A stretch of 64,000 nt of DNA from assembly GCF_006345805.1 (NCBI RefSeq), contig NC_043002.1, forward strand, positions 68,200,001 through 68,264,000, given 5' to 3'. The position numbers and the translations under genes are program-made. Shown here piece after piece: positions 1-64,000 of the stretch (its first letter is position 1; every line of letters begins with the position of its first letter). This DNA comes from Octopus sinensis (taxonomy: Eukaryota). The notes under the pieces were generated by a model. That model was not told where the DNA came from and did not search any database. It saw only the letters and a program-made list of their open reading frames with translations.

Positions 1-222
1 TGGCTGCAATCCAATGAGTACAACAAGTAAAAGATAAGAGAGCAGAACAAATATAAACATGAAACAAAACTGGAGAGCACCATGTTGGAGTGCTATATAA
101 CTGACAACCGAAGGGAAAAGGTTTAAGAACAAGAAATGAATGAAATGGTAAACAACTGGAAACAATAAACTAAAAGATGCATTAAAAACCCTAATAAGAG
201 ATCATCTAACAAAAGCGAATAG

Positions 223-412
223 TCTTTTCTACTATAGGCACAAGGCCTGACATTTTTGGGGAGGGGACCAGTCGATTAGATCGCCCCCCAGCAATCTAAT
301 CGACTTAATTTATCGACCCTGAAAGGATGAAAGGCAAAGTCAACTTCGGTGGAATTTGAACTCAGAATGCATTTCGCCCAGCATGCTAACGACTCTGCCA
401 GCTTGCCACCTT
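223..412 (-). mobile_element. tRNA-derived SINE with Meta-domain-like core
   Basis: Reverse complement of ggcgagctggcaga..gttcaaattcc..gactttgcctttcatcctttc.gggtcgataaattaagt. Confidence 0.82.
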
Positions 413-1786
413 AACAAGAGTGAATAGTGACATAGCAGGAGGAGCACTGAACAATGAAGTAAGACATGTAAGGGAAATGTAATAAGTAGGGGCATATACA
501 GGAAAAACAAAGTCCAGAAAGCTGAACAAAATTTCATTCGGGGGTACAAGATTGACCATCAATGGATAAAGTAGAAAATAGCATAAAAGTGACTCATAAA
601 TAATCACTTATTTACTATTTTATATTTGCACTATTTTATACTCGGTTTTAACTGGGAAAACTGGGATGCAACTTATATAAGGGGCAAAGCTAAAATTATG
701 AAGGGGAAAAAATTTTGTACCAAGATTTAACACTAAATTAGGGGTGCAACTTATGAGCATGACTTATACACAAGTGCAGCTTATACATAAATGTGACTTA
801 AGACACAAGTAAATATGGTAATTGTAAAAGGCAGTATTGAGCAGAAGCTGAGGAATTAGGGGTACAAGACTGACCAACAAAGGGCTAAAGTAGAGCAACT
901 CCAGATAAAAGTAGAACAGAATCCAAACGAGAATTCTAAACAATTAAACTAAAGTGTTGGGTGGAGAAGGCAGTAATTGCTAAACAGATAAATTAGAGAC
1001 CACTTGGTTGATGAATGACAAGTTTATGTTGATATCATTTCTGTGTTCTTGCTAGAGAAGGCAGCAAACAATTCCAAATATGCCACCAGGTAACAGAGTA
1101 ATAGAAATGTTCATGATGATTGCTGTTCTAATTTGAATAATATATATTATCCTGAAAAAAGGGCAGGAAATCCTGGCTGGTTTAATCTAGATAGCTTACA
1201 AACAGGTTTCACTCACACATAACACTTGAATCACCACTAAAATCAATATGAACTTATCTAAATTGTAAAAATCCACTTGCCCTATTCTGGCTGGGAAAGA
1301 TGATACAAAATACTAAAAAAGCCACTTAAAACCTACCTGACAGCCAAGTTTATAATAAAGTTTATTTTCAGTAATCTTGTGGGTAAATATCATTTTCACA
1401 GTCAACTCTATCAACTATTTAAAAAAAGTAAACTTGGAGGAAAATAGCAAAACATTTTGATACAAATGGATGAAGCCAAACTTTTTATTTATCCATTTCA
1501 TACCAACTTCTCTGAGACCGCCCTCATTTCTGTTTCATAGTTTCCTAAATTAAAACCTTTCATCAAAATTTCATATTGATTTATATTTCAAACTCCAGTT
1601 TAATGACAAAGTTGTTTAAATAAATTAAAATTTTTAAAATTAAATTAAACAAGGCATTGTATTTTAATAGAAATATTATAACTGCTTCAGTCTTTGTTTT
1701 TTTTTTTTGTCAGTAGTTTTTTTGTATGTTGCAAAAAAGTAAACATTTAAATATCTTAGCTGTGTGCATCAAACAGATACTTAGTT

Positions 1787-2149
1787 TACTCTTTTACTTG
1801 TTTCAGTCCTTTGACTGTGGCCATGTTGGAGCACCGCCTTTAGTCGAGCAAATCGACCCCAGGACTTATTCTTTGTAAGCTTAGTACTTATTCTATGGGT
1901 CTCTTTTGCCGAACCACTAAGTTACGGGGACGTAAACACGCCACCATCGGTTGTCAAGCGATGTTGGGGGGAAGACAAACACACAAACATATATATATGA
2001 CAGGCTTCTTTCAGTTTCCGTCTACCAAATCCACTCACAAGGCTTTGGTCTGCCTGAGGCTACAGTAGAAGACACTTGCCCAAGGTGTCACACAGTGGGA
2101 CTGAACCTGGAACCATGTGGTTGGTAAGCAAGCTACTTACCACACAGCC
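1787..2149 (-). mobile_element. CORE-like composite SINE (octopus OK/OR-type), near full length
   Basis: Reverse complement of gctgtgtggtaagtagcttgc..ccttgggcaagtgtcttctactatag..microsatellite..aaatgactgaaacaagtaaaaga. Confidence 0.82.
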
Positions 2150-2613
2150 AATGAGAAAAATTTGATTATTGCCATTAGTATGTAATATACTTTACTTGAT
2201 ATAAATAACTTGTAAATTATGGTTTTTATGAGAGTAAAGTATAGCAGACAAAAGATTTAGTAACATTTCTTCCAGTTCTGAGTTCAAATCCCACCAAGAT
2301 CATCTTTACCCTTCACATTTCCAGGATCAATAAAATAAAGTACCAGTCACATACAAAAAAGGGGGAACTGGAAGCTCTTATAGAGAAAATATAATCACAA
2401 TCAGGACTGGGTAGGGTTTTAGGAGATGAGCATAACAAGAGTGACAAGAAGCAGAGGGGTAAGAGGTTCAGGGATACCTGACTGGATAAGGTACAAGACC
2501 AACCAGTTCTGAGGAACAGAAGCCATAATAGGAGCAGTAATAGAAAAGACAAAGAGAGGAGATAACATGTTGGCAAGGGATTAGAGCATATCTCAATTCA
2601 ATATTTAACAAGG

Positions 2614-3045
2614 CAAAGGTGGCAAGCTGGCAGAAACGTTAGCACACCAGGTGAAATACTTAGCAGTATTTTGTCTGTGTTTACATTCTGAGTTCAAATT
2701 CCACCAAGGTCGACTTTGCCTTTCATTCTTTCAGGGTCAATAAATTAAGTACCAGTTGCATACAGGAATCAATCTAATGAACTGGACCTCTCCCCCAAAA
2801 TTTCAGGCCTTGTGGCTAGAGTAGAAAAGAATATTTAAGGTGGCGAGCTGGCAGAAATGTTAGCACACCAAGTGAAATACTTAGCAGTATTTCATCTTTT
2901 CATTCTGAGTTCAAATTCCGCTGAGGTCGACTTTGCCATTCATCCTTTTGGGATAGATAAATTAAGTACCTGGGGTTGAGCTAATTGACTGCGCACACCC
3001 TTCCCAAAAATTTTGGGCCTTGCGCCAAGAGTAGAAAAGAATGTT
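2614..3045 (+). mobile_element. Two head-to-tail Meta-like SINEs
   Basis: aaggtggcaagctggcagaa starts at about 2614 and 2836; each ends gtagaaaagaat. Confidence 0.85.
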
Positions 3046-3231
3046 TAACAAGGCAAGAAAGAGAAGGAAGAAGAGAATAGAGAAATATATAACAAAGGAA
3101 AAGCTGATATAAATCAACAGATATCCACCTGAAACAGCATTAAACTAAAATAACAATGTACATATGATTTATGGTTCAAAACTGTACAAGAAACAAAAGA
3201 GAGAGACAGATGAGAGAACAGCAAAGAAGAT

Positions 3232-3490
3232 CTATTAGTTTGATGCTCAGGTAAAATGGAAGTGTTTCATGTATCAAGCCTACACTCTTCTACAGAAAGG
3301 AACGAAGAAAGAGAATGTAGAGAGAAAAAAATGGTTCTGGATTAACAGTTTCACAGGTTGAATATATAATTCATATAATTTATGTATACACAAATGTAGA
3401 ATGCCACTCATTGTAGGATTATGCTACGGAGAAAGAAACAACTCTTCAGAGACTTGTGTGTTAATAACACAGCAAGGTCTGAACAACGTC
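3232..3490 (-). mobile_element. Possible decayed Penelope-like terminal repeat
   Basis: rc gaagagtgtaggcttgatac resembles the GAAGAGCGTAGGCTCGAAAC hammerhead-like motif of Penelope pLTRs, with several substitutions. Identification is from memory. Confidence 0.3.
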
Positions 3491-3699
3491 AAGACCATTA
3501 GACACCAGTGTTTTAGCTTAAATTTACCTCCACAGATATATATATATATATATATATACCTCCAGTCATTTGGAGCTGGCAATAAACTTTCATTCCTATA
3601 TAGAAATCAGCCAACAAATCATTTGCAGATCTGTGCTTGATATGTTTTTAACATGCCAGATCCCCAAAGAAAAGTTTCTCTGAGACAGAATGCTGGTTA

Positions 3700-3987
3700 G
3701 TGTTATTCTATGTTTACCAGCGTCACCTTACTGGCACATGAAAAAACATTCGAACGAGGTTGTTGCCAGTACCGCCTGGCTGGCCCTTGTGCTGGTGGCA
3801 CATAAAAGCACCCACTACACTCTCAGAGTGGTTGGCGTTAGAAAGGGCATCTAGCTATAGAAACTCTGCCAGATAAAGATTGGAGCCTGGTGCAGCCATC
3901 TGGTTTGCCAGTCCACAGTCAAATCGTCCAACCCATGCTAGCATGGAAAGCGGATGTTAAACGATGATGATGATGATGATGATGATT
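3700..3987 (+). mobile_element. RTE 3' tail fragment
   Basis: ggtggcacataaaagcacccactacac..ccatgctagcatgg..aaacgatgatg, matching 12160-12353. Confidence 0.88.
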
Positions 3988-4568
3988 ATATAAATGTTAT
4001 ACACAGAAATAAAAATTGCAATGACTTATCAGAAGTCAAAATTATGAAGTATTTTCCATGAGAAAACTTAATAGCAATAATAAAGGTAAAAGCATAAGAA
4101 ATTACACTAAAGTCCATTTATTTAATGCTATCATCTCCAGTGAATTTGATAAATTACATTTTATTTTTTGTTTCAGCTATTGGACTTCAGCAATGCTGGA
4201 GAACCACCATGAAAGGGTTAGCTGAACAAATACCTATTTTTTATTAAGCCTGGTCCTTATTCTACTAGTCTCTTTTGCCGAACTGCTAAGTTACAGGGAC
4301 ATGAACAAACCAACACTGGTTATCAAGCAGTAGGAGGGAGCTAAACACAAAGACACATACACAGCAGGCTCTTTCAGTTTCCATCTACGAAATCCAATTA
4401 CAGGTTTTGGGACCATAAGAGAAGACACTTGCCCAAGGTGCCATGCAGTGGGACTGAACCCGAAACCATGTGGTTGGGAAGCAAGCTTCTTAACCATACA
4501 GCCACACCTGCATCATATTGAAATATTCAGTGAATTTAAATAAAGTGAAATAAATTACTTCTACTTAC

Positions 4569-4677
4569 CAGACAGTGAAGCTCCTTTTAACACTGCTTCA
4601 TAAAGAGTTGTTACATCATTGGAATTATTTACATTTGAACTCTCTGGCATTACAGATTTCCTGATTTTTTCTCTGCC
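4569..4677 (-). CDS. ACSL1: ACSL1/5/6-like, next coding exon (109 nt)
   Basis: Acceptor ttttttaatttcag, donor CTG|gtaagt, and only one open frame: GREKIRKSVMPESSNVNNSNDVTTLYEAVLKGASLS(G). It matches human ACSL1 GSGGARRS..DDVTTLYEGFQRGIQVS. Its phase-0 start fits the 27880 donor. Confidence 0.85.
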
Positions 4678-4960
4678 CTGAAATTAAAAAATTAAATTCA
4701 GTCAAGAATCCAACAGGATATAACAAAAAAAAAGAAAAAAAGAGTAAAAATTTCAAAGATTTCCAGTTTAAAGACTAAACCTAATTCTTCATGTAAAACA
4801 TTCCTGAAACACTTTAATTGACTATCATTTTAATCCTCTATCTTACTTGCTTTCGTCATTGGGCTGCGACTATGCTGGGACACCGCCTTGATGGGTTTTA
4901 GTCAAACAAATTATCCCTGGTGCTTACATCTTAACCCTTTGGCATTTAAACCGGTCATAT

Positions 4961-5225
4961 GCATGGTTCAGTGGTTAGAGCGTTGAGGTTGTGAGTTCGA
5001 ATCCCGGACCAGGCTGTGTGTTGTGTTCTTGAGCAAGGCACTTTATTTCACGTTGCTCCAGTTCACTCAGCTGTTGAAATGAGTAGCAACGTCACAGGTG
5101 CCAAGCTGTATCAGCCCCTTTCCCTTGGATAACATCAATGGTGTGGAGAGGGGAGGCTAGTATGCATGGGTGACTTTCTAGGTACAATCCCATGGTCATT
5201 CATGACCAAAGAGAGTCTCAGCAAC
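4961..5225 (+). mobile_element. Third tRNA-derived SINE family (ttgagcaaggcactt core); copies also at about 19108, 20600, 24978, 55960 and 61170
   Basis: tggttcagtggttagag (A box), gagttcgaatccc (B box), ttcttgagcaaggcactttatttc. Confidence 0.75.
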
Positions 5226-5859
5226 CTGGCCCAATATTCTACTTGTTTTAGGTTCAAACTGGCCAGATCAGGTCTCTCACACCCTACCCTACAATGTCAT
5301 TCTAAAAATAAACAGTCACATCTTTGAAATCTGAAATTTACAGGATAATGCATGATTAATTCCAAGCAGTGTGGATAAATAAGTTTTACATTTGACAGAA
5401 TAATCTAAATTCTAAAGAGCTAAAGACAAGTATTTATTCACTCATTCCATCAATTCTTTTGCTGAACTGCTATGTTTGGGGACATAAGCAAAACAACACT
5501 AGTTACCCAGCAGCAGTGATCAGGAAGGGTACAGATATACAGAATGTGCTTCCACACAGTCTCCATCCACTAAATTTACTCACAAGGGCTATAGAAGAAG
5601 ACACTTGTCCAAGGTGCCATGCAGTGGGACTGAACCTGAAATCCCTTAACCACACAGCCAATGTCTGCTTTTCCAAACTTGCATTGATCAGGGTTTGTTG
5701 AGGGAGATTTTCTACTGCCAGATGCCCTTCTTTTCACCAGCCCTCTCCATGGCCAGGCATGTTTATATAGAAGATTGGAAATGAACACAGCTTGCATGAC
5801 AGTAACGTTTGTATGACAGCGACTCTTGTTTATAGCTGTGAGATTTCAAGACATGGAGA

Positions 5860-6190
5860 CACAAACACACACTAACACATTCATGTACTCACACACACAC
5901 CACATTTATACATAAATTACACATACCCCACATACATACATAAATCACCCACACACACCACATGCATACATAAAACACACACACCACGTACATACATAAA
6001 ACACACACACCATGTACATACATAAAACACACACACACACACCACATATATAAAACACACATTCACACACCACATATATAAAACACACATTCACACACCA
6101 CATATATAAAACACACACTCACACACCACATACATACATAAATCACACACTCACACCACATACATACATACATAAATCACACATAACATT
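5860..6190. repeat. CA-rich compound repeat with an approximately 28-bp unit (accacatatataaaacacacattcacac)
   Basis: Three near-exact units at about 6039-6125 within degenerate flanks. Confidence 0.85.
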
Positions 6191-8044
6191 GGCTTCTCTC
6201 CTTTTCTACATCCTCCAACAGCCCAGAGCTATAGTAGAAGAGGCTTGTTCAAGGTGCCATGCAGCAGGGCTGAACTTAAAACCATATGGTTGGAAAGCAA
6301 ACTTCATAACCATTCAGCCATGCCTGCACCTATCCATATGAGAAAGTAATATTCCATTTTTCCATGACAGCCCAATTCAATAACACTGGCAATTTGTTTG
6401 CATATAAATAGATTTTATCTATTAATTTATTGAAATTATCACTCCCTTTTCTTCAAGCTATTGATTATTATTGACAGCCATCAGTTACGTCATCCACCTC
6501 AATTACTATCCATGTCTCTCTACCACCTTTTCACTCCAATCACTGTCATCGTACAGTTACTACCCTCAATTACAAGCCACTCTTGTTCCACTTCTATCAT
6601 CATTCTCTTTTCTCTCTACCCGCTTAGTCACTTGCCCCGAACAGTCAAACATACTATAGAATAGAGCCTTTAGTCTTTTAGAATACAAGGTAAACTCACT
6701 AGTGCTGGTGCCACAATAAAATGCACTCAGTACATACAGTAAAATTGGTTGGTGATAGGAAGTGCATTCAATGGTAGAAACCAGGCCAAAATGAAACATG
6801 ACTAAGGCATGGTCCTCCAACCCACCTACAATATCAGTAAACTCCAAATCAGAACTAACTCAAACTATGACAGTTTATCTTACCCATACCAATATGAAAA
6901 GCATCCATAGAATAATGGTGGTAGTAGTGATGATGGTGATAGTAATAATGTTGATGATGATGACGACAATGATATATGGGTATTTTTGCTTAGAAAAAAC
7001 GTTCAGAAGGAAGTATAACTTTGGGCATATCAAAGATATCAATTTATTAACAACAAAAATTTATTTATTTAGTTTAATTAATATTATGCATTAATTTAAT
7101 TACGCATCTAACATTTTAAGCAGAGAGATGTCACAAATTCCAGCCCACCATATCTTTCTACAACATACATTGTTTGGAACAGACAAAAAATTCTGCCCTG
7201 CATATATGAACATTTCTTTCAAAATCAGTTAAAAAGCTTGTTCATTCAGATTACAAATTCATACTTTAACCTATAATTATTGATGCTCTTAGCTGTGTTA
7301 GTAAATGACTAAATGACAATTTCAAAAAGTTTAGTTTTCCATACTAAGAAAGTGACTACCTAACACACTTTGTAAATATAATCTGTAAGAGGAACAGTGA
7401 AATATGCAGGAGATTTTCAAAGTTCAACATGTAACACCTGCTACCCAAACTCCAGGAGTAGAGCTTTGTTTCTTTCTTAGAAACCAGCTTCTTCTTTATA
7501 AGATGAATTAAAATAATTAAACAATGAAAACATAATTACATACATGTTGTTTGTTCATTCTTGAGCCATGCTTGGCTCCTAAGGGCCGATTTCCCGGTTT
7601 CATTGGCGTATAAGTTCCCCATCTAGATAGGATGCCGGTCCATCACAGGTGAGCTGCTAGATGCAGGAGGAAAGGGTGAGAGAAAGTTGTGGCAAAAGAG
7701 TCAGAAGTTTGCCATTACCTTCTGTCAGAGCTGCATGGAACTTAGGTGTTTCGCTCATAAACACACACATCGTCCGATCTGAGATTCGTACCCGTGATCC
7801 CTCGACTGTGAGTCCACTGCTGTAACCACTAGGCTATGTGCTTCTGCAATTACACACACACACCGCTATTTGGTTTGACTTTATTATCACAGCTTACATG
7901 ACTTGATGCTAGTACAAACTTGCCAATCCGTTCTCCAGTTATGCGGATATTCTAACAACAATTTGGAGTACTTTGTTATACGTAGCTCAAGTCGAAAATT
8001 CTGGTACCATGTACTGCTTCTTTATGTAACATGAAATGTGTGTG

Positions 8045-8432
8045 AGTGTGTGTATGGTTAAGAAGTTCACTTCCCAACTATAGAGTTTCAGGTTCAGTAC
8101 CACACAATGGCACCCAGAGTATGTTATAGTTTCAGGCAGACCAAAGCCAGTTAAAGGATTTGCTATGAGAAAACTGAAAGAAACCTGTCACACATATATT
8201 TATGTATATATGTATATATACGTGTGTTTGTGCCTCTCAGCATGATAGTTGTAAATGAGTGTCACCATCATACAAGCAGTGCCGTTCTTTTGTCATGGAG
8301 AAATATTGCTCAGAAACAACTGAGGGCTGGTAACACAAAGGGCACTTGGCTATAGAACATCTACCTCAATGACATTCTGACTTGCTCATGCAAGCATGGA
8401 AAAGTGGACATCAAAACGATGATGATGATGAT
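8045..8432 (+). mobile_element. SINE-like element ending in the RTE 3' tail (relative at about 43800-44030)
   Basis: Decayed tRNA-like head, then ..catgcaagcatggaaaagtggacatcaaaacgatgatgatg, matching the last ~45 nt of the RTE. Confidence 0.65.
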
Positions 8433-9060
8433 ATTTGTGTATTTTATCATAAGTGCAATGGTCTGTGTAACAATAGATTTACATAAAAGCCAGTAAATGT
8501 TGGGTGTTTTCCAATAAAGGACAAAGCAAAACAGACTTGGCATTATCCAGATCCAATCAATTAGGATAGTGTGAAGATTTGTGGAATATTCCAAAGATTC
8601 TCAATTTGAGTTTCCTGGAACAAACATATACACACAATTACATGTGTATATGGTGCACGCACGCACACACACACACACTGACACAATGTAATTGCACACA
8701 TTCATGAACTAAAACAACACATAAATCTGTTACATGTGTGAAAGTATATTCACACACACACACACTTGTGCACACACACGTTTAGTCAGTCATTTCTACA
8801 TCCATTTTACTATGCTAGCATGAGTTAGATGAATATACAGGGTGCAACAGAAGTAATGCCCTTTTCTATTTGAGTTTTCTAGTTTCTAATAGAATTTCTT
8901 CTTTATTTCCTAAAACTTCTGCGATATTTTTCATTAGTTTATTATTCGTTTCTTTAAGTAGTGCAATAAATTTGTGTTCAATAAAAATAAACTTTTATAT
9001 ACTAGAAAAGTTATTAAATGCAAAAAAGGTGTTATTTCTTATTTCTTTATTGCCCACAAG

Positions 9061-11864
9061 GTAATCGAGGTAGTCAGAGTAAGTGACAGAGTAATTAAAA
9101 TTAGATTAGTCCTTCACCATAGGTCAGCTACCATCATCTCGGCATATGCCCCTCAACCAGGGCTACCGGAAGGACAAAAAGACCAATTCTATGACACCCT
9201 ATTGCGGACTACCTCGTTGACAAATGACTGTGACCTTCTCCTCATGGCAGGTGATTTCAATGGACATGTTGGACGGCATGTCGGGGGCTTCCATGGCGTT
9301 CATGGAGGCTACGGTTTTGGCTCTCGTAATGAGGAGGGAACCAGGCTGCTGGAGTTCCGCGATGCAAATGACCTTATGGTCTGCAATACCAACTTCAGGA
9401 AACCCACCTCTCACTTAGTCACCTACCGTTCTGGCAGACACACTAGCCAAATTGACTACATCCTTGCCAGAAAAAGGGAAAGAGGGCTGCTTATAAATGC
9501 CAAAACCTTTCCAGGCGAAGAATGTACTCCTCAACATAGATTAGTAGTTAGCGACTTCAGGATCAGAGCTAAATGGTTGCCCAGAAGAAGACCAGCTTGG
9601 AGGAGAAGGGTCTGGAAGCTTAAAGATCCTGCAAATGGACAGAGATTTAGAGACATACTACTCGAAGCCTTTGACGAAATAGAAGGGGATATAGCTTCAC
9701 TTAATGTGGAAGACAACTGGAGATTTCTACGGGACAATCTGCTGACAGCCACTGACCAGATCTGTGGATGGAGCAAAGTACCATCTCGACCCAGAGTAAC
9801 ATGGTGGTGGAACACTGTGGTTGACAGGGCTATTAGACAAAAGAGACAGGCTTGGAAGGACTGGAAGAACGGTGGTAGCAGGGAATTGTATCAGACAGCC
9901 AGAAGGGAAGCTAGGAGACAGGTTTATTTAACCAGAGGGGAAGCGGATAAGAAAAAATTTGCCAATGTTCTGAGCCGTGAGGATGAAAGACTTGAGGCAT
10001 TTCGTGTTGCAAGACAGTGTGTGAGAGAGAATCGTGATGTGGTAGGAGAGAAGTGTGTTCGCATGGATGATGGTTCACTTGCGCTAAATGAGGATGCAAA
10101 GAGAGAGGTTTGGAGATGCCACTATGAAAGGTTACTGAATAAAGAAAATGAGTGGGATAAAGAGAGTCTGCTGAATGTCAACCCAACAGAGGGACCAGCC
10201 ATCCGAGTTGAAAATTCTTTGGTAGTTAAAGCAATTAGAAGCATGAAGACAGGGAAAGCCCCAGGCCCATCAGGAATTACTGCAGAGATGCTCAAAATAT
10301 CTGGCAGTGTCGGCTATAACCTAGTCACCTGTATAGTCAACCAGGTGATACACGAAGGAGTCATACCCAATGACTGGTGTAGCAGCATACTAGTCAACTG
10401 CTACAAAGGTAAAGGTGATGCCCTAGATACAAATAATTACAGAGGTATCAAGCTGTAGGATCAGGTAATGAAGGTTACGGAGAGGGTCATAGCCCAACTA
10501 ATTAGAGAGAGAGTTAGTTTAGATGAGATGCAGTTTGGGTTCGTGCCAGGGAAAAGTACCACTGATGCTATATTCCTGGTAAGGCAGCTGCAGGAGAAAT
10601 ACCTAGCCAAAGATAAGCCCCTGTACCTGGCTTTCGTTGACATGGAGAAAGCTTTTGATAGGGTCCCCCGATCCCTTATCTGGTGGTCAATGAGGAAACT
10701 AGGGATAGATGAATGGCTGGTGAGGGCTGTGCAAGCCATGTACAGAGATGCCGTAAGTAAGGTTAGGGTTGGCAACATGTACACCGAAGAATTCAAAGTA
10801 GAGGTTGGGGTCCACCAGGGTTCAGTACTCAGCCCCCTCCTATTTATCATAGTCCTCCAGGCAATTACGGAGGAATTCAAGACAGGTTGCCCCTGGGAGC
10901 TCCTCTACGCTGACGACCTTGCTCTAATTGCTGAGTCACTATCAGAACTTGAAGAGAAGTTCCAGGTGTGGAAGGAGGGTTTAGAATCGAGGGGCCTTAG
11001 AGTCAACCTAGCTAAAACCAAAGTACTAATAAGTAGGAAGGTAGACAATCCACAAATGTCTTCAGGAAGATGGCCCTGCTCGATCTGTAGAAAAGGTGTA
11101 GGTAGAAACTCTATAAGATGTACCCAGTGTAAGCTATGGACACATAAGAGGTGCAGCAATGTCAAAGGTAGGCTAACTGGGAAGATAGTTTTTGTATGTG
11201 GCAGATGCTCGGGAGCATTAACCTCCGAAAATCTGCAGAAAACAACTTCCGTCACTTTCCAGGGGGAAAAACTAGAAGTAGTTGATAGCTTCTGTTATCT
11301 AGGTGACCAAGTCAGTAGTGGGGGTGGGTGCGCTGAAAGTGTAACTGCTAGAATAAGAATAGCCTGGGCAAAGTTTAGGGAGCTCTTACCTCTGCTGGTG
11401 ACTAAAGGCCTCTCGCTCAGAGTAAAAGGCAGACTGTATGATGCGTGTGTACGAACAGCCATGCTACATGGCAGCGAAACATGGGCTGTGACTGCTGAGG
11501 ACATGCGTAAGCTCGTGAGGAATGAAGCCAGTATGCTCCGATGGATGTGTAATGTCAGTGTACATACTCGACAGAGCGTTAGTACCTTGAGAGAAATGTT
11601 GTACCTAAGAAGCATCAGTTGTGGTGTGTGCAAGAGAGACGATTGTGCTGGTATGGTCATGTGGCGAGAATGGATGAAGATAGGTGTGTGAGAAAGTGCC
11701 AATCCCTAGCAGTTGAGGGAACCTGTGGAAGAGGTAGACCCAGGAAAACCTGGGACGAGGTGGTGAAGCACGACCTTTGAACTTTAGGCCTCACTGAGGA
11801 AATGACCAGCGACCGAGACCTTTGGAAACATGCTGTACGTGAGAAGACCAGGCAGGACAAGTGA
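9061..11864 (+). pseudogene. RTE ORF2 (APE endonuclease - RT with internal PHD finger - thumb), disrupted
   Basis: ORFs 8974-10458 and 10468-11691 are in the same frame, separated by TAG at 10456-10458 (TTG in the copy at about 48075). An extra TG near 11625 shifts the C-terminus. The consensus stop is TGA at 11862-11864 after ..EKTRQDK. Confidence 0.93.
11071..11208 (+). other. PHD finger (C4HC3) inside the LINE RT
   Basis: WPCSICRKGVGRNSIRCTQCKLWTHKRCSNVKGRLTGKIVFVCGRC has ligand spacing CxxC..CxxC-x4-H-x2-C..CxxC. Confidence 0.88.
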
Positions 11865-12353
11865 GCCCAGCCCATTTATGCATGCCTTTCCTCCCTTGGA
11901 TACAAAGACCTGTTGAGGCAAGCGAAGTCGATATAGAACCTCATCCGACGACAGGCACCCATGCCAACCCCCTTTGCTTGCGAAGACATGTTGGGGTAAT
12001 CGAAATCGAATTGAACCAGCCAGGACCCCTGGTCTGGTGGTACGTAAAAAGCACTATCCGACTCATGGCCGATGCCAGCGCCGCCTCGACTGGCTTCCGT
12101 GCCGGTGGCACGTAAAATACGCCAATCCGACCGTGGCCGTTGCCAGCCTCGCCTGGCACCTGTGCAGGTGGCACGTAAAAAGCACCCACTACACTCACGG
12201 AGTGGTTAGCGTTAGGAAGGGCATCCAGCTGTAGAAACATTGCCAGATAAGACTGGAGCCTGGTGCAGCCTTCTGGCTTCCCAGATCCCCGGTCGAACCG
12301 TCCAACCCATGCTAGCATGGAGAATGGACGTTAAACGATGATGATGATGATGA

Positions 12354-12566
12354 AGGGGCTAAACACAAAGGGGACAAACAAGGACAGAAAAGGGATTAAG
12401 TCAATTACATCAACCCCAGTGTGTAACTCGTACTTAATTTATCGACCCCGAAAGGATGAAAGGCAAAGTTGACCTCGGCGGAATTTGAACTCAGAACGCA
12501 ACAGCAGACGAAATAGTGCTAAGCTTTTCACCTGGCGTGCTAACATTTCTGCCAACTCGCCGCCTT
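12354..12566 (-). mobile_element. Meta-like SINE body (its tail at 9040-9060 is displaced by the LINE)
   Basis: ttgcccacaag|..|aggggctaaacac reconstitutes the intact sequence seen at 33315-33350 and (rc) at 63190-63225. Confidence 0.88.
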
Positions 12567-14515
12567 TTAGGGTCAATAAATTAAGTACCAGTTGAGTACT
12601 GGGGTCGATGTCATCAAGGGTGTTACTTCTGCCGCACCCTGTATATTATTAAGGCACTGTGTTTACAGCCAGATGTCCTTCCTATTGCTAACCCTTACAT
12701 GTTTCACAAGTAAGGAATTTCTAATTTCACATTATTTCAAAAGTAGAAAGCTAAGACTGACAAGGAAATGACAAGCTTCACAGCTTGTAAATCAGAGCTT
12801 TTTCGTGCAAAGTGCAGAGGACATAAACAGTCCACATATGTACACACAAACTCACATATTCATTCCTAATCCATTCCAATTGCTCCTAACCCTCTCTTCT
12901 AAAACATGAATTAGCCATGTAACCTTTCTAAAGACCTGTTCTGCTCTATTCTGGCTTTCATGCTTTACCCCCACATCTACTAGCATAAAGCTATCACTCT
13001 CAAGATTTGTAGTTTCACAATCTATATGATGACTTCACTAGTGCTGGTAGCATGAAAAAAGCACCCAATTGTAAAGTGGTTGGCTTTAGGAAGGGCATCG
13101 GGCAGTAGAAACCAAACCAAAGTAGACAATGGCTATTCTGACTGCCCTCAATCAGGGCAGCCAGGAAAATCTACTGAAAGAATGGACTGATATATTTAGA
13201 ACAGAAAGATGACTGCAGTTGATATTTTAAACAAAGTTTAACAGAAATACCATATGCAGATAGTGTCACTACAATCAAAAATTTACTAAAGCAGTTTGGG
13301 CTTATTGGAGGTGTTGTATGTATAAAGGAATAAAAAGAAAAAAGAGAGAGAGAAAAGAAAAAAAGAAAAAAAACTACTTTTCTCTGGAAAACCGAGGTGC
13401 CCACATTCAGTTTGCTTATGAACATAAGAACCGGACATAAACAGACAGCTCAAAAATCTTGTAATTAGGTGATTCAAACATTAATGAGTTTGGCTTTGAG
13501 GACCAAGTGTTCATTTAACATCATAAAGAAGGATCTGATTCAGTTAATCCAACAGTTAAATATAGTAGTATCAAGTCCTTCATGTGTGTTAGGCTCCCTG
13601 TGATAACATTGCATCATCAATGCAACCTTAGCTTACATTAGATACACTGTATGATATTCTAGATATATTTCTTTTCTGTATACAGAACATGGACATATCC
13701 TAGATGGCATTGAAATCTTGCTGTCTTTCATGCTAAAAAGTTTGTCTTTGCTAGGATGCCTTGAAATTTTATTCACTGCACGTCTTGCTTTGTCTCTAAT
13801 CCTGTGACAGCTTGTGCTATGAGAATTCGGTCACCAACAAAGAGAAATTCCCATAGGAAACCATTTTTAACCCTTCAGCATTAAAATAGTCATATCCGGT
13901 CCTCATACTGTACCTGTTTTATATTCAGACAGGTTAGGCTTAGTCACTCACATATACTTATAATGTTATTCTAAAAATAGGCAATCTCATCATGGAAATA
14001 TCTAAGCTACAAGATAATACATTATGAATTGAAAACAATGAATAAATGAGCATTATATTTGATATAACCTGAATGCTAAAGAGTCTAGAGAACTATAGTA
14101 TACAGAAGATAGCTGAGGACTGACCCCTGATGAACTGCAATTTGCAGGCTAAATTCCTTGTTGAACTCATTACTAATACTCAGACTACAACAGCATGTGT
14201 GCACATGGTTTGCAATGTTCTGGCAAGCTGTCCATGTATGCCTAGTTTTCTTAGTGACCACAGGACTGAATATGATACCCTGTCAAAAATCATTTGTAGG
14301 TCAACAAAGGCTTGGTTGCTAAAACCCTTTGCTGTAGTTGTCTCACTAGAAAAAGGTCATCAGAAGTATCCTGTCCCGGTATAAATCTTGACTGCATCTC
14401 ATCTAAACTAAATTTTCCTCCTGATTACTCAATTGTTGAAAGGCTTACCTCTTATACTGATTCTGTTTTAATGCATTTCATACACATAAGCCATATAATC
14501 ATTATCGTCATTTAA

Positions 14516-14737
14516 CCCTTTCATTACCGGATTTCTGTTGAGATGCTCTGTTTCTTTCAATTAATTTTAAATATAGCAAAGAATTTAGTAAGATTACTTA
14601 GTAATCATTAAGCAAGTGTTAGGAACATAAACTGTGACTAAGGTTTGGTGGAAGATTTTAATTCAAAACTTATGAAAACAAGACACATGTGTACTACAGA
14701 GCCAGAGGCAGTTTCAGTCGGGTTGCTATCAAAAGGG
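14516..14737. mobile_element. TTAA-flanked (piggyBac-like) MITE, second family
   Basis: TTAA-ccctttcattacc..gctatcaaaaggg-TTAA. Confidence 0.72.
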
Positions 14738-14900
14738 TTAATGCCCATGATTTATCCTGGCATGGGTTGGACAGTTTAACAGCAACTGATGAATCCAAGG
14801 ACTGCATTGTGCTGTTTGGCATGGTCAATTTGGCTGGATGTTCTTCCTAACACCAAGCACTTTATAGCATGTACTAGAGGCATTTTTCATGTCACTGACA

Positions 14901-14945
<45 letters not shown>

Positions 14946-15885
14946 GCCAGCATGGAAGGCAAACATTAAATGATGATGACGATGATACATATAAGTACAA
15001 TGGATCATTTTTTAAATATTTATAAAATTAGGAAGAGCAAAATTTTTTATAGTGGTAGATGCAAAAAGAATATGATAACAATACTTGAAGAAATAGAGAA
15101 TTTTAACATCACAGTGTTTCTTATTCGCACACCCATGGTTCTCTGAATTGCATGCAGTCTAATAACACTATTCTTTATGCTACTTACTATGTACATAGAC
15201 ATTTTATACCAGTAATAAGACTTAAAGTACTTGAAAACAATCAGTTCTTTCCTAATTAACAATACTGATTTATAGTTGTCTAAATATATACCATCTAAAA
15301 GCGAGTGGAAGACAACCATCACAGAGACATCTTTCTCATTCAAATGATTTCCTCTCAATGATAAATGCGTCTATCTCTCAAAGTTTGTGTAATCACAAAA
15401 AAAAAAAAAAAGCAAATATTGATCAGGTATCTATGTTGTAATAAGGAATTGACTGAATGTCATTGATCCTTTACTCGTCTATCTTGTTTTCTGGTCAGAA
15501 AAGAAAATCAATCAGGTTTTTCATCTCACCTGACAGGTGAGTAAGCAGCTACTTAAACGATTTTTATCAGTGTTAGAGCTAAGATTAATAATAGAGAAGG
15601 TGGCTTGAAATTAGCTTAAAATTACAGTTTTAAATGATTCCACAAAGGCACAGGCATAGCTATGCTGTTAAGAAGCTTGATTTCCTACCACATGGTTTCA
15701 AGTTCAGTGTCACTGCATGGTACCTTGGGCAAGTATCTTCTATCACATTTATTCTACCTCTTTTATGTTGACACTGATGAAATCTGTCGGGCTTCACAAT
15801 ATTCTATAAAGCTGTTCTCAGAAATAAACAATCACATCATCAAAATCTCAAAGTTATGAGTTTGTGCATGATGAATATAAAAATA

Positions 15886-16524
15886 AACCTTTCTACTATA
15901 GATGCAAGGCCTGATATTTGGGGGTAGAGGACCAATCGATTTCATCGACCCCAGTGTTTGACTGGTACTTAATTTATCAACTCCGAAAGAATGAAAGGCA
16001 AAGCTGACCCTAGCAAATTTGAATTCAGAACATAAAGACAGCTGAAATGCCGTTGAGCATTTTGCCCAGTATATGAACGATTCTGCCAGCTCACCATCTT
16101 TGATAAATTTGAAATAGTCCTTTCTATTATAGGCACAAGGCCTGAAATTTGGGGCAAGGGGATAGTTGATTACATCGACCCCAGTACTCAACTCGTACTT
16201 AATTTATTGATCCCAAAAGGATGAAAGGTAAAGTCGACCTCAGCGGAATTTGAACTCAGAACATAGTGATGGGCAAAATACTGCTAAGCATTTCATCCAG
16301 TGCACTAACAATTCTTTTCTACTATAGTCACAAGGCCTGAAATTTGTGGGAGGAGGCCAGTCGATTAGATCAATTCCAGTATACAACTGGTAATTAATTT
16401 ATCGGCCCCGAAAGGATGAAAGGCAAAGTCGACCTCGTCAGAATTTGAACTCAGAACATTAAGACAGACAAAGTATCACTAAGTATTTTGCCCGGCGTGC
16501 TAACAACTCTGCCAGCCACCACCT
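15886..16524 (-). mobile_element. Three head-to-tail Meta-like SINEs
   Basis: tttctact/ttatag(g/t)cacaaggcctga at about 15888, 16118 and 16314. Confidence 0.85.
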
Positions 16525-17689
16525 TATAAATCTGAAATAATATGATTAAATAAGTATTACATTTGACTGAGTAATCTGAATGCTACAGGGTTAAAGAGTT
16601 AATCACCTACATACTTATGCTACACTCTGCAAACCAAAGCAACAAAGGAGTTCCCAAGTGGTCACTCATCCTGGCAATACTGCAAAACTCCAATCTCCTT
16701 CAAATTCTAGGTCAACTTAACCTGGGGGCCACACAACACCAATGCATAACATTTTACTTTCAAGGGTCATTTACATATTTTCTTTTTAGCTTTGTTCTTT
16801 TTGTTTTCTTTTGTTCGCAGACATAGCTCTGTAGTTAAAGAAGTTTGTTTGCAGCCTCATGATTTTGGGTACAGTTCCACTCTGTGGCACCTTGAGCAAA
16901 TGTTTACGTTTATAGCCCCAGACTAACTAATGCCTTGTAGGTAAATTTGGTAGGCAGAAACAGTGTGGAAACCATTAATAGAACTCTACTGAAACAGCTG
17001 CTATAAATTTTAAACACCATTTGTGTTTACTTTTTATGTCTATGTCAAACCAAGGACCAAACCCCAAGTCAGATCTATAGTTTAAATTGGATTTGGTACT
17101 TGCATATCTACACTAGCCTACCAACACTTGATGTATTCAATGTTGTTCATTTCACTGTGAGCTCTATATTATCATACCTAGCCATTTCTGGTATCTTATG
17201 TGTTGCAGTGCCTAGATTGTAATGAAGCCTTATAACTATATTATGTATGTGTATGTATGTGTGTGTGTGTGTATGTCAGGCACGTGCCATCAGTAATTAC
17301 TCAGGGTAGGCAGCTGGTGACTTTTATGTAGTAAAACACACAAAAAATAAGCGAAATACAGGCACACGACTGAGATGAAGGCAGATTTACTTCTGCCTTT
17401 ATAGCCTGTAAAGAAAATGTAGTTGTAGGAATGTACACAGGATGTGTACTACAGCAGTACTATGTGTAGCTTAAATACAGAGATTGAAAAACAGGGGTGA
17501 ATTATGCCTACCTAATCTACAAAAAAAAATAATAAAGCATTTTGTATTTTATGCATAGTAATCAGAGTAACCTTCATAATTTTATTGAATTAGGTACATA
17601 TTTTGCCATAAAAGGACAATGTTGTCATCGATCTATTTTATTCAATGTAAGCACTGCCTAACTTGCCTACCTAGGTAGTACATCCGTGG

Positions 17690-18022
17690 TGTATGTGTGC
17701 AAGAGCGTGCATGCAAGTGTGTGTTTGTGAGAGTGTGCGTGTGAGAGTGTGCGTGCGAGTGTATACATGCAAGTGTATGCATGCGAGTATGTACATGTGA
17801 GTGCATGAAAGTGTGTACATGCGAGAGTGTGCTTGCGACTGTGTGCATGTGTATGCATGTGCATGTATGTGAGTGTGTGCATGAAAGTGTGCACTTGCAA
17901 GAGGGTGCATGCAACTGTGTGCATGTGCATGAATGTGTGCGTGCAAGTGTGTGCTTGCGAGAGTGTACGTGCAAGAGTGTGCATGCGAATGTGTGCATGC
18001 GAGTGTTTGCATGCAAGTGTAT
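17690..18022. repeat. Degenerate (TG)/(TGCA) simple repeat
   Basis: Low complexity; explains the overlapping His/Thr- and Cys/Val-rich ORFs. Confidence 0.9.
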
Positions 18023-19074
18023 GTCCTCCAATCACTGCTTGACAACCAGTATAGGCTTGCTTGTGTTCCTGTAACTTAGTGATTCAGCAAAAGAATAAGA
18101 ACCATACATAACAAATAATTACTGGGGTCAACTTATTAGACTAAAACCCTTCACGATAGGGTCCCAGTATAGCTGTTGTTCAATGACTGAAACCAGTAAA
18201 AGGGAAAAAAAAGGCATTAACTATTTCATTAAAAATTTTTCTCCCCTTGTTCCTCACATCATCTACTGCAACTGTTTACCTAATTACCATTCAATTATAA
18301 AATTGCTTTATTATCTTCCTTTGCCCACTTTATTTTTCTTTTATTATTTTGCTTGCCATGCTGAAGAATCACCTTCAAGTCAATCATACCAACCACAGAA
18401 CTTTGATACAATCTGGTACTAATTTTATCAATCTCTATTTTTTGAACCACTAATGTTATGGGACATGAAGAGGCACAAGCATAAACAACAATGATTTTAG
18501 ACTGGAAACAAACACAATTAGGTATATATACACACACATGTGGCAGGTTTCTGCACAGTCTCCATCAATAAATTTCACCTAAAAAGTAGTGTCATGCAAT
18601 CAGATTTAACCAGTAACCATGTGGTTGTAATGTGAATTTCATATCTTTGAAAGGCCCACTCTGATAACTCATAACCAACTATCAGCTCAACCCCTATCCT
18701 CTCTTCTAAAACACAAGTAGTCACATAGCTCCTCTTCAGCAAGAAACCAGTTTTAATCTGATCCTTTTCTCTCATATGCTACCCGCTCTTTGCTCCTTAT
18801 TCTCCTAGTATAAAGTTCCTCCTCTTCAATCAAGGTTCATAGCCTTGAAATCTACATGGCAACCTCACTATTGCTGGTGGCAAAACAAAAAAAAAAAACA
18901 AAAAGAAAAAAGCACCCAGTACATACTACAAAGTAGATGGAATTAGAAAATGCATCTAGCCATAGAAACCGTGTAAAACAGACACCAGATCATGATGCAT
19001 TCCTTGAACTAATTGGAACCTGTCAAACTGTCCAACCCATGTCAGCACAGAACATGGGCATTAAATCTAAATAT

Positions 19075-19106
<32 letters not shown>

Positions 19107-22100
19107 GGCACATGGCTCAGTGGTTAGGGAGTCAGGTTCACAATCACGAGGTAGCGAGTTTGATTTCTGGACCAGGTTGTGTGTTGTTTTCTTGGGCAAG
19201 ACACTTTATTTCACTTTGCTCCAGTTTACTCAGCTGTAGAAATGAATTGCGACGTCATTGGCATCAATCTGTATTGGCCTTCACCCCTTTATTCATTTAT
19301 ATATATATATATATATATACACTCATACACATACAAGTGTGTGTGTGAGCTTGTCATGCAGAATAAGCTTTAGTTTGAAATGCACCATATCCTTAATTAA
19401 TCAATGTAGAAATGTGAACTGGTACTGAATTTCATTGTTCAGTTTAATCGGTTGTTGATATTCATGCCAACTAGGAAAAAGTAATGATTACAACAAAATG
19501 CTACGATACTAATTATCAAGTGTCTGTAAACATTAGCTGGTATAGAGAGGGTTAACCTACCTGGTTTCTGGCTTGCAACTCATAAGAACAGACTGCTATT
19601 ATTAGGCCTGTCATGAAATTTTTAAAGTCACTTGTCCTGTGTTCTTGGCTATAATATCACTATCATTGTCATTTTAACATCCATTTTTCCATGGTTGTAT
19701 GGGTCAGCCGAATTTGTTGAAGCAGATTTTCTATGGCCAGACACCTTTTCTGTTACCACCCTTCACTCGTTTGCAGACAAGGTAGTATCTTCCCTTGACC
19801 AGACATGTAAGCTGAGAAATGGACACCATTTTCATGATGGTGACACTCACCTACAACTTTTACACAGTGTCAAGATAAGGAAACAAGAACACACACACAT
19901 ACACATATGATGGGCTTCTTTCAGTTTCTGTCAACCAAATCTACTCACAAGGCTTTGGTCGGCTTGAAGCCATAGTAGAAGACACTTGCCCAAGATGCCC
20001 TGCAATGGGACTGAACCTAAAGCCATGTGATTGAGAAGCAAAGTTGTTATCACACAGCCATGCCTATGCCTTAATGATAATTTTTCACAAGAAGCCTCAC
20101 AGTGTAAAAAGAGATTTTTCTGAAGAAATATAAGAAACACAGTGAATGTAAGATGTCAATTGTTTGAACCAATGAACCATGACACGGGTATAAACATCAT
20201 CACTGTCAACACTTGGACATTACTGTCTCAAGTCCTAGAGTTCATAACACTGGTTACTCGGTTTCCATGCTATATAAGTAACTGTCGCACAATTACACAT
20301 TGTGAGTGAACTAGAACATGAAATGAAATGTTTTGCTTAAGAACACATTGCACAACCCAGTTCAGGAACTGAAATCATGATCTTGCAATTTGAATGCAAC
20401 ACCTTGTCCACCAAGCCACACACCTTCACAAGTATTATGATCTTTGCTAAAAAAAAAAAAAAGATTAAAAAAAAAATTTTAAAAACCATTACCTAATTGA
20501 AACAGCACACTAACCTACTGTAAAAAAACAAATTGCCAAACAGAACCAAAAGCAGAAAGAGCTCCTCTGCTGAAACAATAGTGGTGTGTAAAAAAATCTG
20601 ACACTTTATTAGTTACAACAATGAGGGTTCCAGTTGATCCAATCAACGGAACAGCCTGCTCATGGAAAAAAACATGCAAGTTTATTTCATAAGCATACTC
20701 TTAACATAGTTCTCAGAGAGACTCAGCATAAAACAGAACGTGGCAAGGTTGGCCCTTTCAGTTAAAACTCACTTTTGTCAGCTGTGTGGACTGGAGCAAC
20801 ATAAAATGAAGTGTCTTGCTCAAGGACACAACACACCACCAAAAATTGAACTCACGACCTTATGACTGTGATCTGAATACCCCAACCACTAAGTCATGTG
20901 CCTTCACTGCAGAAAAATCTAAGATGTTAATGAGGGAGTCTAGGACATATTTTATAATGTAGTCCTACATACCCTAAAGAGGATGGAAAGGCTACAGTTG
21001 AAGTGATTTTGATCACAGGTCTGCACAACTTAGACTGATTTTGGCTTAATTCTCACAATTATGACAGCAAGCAAGCCAGCAAGGGAGTCTCTATATCAGT
21101 TGTTCTCAACTGCAACTCTCAGGGCTGCATGAAGCCCTAAGCCATCCTTCTGGCAACCCCTGATGGTGTTCCCTCTATAGATAATAAATTTATATCTATG
21201 CCATCTTAAAAAAAAAAAAAAGAATACATTGGATAATGAACATCTGATATATCATCTGAATAAAAGATGGGATGGGCCTACACGTTATTTGGGTTGATCT
21301 GGTGCGAAATGCTAATAACCACACTCATTCAACCAGTTAATTTCAATTTCAATAACTTCGGAAATGAATGTTTCGGTGACCAAATAACAAATTATTTGAT
21401 CTGCAATGATATACCAAGATAAGAAGTTTTATATATTCATTTCAAATGAATAAGGAAATGAAATCAAGCAGAGCATTAACATTAGATAAGCAGAAGTACA
21501 ATAATGTGGACCAATCCTGACGACATTGAGTCTATTGGAGATAAAAGCATACCTGAATACTTAATGCTAAAAAAAGAAAGAGAAAAGGTAAAGGGAGTGT
21601 TGGACAATTAATTAAAGATTTGAGTTGAAGGAAGTCTTAAAACCAAACCTTATTTCTGAAAATTGTATTATACTTTGTGTTAGCAGATATTCATTTAGTG
21701 CATTCTAGCTAAAAATTGGTTTTATTTTCCATGAATGAGCCATTATTACTAGGAAGGTAAACAGTCATAACAGAGTAACACCTGTTATAACATAAAATGA
21801 AAATGTCTAAATACTGAGAACTATGCTAACCACATCTGTTATGCTCAGCTGGTGCAGAGAAGGTATGTCATTGAAGAGATTGCAAATGGCAATGAAAAGG
21901 CTTTTACAAACATAACTGATTGACCAATTAATTGAATAATAAATCAAACAACTGGGGAGTTTTAGAAACGTCATTGCTGACCACAATAATAATTGCAATC
22001 AGATTATCAATCTAATTTTTCTTAGTGATTTAGGGGGAAGGAGTGAAAAACAAAGGGGAATTTGTGGCGGTGTTCAGTGAACAAATTAAACACACTACTC

Positions 22101-22239
22101 AGCAGTGGCTAAAATGTGAATCGATCAAGTTTATGGAGATATGCTGTAACTGTGAAGACCCAACAAATAAAGTGAGTTCATGGCTGTATCCTACACCATC
22201 TTCACATAACCATTCAAAGTACCTTGGATTGCAGGACAG

Positions 22240-22605
22240 CCTGCTGTGCTTAACTTGGATCGTAGGGTGACCTGCTGTGCTTGAAAAGACCTATTGAGTC
22301 AAGTACATCAACATCAAAATAAAAATCAAATTGAAATTGCAATTGTGATACCCGTGCTGGTGGCATGTAAAAAGCACCATCTGAACATGGCCGATGCCAG
22401 TGCTGTCTTGACTAGCTTCTGTGCCGGTGCACATAAAAAGCACCCACTACACTCACAGAGTGGTTGGCGTTAGGAAGGGCATCCAGCTGTAGAAACACTG
22501 CCAGATCAGACTGGAGCCTGGTGCAGCCTCCTGGCTTCCCAGACCCCGGTCAAACCATCCAACCCATGCTAGCATGGAAAACAGACGTTAAACGATGATG
22601 ATGAT
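22240..22605 (+). mobile_element. RTE 3' UTR fragment
   Basis: Same modules and (GAT)n tail as the autonomous copy. Confidence 0.88.
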
Positions 22606-23257
22606 GTATTTAATAATCACTGAAATTCCAACTAGTCTGATTTTCATGTTTTATTATTTGCAATTTTTACAATATTGAAATAAACTAGTTCCTTCATGTG
22701 TTACACATTCATCAGGTTTATGTAGTGACAGTCACGTTGAACAATTGACAACTGTGTATACACACACACACACACACACATAATGGGCTTCTTTCAGTTT
22801 CCATCTACCAAATCCACTCACAAGGCTTTGGTCAGTCTGAGGTCACTGTCGAAGGCACTTGTCCAAGATGTCATGCAGTGAGACTGAACCTGAAATCATA
22901 TGGTTCAGAAGCAAACTTCTTATCACACAGCCATGCTTTAAATGCACTTGGCAGACGTTTTTATAACATTTGCACAGGAAACCAATGTAAGTACATCACG
23001 TTATTTCCCTCACACAATACAATTTGATTATTAAGACATGATTCATGACCACTCCTCAGAGGAAATCTACTCATTTCCCTGCCCATGAAGAGGATAGAAC
23101 AGCAAGTGCAATGCAAACAAAGAAGTTTGCTTCCCAACCACATAGCTCCAGGTTCAATCCCACTATGTGGCACCTTGGGCAAATGTCTTCTATTATAGCC
23201 TTGGGCTGACCAAAGTGGATTTGGTAGACAGAAACTGAAGAAACCTATCGTGTGTAA

Positions 23258-23296
<39 letters not shown>

Positions 23297-24337
23297 TCAC
23301 CCAGCACCACTTGACAACTGGTGCTGGTGTTGATATGTCCTCATAACTTAGCATTTTGGCAAAAGAGTGATAGAATAAATTTCAGGCTTTAAAAGAAAAA
23401 AATTAAGTACTGGGGTCAATTCACTTAACTAAGGCTTCTTCAAGGCAGTGCCCCAGCATGGCCACAGTCTAATGACTGAAACAAGTAAAATAAGGTATCC
23501 AGTTGTAGAACCTAGCTAAATCAAGCACTGGAGCATTAGGCAATCATTCGAACCACCAGAGCCTGTGAAACTGTCCGACCCATGCCAGCATGAAAAAAAA
23601 CAGATGTTAAATGATGACACACACACACATATCAGTGGGTGTGTTTCTCCTTATCAGTGTAGATTACTTACATGCATTCAATAAGAGTGGGAATAAATCT
23701 CTAGATAACCATAACTCAATGGGGTTGAACTCAAGACATTTGATAGCAATTGATAAAACAAGCACCAGACTTAAGTCCCAGCACTGACATACTAGATTAA
23801 AACCCCAGTGAGTGATGACCAGTCCAATAACTGAAACCACTAAAAGAATAAGAATATAAGAGTAACAGAATGCATGGAAAAGTAGAGCATAAATGTCAAA
23901 TAAACTAACAAATGTCTTTAAAACCTTTTTTTAGACTATTTCAGTTTTTTATCTAAAAAAAAAAAATGACAAATATAATAAGCATTTGATATGACAACTA
24001 TAATGTCTATTGGTATAATGATAAAAATAGTTTCCCTCTTCAGTTTCACAAACTTATATTTTGTAACTAGGTTATATAAAAATTTATCTCATTTATTTTT
24101 TCAACAATCTAGCTGTGTATATTTTCAACACATCTGGAAAGTAGACAAAGCCAATCTTAAAATAGCATGAAAATTAGAATAAGGCCACAGGGAACATTAA
24201 ACTACATAAAAATTCTTCTTTAGTTAATAACAGATGCAGGCATGGATGGCCACGTAACAAACTGGTTTCACAACTGCATGGCTGCTGAAGATGATGGCTC
24301 TGGGTTTTGATCCAGCTGTATGACACCTTGCATAAGG

Positions 24338-24556
24338 CAGCGCTTTTCAACCTTTTTGCTGGAGCGGAACCCCAAGGAAACATTCCACTGGCTCGAGGAA
24401 CCCCTGTGCAATAATTTAATTGTCTTATGCACACATATCTGCACAGGAGAATTAAAAATTACTGTCGATTTTAGCATTTTTGTAACTTGTTGCACAACCC
24501 CTGGACTGTACTGGTGGAACCCTAAGGTTCCACGGAACTCTGGTTGAAAACCACTG
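24338..24556. mobile_element. hAT (Charlie/MER5-like) MITE, 219 bp
   Basis: Perfect 8-bp TSD gcataagg (24330-24337, 24557-24564); TIRs cagcgcttttcaacc and (rc) cagtggttttcaacc. Confidence 0.92.
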
Positions 24557-24886
24557 GCATAAGGTGACATACAGTTCACTAGTTTTGAGTTCATTAATAA
24601 GTCATTGTGATTGAATTTAGAGGACAAAAATCATATAGGAACCTGTTGTGTGTGTGTGTGTGTGTATGTGTGCATATGTGAACACACACTCAAGCACACA
24701 CACACACATACAAACATATATATATATATATATATGGATACAGGCATGCTTGTGTGGTTGAGAAGTCTATTTTGCAACCATATGGTTTCAGTCACACACA
24801 GCATGGCAACTTAAACAAGTGTCTTCTACAAGAGCTTCAAGCTGACTAAAGGCTTAGGAATAGTTTCAGTAGGCAGAAATAAGAAG

Positions 24887-24946
<60 letters not shown>

Positions 24947-25649
24947 TATGTGTGTGTGTTTTTTTGTTTGTGAAAGTGCATGGCTTAGTGGTTAGGCTGT
25001 TCAGTCCATGATCATAAAGCCAGGAGTTTGATTCCTGGAAGTGCATTGTGTCAATGAGTAAGGCACCTTATTTCACATGGCTCCAGTCCACTCAGCTGGC
25101 AAAAATAAGTAGTACCGGTAATTGAAAGGAGCCAGCCTTGTCATATTCTGTGTCATGATGAATCTCCCAGAGAACTATTCAATGGGTATACATGCCTGTG
25201 GAGTGCTCAGCTACTTGTATGCTAATTTCACAAGCAGATTGTTCTGCTGATCGGATCAGCTGAAACTCTCGTCATTGTAACTGACAGAGCGCTAGTGTGC
25301 ATGTGCATGTGTGTGTCCATGTGTACATGCTTTAGCATGCATGTGTATACACACACATGTGATGAGAGGAGTCTGTGTCTTCGTTTACATTTATGCTTCC
25401 CCTCAAATTGCTGAGCTACCAGCAGTGATGTTGTTATAATATCCCTGTAAGCAAATCATTCACAGACTTTGCATCTTCAAAGACGAGCATGTGTGTGTCT
25501 ATTTGTTAAAAAGAAGTCAGTCAATAAATATTTGGACTGATTTAAAAGCATACCGAAAGAAGCACCAAGGTCAATGTGATTGACTAAACTTTAGCAAGTG
25601 CTGCATCAGCATGGCCACTGTCCAATGACCATTGATCAATAAATGAAGA

Positions 25650-25975
25650 GATTTCGTTGTGTGTGTGTGGGAGGGTGCATGTATGTATGTGAGTGCCTGT
25701 GTCTGTATGTATGTATGTATGTGCCTGTGTATGCATGTAAGTGTGGTGCACACACACACATACGCAGTCATATACATGCACATACACACTCATGCACGCA
25801 GGTGCATGTATGTAGGTGTATGTGTGCATGAACGTATGAGTGTGCGTGCGTACGCCTGTGTGTGTGTGTGTATGCGTACGTACGCTTGTGTGTGTGTATA
25901 CGTACGTACATTTGTGTGTGTGCATGCATATGCTTGTGTGTGTGTTTGTGTGTGCACACTTATGTATGTGTGTTG
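25650..25975. repeat. Degenerate (TG)/(TA) simple repeat
   Basis: Low complexity; explains the overlapping spurious ORFs. Confidence 0.9.
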
Positions 25976-27406
25976 TTGTTCACTTCCCAACCATGAGGTT
26001 TCAGACTTCAGCTTCAGTCTGACTGTGTGACACCTACGGCAAGCATCTAATTTAGCTCTGAGCAGAGAAAAGCCCTATGAGTGGATTTGGTAGGCGTAAA
26101 CTGAAAAAAGCTCTGTCATGTGTAAATATATATATATATATATACACACCATAAAAACCCGTGTAATTTGTGCAAACTGTGTAATTTACACAGGTGATTT
26201 TAAGGATAAAAGTTGTTGAAAATCATGTAAAATCTGCACCCAAAAGTTTTCAGAATTGCTGATATGGCCAGGAGAAAAAGGTTTTCAGTTTATTTGTATT
26301 TTGCATAATTTCACTTATGATTAGATTTTATTAAATTTTCATTAAATAAAAATAATTTCTGTTTAACAGGTATCACATTAAAAGCTATTAAATTACAAAG
26401 TGTCTGTGTTGTTTATAACACAAACACTTTGTTTACATTTCTTGCCCACAAGGAATTATATCTGATCTTTAGCATACTGCTGTATGTCTTCTCAAATCAT
26501 GATCAGAATTATCAACAAAAACAAAGCTGATAAATATGCACAGGTGTTTCAAATTAAGTTTAATTACCAATAAACATCAGCTTGGATGACACTTTACTCA
26601 ACCGAGTAAAATATGTAAAATATAGCTCGGACTGTGATAACCAGCATGAACATCAGATTTCAAAAAGTAGTTAACCATTTAATGGTTTTAGTAAATTTAT
26701 GCAGAAAAAGTAAGCATTATACTGTCCAGCATAAATGAAAGTCAACTTCATTATATTTTTTTCTGTAAAAACCTATTCTGACATTAAATGAGTCAACTTC
26801 TGGTATGAATATTCACATTTTGTACATCTTTTTTCAACAGAAAAAATTTTGGAAACAATCTACTCATGTAATTTACACACCCTTAAACTTTATTTTTTAT
26901 TTTTGTGATACCAACAGTTGCCTGCTAAAAAGGAAGGTAACATTTTCCCATAGATAAATATGTTTTTCATGGAAAACTGGAAACAAATCACCTTGATTGT
27001 ATGATGATGATGCTTATTTACAGACTGGTATGCATACACACACACACTTCATATATATCATTGACTCTCCCCGTCTTAGATAACATGAGAGTTTGACAAT
27101 TTCTTGCCAAACAACCACACAGATGATCTGTTTATAGTGATTAAATGTTTGTGTACACATAAGCTTACTCTCTCCATCAAATCTACATTACCTGTACAGG
27201 TGCATCATGTGCCACATGTTAGATGATGAAATGACCACAGAACAACATGAAATGAAGTGCTTTGCTCAAGAACACAACACCCAGTCTGGGAATCAAACCC
27301 ATGATCTTGCAATCATGGGTGCAACATCCTAACCACACAAACAAGCAACTTTCAGTATCGTCTACCAAATCCACTCAGAAGGCTTTGGTTGGCCCAGGGT
27401 TATAGA

Positions 27407-27545
27407 CACTAGAATAGCTGGGGTGGGGGCGGTAAGGGCGGTCCGCACTTTTGGGTCTCCTGTAGGCAATGTGCTTTTTTGTGAAGTCCAGGGGTAGCAA
27501 ACGGAAGGGCCGACCCAGGCAGCACGCACTCTAGCTATGCTAGTG
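27407..27545. mobile_element. 139-bp CACTA-ended (CMC-like) MITE inserted in a SINE
   Basis: cactagaatagctggggtgggggc versus rc cactagcatagctagagtgcgtgc (19/24). No clean TSD. Confidence 0.45.
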
Positions 27546-27879
27546 GGTATAGAAGAGATGCTGCACAATAGGACTGACCCCAAGACCACACGGTTGGGAA
27601 GCAAACTTCTTAATCACACAGCTATGTTCATACACACACACACCAGCGCACCATGCCAAAGCCAATCCTCTGGCTCAATGGATCCTGTTGAACCTTCCAA
27701 TCTATACCACTATGGTATACGGACATTAATTGATAATAATGATGATGGAAATAGACTGATAAAACAAATACATAAAAAAACAATATCACAAGACGCATGT
27801 GAAAATAAAAGGCTAATTTTCAACCTAAAAAAAATTACATCGAGAGGCAAAAATAAAATCACTAAAGCAGAATACTCAC

Positions 27880-28017
27880 TTCTACAACTGCGGACTGATG
27901 CGAAAGATCCACCATCGGTCGATAGGGTTCAGGGGATTTGTGTAACATGACTGCAGCTGCAGCTAATGCTGCGACTGTGAGGGAGCCCGCTCCAACGTAC
28001 TTCAGGTATTCATCCAT
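27880..28017 (-). CDS. ACSL1: Long-chain-fatty-acid--CoA ligase (ACSL1/5/6-like), probable first coding exon (exon 28019-27880; ATG at 28017)
   Basis: Minus strand: acceptor cctgtttattccag, then AC-ATG, donor GAA|gtgagt. Encodes MDEYLKYVGAGSLTVAALAAAAVMLHKSPEPYRPMVDLSHQSAVVE: a hydrophobic anchor followed by a P..DLS.QS motif like human ACSL1 (..KPPCDLSMQSVEVA). Ends in phase 0. The paralog (1/5/6) cannot be resolved from this fragment. Confidence 0.85.
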
Positions 28018-28599
28018 GTCTGGAATAAACAGGATTTAAGTTAAAGCATTTCAAAATTGTGACCAAACAATTTAAAATTCAAAACACTGATTGTAAGCAT
28101 TTATTGTATATATGCCTAAACACACACACACATTATTTTACTGTCTATTTTTCCATGCTTGCATGGGCCGAATAAATTTCATTGCAGCAGATTTTCTACA
28201 GCTGGATACTTTTCCTATCACCAACCTTCACCTGTTTCTAAGCAAGGTAATATTTCTCCATAGCTATATATGTTTTCAGAGAATACTGGAAGAGAATGGC
28301 ATTCATTTATAATAATCATTGCAATGTCAAGACGACACACAAGCACACAAGGTGGACCAGAAGTCATGCACCAAAACGTCTGACATATTTGTGTTATTAT
28401 TATTATTATTCATTCATTCATTCATTCATTGTGCTCATCATGTACAAGTATATGTGTATTCAGGATTATTTTATCTATTTTATTCAATTTTAGAATGGAA
28501 ACAGGTCTTCAACAATTCCAAAGTGTACTGAACTTATTTTGTGTAGGACTTTTGGCCCACACTGAATGTGTGTGTATGTAAATATATATATATATATAT

Positions 28600-28755
28600 C
28601 ATCATCATCATCATCATCGTCGTTTAACGTCCGTTCTCCATGCTAGCATGGGTTGGACGGTTCGACCGGGGTTCTGGGAAGCCAGAAGGCTGCACCAGGC
28701 TCCAGTCTAATTTGGCAATGTTTCTACAGCTGGATGCCCTTCCTAACGCCAACCA
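28600..28755 (-). mobile_element. RTE 3' tail fragment
   Basis: Reverse complement of 12200-12353. Confidence 0.88.
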
Positions 28756-28774
28756 ATATATATATATATATATA

Positions 28775-29316
28775 CAGGGTGCATTGAATAAACTATCGTC
28801 TACCAAAATTACATAAAATGATCTTGAAATACTAAAGAGTGGCTGTGTGGTAAGTAGCTTGCTTGCCAACCACATGGTTCTGGGTTCAGTCCCACTGCAT
28901 GGCACCTTGGGCAAGTGTCTTCTACTATAGCCTCAGGCTGACCAAAGCCTTGTGAGTGGATTTGGTAGACAGAAACTGAAAGAAGCCCGTCATATATATG
29001 TAGATATATATATATATGTATGTGTGTATATATGTTTGTGTGTCTGTGTGTCCCCCAACATCGCTTGACAACCGATGCTGGTGTGTTTACGTCCCCGTAA
29101 CTTAGTGGTTCGGCAAAAGAGACCGATAGAATAAGTACTACATGCTGTTTCCAAATTTCTGGCAGAGTGAATTATGTCATGGTGCTCTTTTTCTCACAGA
29201 CGGTGCCCAACTGACCCTACTATACTGTGTAGCCGATAAAATCAGAAACAAACAATGCGCATGTGTGAAATATTAAAAAAAATATAAAATGGCAACAATT
29301 TACCTATTATACCCTG
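28775..29316. mobile_element. Possible Tc1/mariner-type nonautonomous element interrupted by a SINE
   Basis: TA-cagggt..accctg-TA ends with only weak TIR similarity; SINE at about 28846-29140 inside. Confidence 0.4.
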
Positions 29317-29439
29317 TATATATATGTGTGTGTGTGTGTGTATAGATATATATATACACACAGAGGCATGCATAAAATATATACATACAGATCATCGTCA
29401 TCATTGCATACAAATATACATATGTATATATGCAATATG

Positions 29440-29771
29440 TATTCACCAGGCCTCACACCACCAGACTTCTTTTTTTTATGGGGATACTCAAAATAGTATT
29501 TATAGTACAAAACTGGCAATGGTCAACAAACTGAGGGAGGCCATTTAATGAAAACGTGCTCAAATTCTAAACAAAATGTCTCTTCATGTTTACAATTCCA
29601 CTTCTTCATGTTATCAGCAGAACCTGAACTAGAACAGTCATCACTTTGAAAACAGGCATTCGTAAGAAAAATTAAATCCTGTCTATAGAGTGAAATTTTG
29701 GAACTGAAATATATTTTAATAAACACTGACAACGTAATTAATTAATGTATGTATACATTTTTTGGGACAGC

Positions 29772-29776
<5 letters not shown>
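29440..29776 (+). mobile_element. 3' fragment of a Tc1/mariner-superfamily transposon (SPDLTPxDFFLWG type) with right TIR
   Basis: SPGLTPPDFFF/WGY..SIYSTKLAMVNKLREAI (frameshifted); end tgtatacatttttttgggacagcctctg. Confidence 0.65.
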
Positions 29777-29802
<26 letters not shown>

Positions 29803-29821
29803 CATGTGAAAAAAAAAAACA

Positions 29822-29935
29822 GAAATGGCTTTTCTGATAATGTTTTCACTGTAGTAATTAGAGGTTTATAAGATATTAGGTAACTTAAAAACATTTAATT
29901 ATTAAAGTGGAAAAATTATCAGAAAAAGCCATTTC
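29822..29935. repeat. Short inverted-repeat element (about 30-bp arms)
   Basis: gaaatggcttttctgataatgttttcact versus rc gaaatggctttttctgataatttttccact. Confidence 0.7.
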
Positions 29936-31481
29936 GATCCAAGGACTATTTCTTATTCTACTATATACACATACATGCATATATATATACACACACACAC
30001 ACACATACAAACATACATAGTCAAACATACATACATACACAGACAGACAGATAGATACACACATATATGCATATACATGTCACAAAATCATAGTCACTTG
30101 CAAGTGACAGTCTTTTTTGTGTGTGGGGGGGTACACATATATAAACACAAGAACATTTTCAACATGTAATTTCTTCAAATGACAAGTGATTTTGTAAATT
30201 AAGAATCTCTGAGATTGATAATGTTACAAGTCTGAAAAATGAATTAAAATGCAATACAACAAATAATGTAACACACGAAAAAAAAAAAAAATCAACTGCA
30301 ATAAACAACAAAAAAAAAGTTTAAAAAATTTTTCATATTTTAACCCAAATTAAGAAATATAACACAAGTCTCAATCTGAACTCACGTAATTCATGTTTCC
30401 TATATTTGTAGGTGTTTTGGATTTTTACTGGTACATAATTTCGGCGCTCTGAAAAGTATTTCTTTGCTGTCGTTTCTATTTCTTTCACATTTAAATATAT
30501 GAGTATAACCGTATCCTGTAGTCTGGTGTGTGAAATAAAAACATTTTCAAAATAGGAAATAACACAACTGATTCACATCTGCATGCGTTAAGTGGGGAAG
30601 GGGAGGTATGTAAGTATGTGGGAGTGTGAGCATGCAGAAATGCACAGATGTGCAAAAAAACATGTCGTTCAAAGTCACCCCTTTTCTTTAAAAAGTATTC
30701 CAAGCGTGACCATTGTGCCTTTTTAAAATGTTCTTTGTCCCTGAAAGCATTACAGCTGTGACAAAGATTTCAAAGAATTTCAAGTCATTTTTTTAAAACC
30801 GTTCCAAATGTGACCATCCTACCTTCCAAACCTGATCACCTTGTCTATCTTTATTAAGCCAATATCTTCCTACCAATCAGACAGTGTATTTGCTATACAT
30901 TATTCAATGTTTTCATTAAAAGAAAATATGGTATGGGATGATACAGGAGATATTAGAAAATGAGATAAGATGATCATATTTGCAATGCAAAATGTTTACT
31001 AAAACAGGTTTATAGTTTGAATGCTTAAAAAAACAAAATGGTTACTGAGAGAACACTTTTTAAAAAGGCAGGAACGACTGTTAAAACACCTATGAAGTTT
31101 TAGTGCATCTGCGCATTCACATTTCCAGATATCCATGCAAAACTGCATGTGCATGTGTATTTGTGTGCATGTACATAAAATATATATACATAAGCATGCA
31201 CACTCAAACATGTATACACAAACATATATATATATATAAATAAATGTACACACACATATATATATATATATATCCTTCATAATATATGTTTGGTAAATAT
31301 ACATAGATAGATTTATGTACATATTCACAGGTGTGGCTCTGAGGTTAAGAAGCATACTGCCCAACAATGTGGTCTTGGGTTCAGTCCCATTGTATGGAAC
31401 ACTGGGCAAGTGCCTTCTACTAAATATCAGGAATGAAGATAGAAACAGGTGCACTGCCACAAGGGAAATACATGATTACCC

Positions 31482-31596
31482 AACCTGTACGAGTCCATAC
31501 CGCATGGAATCCAAGCTGTAATTACTGCCAAAAGCAGTCCAACCCCATATTAAAATAAATTTGTTTGAAATTTTAAGGTGTTTCCATTATTTTGTC
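31482..31596 (+). mobile_element. Right-end fragment of the same Tc1 family
   Basis: Encodes NLYESIPHGIQAVITAKSSPTPY* followed by aaggtgtttccattattttgtc, nearly identical to 46867-46950. Confidence 0.85.
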
Positions 31597-31625
31597 GCGC
31601 GCGCGCGTGTGTGTGTGTGTGTGTT

Positions 31626-31661
<36 letters not shown>

Positions 31662-34097
31662 CAGACACAGACACACACAAAGATCTGACATAATCCAACT
31701 GGGTAGCCCAATTTCATAATCCTAAGTACCAGGATACAGTAATCCAGGTCTGTGGCACTCCAAGAAATAAGGTATTCCAATAAGTGCCCATTTTGACTTG
31801 ATAAATGTAGAAAGAAGTCCATGGACTTGCAATGACTACATGCCAAAGAACAAAATAAAAAGAAGACAGGTGAAGTTTGTAGTCAAATTTATTAGTCTGA
31901 CACTCGGTGAAATGGAAAGAGTGAATGTGATATTGTTCTTCCTTGGCATAGGATATCCAGTGGGAAGAGAGAAGAAAAAAACCAAGAATAAAGAAAAAAA
32001 AAATATAAGGATTCAGCCAAGAAGGATTGCTTGTGTGAAGCTGGTGTACATGATGGCCATTGAAACTGTGTATACTGGGCTCTCTGCAGATATAGACACT
32101 TGAGACATGCTGTATGTTTTAGCAAGTGCTATTTTAAGATGGGCGCCATGGATGCTGCAGTATCAGGAGGCCAATTAATATAATTCATCTACTTTCCTCA
32201 CCCTTAACTAGGCCTATCAGAAACTGTGTAGAATCACAAGATCTCAAAAGTCAAAGAGAAACCCTGTGTGATTGCCCCTTGCCAACTTCATTATGGTCAC
32301 TCCAAGTGAACCTCTGATGTGGTGATTACAAGCCAACCACTTGGTTGATCCACACCACTGCATGTTCATTTCAGTCAATGAACAAGTCTTTACATTGTTG
32401 CTCTGAGTAAATGTAGAAGCTTCTTCCTTCTGTCTGCAAGAAATAGCAGCCACATTTCCCTCAGGTCAAACCCTACCATCTTAGAAAAGCAGAACATGCT
32501 GGATAATATGGACTTGAGTTTACTGTGCCAAGGAAAAAGACAGGATTGACACAGATGGAATACTCTGAATCCTTTAGCAGTTAAACCAATTATATCAAAC
32601 CTAAATATTCTACCTGTTTGATATTCAAACTAGCCAGACCCCACCTCTCACACCTACTCTACAATGTCACTAAGAATAAGGATTAATTTGAAACAATAAG
32701 AATAAATAAGTTTAACAGAATTAACTGAATGCCAAAGGGTTATTCCTAACTGTTTCATCTGGGTTAAACAACTAAAAAATATATTTTTATTCAAACCCTA
32801 TAAACAAGTAAAAATTAGTTCAATAGAGACAGAGTTTGTGGCTTAGTATGTTCAGTTCAACGTCCTACTAAACAAACATTTACTGGTTATGAATTGCAAA
32901 CCTACAATAGTAAGTATCTTAAGCAGTTGTGGAAAGTATGTCAAGAACTTGTGATTGTCGCTTGATATTGCAAAGTCTCTTATTAAAAGGCACCGTGTAC
33001 AAATATCTGCTTGCTGAGATAGTGTTGATAACAGTCATAGATGAAGTGTTTTAGAATTTGTCATGGCCTCGTTGAAAAATAATGAAGTTAAAAACTGAGG
33101 TTGATGATGACGAAGACAATGACAATAATAATAATTACATATGATGTTTAAATATTATAGTTATTAAATAAGAACATATTACTAAGAATGCCTGTTCAAA
33201 ATCATCATCGTTTAATGCTTGTTTTCCATGTTGGCATGGGTTGGACAGTTTGACAGGAGCTGGCCTGCTGGGGAGCTGTTCAGATACCAAATTGTTTGTT
33301 GTGGAATGGTTTCTTATTTCTTTATTGCCCACAAGGGGCTAAACACAGAGGGGACAAACAAGGACTGACAAAGGGATTAAGTCAATTAGATTGACCCCAG
33401 TGAATATCTGGTACTTAATTTATCGACCCCAAAAGGATGAAAGGCAAAGTCAACCCCAGCAGAATTTGAACTCAGAATGTAATGGCAGACGAAATACTAC
33501 TAAGCATTTCGCCTGGTATGCTAATGTTTCTGCCAGCTCGCCACCCTAGATGTTGTAGAATCAACATCTTGTTGTGGAATGGTTTCTATAACTGGATGCC
33601 TTTCCTAATGCCAACAACTTTACAGAGTGTGCTGGGTGCTTTTTATGTGCCACCAGCATAGGTGTGTTCATGCAACTGCCAGTGCACACAAGTGCATTTT
33701 ATATAAGACCGGCACATCTAAAGAACAAGCTTCTATGTATGGATGACAACGATTTTACTTTTCTTGATGCATCTTTTCATGTACAGCAATTCACAACTCC
33801 CGATTCCTAGTCATTTCCTCAGTGAGGCCCAGCATTGTGTTCCCACTGAGGTCAACTTTGCCTTTCATCCTTCTTGGACAGATGAAATGAAGTACCAGTC
33901 AAGTACTGGGGTTAATGTAACCGACTTGCCCCTTCCCCTTCAAGTTGCTGGCCTTGAATGCTACGATGGACCAGAATCTTGTTTAAGGAAATATTGTGAT
34001 CTCCATTACTTATATGCCATGGAAACTGGGTAGCCAACCTTACAAGTTCTGAGGCACAAAGAAGAGAAACACTGTATAACAATAACAGGTAAGTGAG

Positions 34098-34976
34098 ATC
34101 ATCAGCAGCAGCAGCGCCATTTAACATCCATTGGACAGTTTGACTGGGGACTGGCAAGCCTGTAGGCTGCACCAGGCTCCAATTTGCTCTGGCAAGGTTT
34201 CTACAGCTGGATGCCCTTCCTAATGCCAACCATTCTGAGAGTATAGTGGGTACTTTTTACATGCCATCGGTACAGGAGCCAGTCAAGCAACACTGGCATC
34301 CACCACATTTGGACAGTGCTTTTTACGTGCTACCAGCACCAGTGCCAGTCAGGTGGTACTGGCATCAGCCACAACTACAATTTCACTCGACTCAGCAGGT
34401 TTTCTCAAGCACAGCATATCTCCAAAGGTCTTGGTCTCTTGTCATTGCCTCTGTGAGGCCTAATGTTCAAAGGTTGTGCTACACCACCTCATCCCATGAC
34501 TTCCTGGATCTACCACTTCCACAGGTTCCTTCCATTTGTTAGGGTATGACACTTCTTCACACAGTTCTTCTCATCCGTATGTAGTATATGACCATACCAG
34601 CGCAGTCATCTCTCTTGCACACCACATCTGATGCTTCTTATGTCCAACTTCTCTCTCAGGGCACTTACACTCTGTTGTATATGCACACTGACATTACATA
34701 TCCAGCAGATCATACTAGCTTCAGTTCTTTCAAGCCTTGGCAGTCAGGGCCCATGTTTCACTGCCATGTAGCATGGCTGTTCGCATACATGCTTCATACA
34801 GTCTACCTTTCACTCTGAGCGAGAGGCCCTTTGTTACCAGCAGAGGTAGGAGCTCTCTGAACTTTGTCCAGGATATTCTTATTTTAGTGGCTGCGCTCTC
34901 AGAGCATCCACCCACATAACAGACTTGGTCACCTATGTAGTGGAAACTATCAACTACTTCTAGTTTCTCTCCCTGG
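34098..34976 (-). mobile_element. Older RTE LINE 3' fragment
   Basis: Minus ORF 34730-35005 gives QGEKLEVVDSFHYIGD..LLVTKGLSLRVKGRLY..LHGSETW. Decayed 3' UTR and tail near 34100. Confidence 0.92.
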
Positions 34977-35272
34977 TATGTGTAAATAAATATGCACAAA
35001 TGCATGTTCTTTTATAATTTAAAGAGTAGATATAAATATACAGTAAATTACAAAGAAGGGTAATTGAGTTATAATCTGAAAGTGGTAATGTGCCTATAGA
35101 ACAGTGATTCCTAACCTCTCCTATGTCCTGAACCCCTACAAAATGTCTGATTAATTTTCATACCCACCAACCCACCTACAAAAGTAATATCACATATAAA
35201 AATGAAAAATGTTCTTTTTCTAATAACTAGCATTTTTTTTATGTTTTAAATATAGGCATATATATAGGCTTA

Positions 35273-35659
35273 AGAGTGGCTGTGTGGTAAGTAGCTTGCT
35301 TATCGAACACATGGTTCTGGGTTCAGTCCCACTGCGTGGCACCTTGGGCAAGTGTCTTCTACTATAGCCTCGGGCTGACCAAAGCCTTGTGAGTGGATTT
35401 GGTAGACGGAAACTGAAAGAAGCCCGTTGTATATATATATATGTGTGTGTGTATACGTTTGTGTGTCTGTTTGTCTCCCCCTAACATCGCTTAACAACTG
35501 ATGCTGGTGTGTTACGTCCCCGTAACCTAGCGGTTCGACAAAAGAGACCAATAGAATAAGTACTAGGCTTAGAAAGAATAAGTCCTGGGGTCGATTTGCT
35601 CAACTAAAGGCGGTGCTCCAGCTTGGCCACAGTCAAATGACTGAAACAAGTAAAAGAGT
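35273..35659 (+). mobile_element. CORE-like composite SINE, full length
   Basis: tRNA-like head with A/B boxes (ggctgtgtggt; ggttcagtccc), ttgggcaagtg core, internal (TA/TG)n, 3' module ending aagtaaaagag. Confidence 0.86.
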
Positions 35660-36769
35660 ATAACAACATACTGTAGTAAGGGGGTAAAGAAAAAGAACTA
35701 GAAAAATAAGCATAAAAATTTGCATAAAATGCAAATGTAAACTGAGCCATTAGAAAAAATAGTAAGCAGTAAAATTAATGATGTATCATGAACTTTTAAT
35801 AGTTTTATTCTGAAAAGTGATTTAAATAAAGTACATATTTTCTCGCTTTGTGAAAACACTGAAATGCTATCCTGTACCCTTTGGAATGCAGTCACTCCAG
35901 ATTGGAAAACCTTGCTATAGAGCAATTTAAAGTGCACTTCACTAATGCTTGCATAGATCAAACAGAATTCAGTGAGGCAGATTTTCTAGTCATAAGCCCT
36001 TCTGATCACCAAGGCTCAATATTTCCTTATGGCTGGACATGTTTTCACAAAAGACTGAAAATGAGGGGCACCACTTGTATGACAGCAACATTTCTTGATA
36101 ACTAGCACATGATATCAAGACAAGGAGGGAGGGATGAACACGCACACACACACACTCGCACTAGGCTTTGCATTTCTGTCTATCAAATCCATTCACAAAG
36201 CTTTATAAATACAAGAATTTAAATAAATGATTTTTTATTACACATAGTGGCATTTCAAAATAAATCTTAAAGAATGAGCTAGTGTTTCTGCAGATACTTC
36301 AACACATATTGCATGTCACTGCAATATAAATAAAACGAACACAAAAACCATTGTTGTGTAAGTTGAAGATGAATGACAAAGAAACAAAAGGAGATCTCAC
36401 ATGACTTTTGTGTCAACATAAATCCCATCTCAATAGCAGATAAAGTATTGGCAACAGTTTCCCCATTTCAAGTATATTATTACTGTATTTATTCAATGTC
36501 ATAATCAGAGATGTATATCAAATACTTCTCAAATGTGTAATTTCATCAAAAAGTAGTCCAAGTAAGAAATACTAAACTATGGCTGTCTACTGAAAATATT
36601 TCTTTAACAATCAAAGTCCTGTGCTTTATTGCATTATGGAGCATTTTCCTAAAGTGCAATGCAGTGGAATCAAAACCTTAACTTTAACTGTCTTTAGCCT
36701 TATGTTGACCAATACTTGTGGAGTGAAATTTGGTAGATGGAAACAATATTGAAATTTTTATTACATGTA

Positions 36770-37745
36770 TCATCATCATTTAGCAACCACTTTCCATGCT
36801 GGCATGGGTTAGATGGTTTGACTGGAACTGATATGCCCGAGAGCTGTTCCAGGGGCTAGTCTGATTTTGGCTTGGTTTCTATGGCTGGATGCCCTTCCTA
36901 ATGCTAGCCACTCCAAGAGTGTAGTGGGTGCCTTTGCTGTGTCATTGGCATGAGTGCTTTTACATGTCACCAACACAGGTGCTGGTATGTGTCACCGGCA
37001 CAGGTGCTTCTATATGTCACTGGCACTGGCCACAACTACGATTTCACTTGACAAGTCTTCTCAAACACAACAAATCACCAAAGGTCTTCATCACTTGTCA
37101 TTGCCTCCACGAGATCCAACTTTCAAAGATCCTGCTTCATCACATTCCATGTCTTTCTGTGTCTATCTCTTCCACAGGTTCCCTCCAGTTAGAGATCAGA
37201 ACTTTTTTTTACACAGCTGTCCTCATCCATATGCATCCCATGACCATACCAGCACAGTCATCTCTCTTGCACAACACATCTGATGCCTCTTATGCCCAAC
37301 TTTTCTCTCAAGATGCTTACACTGTCATACATGCACACTGATAATGCACATCCAGTGAAACATACTAGCCTCATTTCTTTCAAGCCTTCACATGTCCTCT
37401 ACAGTCACAGCCCATGTTTTACTGCAGTGTAGCATGGCCGTTCACATACAGGCATCATACAATCTGCCTTTCACTCTAAGAAAGAGGCCCTTTGTTACCA
37501 ACAAAGGCAGAAGCTCCCTGGACTTTGCCCAGCCTATTCTTATTCTAGCAGCTATGCTCTTCCACTGCTGACTTTGGTCATCTGGATAACAGAAGTTATT
37601 GACTACTCCCAGGTATCCCCACTGGCACTTGATAGAGTCTATTTTCTGTACATTTCTAGTGTTTATCGTACATGTACATCTGCCACATACAAAGACTATT
37701 TTCCCAGTTAACATTCCTGTGATATTGCTGCACCTCTTATGGCTT
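36770..37745 (-). mobile_element. Decayed RTE LINE fragment including the C-terminal half of the PHD finger; another RTE 3' tail (about 37750-37960) sits directly at its 5' end
   Basis: Minus ORF 37442-37843 gives HKRCSNITGMLTGKIVFVCGRC..IGWAKSRELLPLLVTKGL. (ATC)n tail at about 36770. Confidence 0.88.
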
Positions 37746-40187
37746 GCACCAGGTACATCATCATCACCACCACCACCACCACCATTTAACAGGTTTTCTA
37801 TGCTTGGATGGTACAATGAAAGCTGATAAGCCAGAGGACTCAATTGAGCTCATATGTCAGCTTTGGTATGAATTCTATGGATGGATGCACTTCCTAATTC
37901 CTACAACTTTACAAAGTGTACTGGGGTTTTTTTTTCACGGCACCAGCACTAGTGAGGTCACCAAAAGACAAAACCCCTCAACTGAGTAGGGTAATAGTAT
38001 TGATGGAAGTGGCTTTGTGCAAATGATGAGAGGTTAAAGTGTAATAGAGGAACAGGAGTCTAGGAATAGAAAAGACACATTTGTCTTTTTACAGCATAGG
38101 ACAAGAACCAGTACATCCCAACAGAAAAGCCTGCAGTATATAAGTCCAACTGAATTATCTGTCTTTATGTTAATGTCCACTTATATTTCATGTCTCATGA
38201 GGATAATGAAATAAGAGCACAAACAAAGTACTTGAAAATGACTAAAACCAGTAAGAAAATAATTAGTGAAAGATATAACAGCCACTTAGCATTATATTCC
38301 ATCTAACAAAATTTGTTGAGTTTTTATGTCCTTTTTTCCATGTTATCATGGGTTAGATGAATATATTATTGAGATGTTGTTTTATAGTTGGAGGGGCATC
38401 CTGAGGGACGACTTAGATTATAGTTGGATGTCCTTCCTGTCACTAACCCTTATATGTTTCTCAAATAAGGGATATCTTATTCCATATCTTTGAAGAGTAC
38501 AAAGCCAGTAAGCAAACACATGTGAGGGGAAATGACAACAACATCACAGCCTTTAGCTGAGGGTTTAATCTACACAACTGTAGACAAACAAACACACACA
38601 CATTATAGGAGCAAGCATGTTTTCAGGTTCAGTTCCACTGCATGGCAACCTCCAGCCCCACAATGTGGCAAGTGTCTCCTATAACCATACAGTCACACCT
38701 ACACCTTGATTTTGCATAAAACAATCTCTGAACAGGTTCAAATCAATGCAGATGTGAAAATTTAAAACTATCTTCCTTCAAATATTCTTTCTACAGTAGG
38801 CACAAGGCTTGAAATTTTTTTTGGGGGGGGGGGCAATCGATTACATCAACCCCCATTGCTCAACTGGTATTTATTTTATCGACCACAAAGGCAAAGTCGA
38901 CCTTTGGTGCAATTTGATCTCAGGATGTAAAGTCAGAAGCATTTTGCCTGGTGTGTTAATGATGCTACCAGCATACCACTTTTGTTCCCATTAACATTCA
39001 GATTACTCTGTCTAATGTAATGCCTTTTTATTCACATTGTTTTGAATTAATCATTCATTATCTTGTAGCTTTTAGATTACAATGATGTAGCTGTTCATTT
39101 TTAGAATGACATTGTAGGTTAGGTGCGAAAGGCTTGAGATGGCCAGTTTGAAGATAAAATAAGTAGAATATTTGGGCTGAATATGACCAGTTTAAATGCT
39201 AAAGGATTAAATGTAAAATGTAATACACAGGTACAGATGCCTTCTTTAAAAGACCACTCTATGGAAAACAGCAAAATTACAGCATAAAGAAACCTTTGTT
39301 TACGTTATAGGACAACAGAAGAATGACAACACTCATTATTTATAAGATAAAATGGATCATGATGTTTACTCGATTAATATCTGAGAAGTTATGAATAATG
39401 ATTCATCAAGCTCTGTTGAGACACATGCTTGACAAAGCTGTTTTGAAGCCATTGTCCATCACCTTTAATGTCAATCAATATGCTAGAACAAATACGGAGT
39501 TACTAGATTATAATGCAATCTTTAAAACATAGTATAACAAAGCAGTGACCATACAAGGCCAAAACTTATGAAAAGGGGCTGGAATTATAAAGAGCTCAGA
39601 GTAAATATGACATGAATCAAATAAATGCTAACATGTGATAACATGTCTAAATATAAAGACACATAAACATGGAAACAGCTTAGTTTCGCTTTTGCATATT
39701 AGTTGTGTGCAGGCGACAACATTAACAGATGCAGAACAAATGCAGCAAAAGTTGTAGCACTAACTTGAAGTGTATGATTCACATATTAATTACATGAGCT
39801 GGCAATAATGTAATGAAATGCCTACAGCAATAAACTATAGTCCCTTGCACTAAGACCAACTTCTACCTCTCTGGGTTAATAAATTAGAGTACCAGATGAG
39901 TACATGAATCAATTAGATATTTCTATAAGGCATTCTATATGTAAATGAAGTTTTAATTATTATACGAATATAGCAGTTGGGCTACATGTTTATACAGTTA
40001 TTTCCTGGCGTGTTTGTTTGTTTTTTTATTTTGTTTTTTTTTTGTTTTTGTTTTTTTTTTTAATACGAAAGTTAATAATGATGTATGCATTGCTTACTAC
40101 GGCTGAAAAATTTTATAAATAATGTAAGGAATGTAAGGAAGTGACAGAAATGAAGGGAGATAATCTGACGGCAGCATTACAATTAAC

Positions 40188-40745
40188 ATCATCATCATCA
40201 TTTAACGTCCGCTTTCCATGCTAGCATGGGTTGAACGGTTCAACTGGGGTCTGGGGAGCCCGAAGGCTGCACCAGGCCAGTCAGATCTGGCATTGTTTCT
40301 ACAGCTGGATGCCCTTCCTAACGCCAACCACTCCGAGAGTGTAGTGGGTGATTTTATGTGCCACCGACACAGGTGCCAGACGAGGCTGGCGAACGGCCAC
40401 GCTCAGATGGTGTTTTTTATGTGCCACCGACACAGGTGCCAGACGAGGCTGGCAGACGGCCACGCTCGGATGGTGTTTTTATGTGCCACCGACACAAGTG
40501 CCATATGAGGCTGGCGAACGGCCACGATCGGATGGTGTTTGTTACGTGCCCACAGCACGGAGGCCAGTCGATGCGGTACTGGCTACGGCCACGTTCGGAT
40601 GGTTTTCCTGTGTGCCACCGGCACTGGTACCACAAAGATACAAATTCCATTGATGTTCATCTATTTTGATTTTTTGATTTTCACTTGCCTCAACAGGTCT
40701 TCACAAGTGTCACACACTTGCCTCAACAGGTCTTCACGAGTGTCA
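40188..40745 (-). mobile_element. RTE 3' UTR-only copy with 4-5 tandem 62-66 bp modules
   Basis: catcatcatttaacgtcc..ccatgctagcatgg tail; module starts at about 40356, 40419, 40481, 40544 and 40610. Confidence 0.9.
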
Positions 40746-42989
40746 TAAGAAGGAAGGTAGCAGTGCCAAAATATTTAAAAATATAAAATAGTCAGCGTAA
40801 GAGACAATGAAGAGCAGGGTGTGAGAATGCTTGTGTAAATGTTGTTCAGTACAAAGTCAGTCCTGATGAAACAGGCACGTAATCAAAGGCATTCCAGCCA
40901 TGACCAACTCATCGTAGGCACAGTTCACCAAGGATGTTATACAACATACTTCTTTTAAGCCAGTAGGGTATAATTTGAGAGAGATTTAGTTGCTATTTCT
41001 AGAAGACAGAGCAACCATGTAAAGGCTCCACTGTAATTAGTGTAGAAAAATATGGCAATTATAATAATTAGCAAGAAATTTTTTTTTTGAAAAACAACAA
41101 AAACAAGTAATTTTATTATATATCATTAGGCACCACTCAAGTCAAAATAATCAACACCAGTACAAGTCTAATTTTAGAAACTATTATAAAAATAGACTTC
41201 ACATAAATAAAAGCTGTTTTCTTCCTTTGTTATAATCCAGTTTGTACAAATAAATGCAAAGACCAAGAGGGTGGCCATGCTGGGACACTACCTTGTTTGT
41301 TTGCTTTTTTATATATATCTTTTAATCAGGGGGGGCAATACCTGTGACCCTTTACAAGGACCTCAAGACTGGCAGGGAGAAGAGAGAGAGAGGAAGGTGC
41401 CCTCAAATCCGAGACCTAAATCAAAATGCTCGCAAAAATGAAAAGCACCCATTAAAAGCTCTCATGGGTCAGGTGGTGATGTTAAACCAGGCAGAGAATT
41501 GTCTACCATCCAAGTAGGCTGGGATTTGAACTTTGGACACAAAGTGTTGAAATGAATGCTGCAAAGTAACTCGTTTGATATTCAAACATTTCTGATAGTT
41601 CACTCTTGTAGAGAGGTATTTTATTTAGCAACCCTAGAGGAATGGAAGGCAAAGTTGACACTAACTGGAATTGAAACCAGAATGCAAAACATCTCATCTG
41701 ATACTGTAACAACTATGCCAGTGTAATCCTAAGCATAAAGCAGTCAATCCAATAATACTCTGTAAATTTCAAGGTTGAGTGGTTGTAAATATGAGAGAAA
41801 ACCAATTGAAAAAGGTTTCCAGTAAAATTCATGCAGATATTTATACTTGCTATACCATTTTATCAGTCAAATGACATTCGTTGTTGACAATGGTAAGACA
41901 ATATATAAGAAAGAGAGGAGGGAAATATAAGTAATTAACTATTTCAACAGAATACAAGTATGAAGAAACACCTCCACAGACTTGAACGAGGGGGCCAACT
42001 TTACCGATTAAAGTAATTAGGAAAATAAACACTAAGCAGTAGAAATGTACAGGTAGGCCTGAATTAATCCTGTAATCAATACCAAACTGTAACAAAGGTA
42101 AAAGGGATGAAAAGAGAGTGTGCATGAGAGAGATAGAGAGCTAATGGTGTAGACAATAGAACTAATAGAGAAAATGAGAGTATTAATTCATCGCTTCTGT
42201 ATGCAAATGAAATGAGCAAGACCAGACTGTTGTGTGTGTGTGTGTGATGCAGAATGGGAAACGAGGATGCATAAAGGAAAACAAATGACTGACTACAAAT
42301 TGCCTGACCATGAGAAGGCTGCTTTAATATTTCAATTAATTAAGAGATTCATCAGAAGTATGATGCATGACATGACCTTAGGACTTAATCGGTGAAACCA
42401 GACTTTGTGAAAGCTAAAAATAAACTGGGTTTATGTCAGGTTTCATTTACTGTAAATGCAATGTGAATTAGCAGATGGATTACATTTAAACAATCCATTG
42501 TATTGGAGATATCTGCCATAACTCACGAGAAACTGAAACACTATAGACATGCGAGGAACAAAGTAAAAAAAAAATGTAAGAATACCCTATAGAATAACAA
42601 TTGTTTACCATTGTAACAGAGTATAATTTATCTAAAAAGATATATTTTCATCAGGTTACTTCAACTTGTAAACAGAATGTGAGAATATCAATAAAAATAA
42701 TGTTCAACATGATGACATAAGATAATTTTATTATTATTTTTAGAGGTATTAATTTTGAAATCTATAATGGAATGAACTGTTAATTTTCTCTTCTTTAATT
42801 AATCGTTTCAAATCTGGCAAGAAGTCAGCAATTTTATGGGGAGGAGTCAACCAAAACCTAGTGAATGGATTTGCAAGAGGGAAACTGAAAGAAGCCTGCT
42901 GCATGCATGTGTGTATGAATGTGTATGAGTATGTATGTATGTATGTATGTACATATGTACGTACATATGTGTGTACGTATGTATGTATG

Positions 42990-43758
42990 CCATTATTCAG
43001 TTTTATTTCAAGATTTTTTGCCAATAGGGAAAGAGCCAGTTTCTAATCTGGATCCAAGGCTCCTTCATTGGAATTTCAACAACATCAACAGTTTATTTGT
43101 GCACGTATGTGCATGTGTATAGTATTTGGAATCAATGCATGTGTAGACTTGTAGGTTTTGCTTTGTGTATGTATTCTCATGCATATAATTGCCTATGCCG
43201 ACATGCTCATATATGCTTAAATGATAAACTTCTGGAAAGTTTTACAGTTCCAGTGAAGGCTTGGATCTGTAGTATTCAAATCAGCTTTCTCCTTTCTGGT
43301 TTTGAGAAGCCTAATTTCTCATGAGTGATACTTAGGCAGTGTGTTACATATCCCAGTACCCCCAAAATGAACTTGTAATCTGAGTAGAGTAACAGTAGAC
43401 TTCTCAATAGTTCAGCACAGGTATTTTCTTTTTCACTGATCTTTAGCTTTATGTTAACATCCACTGGGGAGCTGATTTCCAAAACTGTATACAGTTTCTC
43501 TTCTGTCCCAAATCATATCAGGTCTATTGTGTTTACATTTTATTGAGGTTTTCACTGGAATATTCCACCAATACTCCTTATCATGAGTGGTTATGGCTTC
43601 TACTATACTCTAGGCTCCTATTTCTTTGGCCTCGGGGTCATCCTTCCAATGGATTTCATTAAACAGTGTCTTATCTACAAAATCATGTCTCATTGATAAT
43701 AGATGATAATGTGATGACATTTTTGGACAATCACTTATGATGTGGGTGATATCTTCAG
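42990..43758 (-). mobile_element. Relic 3' end of an RLE-type (R4/Dong-like) non-LTR retrotransposon
   Basis: Minus translation EDITHIISDCPKMSSHYHLLSMRHD..EYWWNIPVKTSIKCKHNRPDMIWDR/EKLYTVLEISSPVDVNIKLKISEKEN..GVLGYV: end of the CCHC knuckle, RHD, and PD..E..K restriction-like endonuclease motifs. One stop and one frameshift. Confidence 0.8.
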
Positions 43759-44320
43759 TATGTATGTATGTGCGTTTGTATGCATATAATCATATGTGTG
43801 TGTGTCCCCTTGCTTTGATAATTGTAAATGAGTGACACCAACAGGCAAGTGGTATCCTTCATTTCCAATCTTCCATGAAAACATGTCTGGTCAAAGGGAG
43901 ATATTACTTTACTTGAAAACAGGCAGGGGTTGGTGACAGGAAGAGCATCCAGCTATAGAAAATCCACCTCAACGAATTCTTTCTGATCCATACAAGCATG
44001 GAGGAGTGGAATTAAAACAATGATGAGGAACTTCACTACTCAACTGGTACTTATTTAACTGACCTCTGAAAGGGTGAAAGGAACTGTTGACCTCAGCGAA
44101 ATTTAAACACAGAATGTAAAAAGCCAGAAGAAATGCCACTAAGAATTTCATCCAGTAGACTAAAGATTCTGCCAATTGACTGCCTTAATCGTCAAATATT
44201 TAGACAGGCCATAGCCAACCCAAATACTCAACCTCTTTCATGTTCAAACCAAGCACATCTGGACTTTCACTCCTACCCTGCAAAGTCATTTCAAAAATAA
44301 AGAAGCAGGTAGGTGCAGGA

Positions 44321-44795
44321 GTGGCTGTGTGGTAAGTAGCTTGCTTACCAACCTCATGGCTCTGGGTTCAGTCCCATTGAATGGAACCTTGGGCAAGTGT
44401 CTTCTACTATAGCCTCGGGCCGACCAAAGCCTTGTGAGTGGATTTGGCAGGTGGAAATTGAAAGAAGCCCATCGTATGTATGTGTGCTTGTTCTCCCCAC
44501 CATTGCTTGTGTGTGTTTATGTCTCCATAACTTAGTGGTTCAGCAGAAGAGACTGATAAGGCGGTGAGCTGGCAGAAACATTAGCATGCCGGTATTTCAT
44601 CTGCCATTACATTCTGAGTTCAAATTCCGCCAAGGTCAACTCTACCTTTAGCCCCTTGTGGGAAATAAAGAAATAAGAAGAGACCGGTAGAATAAGTACT
44701 ATGGTTACAAAGAATAAGTCCTGGGAGCGATTTCTTCGACTAAAGGCAGTGCTCCAACATAGCTGCAGTCAAATGACGGAAACAAATAAAAGAAT
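44321..44795 (+). mobile_element. CORE-like SINE with a nested Meta-like SINE (about 44560-44678)
   Basis: The host SINE resumes after the insert, with an approximately 12-bp TSD aagagactgata/aagagaccggta. Confidence 0.82.
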
Positions 44796-45318
44796 ATCAC
44801 CAAAATCTCAAATCTACGATACAATGCATGATTACTTCAAAAGAATTTGAATAAATAATTATTATATTTGGCAGAGTTGATTCCTTTAAATAATCAAAAC
44901 TATCTGGTCTCAAGTTTCTCTTGGTTCCGTCCTAATCCCATAACTATATCAGACTATCTTACGTAATTGTTTTTAATTGAATCAGCTGTGTCATGTACAA
45001 ATTATATCAAGTTACAAATTATATTATTTCAACATTTGCAGTTATGTCATGAAGAAGTCTGCTTTGCAGCCATCTGGTGCCGAGTTCAATCTCGGCCACA
45101 AAGGGCATGTGTTTTCTATCATGGTTATGAGTTGACCAATGCCTTTATGGTGAGAAGAAAAACACCTGTCTGTAGAAGACTCTCCATTCCTAACATACTT
45201 TTGTTTGTCAACAATGCAAACATGAAAAAGGAGACAGTAAAATAATTATGATGATTTTATATATGAAGTGAGTATCAATCAATTGCACACTCACACACAC
45301 ACATATATATATATAGAA

Positions 45319-45703
45319 GCAGGTGTAGCTGTGTGGTAAGTAGCTTGCTTACCAATCATATGGTTCTGGGTACAATCCCACTGCGTGGCACCTTGGGCAA
45401 GTGTCTTCTACTATAGCCTCGGGCTGACCAAAGCCTTGTGAGTGGATCTGGTAGACGGAAAGAAGCCCATTGTATATATATATGGGGGGGGAGCGGGAAT
45501 GTGTGCATGTGCTTGTGTGTTTTTACCATACCATCGCTTGACAACCGATGTTGGTGCATTTACATCCCCGTAACTTAGCAGTTTGGCAAAAGAGACCGAT
45601 AGAATAAGTACTAGGCTTACAAAGAATAAGTCCTGGGATTGATTTGTTTGACTAAAGGTAGTGCTCCAGCATGGCCACAGTTAAATGATTGAAACAAATA
45701 AAA

Positions 45704-45706
<3 letters not shown>
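45319..45706 (+). mobile_element. CORE-like composite SINE
   Basis: Same family as 35273-35659. Confidence 0.85.
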
Positions 45707-45752
<46 letters not shown>

Positions 45753-45787
45753 TATGTACATATATCTATCTATATCTACCTATATTA

Positions 45788-46959
45788 CACGGGTTGGACA
45801 AAATGGTGGAAACACCTAGCATCATAATTTTGAAATAACTATAAAACCGTCAAAAATTTGTTTATTTTTATGTTTCTTGATTTATTATTATTGCTGCTTA
45901 ATATGTTTTGCTAAAATTTCTGTTTCTTTTCAGATATTATCAGAAAAAGGTAATTAAAATTCATTAAAATGACAGATTTATTGAATTTTCAAAGAGGTCA
46001 AATTGCTGGTGCTTGTATGGCAGGCGCTAGTGTAACGAAAACAGCCGAAATCTTTGGTGTATCAAGAAGTACCATCTCGTTGAAACAAAACTTTGGAAAA
46101 AAAACAACTTTCAGATAGGAATCTTTGCACTCTTATGCAAATTGTTAGAAAGGATCACAAAAGTACAGCTCCCAAAATTACTACAGAGCATAATGACCGC
46201 CTCAAGAACCCAGTTTCCACAAAAACTGTTCGCCAGGAGCTGCACAAAGCCAGATTTCACAGAAGGGCTGCAACCAGAAAACCACTACCTTCAAAAACAA
46301 ACACTGCAAAGCATTTAGAGTGGAGTAAAAACCTACAGAATTGGTCCCTAGAGCAGTGGAAGAATGCTATTTTCTTGGACGAGTCATCCTTTATCTTATT
46401 TCTGACCACCGGCCAAGTAGTGGAGACAGCCAAAAGAAGCATTTGACCCAGACTGCCTTCTTCCAATTGTTAAACATGGAGGAGGATCTGTAATGATTGG
46501 AGGCAGGGAGCTATATCTTGGAAATCTGCTGGCCTAATGGTTTCCCTTCATGGCAGAATTAATAGTCAAGACTATTTAAGCATTTTATCTGATCAAATTC
46601 ATCCTATGGTTGTTGAACTGTTTCCAGAGGGAATTGCAATCTTACAGGGTGATAATGCACCAATTCACACAGCTAAAGTTGTTACTGAATGGCACAAGGA
46701 ACATTCTAGTGAAATTGAACATCTTATCTAGCCCCCATGGTTTCCAGATCTTAAAGTTATTGAACATTTATGGTGCATTTTAGAAAAACAAGTAAGGAGT
46801 CGATATCCTCCACCATCATTACTACAAGAACTGAAGACTGTTTTAGCTGAAGAATGGACAAAAATTCAAGCTGTAATTACTGCCAAAGGCAGTCCTACTC
46901 ATATTAAAATAAATTTGTTTGAAATTTTAAGGTGTTTCCATTATTTTGTCCAACCCCTG
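45788..46959 (+). mobile_element. Decayed Tc1-like DNA transposon (DD36E spacing in this copy)
   Basis: TIRs cacgggttggacaaaatggtggaaacacct and (rc) caggggttggacaaaataatggaaacacct, with TA on the left. Transposase remnants from ATG 45969: HTH MTDLLNFQRGQIAG..IFGVSRSTIS, IFLDES, KHGGGSVM, GDNAPIH, PDLKVIEHLW. Stops and frameshifts present. Confidence 0.93.
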
Positions 46960-47810
46960 TTGGACCAGGTCATGTGGCGAGAATGGATGAGGATAGCTGT
47001 GTGAAAAAATGCCACACCCTAGCGGTTGAGGGAACCTGTGAAAGAGGTAGACCCAGGAAGACCTGGGATGAGGTGGTGAAGCACAACTTTCGAAATTGAG
47101 GCCTCACTGAGGCAATGATGAGGTGGTGCAGCCATCTGGTGAAGTATGACCTTTGAACATTGGGCCTCACCAAGGCAATGACTAAAGACCAGGACCTTTG
47201 GAAATATGCTGTGCTTGAGAAGACTCGGCAAGCCAAGTGAAACCATAACCTCATAGCCTTATGCCAAGGGTGTAACCAGAACCACTTATGTGTACCTTTC
47301 CTTCATTGGACACTAAACTCTGCTTGTGAAGACCTGTTGAAGCAAGTGAAATTAAAATCAAATTCGATGACTAGCATCCGTGCTTGTGGAGCGCTAAGAG
47401 TACCATCCGAGTGGGATCATTCCCAGAGCAACAAACTGGCTTCCATGCCGGTGGCACGTAAAAAGCACCATTCGAGAGTGATCGTTACCTGCGTTGCCTC
47501 ACTGGCACTTGAAAAAACATTCGAGTGAGGTCGTTGCCAGTGCCACTGGACTGGCTCCTGTTCAGGCAGCACATAAAAAGCACCATTTGAACATGGGCGC
47601 TGCCAGTACCGCCTGACTGGCCCTCATGCCGGTGGCACGTAAAAGCACCCACTACATTCTCGGAGTGGTTGGCGTTAGGAAGGGCATCCAGCTGTAGAAA
47701 CCCTGCCAGATCAGATTGGCGCCTGGTGCAGCCATCTGGTTCGCCAGACCTTAGACAAATCGTCCAACCCATGCTAGCATGGAAAGTGGACGTTAAACGA
47801 TGATGATGAT
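46955..47810 (+). mobile_element. RTE LINE 3' fragment, apparently internally deleted, abutting the Tc1 right end
   Basis: ctgttggaccaggt followed by catgtggcgagaatggatg (GHVARMDE region), 3' UTR modules and a (GAT)n tail at 47799-47810. Confidence 0.9.
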
Positions 47811-48021
47811 ACATACATATACATGCATATACATATATACAATATTTATGACCATACCAAGCCATGAGCTGTCAACTCACTCTTGCTCTTCATTTTAAAC
47901 AGACACAGTCCTCTTGTCTTAGATTTAGTAGTTGATAAAAAGAGAAATAAATTAGAAAACAACAACAATCCTTTACAAGCTGTGACCCCCAGTGGGCTTC
48001 ATGCCTTTCTTGAAAGTGTAC

Positions 48022-50076
48022 TATCACAAATAACTACAGAGGTATCACAAATAACTACAGAGGTATCAAGCTGTTGGACCAGGTGATGAAGGTTACGGAG
48101 AGGGTCATAGCCCAACTAATTAGAGAGAGAGTTAGTTTAGATGAGATGCAGTTTGGGTTTGTGCCAGGGAAAAGTACTACTGATGCTATATTCCTGGTAA
48201 GGCAGCTGCAGGAGAAATACCTAGCCAAAGATAAGCCCCTGTACCTGGCTTTTGTTGACATGGAGAAAGCCTTCGACAGGGTCCCCCGATCCCTTATCTG
48301 GTGGGCAATGAGAAAACTAGGGATAGATGAATGGTTAGTGAGAGCTGTGCGGGCCATGTATAGGGACGCCACTAGTAGGGTGAGGGTTGGAAATGAGTAC
48401 AGTGAAGAATTCCGGGTAGAGGTAGGGGTCCACCAAGGCTCAGTACTCAGCCCCCTCCTATTTATCATAGTCCTCCAGGCAATAACGGAGGAATTCAAGA
48501 CAGGATGCCCCTGGGAGCTCCTCTATGCTGATGACCTTGCTCTAATTGCTGAGTCGCTATCAGAACTGGAGGAGAAGTTTCAGGTGTGGAAACAAGGATT
48601 AGAATCGAAGGGCCTCAGAGTCAATCTAGCTAAAAGCAAAGTCGTAATCAGTAGGAAGGTAGACAAATCACAAACACCTTCAGGTAGATGGCCCTGCTCG
48701 ATCTGTAGAAAAGGTGTAGGTAGAAACTCTATAAGATGCACCAAGTGTAAGCTATGGACACATAAGAGATGCAGCAATGTCAAAGGAAGGCTAACTAGGA
48801 AGATGGTTTTTGTATGTGGCAGATGCTCAGGAACAATAACACTGAAAATGCTCTGAGACCAACTTCCGTCACTTTCCAGGGAGAAAAACTAGAATAGTTG
48901 ATAAGTTTCCGTTACCTAGGTGACCAAGTCAGCAGCGGGGGCGGGTGTGCTGAAAGTGTAACTGCTAGAGTAAGAATAGCTTGGGCAAAGTTCAGAGAGC
49001 TCTTACCTCTGCTGGTGACAAAAGGCCTCTCGCACAGAGTGAAAGGCAGACTGTATGATGCGTGTGTACGAACAGCCATGCTACATGGCAGTGAAACATG
49101 GGCCGTGACTGCTGAGGATATGCGTAAGCTCACTAGAAATGAAGCCAGTATGCTCCGATGGATGTGTAATGCCGGTACTCACACTCGGCAGAGTGTAAGT
49201 ACCTTGAGAGAAAAGCTGGACCTAAGAAGCATCAGTTGTGGTGTGCAAGAGAGACGTTTGCGCTGGTATGGTCATGTGGCGAGAATGGATGAAGATAGTT
49301 GTGTGAAAAAGTGCCACACCCTAGCGGTTGAGGGAACCTGTGGAAGAGGCAGACCCAGGAAAACCTGGGACGAGTGGTGAAGCACGACCTTCGAACTTTA
49401 GGTCTCACTGAGGAAATGACTAGTGACCGAGACCTCTGGAAGTGTGCTGTGCGCGAGAAGACCCGACAGGACAAGTGAGTCCACAACCCGTGGCCTTCTA
49501 CATGGGATGGAGCCAGCCTACGTATGCATACCTTCCCTTCTTGGGACACAAAACTCTACTTGTGAAGACGTGTTGAAGCAAGTGAGGATCAGAATCGAAA
49601 TCGATCAATGGAAATTGCGGATGTGCTACCAGTGCCGGTGGCATGTCGAAACTCTGCTCGTGAAGACCCATTGAGGCAAGTGAGGATCAGAATCGAAATC
49701 GATCAATGGAAATTGCAGATGTGTTACCAGTGCCGGTGGCATGTAAGAGAACTTTCCGTTCGCGACCGTTGCCAGCACCGACCTGTTTCGTGTCCGTTGC
49801 CAACCTCGCCTGGCCCTCGTGCCGGTGGCACATAAAAAGCACCATCCGTTCGTGGCCGTTGCCAGCTCTGTCTGGCACCAGTGCGGGTGGCACGTAAAAA
49901 GCACCCACTACACTCACGGAGTGGTTGGCGTTAGGAAGGGCATCCAGCCGTAGAAACACTGCCAGATTTGACTGGGCCTGATGAAGCCTTCTGGCTTCAC
50001 AGACCCCAGTAGAACCGTCCAACCCATGCTAGCATGGAAAACGGACGCTAAATGATGATGATGATGATGATGATGA
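48022..50076 (+). mobile_element. Second RTE LINE copy, 5'-truncated at the start of the RT, frameshifted, full 3' UTR
   Basis: ORF 48074-48856 is nearly identical to the RT+PHD of the 9-kb copy (PHD 48689-48826). ORF 48898-49380 is the thumb. Ends with a (GAT)n tail. Confidence 0.96.
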
Positions 50077-50975
50077 ATAGCAACAACATGATTTCTTACA
50101 TCTTGCTCTGTTAAAGTATTTGAGGAAAATTATATTAATGTGTCCAACTGATTAAAATTCTATTTAGTTGTGCAGCTACTCTAAGGGGGGTATTTTTTGA
50201 AAAATAACTTTTACCAAGAGTAGCCACCTGGTTTTGCCATTTTTGAAGGCCAAGAATCAACTCATCACTTTCTATTGAAAGAACTGACCAGCTGTAAAGA
50301 TGTAAACAGATTTGTTTCTTCTTTCTCTCTTCCCCTCTCTTTTCCTTTGACACTCCTTTCAGATGTACAGGCACACACGCACACGCACATATACACTCAC
50401 TCACAAAAATACACGCACTCTCTCACTGGACAATGATGATGATGATGATGATGATAAATCCAGACAATTTTTTGAAAAACAACTATTATCAAGACCCCGC
50501 CTCAGAGTAGCCACCTGGTTTTACCATTTTTAAAGGCCAAGAATCAACTCATCACTTTCTATTGAAAGAACTGACCAGCTGTAAAGATGTAAACAAATTT
50601 TTTCATCTTTCTCTCTTCCTTTCCTTCTCTTTTCCGTTGACACTCCTTTTAGATACAGACACACACTCTCTCTCTCACTTCTCCCGATTCCTCACCCTCT
50701 TTTACTATCCTATATCTCTCCCCACCCCTACACACTCAATAATGCTTTAAAACGAGACGAATCCTCTCAAACACATTCAAATCTGAAGAGTCTACTGGAG
50801 TAGATGCAAGCGCAAATATATGATTTATAAAAACATGTGACATTAATAAAAATCTGTAAATACAAAACCATCCAGATTTCTGAGTACCTTATTTTTTCTA
50901 ATATATAATACCTGTACATCACCACTAAACCTCCTAATATATATATATATACACACACACACACTTGTAAATATA

Positions 50976-51177
50976 ATATGTGACAATTATTCGGTAGCCA
51001 TGGTAAAACTCCGAGTTTCAGATGTCGACATGGAAACCCATGCCGGCATCTCTTCAGTTATCGGTCCATCAAAAAAAAAAAAAAAGGCCCGATAATTGAA
51101 GTAATGCCAGCGTGGGTTTCCATCCCAACATCCAAAACTCGGAGTTTTACCATGGCTACCAAATAATTGTCACATAT
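50976..51177. repeat. Foldback element: 92-bp inverted arms around an atc-A15 spacer
   Basis: Arms 50976-51067 and 51086-51177 match at 80/92 with no gaps. Confidence 0.92.
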
Positions 51178-52195
51178 ATATGTTTGCAGATAAATTCCTC
51201 TATTTACATAATATTGAGGTCTCTTTCATTCTTTTGTTGTCTTGCCATTTCTATCAATATATATATATATTTGCTGACACAAGTTGCACTTTTAATATCT
51301 ATATATAAAATATAATCTGGAATAAATGAATTTATATACCATGTGGTATTTAGGTCCATAAAAGGGAGATAACTGTTGGAAGGGACATAAATTTGATGAA
51401 CTTGACCATTCAATAACAGATTGTTAAACTGAATACCACAAAGTACTGAAATGGATATAATTGCTTAAAATCCTTCAAAACTGCTACCCCCATCATGGCT
51501 ACTGTCCAATGCCAGAAACAAGTAAACCAATAAATAAGATAAATAGAGATTAGACTTATGGAAACTTTAAATGAGGTGTTTATAACATATAAATAAAAAG
51601 GGTTCCGACACTTATCAGATGGATTGCATGCATGTACACCATCGCTATAACTTCTTGTGAGTCAGACAAAACTTGGTTGGAGTGTTCTGACATTTTAGGT
51701 TAGCTTTGAAGTGCCATGCGCTCATGATTGGTTGGGCTTTATGAATGGCACGTCTATCAAAAAATTACTCTGAGTTTTATTTTGTCTCATGCAGTCCACT
51801 TCTGGAAAACACTGCCCATGCCTGGTTGGATACAATTTCTGTTCAGTTTAAATGTCTACAAGTTATGGCCAACAACACAAAACAGCCAGGGTTGGTATGT
51901 TGGTTACTTCTTCAGATAAACAGCAATACTCCAACCTCTCACCTGGAACATCTCCACCTTTCTCAGCTGTGATGTTCTTGTCTTGTAAGCTACTGGGCAA
52001 ACCTATAGGTGCCGGTGCCACATAAGAAGCACCTGTGATGGCATCTTGTGAAAAGCAGCCATGATGGTACCATGCGAAAAGCACTTGTGGTGGCACCATG
52101 TTAATTAGTAATGGCAGTAGTATTCAACCGGTAATTAATAATTAGTAACTGAACACATTACTCCCATTATCCACATATACACTCACATACATACA

Positions 52196-52430
52196 TCATC
52201 ATCATCATCATCATCATTTAACGTCCGCTTTCTATGCTAGCATGGGTTGGACGATTTGACTGAGGACTGGCAAACCAGATGGCTGCACCAGGCTCCAATC
52301 TTGATCTGGCAAAGTTTCTACAGCTGGATGCCCTTCCTAACGCCGACCACTCCGAGAGTGTAGTGGATGCTTTTACGTGCCACTGGCATGAGGGCCAGTC
52401 AGGCGGTACTGGCAACAGCCACACTAAAGC
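52196..52430 (-). mobile_element. RTE 3' tail fragment
   Basis: (ATC)n followed by ttaacgtcc..gatgcccttcctaacgcc..gtagtgg. Confidence 0.85.
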
Positions 52431-53253
52431 ACCCATGATGGAAAATGTCTGTGTAGACACCCATGCTGGCACCACATCAAAAGCATCCAGTACATTCTGT
52501 AAAGTGGTTGGCATTAGAACGGGCATCCAACCATAAAAACAAAGTCAAGTCAATTACGGATGGAGGTGTGTCCTTTGTGCTAATGTATCTTGTGTGTTAT
52601 GAACACATGTTCATCTGAAAAGTGTGGTTCCCCTGTGATTAAACACAACAATAATTAGCATACTCATGCTCAAATCTACCAGAACATATTAAGACTGAAT
52701 ATGCCAGCCATTGTCTTGATTCTCACTGTTCACCGTGGACATGGCTATTTAAAGTCAATAAATTTTCTATTCTCTTAACAGACAAACCTACTGGCCTAAA
52801 TGCCATTCCAGCTGTTACCATCAAAATAATAATTAACAGTTAAATTGACTTTTCTGTTGACATGAATAACTTATGCTCTCTTCTTTATTTATTAGCAGTC
52901 AGTATGGGGGATTTTCTAACTATCATATAGCATTACAATGAAATAAATATGTGTATGCAAATACGTAATTCTAACATAAATTTTTAATATTTTCTGCAAT
53001 GACAGAATGGCAGTGAAAGCTTGTCTCCATGATGGACAAATCAATTAGCAATGTGATGATAACAACTGGATAACAGAGTTTTTGTTTCAGGAATCATACT
53101 TAAAAAGACTAACTACTGAAAAAATGCTGCAACTAGCAAGATGTGCAAATCTGTTTTCTAACAATTTATTTATCTATTTATTTTTTTAAATTGAGAGCCA
53201 TGCTGTGAAATAATAAAATCCTTGGTGTGCTTGATAGAACAGTGTTATTTTAA

Positions 53254-53473
53254 CCCTTTAGCATTCAGATTATTCAGCTAAATGTAATGCTTATTTATTC
53301 ATGTTGTTTTGAATTAATTCGTATTATCTTGTAGCTTCAAAATTTTGATTATGTAATTTTATTATTTTTAGAATGACATTGTACGATAGGTGTGAGAGGC
53401 TAGATCTGGCCAGTTTCAAGGTAAAGCAGATAGAATATTTTGGCCACATATGACAGGTTTACATGCTAAAGGG
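53254..53473. mobile_element. TTAA-flanked (piggyBac-like) MITE; decayed relatives at about 4935-5420, 13870-14085 and 38990-39210
   Basis: TTAA-ccctttagcat..atgctaaaggg-TTAA, perfect 11-bp TIR. Confidence 0.85.
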
Positions 53474-54395
53474 TTAAGAATTAGTTAATAATTTTATTCT
53501 GAAAAGCAATTTTAATCAAGCATACATTGTCCCTCTTTTCTACACCCTCTGAGATTTAGATACTCTAGGTTGTAAACCCTATACTATTTTAAAAGGTATG
53601 ACAAACACTGTACACTGTAGTCCTATATATAATATATATATGCACACATACACAAAGAAAACATGCTGAACATGGCTGTGACATGTTTTTTTGTCTAAAT
53701 TAAATGAGTCAAATGATATTTCTAACAATCATTATCAGCCTTGAATTTCAGCAGCTTTAAATTACTGCTGTGCGTCTAATTTTGCGCTATTTATTAATGT
53801 AAGTATATCGTTTCAATGTATATATATATGTGAGTGTATGTGTGTATAACGTGAGTAATGTGTTCAGTTACTAATTATTAATTATCAGTTGAATACTACT
53901 ACCATTACTAATTAACTTTGCATTCTTAGATAATAACAGATGGAAAAGGAGATAAATAATCCTAGTTAGAACCTTTATTTTGTGTATGTTTGTGTATGCT
54001 TGTTTGAAAGCAAGAAAGAAAAAAAAAGGGAGACATTCACTAGACAACTTATTGATAAACACCCAAAGCTACGTATTGTAGCTTCCTTGATTCATGACTC
54101 AGCACCACATGAGTATTTTAGACTGTGCAATGATGGACAAATATGGAAATTTGTCAAATTTGATGATACATAGAGAAAGGATGCAAGTTGGTCTGCAGGC
54201 ATTCACCGAAATGCAAAATCAAGGAAACTTAACAAAACAAAATATGACATCCCTTATGAATCATGAGAGGCTAAAATCCAATACAAAAATGCTTTTAAAA
54301 TACCCAAATTTTATGTAGCAAGGTCCACCTTTTTGACTCTTACATTGAAAATATTGACCCCATTTATCTTACAGTCATGTAAACATGGGCATATA

Positions 54396-55641
54396 TTAGG
54401 TTGTCTCACATGAAATGTTGTATTTTAAAAGGGTTTCTTAGGAGTCATCTATAAATGGATTTTTAATGAGTTTCTATATACGTTTGTGTTTAATCACTTT
54501 TTTCTTTCTAGACAATACTATTATTCAGAAATGCTACCCACAGCTCTTTTGACAATGTTGACAACTGAACAATACTGAGTAATTTTCTTGTACGAATACA
54601 AGTTGGGTCACTCTGCCAACAAAACTCTATGAAACATCAAGCAGACCTTTGGTAACGATTCAGTTGACATTAGAACTGTTCAGAGATGATTCCAAAGATT
54701 TCGTTCAGAAAATGAAAGCCTTAAAAATGAACCAAGAGGGAGACCAAAATCCGTTATTAAGCATGATGAATCAAATGCTTTGGTTAAACGAAATCCGAGA
54801 ACAACAGTCAAAAAAATCTGATCCAGCTCCAGACATCTCCCACAACTGCTTCTTGACACTTGAAGACAATTGAAAAAGGCAAAAAGATGGATAGGTTTCT
54901 TCCCCATCAACTTAATGAGATTCAAAGAAACAGACACCTCACAGTGTGTTCCATGTTGATTTCTCGGTTGGAAAGAGAACCATTTTTGTATTGACTCATT
55001 ACATTTAAAAAATGGATACTCTTTGATAATAGCAGGACAGTGGTAAGATGCAGGAGAGTCACCAAAACACTACCCAAAACCACCATTGTACCCTAAAAAG
55101 TTGATGGTCACTGTATGGTGGTCAACAAAGGGGGTTATTCCTTATTAATTTTTGTAACAAGGAAAAACTGTAACAGCAACATCCTATTGTCAGAAAATTG
55201 ATTGTATGCAGGAAAAATTAAAATAGAAACAACCCAGTTTAGTGAATAGAGATGGCCCAATTTTACTTCATGATAAAGCACGGACTCACACTTCTCAAAC
55301 TACGGTTCCCAAAGTTGCAAAGCCTGAATTATGAAATTCTGGCACATCCTCCTTGTTCTCCTGATATCTCTCTGACTGATTATCACATATTTAAACACTT
55401 TGAGCTTGCTATATGCAATGAAACATTCTTAAATAAAGAAGAGGTAATTGAAGCATTCAAACAGTTTATCAGTGTAAAAGATGACAAATTCTTCGAAGAT
55501 AGAATATATACTTTAAAGTTGGATGAAGGTCATAAATGAACAAGGGTCATATTTTGATTAAATAAATAAATATTCTAAAACTTAAAAAACAATTTCAACA
55601 TTCTCTTTTTCAAATATGACATTTCAGGTGAGACAACCTAA
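54396..55641 (+). mobile_element. Near-full-length decayed mariner (DD34D)
   Basis: TA-flanked TIRs ttaggttgtctcacatgaaatg and (rc) ttaggttgtctcacctgaaatg. Transposase relics EPRGRPK, PHQLNE, KKLMVTVWWS, LLHDKAR, HPPCSPDISLTDYH. 34 residues between the 2nd and 3rd D after correcting one frameshift. Confidence 0.93.
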
Positions 55642-56171
55642 TACTTTACTCGGCAATGGTTGTTTTTAGCAAGCCTGGCTACAACTGTTTTCATAAAGAC
55701 CACTTTAATTGCCAAAGGGGTGTGAGATAGTCTATGTTTGCTCAAGCTTTGCCATTTGTTCCTCTGGAGTTGATATAATAAAGTACCAGTCAAGTACAAG
55801 GGTGGGTGTGAGTCAACGATATCAACTAACATTCTGCAGGTGCTTGCAGGTCAGAAAATACAGCTGAAAGAGAGTAATTGCCAAGGTAAATCTGAATACA
55901 TAAGTTCTGCCTTGAGTCCTCCACTTCATAAGAGTGGTTACTTTGTTTCCATTATGTATGAGTGACCAAGATGACAACCCCCCCCCCCCTCTGAACGGTA
56001 TGCCAGTCTGTTGCAAGATTGCTCATTTACAGCTGAGTGGACTGGAGCAACATGAAATAAAGTGTCTTGCTTAAGAATACAACACACTGCCTGATCCAAG
56101 AGTCGAAATGACAATCAGGCCATCATGAGTGCAACACCCAAACCCCTGGGCCATGCACCTTCTTAAATGAC

Positions 56172-56533
56172 AATAGAAGACTATGCTCTGACAAGAGCAT
56201 TCCCTATAGTAGACAATCCTCCTGTAGGAGCATCCCCAAAAGAGAGAATCTCTTCACATAGGAGCATCCCCCATAGAAGACTATCCTCCCATAGGAGCAT
56301 CCTTCATAGAAGACTATCCTCCCATAGGAGCATCCCCCATAGAAGACTATCCTCCCATAGGAGCATCCCCCATAGAAGACAATCCTCCATTAGGAGCATC
56401 CCCCATAGAAGACTATCCTACTATAGGAACATCCCCTATAGAAAACTATCCTCCCATAAGAGCATCCCCCATAGAAGACTATCTTACCATAGGAGCATCC
56501 CCCATAGAAGACTATCCTCCCATAGGAGCATCC
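56172..56533 (+). repeat. 33-bp minisatellite, about 11 units (tcctcccataggagcatcccccatagaagacta)
   Basis: Directly visible; gives the 11-aa repeat SSHRSIPHRRL in ORF 56167-56709. Confidence 0.93.
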
Positions 56534-56696
56534 TAAGTAAATCTCTTTATATACTGTCATTTTTATGCTTTTCTTTTTTTCTTCTTTTTTTGTCATTCTT
56601 ATACTTGATTCCCTGTGTAACCCACACCATTATGGTAATTTATTCTTTAATCTACTCCTCATCCATTGCTCTTGTGGCTAATAAAAATTATCATCA

Positions 56697-57503
56697 TTTA
56701 AGGCGGTGAGCTGGCTGAATCATTAACATACTGAGCAGAATGCTAGGCAACATTTTGTCCATCTTTATGTTTGGAGTTAAACTTCCACCAAAGTTGACTT
56801 TGGCTATCATCCTTTCAGGGTTGATAAAATAAGTACCAGTTGAACACTGGGACTGGTGCTATCAACTTGCCCTCTCACCCTAAATTGCTGGCCTTGTACC
56901 GAAATTTGAAACCATTATTATTATTATCATCATCATCATTCAGTAGTCTTATTTTCATCACGTGCTTTCACTGCACTATGAAGCACAGCTATGTGTGCCT
57001 TGGGTATGTGCTGTGATTTGTTGTGATACTCTTATTGTTACTGTATTGAAAGTGCTTTGCGTAGGATGTGTGCGGTGTCTAGTAGTACTATTTTCTGTAT
57101 GTCATACATACTTGTTAGTCTTGGTGTTTTTGTTTATGTATTTGTCTGAATATTTTTTTATCATACCTAATGCACCTATTATGATAGGAATTGTTTCTGT
57201 TTTTAGACTCCACATTCAAGTTATTATTATTATTATTATTAATATTATTATTAAGGGGGAGGCGAGCTGGCAGAATCATAAGCACATGGGGTAAAATGCT
57301 TAGCAGTATTTCATCTGTTGCTATGTTCTGAGTTCAAATTCCACCAAGGTCAACTTTACCTTTCATCCTTTGGGGAGGGGGGGGTTGATAAAATTAAGTA
57401 CCAGTTGCATACTGAGATCAATCTAATCGACTAGACCCCTCCCTAAAAATTTCAGGCCTTATGCCTTGACTAGAAAAGATTATTATTATTAATATTATTT
57501 TTA

Positions 57504-57541
<38 letters not shown>

Positions 57542-57930
57542 ATTCCACCGAGGTTGACTTTGCCTTTCATCCTTTCAGGGTCGATAAATTAAGTACCAGT
57601 GAAACACAGGGTGGGGGGAGATAGATGTAATCGACAAGTACCTACCCCCAAAATTGCAGGCTTTGTGCCTTTAGTAGAAAGGATTATTATTATTATTATT
57701 AAAGTGTTAAACTGGCAGAATTGATAGCATGCCAGGCAAAATACTTAACAGCATTTCATCCTTTTTAACATTCAGAGTTCAAATTCCACCAAGGTTAACT
57801 TTGCCTTTCGTCCTTTCTGGGTCGATGAAATAGATACCAGTTAAGTACTGAGGGTTGATATAATCAACTAGCCCTTCTCTCCCTAAATTTCAGACATTGT
57901 GCCTTTAGTAGAAAGGATTGTTATTATTAT
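56697..57930 (+). mobile_element. Cluster of four Meta-like SINEs with (ATT)n tails
   Basis: Heads or cores at about 56700, 57255, 57540 and 57700. Confidence 0.82.
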
Positions 57931-59191
57931 TATTATCATCATCATTAAACCTAAAATGGTGTTCTGTCTCTTTTAGTTCCAGTTTCAAACACTGACAAGG
58001 TCAAATCTGTTTCTCACCCATTATAAACTGAAGTTCTTTCAGTCAATTTAACCCCTACACTACAAAATCCTGGCCTTGTACCTACTGAGAAAAGGAACGA
58101 ATATCATTATCAAACTATACACAGTTGTGTATCTTCAGGTTTAATTCCATACATACGTAATTCTTATTGTGTTCGCTTTCATTGATTTACTCTCCCCTTC
58201 CTCTTTTCATTGATCTAATATTTATTATTCAATAACACAAGTTCACTACTCACACTGATGCAGGTTAGTCAAGCCTATCTGCCACGTTTGGCCGTGTTTC
58301 AAATAGGTGAAAAAAAAAAAAAAGATCTAATGCAAAATAGAACAAGTAGCTTTAAATTCAAGTTAGAAGATTGAAGGTTTTGGCTTGACAAATATATATG
58401 TAAGTGTGTATGTGTGTGTGTGCATGCACACACTCACATGTGCTCGTGCTTTATACTTTTATGCAACAATATCAATTGCATATGGCTGGGCAAAACCTGA
58501 AACTGCTAGATAACATGGGTAAAGAAAGAAATAAAAATAGGGCTTCTTTTCTTTATTTCCCCTCCTCATCTCCCTTTATATGTATATAAATATATATAAA
58601 ATCATTCTTTCCCCTACTCCTCTCCAGCATACACTAAAAATACACATAGCTGAATTACCGGTCCCATGTGCTAGCTGAGAGAAATTGTCTCCTATTGTTC
58701 CCTATAGCAATATTTGTTCATAAATATATTTAATGTCTTTCATTATTATTGTTGATTTAAAACAAAAACTCAACAGACACAGATGAGAAATAGTCATGTT
58801 TATGTATGCCTTTCCCAAAGACATTAGCAATGTATTTCAAGCTGTACTTATTGCTCAAAACCTGAATGCAAAACACTGCAAAAATTATGATAAGTATTTC
58901 TATGAATTAAACTATGCTTGAAAATGTCTGCATAAATAATAATATTGTTTCTCTACTGGAACCATCTAATGTTATTAACATATTAAGTTTTGAATGCTGT
59001 TTACCATAATGTCATAACTTCTCTAGAGGAAGAGGATATATTAACATAGTTTTATGTCTTCATAGTTGTGAAACCCAAGGTTTCTAGTTTGAGGGACAAA
59101 ATTTGCAATGCTTGAATTATTCTCAAAGGTTTTAATTAATGCAAGATGATATGGCTCCAGATAAAAATTCAAAGTAGATGGTAAATTCAAC

Positions 59192-59421
59192 CAGGGCTGT
59201 GGAGTCAAAAAAAAAAACTTCAACTCTTCTACTATTGGCACCTCCGACTCCAACTCCTCTTTCTGTAATTAAGTGATATCTCATAAAGCATATGCATACG
59301 CTTGTACTTTGAGTAGGCCTTTATGTTATAACTGGTTTATATTAAAGATATTGTGAGTCGGTATAGTTTTACCGACTCCAACTTCAGCTGCCCCTTAATT
59401 GTTTCTGACTCCACAGCCCTG
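59192..59421. mobile_element. hAT-type MITE, 230 bp
   Basis: Perfect 15-bp TIR cagggctgtggagtc; 8-bp TSD aattcaac/gattcaac. Confidence 0.88.
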
Positions 59422-60069
59422 GATTCAACTAATTAAATGCTCATCCTTACTATATTACACTGCTTCTCGTAGCTCCAATAACATATAGGAAGAATTCTGC
59501 TCAGCACCACAAGCTAACAAAACACATAGGGTGCTCTACCCACTGGCAAGGTTAACTAAACCAATGGGTTAGATGGTTTGACCATGGCTGGTAAGATGAG
59601 GAGCTGTGCCAGACTCCAATCTGATTTGGCATGGTTTCTACAGCTGGATGTAATGGGTCCCAGTTGCAGGACACAAATATGCCATGACTACGATTCACTT
59701 GGCTTGATGGGTTTTCTTCTCAAGTACAGCATATTGCCAAAGGTCTGTCATTTGTCATTGCCTCCATGAGACCCAGCACGGGTGCTAGTTGCATGACACT
59801 GGCATCGGCCACATTACCCCTGTAACACCATCATCAATGATTCAAATCTACTTTTATAGATAATTTTGTTTTTTCACACATTAACTTGTGTAAGTTGAAA
59901 TAGTATAATGTTAGAGAAAGAAACCCATTTCTTGCAATAAATACATGTAAAGGGAAATTTTTTCAGGTACCTTTAAAAATACTACTGTGGGTCTCCAATT
60001 TACTATTTTGCTCGTGTGGACCCACAAAAATTATCATATGGGCCTCTGCCGAGAACCAATGTTCTAAAC

Positions 60070-60400
60070 CAAGCCTGGCCCACTTGAATTACACTGCCAG
60101 CCACTTTAATCACAGAAAGGTTTTTAAGGGTCGCTTGTATACTGACAGAATTGAAAGCATTTTGCTTTCTCATGCTATTATTACAATAATGAATGAATTC
60201 CCGTTGATTCAACACAAAATATTATCATTGCAAAAACAGTAGTATTTTTCTTTTTTACTTTTCATTACAATATTTAATTTTTGATAAAATTTTTAAAATG
60301 TTTGTTTAAATAAACCCATTTTAAGAAAGTATCAAGCGGGCCGCGAGATAAAAGTCAGCAGGCCGTATGCAGCCCGTGGGCCTCAGATTGGCCAACCCTG
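60070..60400. mobile_element. hAT-type MITE, 331 bp
   Basis: Perfect 8-bp TSD ttctaaac (60062-60069, 60401-60408); TIR caagcctggccca and (rc) cagggttggccaa. Confidence 0.82.
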
Positions 60401-60477
60401 TTCTAAACCATATAGTCAAAAAGATATACACAGTATTTCACTTTCATCAACTGTTTTCACAAGCAGAAACTATTTAA

Positions 60478-60701
60478 CCCTTTCGATACCAACCTAAGAC
60501 TAACTCTGGCTCTAAAATACAAAACCATTCAGTATTTTTTTTAAATTGCGTATCATAATTTTATCTAGGGATATGATGTAATGTTCTAAATATTATCATA
60601 ATAAGAGGATATTTTACTAAACCCCTCAAAATTCTTAATAGAAATTTAATTTTTTAAAAATATATACAGTATATTTCATCAGCAATGTGGTTACAGAAGG
60701 G
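60478..60701. mobile_element. TTAA-flanked MITE related to the 14516 copy
   Basis: TTAA-ccctttcgatacc..ggttacagaaggg-TTAA. Confidence 0.7.
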
Positions 60702-63041
60702 TTAATAAATTTTTATTAAAATTATTATAATGCTATTCTAAAAATAAACTATCATGTCATAGAAATATCAAAGCTACAGAATAATGCATGATTAATTCAA
60801 AACATTGTGAATGAATACATTTTTTTACAACTGTCATAGTAATCTGAGTGCCAAGGAGTTAAATTATAAGGATTTATAAATCTAAGCAAATAAACTCTAA
60901 ACAAAAAAAAACAAAAAACACATTACCAGATACTAGACACAATATATCAACAGTCAAGGAATAGACATCACCATTATCATCATTTTATGATCATTTTCCA
61001 TGCTGGTATGATTGGACAGGATCATCAGTTTATATTTGGAGTTACAGCTCTCCCAGGTAAGTTTGAGGACCACATCCCAACCATGCATTTATGTTTGGTT
61101 TAGTTTCTACAGCTGGATGCCCTTCCTAATACTAACCACTTTACAGAGTGTACTGGGTGTGTTTTTTTCATAGCACCACCACTTGAAAGGTGGCTGTGTC
61201 CTCAACAGGGGCTAAAAGATCCTCTCAACTCCACACTTGAAAAATACTGGCACTCTGTCAGTTGCGACGATGAGAGTTCCAGCTGATCCAATCAGGGGAA
61301 CAGACTGCTCGTGAAATTAATGTGCAAGTGGCTGAGCACTCTACAGACATGCATTCCCTTAATGTAGTTCTCAGGGAGATTCAGCATGACACAGAGTGTG
61401 ACAAGGCTGGCCCTTTGAAGTACAGGTACTACTCATTTTTGCCAGCTAAATGGACTGGAGCAATGTGAAATAAATTGTTTTGCTCAAGACATGCAACATG
61501 CCACTAGGATTTGTACTCACAGCCTTATGATTGTCAGCTGATTTACCCTAACCAATAACTTCTGCACCTTTGCACTGCACATTTTACAGAGTGCAGTAGA
61601 TACATTTTATCTGTACATACTTGCATGAGGTTGAGATGTTGTGTGGGGTTGAGATGTTAATAAATAAAATTGCTTGCAAATATATATCCAAAACAGAAAT
61701 TATAAAATTACCGAATAAGTTTTTAGTCCTTTCATAAAATATATTAATCTTTTGTTATCTTTCAAAATACAACAAATTTTAAAACTGGTTTCTTTTAAGA
61801 AATATAAAAGATGAAAAACAAAAAGAATTTTAGACTCACTACTTATACAGAATTCTGATGTATTATATATAGCATATTATACAAAGCCAATATTTCAAAT
61901 ATTTCTCAATTTCAGTTAATTTCATGATATGTTCAGTGCTGAAAATCAAGTTAGCTGTAGCAGCATAACTAGAATTTGAGAGAGGCAGATAAGGTTAGGG
62001 GACTGTATATACTTCTACTGAAAACAAAGGGTTTTTCTTTTACTGTGACTAATATACTATTTGAGGCTTTGTAAGAAGCATAATGGTGGTGATATATGGG
62101 AAATGTACAGAATGAGAGGCGAAAAGCAAGTGGAGTATGACTGACGAATATGTAATATTAAGTATGAAGTGACTGCTGAATATTTAATTTTAATCTATGA
62201 GAAAACTTAATTGCGTGAACGAGCTAAGAGAATAACAAAGAACATTACTGCTTGTTGTTGTTGTTGTTCAGCTCCTCATTCAGCATTGAGTGAGCAAACC
62301 TATAATCAAATGTATTCAACCTGTGATCTTCCCTTTTTAAGCTACAATATACCCAAGATAACATTAATTTGGATACATATGCTCCTTCCTTTTTTTGTAA
62401 AGATAGTAAGGGCATAATTTGAGGGAGATTTGACTGCTATAGTGTCAACTATGTTGGTATGGATATACATTACAGAGTTGGTAGCAAAAGGTGCCTACAA
62501 ATGAAGTAAGACTTGGAAAATATATTGGGTTAAAGTGGCAACATCAACTCAAAGACAATGGACAGGAAAAGGAATGAAGTCTATCTAAAAAATTATTTTT
62601 TATTAGTATTATGCTGTTATCTTCAACAGTTGTTAGATACAAACTATTTCATTCCTTTGATTTTTCTTCTAGGATATAGAATTTATTCGACTACAGTCTA
62701 AAACTCAATTTTTACTTTTTACTTGTCACTAGACTGTGGCCATGCTGGGGTACCACCTTGAAGGGTTTAGTCAAACAAATCGACTCCTGTACTTATTTTG
62801 AAATCTGGTACTCATTCTATCATTGTCTTTTGTAGAACCTCTAAGTTATGGAGATGTAAACAAATGAATATCAATTGTCAAGCAGTGGATAAGGACAAAT
62901 ACTGACATGCAAACACACACACACATGTATATATACACATACACACACAAGCTTTCATATAGTTTCTGTCCTTCTGTCCTGTCTACCAAATTCATTCACA
63001 AGGGATTGGTTAGTCCAGAGCCATAGTAGAAAGCACTTGCC

Positions 63042-63224
63042 CATCTAGCAGTATTTCGTCTGCTGCTACATTCTGAGTTCAAATTCCGCTGAGGTCGACT
63101 TTGCCTTTCATCCTTTCGGGGTCGATTAAATAAGTACCAGTTACGCACTGTGGTCGACTTAATCCGTTTGTCTGTCCTTGTTTGTCCCCTCTGTGTGTAG
63201 CCCCTTGTGGGCAGTAAAGAAATA
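63042..63224 (+). mobile_element. 5'-truncated Meta-like SINE nested in a CORE-like SINE
   Basis: Perfect 14-bp TSD agaaagcacttgcc (63028-63041, 63225-63238). Confidence 0.9.
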
Positions 63225-64000
63225 AGAAAGCACTTGCCAAAGTCGCCACACAATAGGACTGAACCCGAAATGGCATGGTTGCAAAGCAAACTTCTTAACC
63301 ACCCCTTTCAAACAATTTATATTTCGGGAGGGGTTTTTTTCTCTTTTTTTTTTTTTAGTAACGATTAAACCTTGGATAAAAATATTTTAAGCTAATTTAA
63401 TCTCTGAAGCTTCTAATAGGTTGCGAAGTAAAACAATGAATGTTAAGCCTTTTAGCTAACTGACGAGCAATTTTTCTGTTTAACCATTTGTCATTTTGTA
63501 ACAATTATGTTTATGAATACCCTGCGTAACTAACAAAGAAATCAGTTTTCTAAGCAAGAAACTTTTAAACATAGCATTAAGCCTATACGTAAAACATCTT
63601 TATTAGTTCTATTTACCAAAGTTTAAACAGAATATAATACTTTGCCTATCAAAAATTATCTCAAGTTTATAATGTATTGCTAAAAAAGAGAAAAAAACCA
63701 GCTCTAGTTTCACTTATTATTTAAAGTAATTCTCGGAAAAGGATATACGAATCAATCTGTTATTCTAAAATCCAATATTTCATCTAACAGCTGACTAGTC
63801 TGACGTTTTCACAGATATATAAAATTATTTACCCTAGTAGCAAAAAACAGGATTTTAAAGCAATTTTTATTTCCAAGCAATATAAACTTTCATTATATCA
63901 GATTCTAGCATCTACATCAACAGGAATTTATTATGAGGGCGGTGCTATAAAGTTGTAAATGGATTAAGTGAGAGTACCAGGATATCAATATTTTCCTAGA

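Follow-up and report, generated by a model that had tools for sequence, protein, structure and literature searches.

What is a zinc finger doing inside the catalytic domain of a LINE reverse transcriptase (RT), and what might it bind there? The question is raised by the window analysed here, a stretch of 64,000 nucleotides of the Octopus sinensis genome, in which the RT of a LINE contains eight potential zinc ligands between positions 11071 and 11208 of the plus strand. A sequence-only reading of the window had taken them for a PHD finger, inherited across the LINE family and perhaps able to read histone H3.

An RTE-type LINE with an insert in its RT palm

The element concerned, copy A, extends on the plus strand from 8974 to about 12358, as delimited by tblastn and ORF analysis. 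It is truncated at its 5' end and comprises a partial APE endonuclease, the RT with its embedded finger, a thumb and C-terminal region, a 3' UTR and a (GAT)n tail, with Pfam matches to Exo_endo_phos_2 and RVT_1. We set its 3' end by aligning eight tails: all eight terminate in ..GGACGTTAAACGATGATGATG, all end in (GAT)n, and their flanks differ beyond this repeat. The 3' UTR is short and closes on a simple-repeat tail, as in the RTE group. Copy A has decayed, with a single in-frame stop (10456-10458) and a frameshift near 11620-11690. An ORF fragment of 407 amino acids (10468-11691, plus strand) nevertheless runs from the RT fingers and palm through the PHD finger to motif 7 and the thumb, and its residues 2-188 match RVT_1 with an E-value of 1.2e-28.

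Other copies are found in the same window. Copy B (48023-50075, plus strand) is about 88% identical to copy A in amino acids and about 90% in nucleotides; it is 5'-truncated within the RT and, like copy A, has decayed through stop codons and frameshifts. Copy C (36769-37744, minus strand) is older, with 58% amino acid identity, and its 5' truncation point, inside the PHD finger, is a microsatellite. Copy D (34131-34982, minus strand) is truncated just downstream of the finger, which is therefore gone, and copy E (14088-14415, minus strand) is what is left of an old RT from a related LINE. Scanning the window and region with Rfam and for tandem repeats gave no matches.

With one ORF for APE and RT and with its (GAT)n tail, the element is most probably a LINE of RTE type. 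In BLASTP it scores 1e-44 against BovB, versus 6e-16 against R2 and 1e-13 against L1, in pairwise comparison with these three references. Octopus elements of like kind have been assigned to the RTE clade (PMC9115989). As in BovB and other RTE-clade LINEs, the single ORF encodes an N-terminal APE endonuclease followed by the RT, no C-terminal zinc knuckle was detected and the 3' tail is a short microsatellite. Identity with BovB is about 30% on either side of the insert, and both share the C-terminal motif RLRWFGH..GRPRKTW..DR..WR (common form GRxRxxW..DRxxWR).

The two differ in the segment that joins RT motifs 6 and 7. BovB has 21 amino acids from KTK (motif 6) to DFIFLG (motif 7), versus about 87 in the octopus lineage, and is without the 44-amino-acid C4HC3 finger; an alignment of three BovB proteins shows a clean gap of 67 columns at this place, and PF00078 is the sole domain on 120 of the 120 listed BovB proteins. 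The short BovB linker had been stated correctly in the sequence-only reading. The insert, put there at about 60 amino acids, measures 67 alignment columns against BovB (67 codons, about 11038-11238, plus strand).

Within this insert, the finger core (11071-11208, plus strand, from W-P-C1 to C8) translates as WPCSICRKGVGRNSIRCTQCKLWTHKRCSNVKGRLTGKIVFVCGRC, with Cys1 at 11077-11079 and Cys8 at 11206-11208. The corresponding segment of copy B (48689-48826) reads WPCSICRKGVGRNSIRCTKCKLWTHKRCSNVKGRLTRKMVFVCGRC, and the two copies, each with WPC at the start, share the spacing C-x2-C-x10-C-x2-C-x4-H-x2-C-x14-C-x2-C. In copy C, positions 37676-37742 of the minus strand read ..SHKRCSNITGMLTGKIVFVCGRC.. 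and retain the His, C6, C7 and C8. Translation therefore bears out the ligands claimed earlier for each of these copies, all eight in A and B and the C-terminal ones in C.

The flanks place the insert with respect to the RT fold. Upstream of the copy A finger lies ..GLRVNLAKTKVLIS, which contains motif 6 (GLRVNLAKTK, 10993-11022, plus strand), aligned with motif 6 of R2 and BovB, and in which G176, L177, V179, N180 and K183 are invariant. Downstream lies ..EVVDSFCYLGD, containing motif 7, the primer grip (FCYLGD, 11290-11307, plus strand), aligned with DFIFLG of BovB; F275, Y277, L278, G279 and D280 are invariant or nearly so. An insert between an RT motif and FCYLG was indeed described before, although FCYLG was there ascribed to the thumb. 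Since FCYLG is motif 7, the primer grip of the palm, the insert belongs to the palm, with motifs 6 and 7 on either side of it, rather than to the palm-thumb junction, and it fills the motif 6-7 ('6a') loop.

Identity of the insert

The isolated insert matches the Pfam PHD profile PF00628 with 26.3 bits (E-value 7.7e-6), above the gathering score of 24. Four intact relatives score 23.7, 27.0, 28.5 and 26.1 bits, and the architecture can already be seen in public data, where PF00628 is pre-annotated on more than 100 of the listed homologues. A profile of the family searched against the PDB matched PHD fingers only, the strongest match being Pygopus (1.8e-7). Part of the PHD signature is an aromatic residue two places ahead of the seventh ligand (PMC9640981); it is F in 61 and Y in 52 of 113 homologues.

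Structure prediction points the same way. The AlphaFold2 (AF2) model of the finger superposes on the PHD fingers of BPTF, TAF3, MLL3 and BHC80 with rmsd values of 2.1 to 3.1 Å and Foldseek probabilities of 0.97-1.0. The top 50 PDB matches in Foldseek are nearly all PHD fingers, with weak E-values (at least 0.03) for what is a small domain. The AF2 model of the whole RT has a pLDDT of 83.8, and its best Foldseek matches are R2 and L1 ORF2p. By sequence and by model, then, the insert is a PHD-type C4HC3 finger with a predicted cross-braced, two-zinc fold, and the identity proposed from the ligands holds in both the Pfam scan and the structure prediction.

Other zinc-binding folds were considered. 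FYVE came up only at rank 10 in Foldseek, with an rmsd of 5.5 Å, RING is absent from the top 50 PDB matches, and the C1_1 and C1_2 profiles score under their thresholds.

Distribution and maintenance of the finger

Is the finger a property of the lineage, or an accident of a few octopus copies? Both full copies in the window are decayed, with stops and frameshifts, and the 407-amino-acid ORF taken as a whole reaches only 21.4 bits for PF00628, just below the gathering score; a chance pattern of cysteines, or a recent non-functional capture, might look like this. However, the strict C4HC3 motif is kept in 113 of the 120 closest homologues, from Octopus, Hydractinia, Mercenaria and Branchiostoma, the eight ligands are invariant across an alignment of 107 sequences, and this invariance holds in over 1000 clusters and across three phyla. 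The finger is also kept in intact, full-length ORFs, and its insertion boundary against BovB is clean. The chance or capture explanation is refuted, with a negligible probability left to it, and the family trait asserted by the sequence-only reading stands.

The remaining seven of the 120 homologues keep the insert, with either one mutated ligand (in decayed copies) or an H-x3-C spacing. Loss of the finger was considered for these seven, and none of them is a deletion.

At 50% identity, 1073 clusters match at E<=1e-10, the top matches being LINE fragments. Intact ORFs of 1046-1096 amino acids show the architecture APE + RVT_1 + PHD; they were taken from the cluster look-up, and a relative found by contig search is 5'-truncated, like the copies in the window. 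Among the Pfam domains of the full-length ORFs of intact relatives, we detected no other nucleic-acid-binding domain, no RNase H and no C-terminal zinc knuckle. The PHD-bearing lineage is large, with members in cnidarians, molluscs and amphioxus, and the finger is an ancient feature, found broadly among marine animals. Its gain, in the stretch of the RT palm that joins motifs 6 and 7, was probably a single event in the ancestor of the lineage, and strong purifying selection has maintained it. Between copies A and B, the finger shows 5 synonymous and 3 nonsynonymous changes and the RT shows 32 and 11, respectively, too few changes for dN/dS to be informative.

PHD fingers encoded by LINEs are also present in the CR1/L2/Jockey group, either in ORF1 or N-terminal to the APE in ORF2 (PMC4120745; PMC3708506). 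Those fingers are likewise without an assigned role, but they are separate ORF1 or N-terminal modules in a different group of LINEs, whereas the octopus finger lies within the catalytic domain of an RTE-type RT. In the freely available full-text literature that we searched, no paper describes an RTE whose RT contains a PHD finger. A passing mention for the octopus element RTE-2_OV, of a 'C2H2 zinc finger ... relatively rare in RTE elements' (PMC9115989), is comparable by description only.

What the finger may bind

Is the finger a reader of histone H3? It could recognise methyl-lysine through a pocket of the H3K4me2/3 type, tether ORF2p to a chromatin state and thereby bias where target-primed reverse transcription (TPRT) starts. 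The best profile matches are readers (Pygo, PHF2, KDM5B PHD3, PHF23, ALFIN, PHF13, BPTF and TAF3), and the fold matches include BPTF and TAF3 in their H3K4me3-bound form. The finger also sits in a target-facing loop, within possible reach of a nucleosome tail. The Pygopus PHD finger, an H3K4me2/3 reader assisted by BCL9, shares with the LINE finger the elements Y-P-C1, AIxC3 and W-x-H, and its K4me pocket includes Y341 and W366 (PMC2726290). The position of Pygo1 Y341, two before Cys1, is aromatic in 107 of 113 homologues (Y in 53, F in 26, W in 18 and H in 10), and that of W366, two before the His, is W in about 99% (87 of 88 cores of equal spacing). Two aromatic walls of a pocket are therefore in place. 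The two cage tryptophans claimed earlier fall at these positions, and the first of them is conserved as an aromatic residue, not specifically as Trp. Other pocket residues of Pygo1 are matched as well: V350 is V in 86%, A356 is S or A in 98%, and I357 is I.

The rest of the pocket fits less well. The third wall, formed by a Met or aromatic residue three positions before Cys3 or by the Asp lip of Pygo, is lacking: Ser occupies this place in 98 and Ala in 13 of the 113 homologues, as the sequence-only reading had noted for the cage Met, and the D352 lip loop of Pygo, a two-residue insertion, is missing. Histone-binding PHD faces are acidic (PMC2726290; PMC9640981); the face of Pygo is negative, and mutation of its E360 abolishes H3 binding (PMC2726290). 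In the LINE finger the residue after Cys3, the counterpart of E360, is S, T, G or N and acidic in 5%; neither this acidic residue nor the acidic face that would anchor A1 and R2 of H3 is found. Lys or Arg at -3, +4 and +5 instead edge the putative pocket, and the net charge of the finger averages +5.6 per 44-residue core. VIN3 offers a precedent for a classical signature and a basic face without H3 binding (PMC9640981). There is also no sign of a BCL9-like partner for the LINE finger. All in all, we consider H3K4me reading rather unlikely.

The positive charge itself is a family feature. Per 100 amino acids, charge density is 13 in the finger versus 3.2 in the rest of the protein, and it is higher in the finger in 112 of 113 homologues; Lys or Arg is conserved at positions -3, +4, +5, 23, 24, 29, 31 and 42. 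The VIN3/VEL PHD finger is alike in its classical C4HC3 signature and its conserved positively charged face, and in VIN3 it binds DNA and RNA rather than H3 (PMC9640981). This likeness is of the PHD fold only, as the VIN3 finger belongs to a ZnF-PHD-four-helix-bundle superdomain in a plant Polycomb accessory protein.

The position of the insert offers a second analogy. For R2Bm, R2Tg and R2Pm, cryo-EM structures show motif 6a touching upstream target DNA or wedged into it (PMC11204384; PMC11601368; PMC13188248). Motif order and alignment, rather than superposition, make the insert a putative equivalent of R2 motif 6a, located at the same point of the RT topology, after motif 6 and ahead of motif 7; the placement of the finger along the nucleic-acid path is likewise one we infer from motif order and from R2. 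The R2 loop, in contrast, is short and without a zinc site, and R2 relies on an RLE nuclease together with ZnF/Myb domains at its N terminus. R2 being an RLE-type LINE, target engagement may differ in APE-type elements.

We tentatively favour docking on nucleic acid or the target site over H3K4me reading as the main role of the finger, at a confidence that falls somewhat short of even. The finger would act as a docking module where TPRT occurs, taking the place of the short motif 6a loop that R2 wedges into upstream target DNA. It would offer a strongly basic surface together with exposed conserved aromatics (a Y, F or W two before Cys1 and, at the same distance from the His, a W). Such a combination is typical of zinc modules that grip nucleic acid, and we therefore expect the main ligand to be nucleic acid, either target DNA close to the nick or, possibly, the 3' end of the template RNA or the primer-template junction. 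The finger could in this way contribute the binding energy for which other LINE clades rely on zinc knuckles at the C terminus or DNA-binding domains at the N terminus, neither of which we detected in this family. Where the target is nucleosomal, it may in addition touch a histone tail.

Some observations count against docking. The closest relatives in sequence and fold are all histone H3K4me readers, and four positions of the Pygo K4me pocket (Y341, W366, V350 and A356) are kept or conservatively replaced. A pure DNA-binding role has no obvious need for them.

Could the finger instead contact protein, recruiting a host factor or buttressing and regulating the RT palm and thumb, with no binding of nucleic acid or histone? 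In Pygo, BCL9 binds to the PHD finger on its rear face. The aromatic residue two before C7 is F or Y in 113 of 113 homologues; in Pygo, MLL1 and VIN3 this residue makes contacts in cis or with ligands other than histones (PMC9640981). The stretch GVGxNSI is more strongly conserved than is usual in PHD loops. The finger is also modelled with a pLDDT of 82-92 within the RT versus 71-87 alone, but this gap may stem from alignment depth, with 107 sequences for the RT model and 48 for the isolated finger. A protein contact would leave the conserved strong positive charge without an obvious role, and no partner is known. We regard this explanation as improbable.

Whatever its ligand, the finger has persisted over hundreds of millions of years in the one loop of the RT for which contact with target DNA is known, from R2; it therefore gives a specific and testable way into the question of how APE-type LINEs choose and hold their targets beyond a short nick-site preference. 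RTEs are the most stripped-down LINEs: they are without a C-terminal zinc knuckle and, in many clades, also without an ORF1 chaperone. If the finger binds nucleic acid, it would show how a minimal LINE compensates for its missing domains. If it reads histones, this would be the first LINE with a chromatin reader inside its RT, and an ancient RTE lineage would, by binding a methylated H3 tail or some other methyl-lysine mark, couple the start of TPRT to the chromatin state of the target nucleosome. The chromodomain of chromovirus integrases and the PHD finger of RAG2 are precedents, each from a mobile-element or recombinase enzyme with its own target-choosing chromatin reader; unlike the octopus finger, which lies inside the polymerase palm, they are C-terminal appendages with demonstrated histone binding. 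The finger also marks a compact site at which a LINE RT accepts an insertion in nature, which bears on the engineering of RT-based insertion tools.

The PHD-bearing family appears to have been active recently in octopus, and expression of RTE LINEs has been reported in octopus brain.

LINE copies in the window and their PHD finger

Copy A is a 5'-truncated plus-strand LINE (8974 to ~12358). A single reading frame covers the distal portion of an APE endonuclease, matched by Pfam Exo_endo_phos_2, then a reverse transcriptase (RT; RVT_1, E 1.2e-28) and finally a C-terminal region. The copy is decayed, with one in-frame stop (10456-10458) and, towards its end, a frameshift. The ORF reads RKVDNPQMSSGRWPCSICRKGVGRNSIRCTQCKLWTHKRCSNVKGRLTGKIVFVCGRCSGALTSEN.. 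between ..GLRVNLAKTKVLIS and ..EVVDSFCYLGD, and the limits of 11071-11208 coincide exactly with the Trp that precedes the first zinc ligand (Cys1) by two residues and with the last ligand, Cys8. Translation agrees with the sequence-only reading on this location and on a second finger with all eight ligands at 48689-48826, in copy B (48023 to ~50075, plus strand, 88% amino acid identity). The older copy said to keep the C-terminal ligands does so too: copy C (36769-37744, 58% identity), which proves to lie on the minus strand, is 5'-truncated inside the finger and retains the His, C6, C7 and C8. Two more minus-strand copies are present, copy D (34131-34982), beginning directly after the finger, and copy E, an RT fragment (14088-14415).

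The eight ligands are spaced C-x2-C-x10-C-x2-C-x4-H-x2-C-x14-C-x2-C. Pfam PF00628 (gathering score 24) gave 26.3 bits (E 7.7e-6) when the insert was scanned by itself and 21.4 bits when the finger was scanned as part of the decayed ORF. When a profile of 48 family fingers was compared with all PDB sequences, it retrieved PHD fingers only, Pygopus (Pygo) being the best (E 1.8e-7), followed by PHF2, KDM5B PHD3, PHF23, ALFIN-like, PHF13, BPTF and TAF3. The AlphaFold2 model of a 407-residue fragment (ORF 10468-11691 of copy A), built on a 107-sequence alignment, has a pLDDT of 83.8 (82-92 for finger residues) and matches R2 and L1 ORF2p structures. Modelled alone (pLDDT 72.7), the finger has as its best Foldseek PDB matches the PHD fingers of BPTF, TAF3, MLL3 (PHD6) and BHC80, with rmsd 2.1-3.1 Å and probability 0.97-1.0; the E-values are weak, as is usual for so small a domain (~50 residues). 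Two residues before C7, where PHD fingers carry their signature aromatic, all 113 of 113 relatives have F or Y. From spacing, profiles, predicted fold and signature aromatic together, we conclude that this is a PHD-type finger, as had been proposed from the sequence. Other zinc-finger profiles, C1 and RING-like among them, scored weaker than PHD and under their own thresholds; a FYVE fold appeared only at Foldseek rank 10 (rmsd 5.5 Å), and no RING fold was among the top 50 PDB matches.

Distribution of the family and position of the finger

LINE-encoded PHD fingers are known from ORF1 of the CR1/L2/Jockey group, in line with the first reading's mention of CR1/L2-type elements, and also occur N-terminal to APE in some ORF2s (PMC4120745; PMC3708506). 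Our literature search, which had many subscription journals outside it, found no published description of one inside an RTE-type RT. The 'C2H2 zinc finger' of the 1109-aa octopus element RTE-2_OV, stated to be 'relatively rare in RTE elements' (PMC9115989), may be this domain, labelled differently. Public domain annotation already displays the architecture openly, so that the finger was un-interpreted rather than hidden; what we regard as new is an accessory PHD finger of an RTE LINE at a new position.

Searching 5.8 billion proteins with the 407-residue fragment gave more than 3600 significant matches, of which 120 were listed, most of them already pre-annotated with PF00078 and PF00628. The strict C4HC3 pattern occurs in 113 of these 120; the other seven keep the insert with one ligand mutated or H-x3-C spacing. 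Throughout the 107-sequence alignment all eight ligands are invariant, and conservation reaches 90% or more at P(-1), G, G, N, I, W and L. When 1.84 billion representatives were searched with a finger profile, 1073 clusters (at 50% identity) matched with E<=1e-10, and the best 150 of the 1073 are fragments of LINEs in which RT motifs flank the finger. The finger is thus a family trait and not a one-off capture, and relatives in other invertebrates, anticipated earlier, do exist: the few named sources among the matches listed include Octopus bimaculoides, O. vulgaris, Hydractinia symbiolongicarpus (Cnidaria), Mercenaria mercenaria (Bivalvia) and Branchiostoma belcheri (Cephalochordata). Four different clusters have intact ORFs (1046-1096 aa) that combine Exo_endo_phos, RVT_1 and PHD, with no further domain found in them; the APE, RT and PHD architecture is therefore present in apparently functional elements.

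The octopus element shares 58-62% amino acid identity with Hydractinia copies and ~52% with the Mercenaria copy. The octopus-cnidarian closeness could stem from the sorting of old subfamilies among lineages or from horizontal transfer, a familiar process in RTE/BovB. Several LINE proteins bear bacterial or protist names in the database (Herbaspirillum MAG, Candidatus Thiodiazotropha taylori, Babesia ovata, Mycoplasmopsis arginini and Mycolicibacterium); almost certainly, host DNA has contaminated those assemblies. One 223-aa representative fragment carries finger and linker twice in tandem, the PHD segment having been duplicated locally in one of the family's copies.

Among BovB proteins (cattle, yak, Podarcis), all 120 matches listed are annotated with PF00078 alone. 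They are ~30% identical to this family on either side of the insert and share its C-terminal RLRWFGH..GRxRxxW..DRxxWR, but show a clean 67-column gap exactly at the finger; their KTK to DFIFLG spacing is 21 aa, against ~87 aa in this family, as expected from the short linker ascribed to them. This alignment, the common C-terminal motif and the (GAT)n tail in which the window copies finish fit an RTE-type element, and the apparent clade assignment draws as well on the published placement of such octopus elements in RTE (PMC9115989). KTK is RT motif 6. FCYLG, previously taken for a thumb motif, is instead motif 7, the palm primer grip, which places the finger in the motif 6-7 loop. In R2 this loop is named motif 6a, and cryo-EM has it contacting upstream target DNA or wedging into its distortion (PMC11204384; PMC11601368; PMC13188248). 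From the order of the motifs and from an alignment with R2, we infer that the two sites are equivalent.

Candidate ligands of the finger

Does the finger read methylated H3K4? All its nearest sequence and fold relatives are H3K4me readers, and the published K4me2 cavity of Pygo1 is formed by Y341, W366, V350, A356 and I357 (PMC2726290). We mapped these residues by HMMER alignment to Pygo. The two tryptophans earlier likened to cage residues do fall at Y341 and W366; the second is W in ~99% of the family, whereas the Cys1-side position, although aromatic in 107/113 sequences, is Trp in only 18 (Y 53, F 26, H 10). The V350 position is V in 86%, that of A356 is S/A in 98%, and I357 is matched by I. 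However, the invariant E360 of Pygo, which H3 binding requires (PMC2726290), is replaced by S/T/G/N, the D352 lip loop is missing, and where K4me3 cages have a Met/aromatic residue as their third wall the family has Ser/Ala, extending the Ser noted at first. The putative pocket is moreover bordered by K/R at -3, +4 and +5, and the finger has a mean net charge of +5.6 (range 0 to +12), or 13 per 100 residues, compared with 3.2 in the protein outside the finger; the finger value is the higher in 112/113 sequences. Histone-binding PHD fingers have acidic faces (PMC2726290; PMC9640981), and the VIN3 PHD finger, with a classical signature and a basic face, binds DNA/RNA and not H3 tails (PMC9640981), a precedent against this role. 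On residue mapping and models, H3K4me reading seems rather doubtful.

We tentatively rank first a putative docking role, in which the finger would hold nucleic acid or the target site at the target-DNA-contacting RT loop. It is favoured by the basic surface, the exposed conserved aromatics, the location at that loop and the fact that no other nucleic-acid-binding domain was detected in this LINE type. Docking and histone reading are not mutually exclusive, being compatible on a nucleosomal target. A putative protein-protein or structural module appears the least probable of the three roles.

3' ends and neighbouring repeats

At least eight copies of this LINE's 3' end (~270 bp) occur in the window (3748-3979, 22352-22606, 47529-47810, 49804-50070 and, in copy A, 12084-12358; on the minus strand, 28605-28755, 40187-40490 and 52199-52422). 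All finish ..CATGCTAGCATGGAAAACGGACGTTAAACGATGATGATG, with flanks diverging beyond. Several stand alone and would be insertions with an extreme 5' truncation, or else a SINE sharing the LINE tail, either being typical of RTE-type elements. At 37745-37850, the 5' truncation point of copy C adjoins a microsatellite that reads (GGT)n(GAT)n on the strand of the element, and beside the microsatellite lies diverged sequence like a further tail of this family. Copy C may thus have been joined at, or inserted beside, the simple-repeat tail of an older copy. Copy A has in its 3' UTR an internal tandem duplication of ~80 bp (12036-12117 versus 12104-12180, 77% identity). Directly 3' of this copy is a different short interspersed repeat (12353-12570), which recurs many times in both orientations (303-371, 2615-2990, 15936-16528, 33333-33545, 57258-57880 and 63046-63206), some copies forming adjacent inverted pairs.
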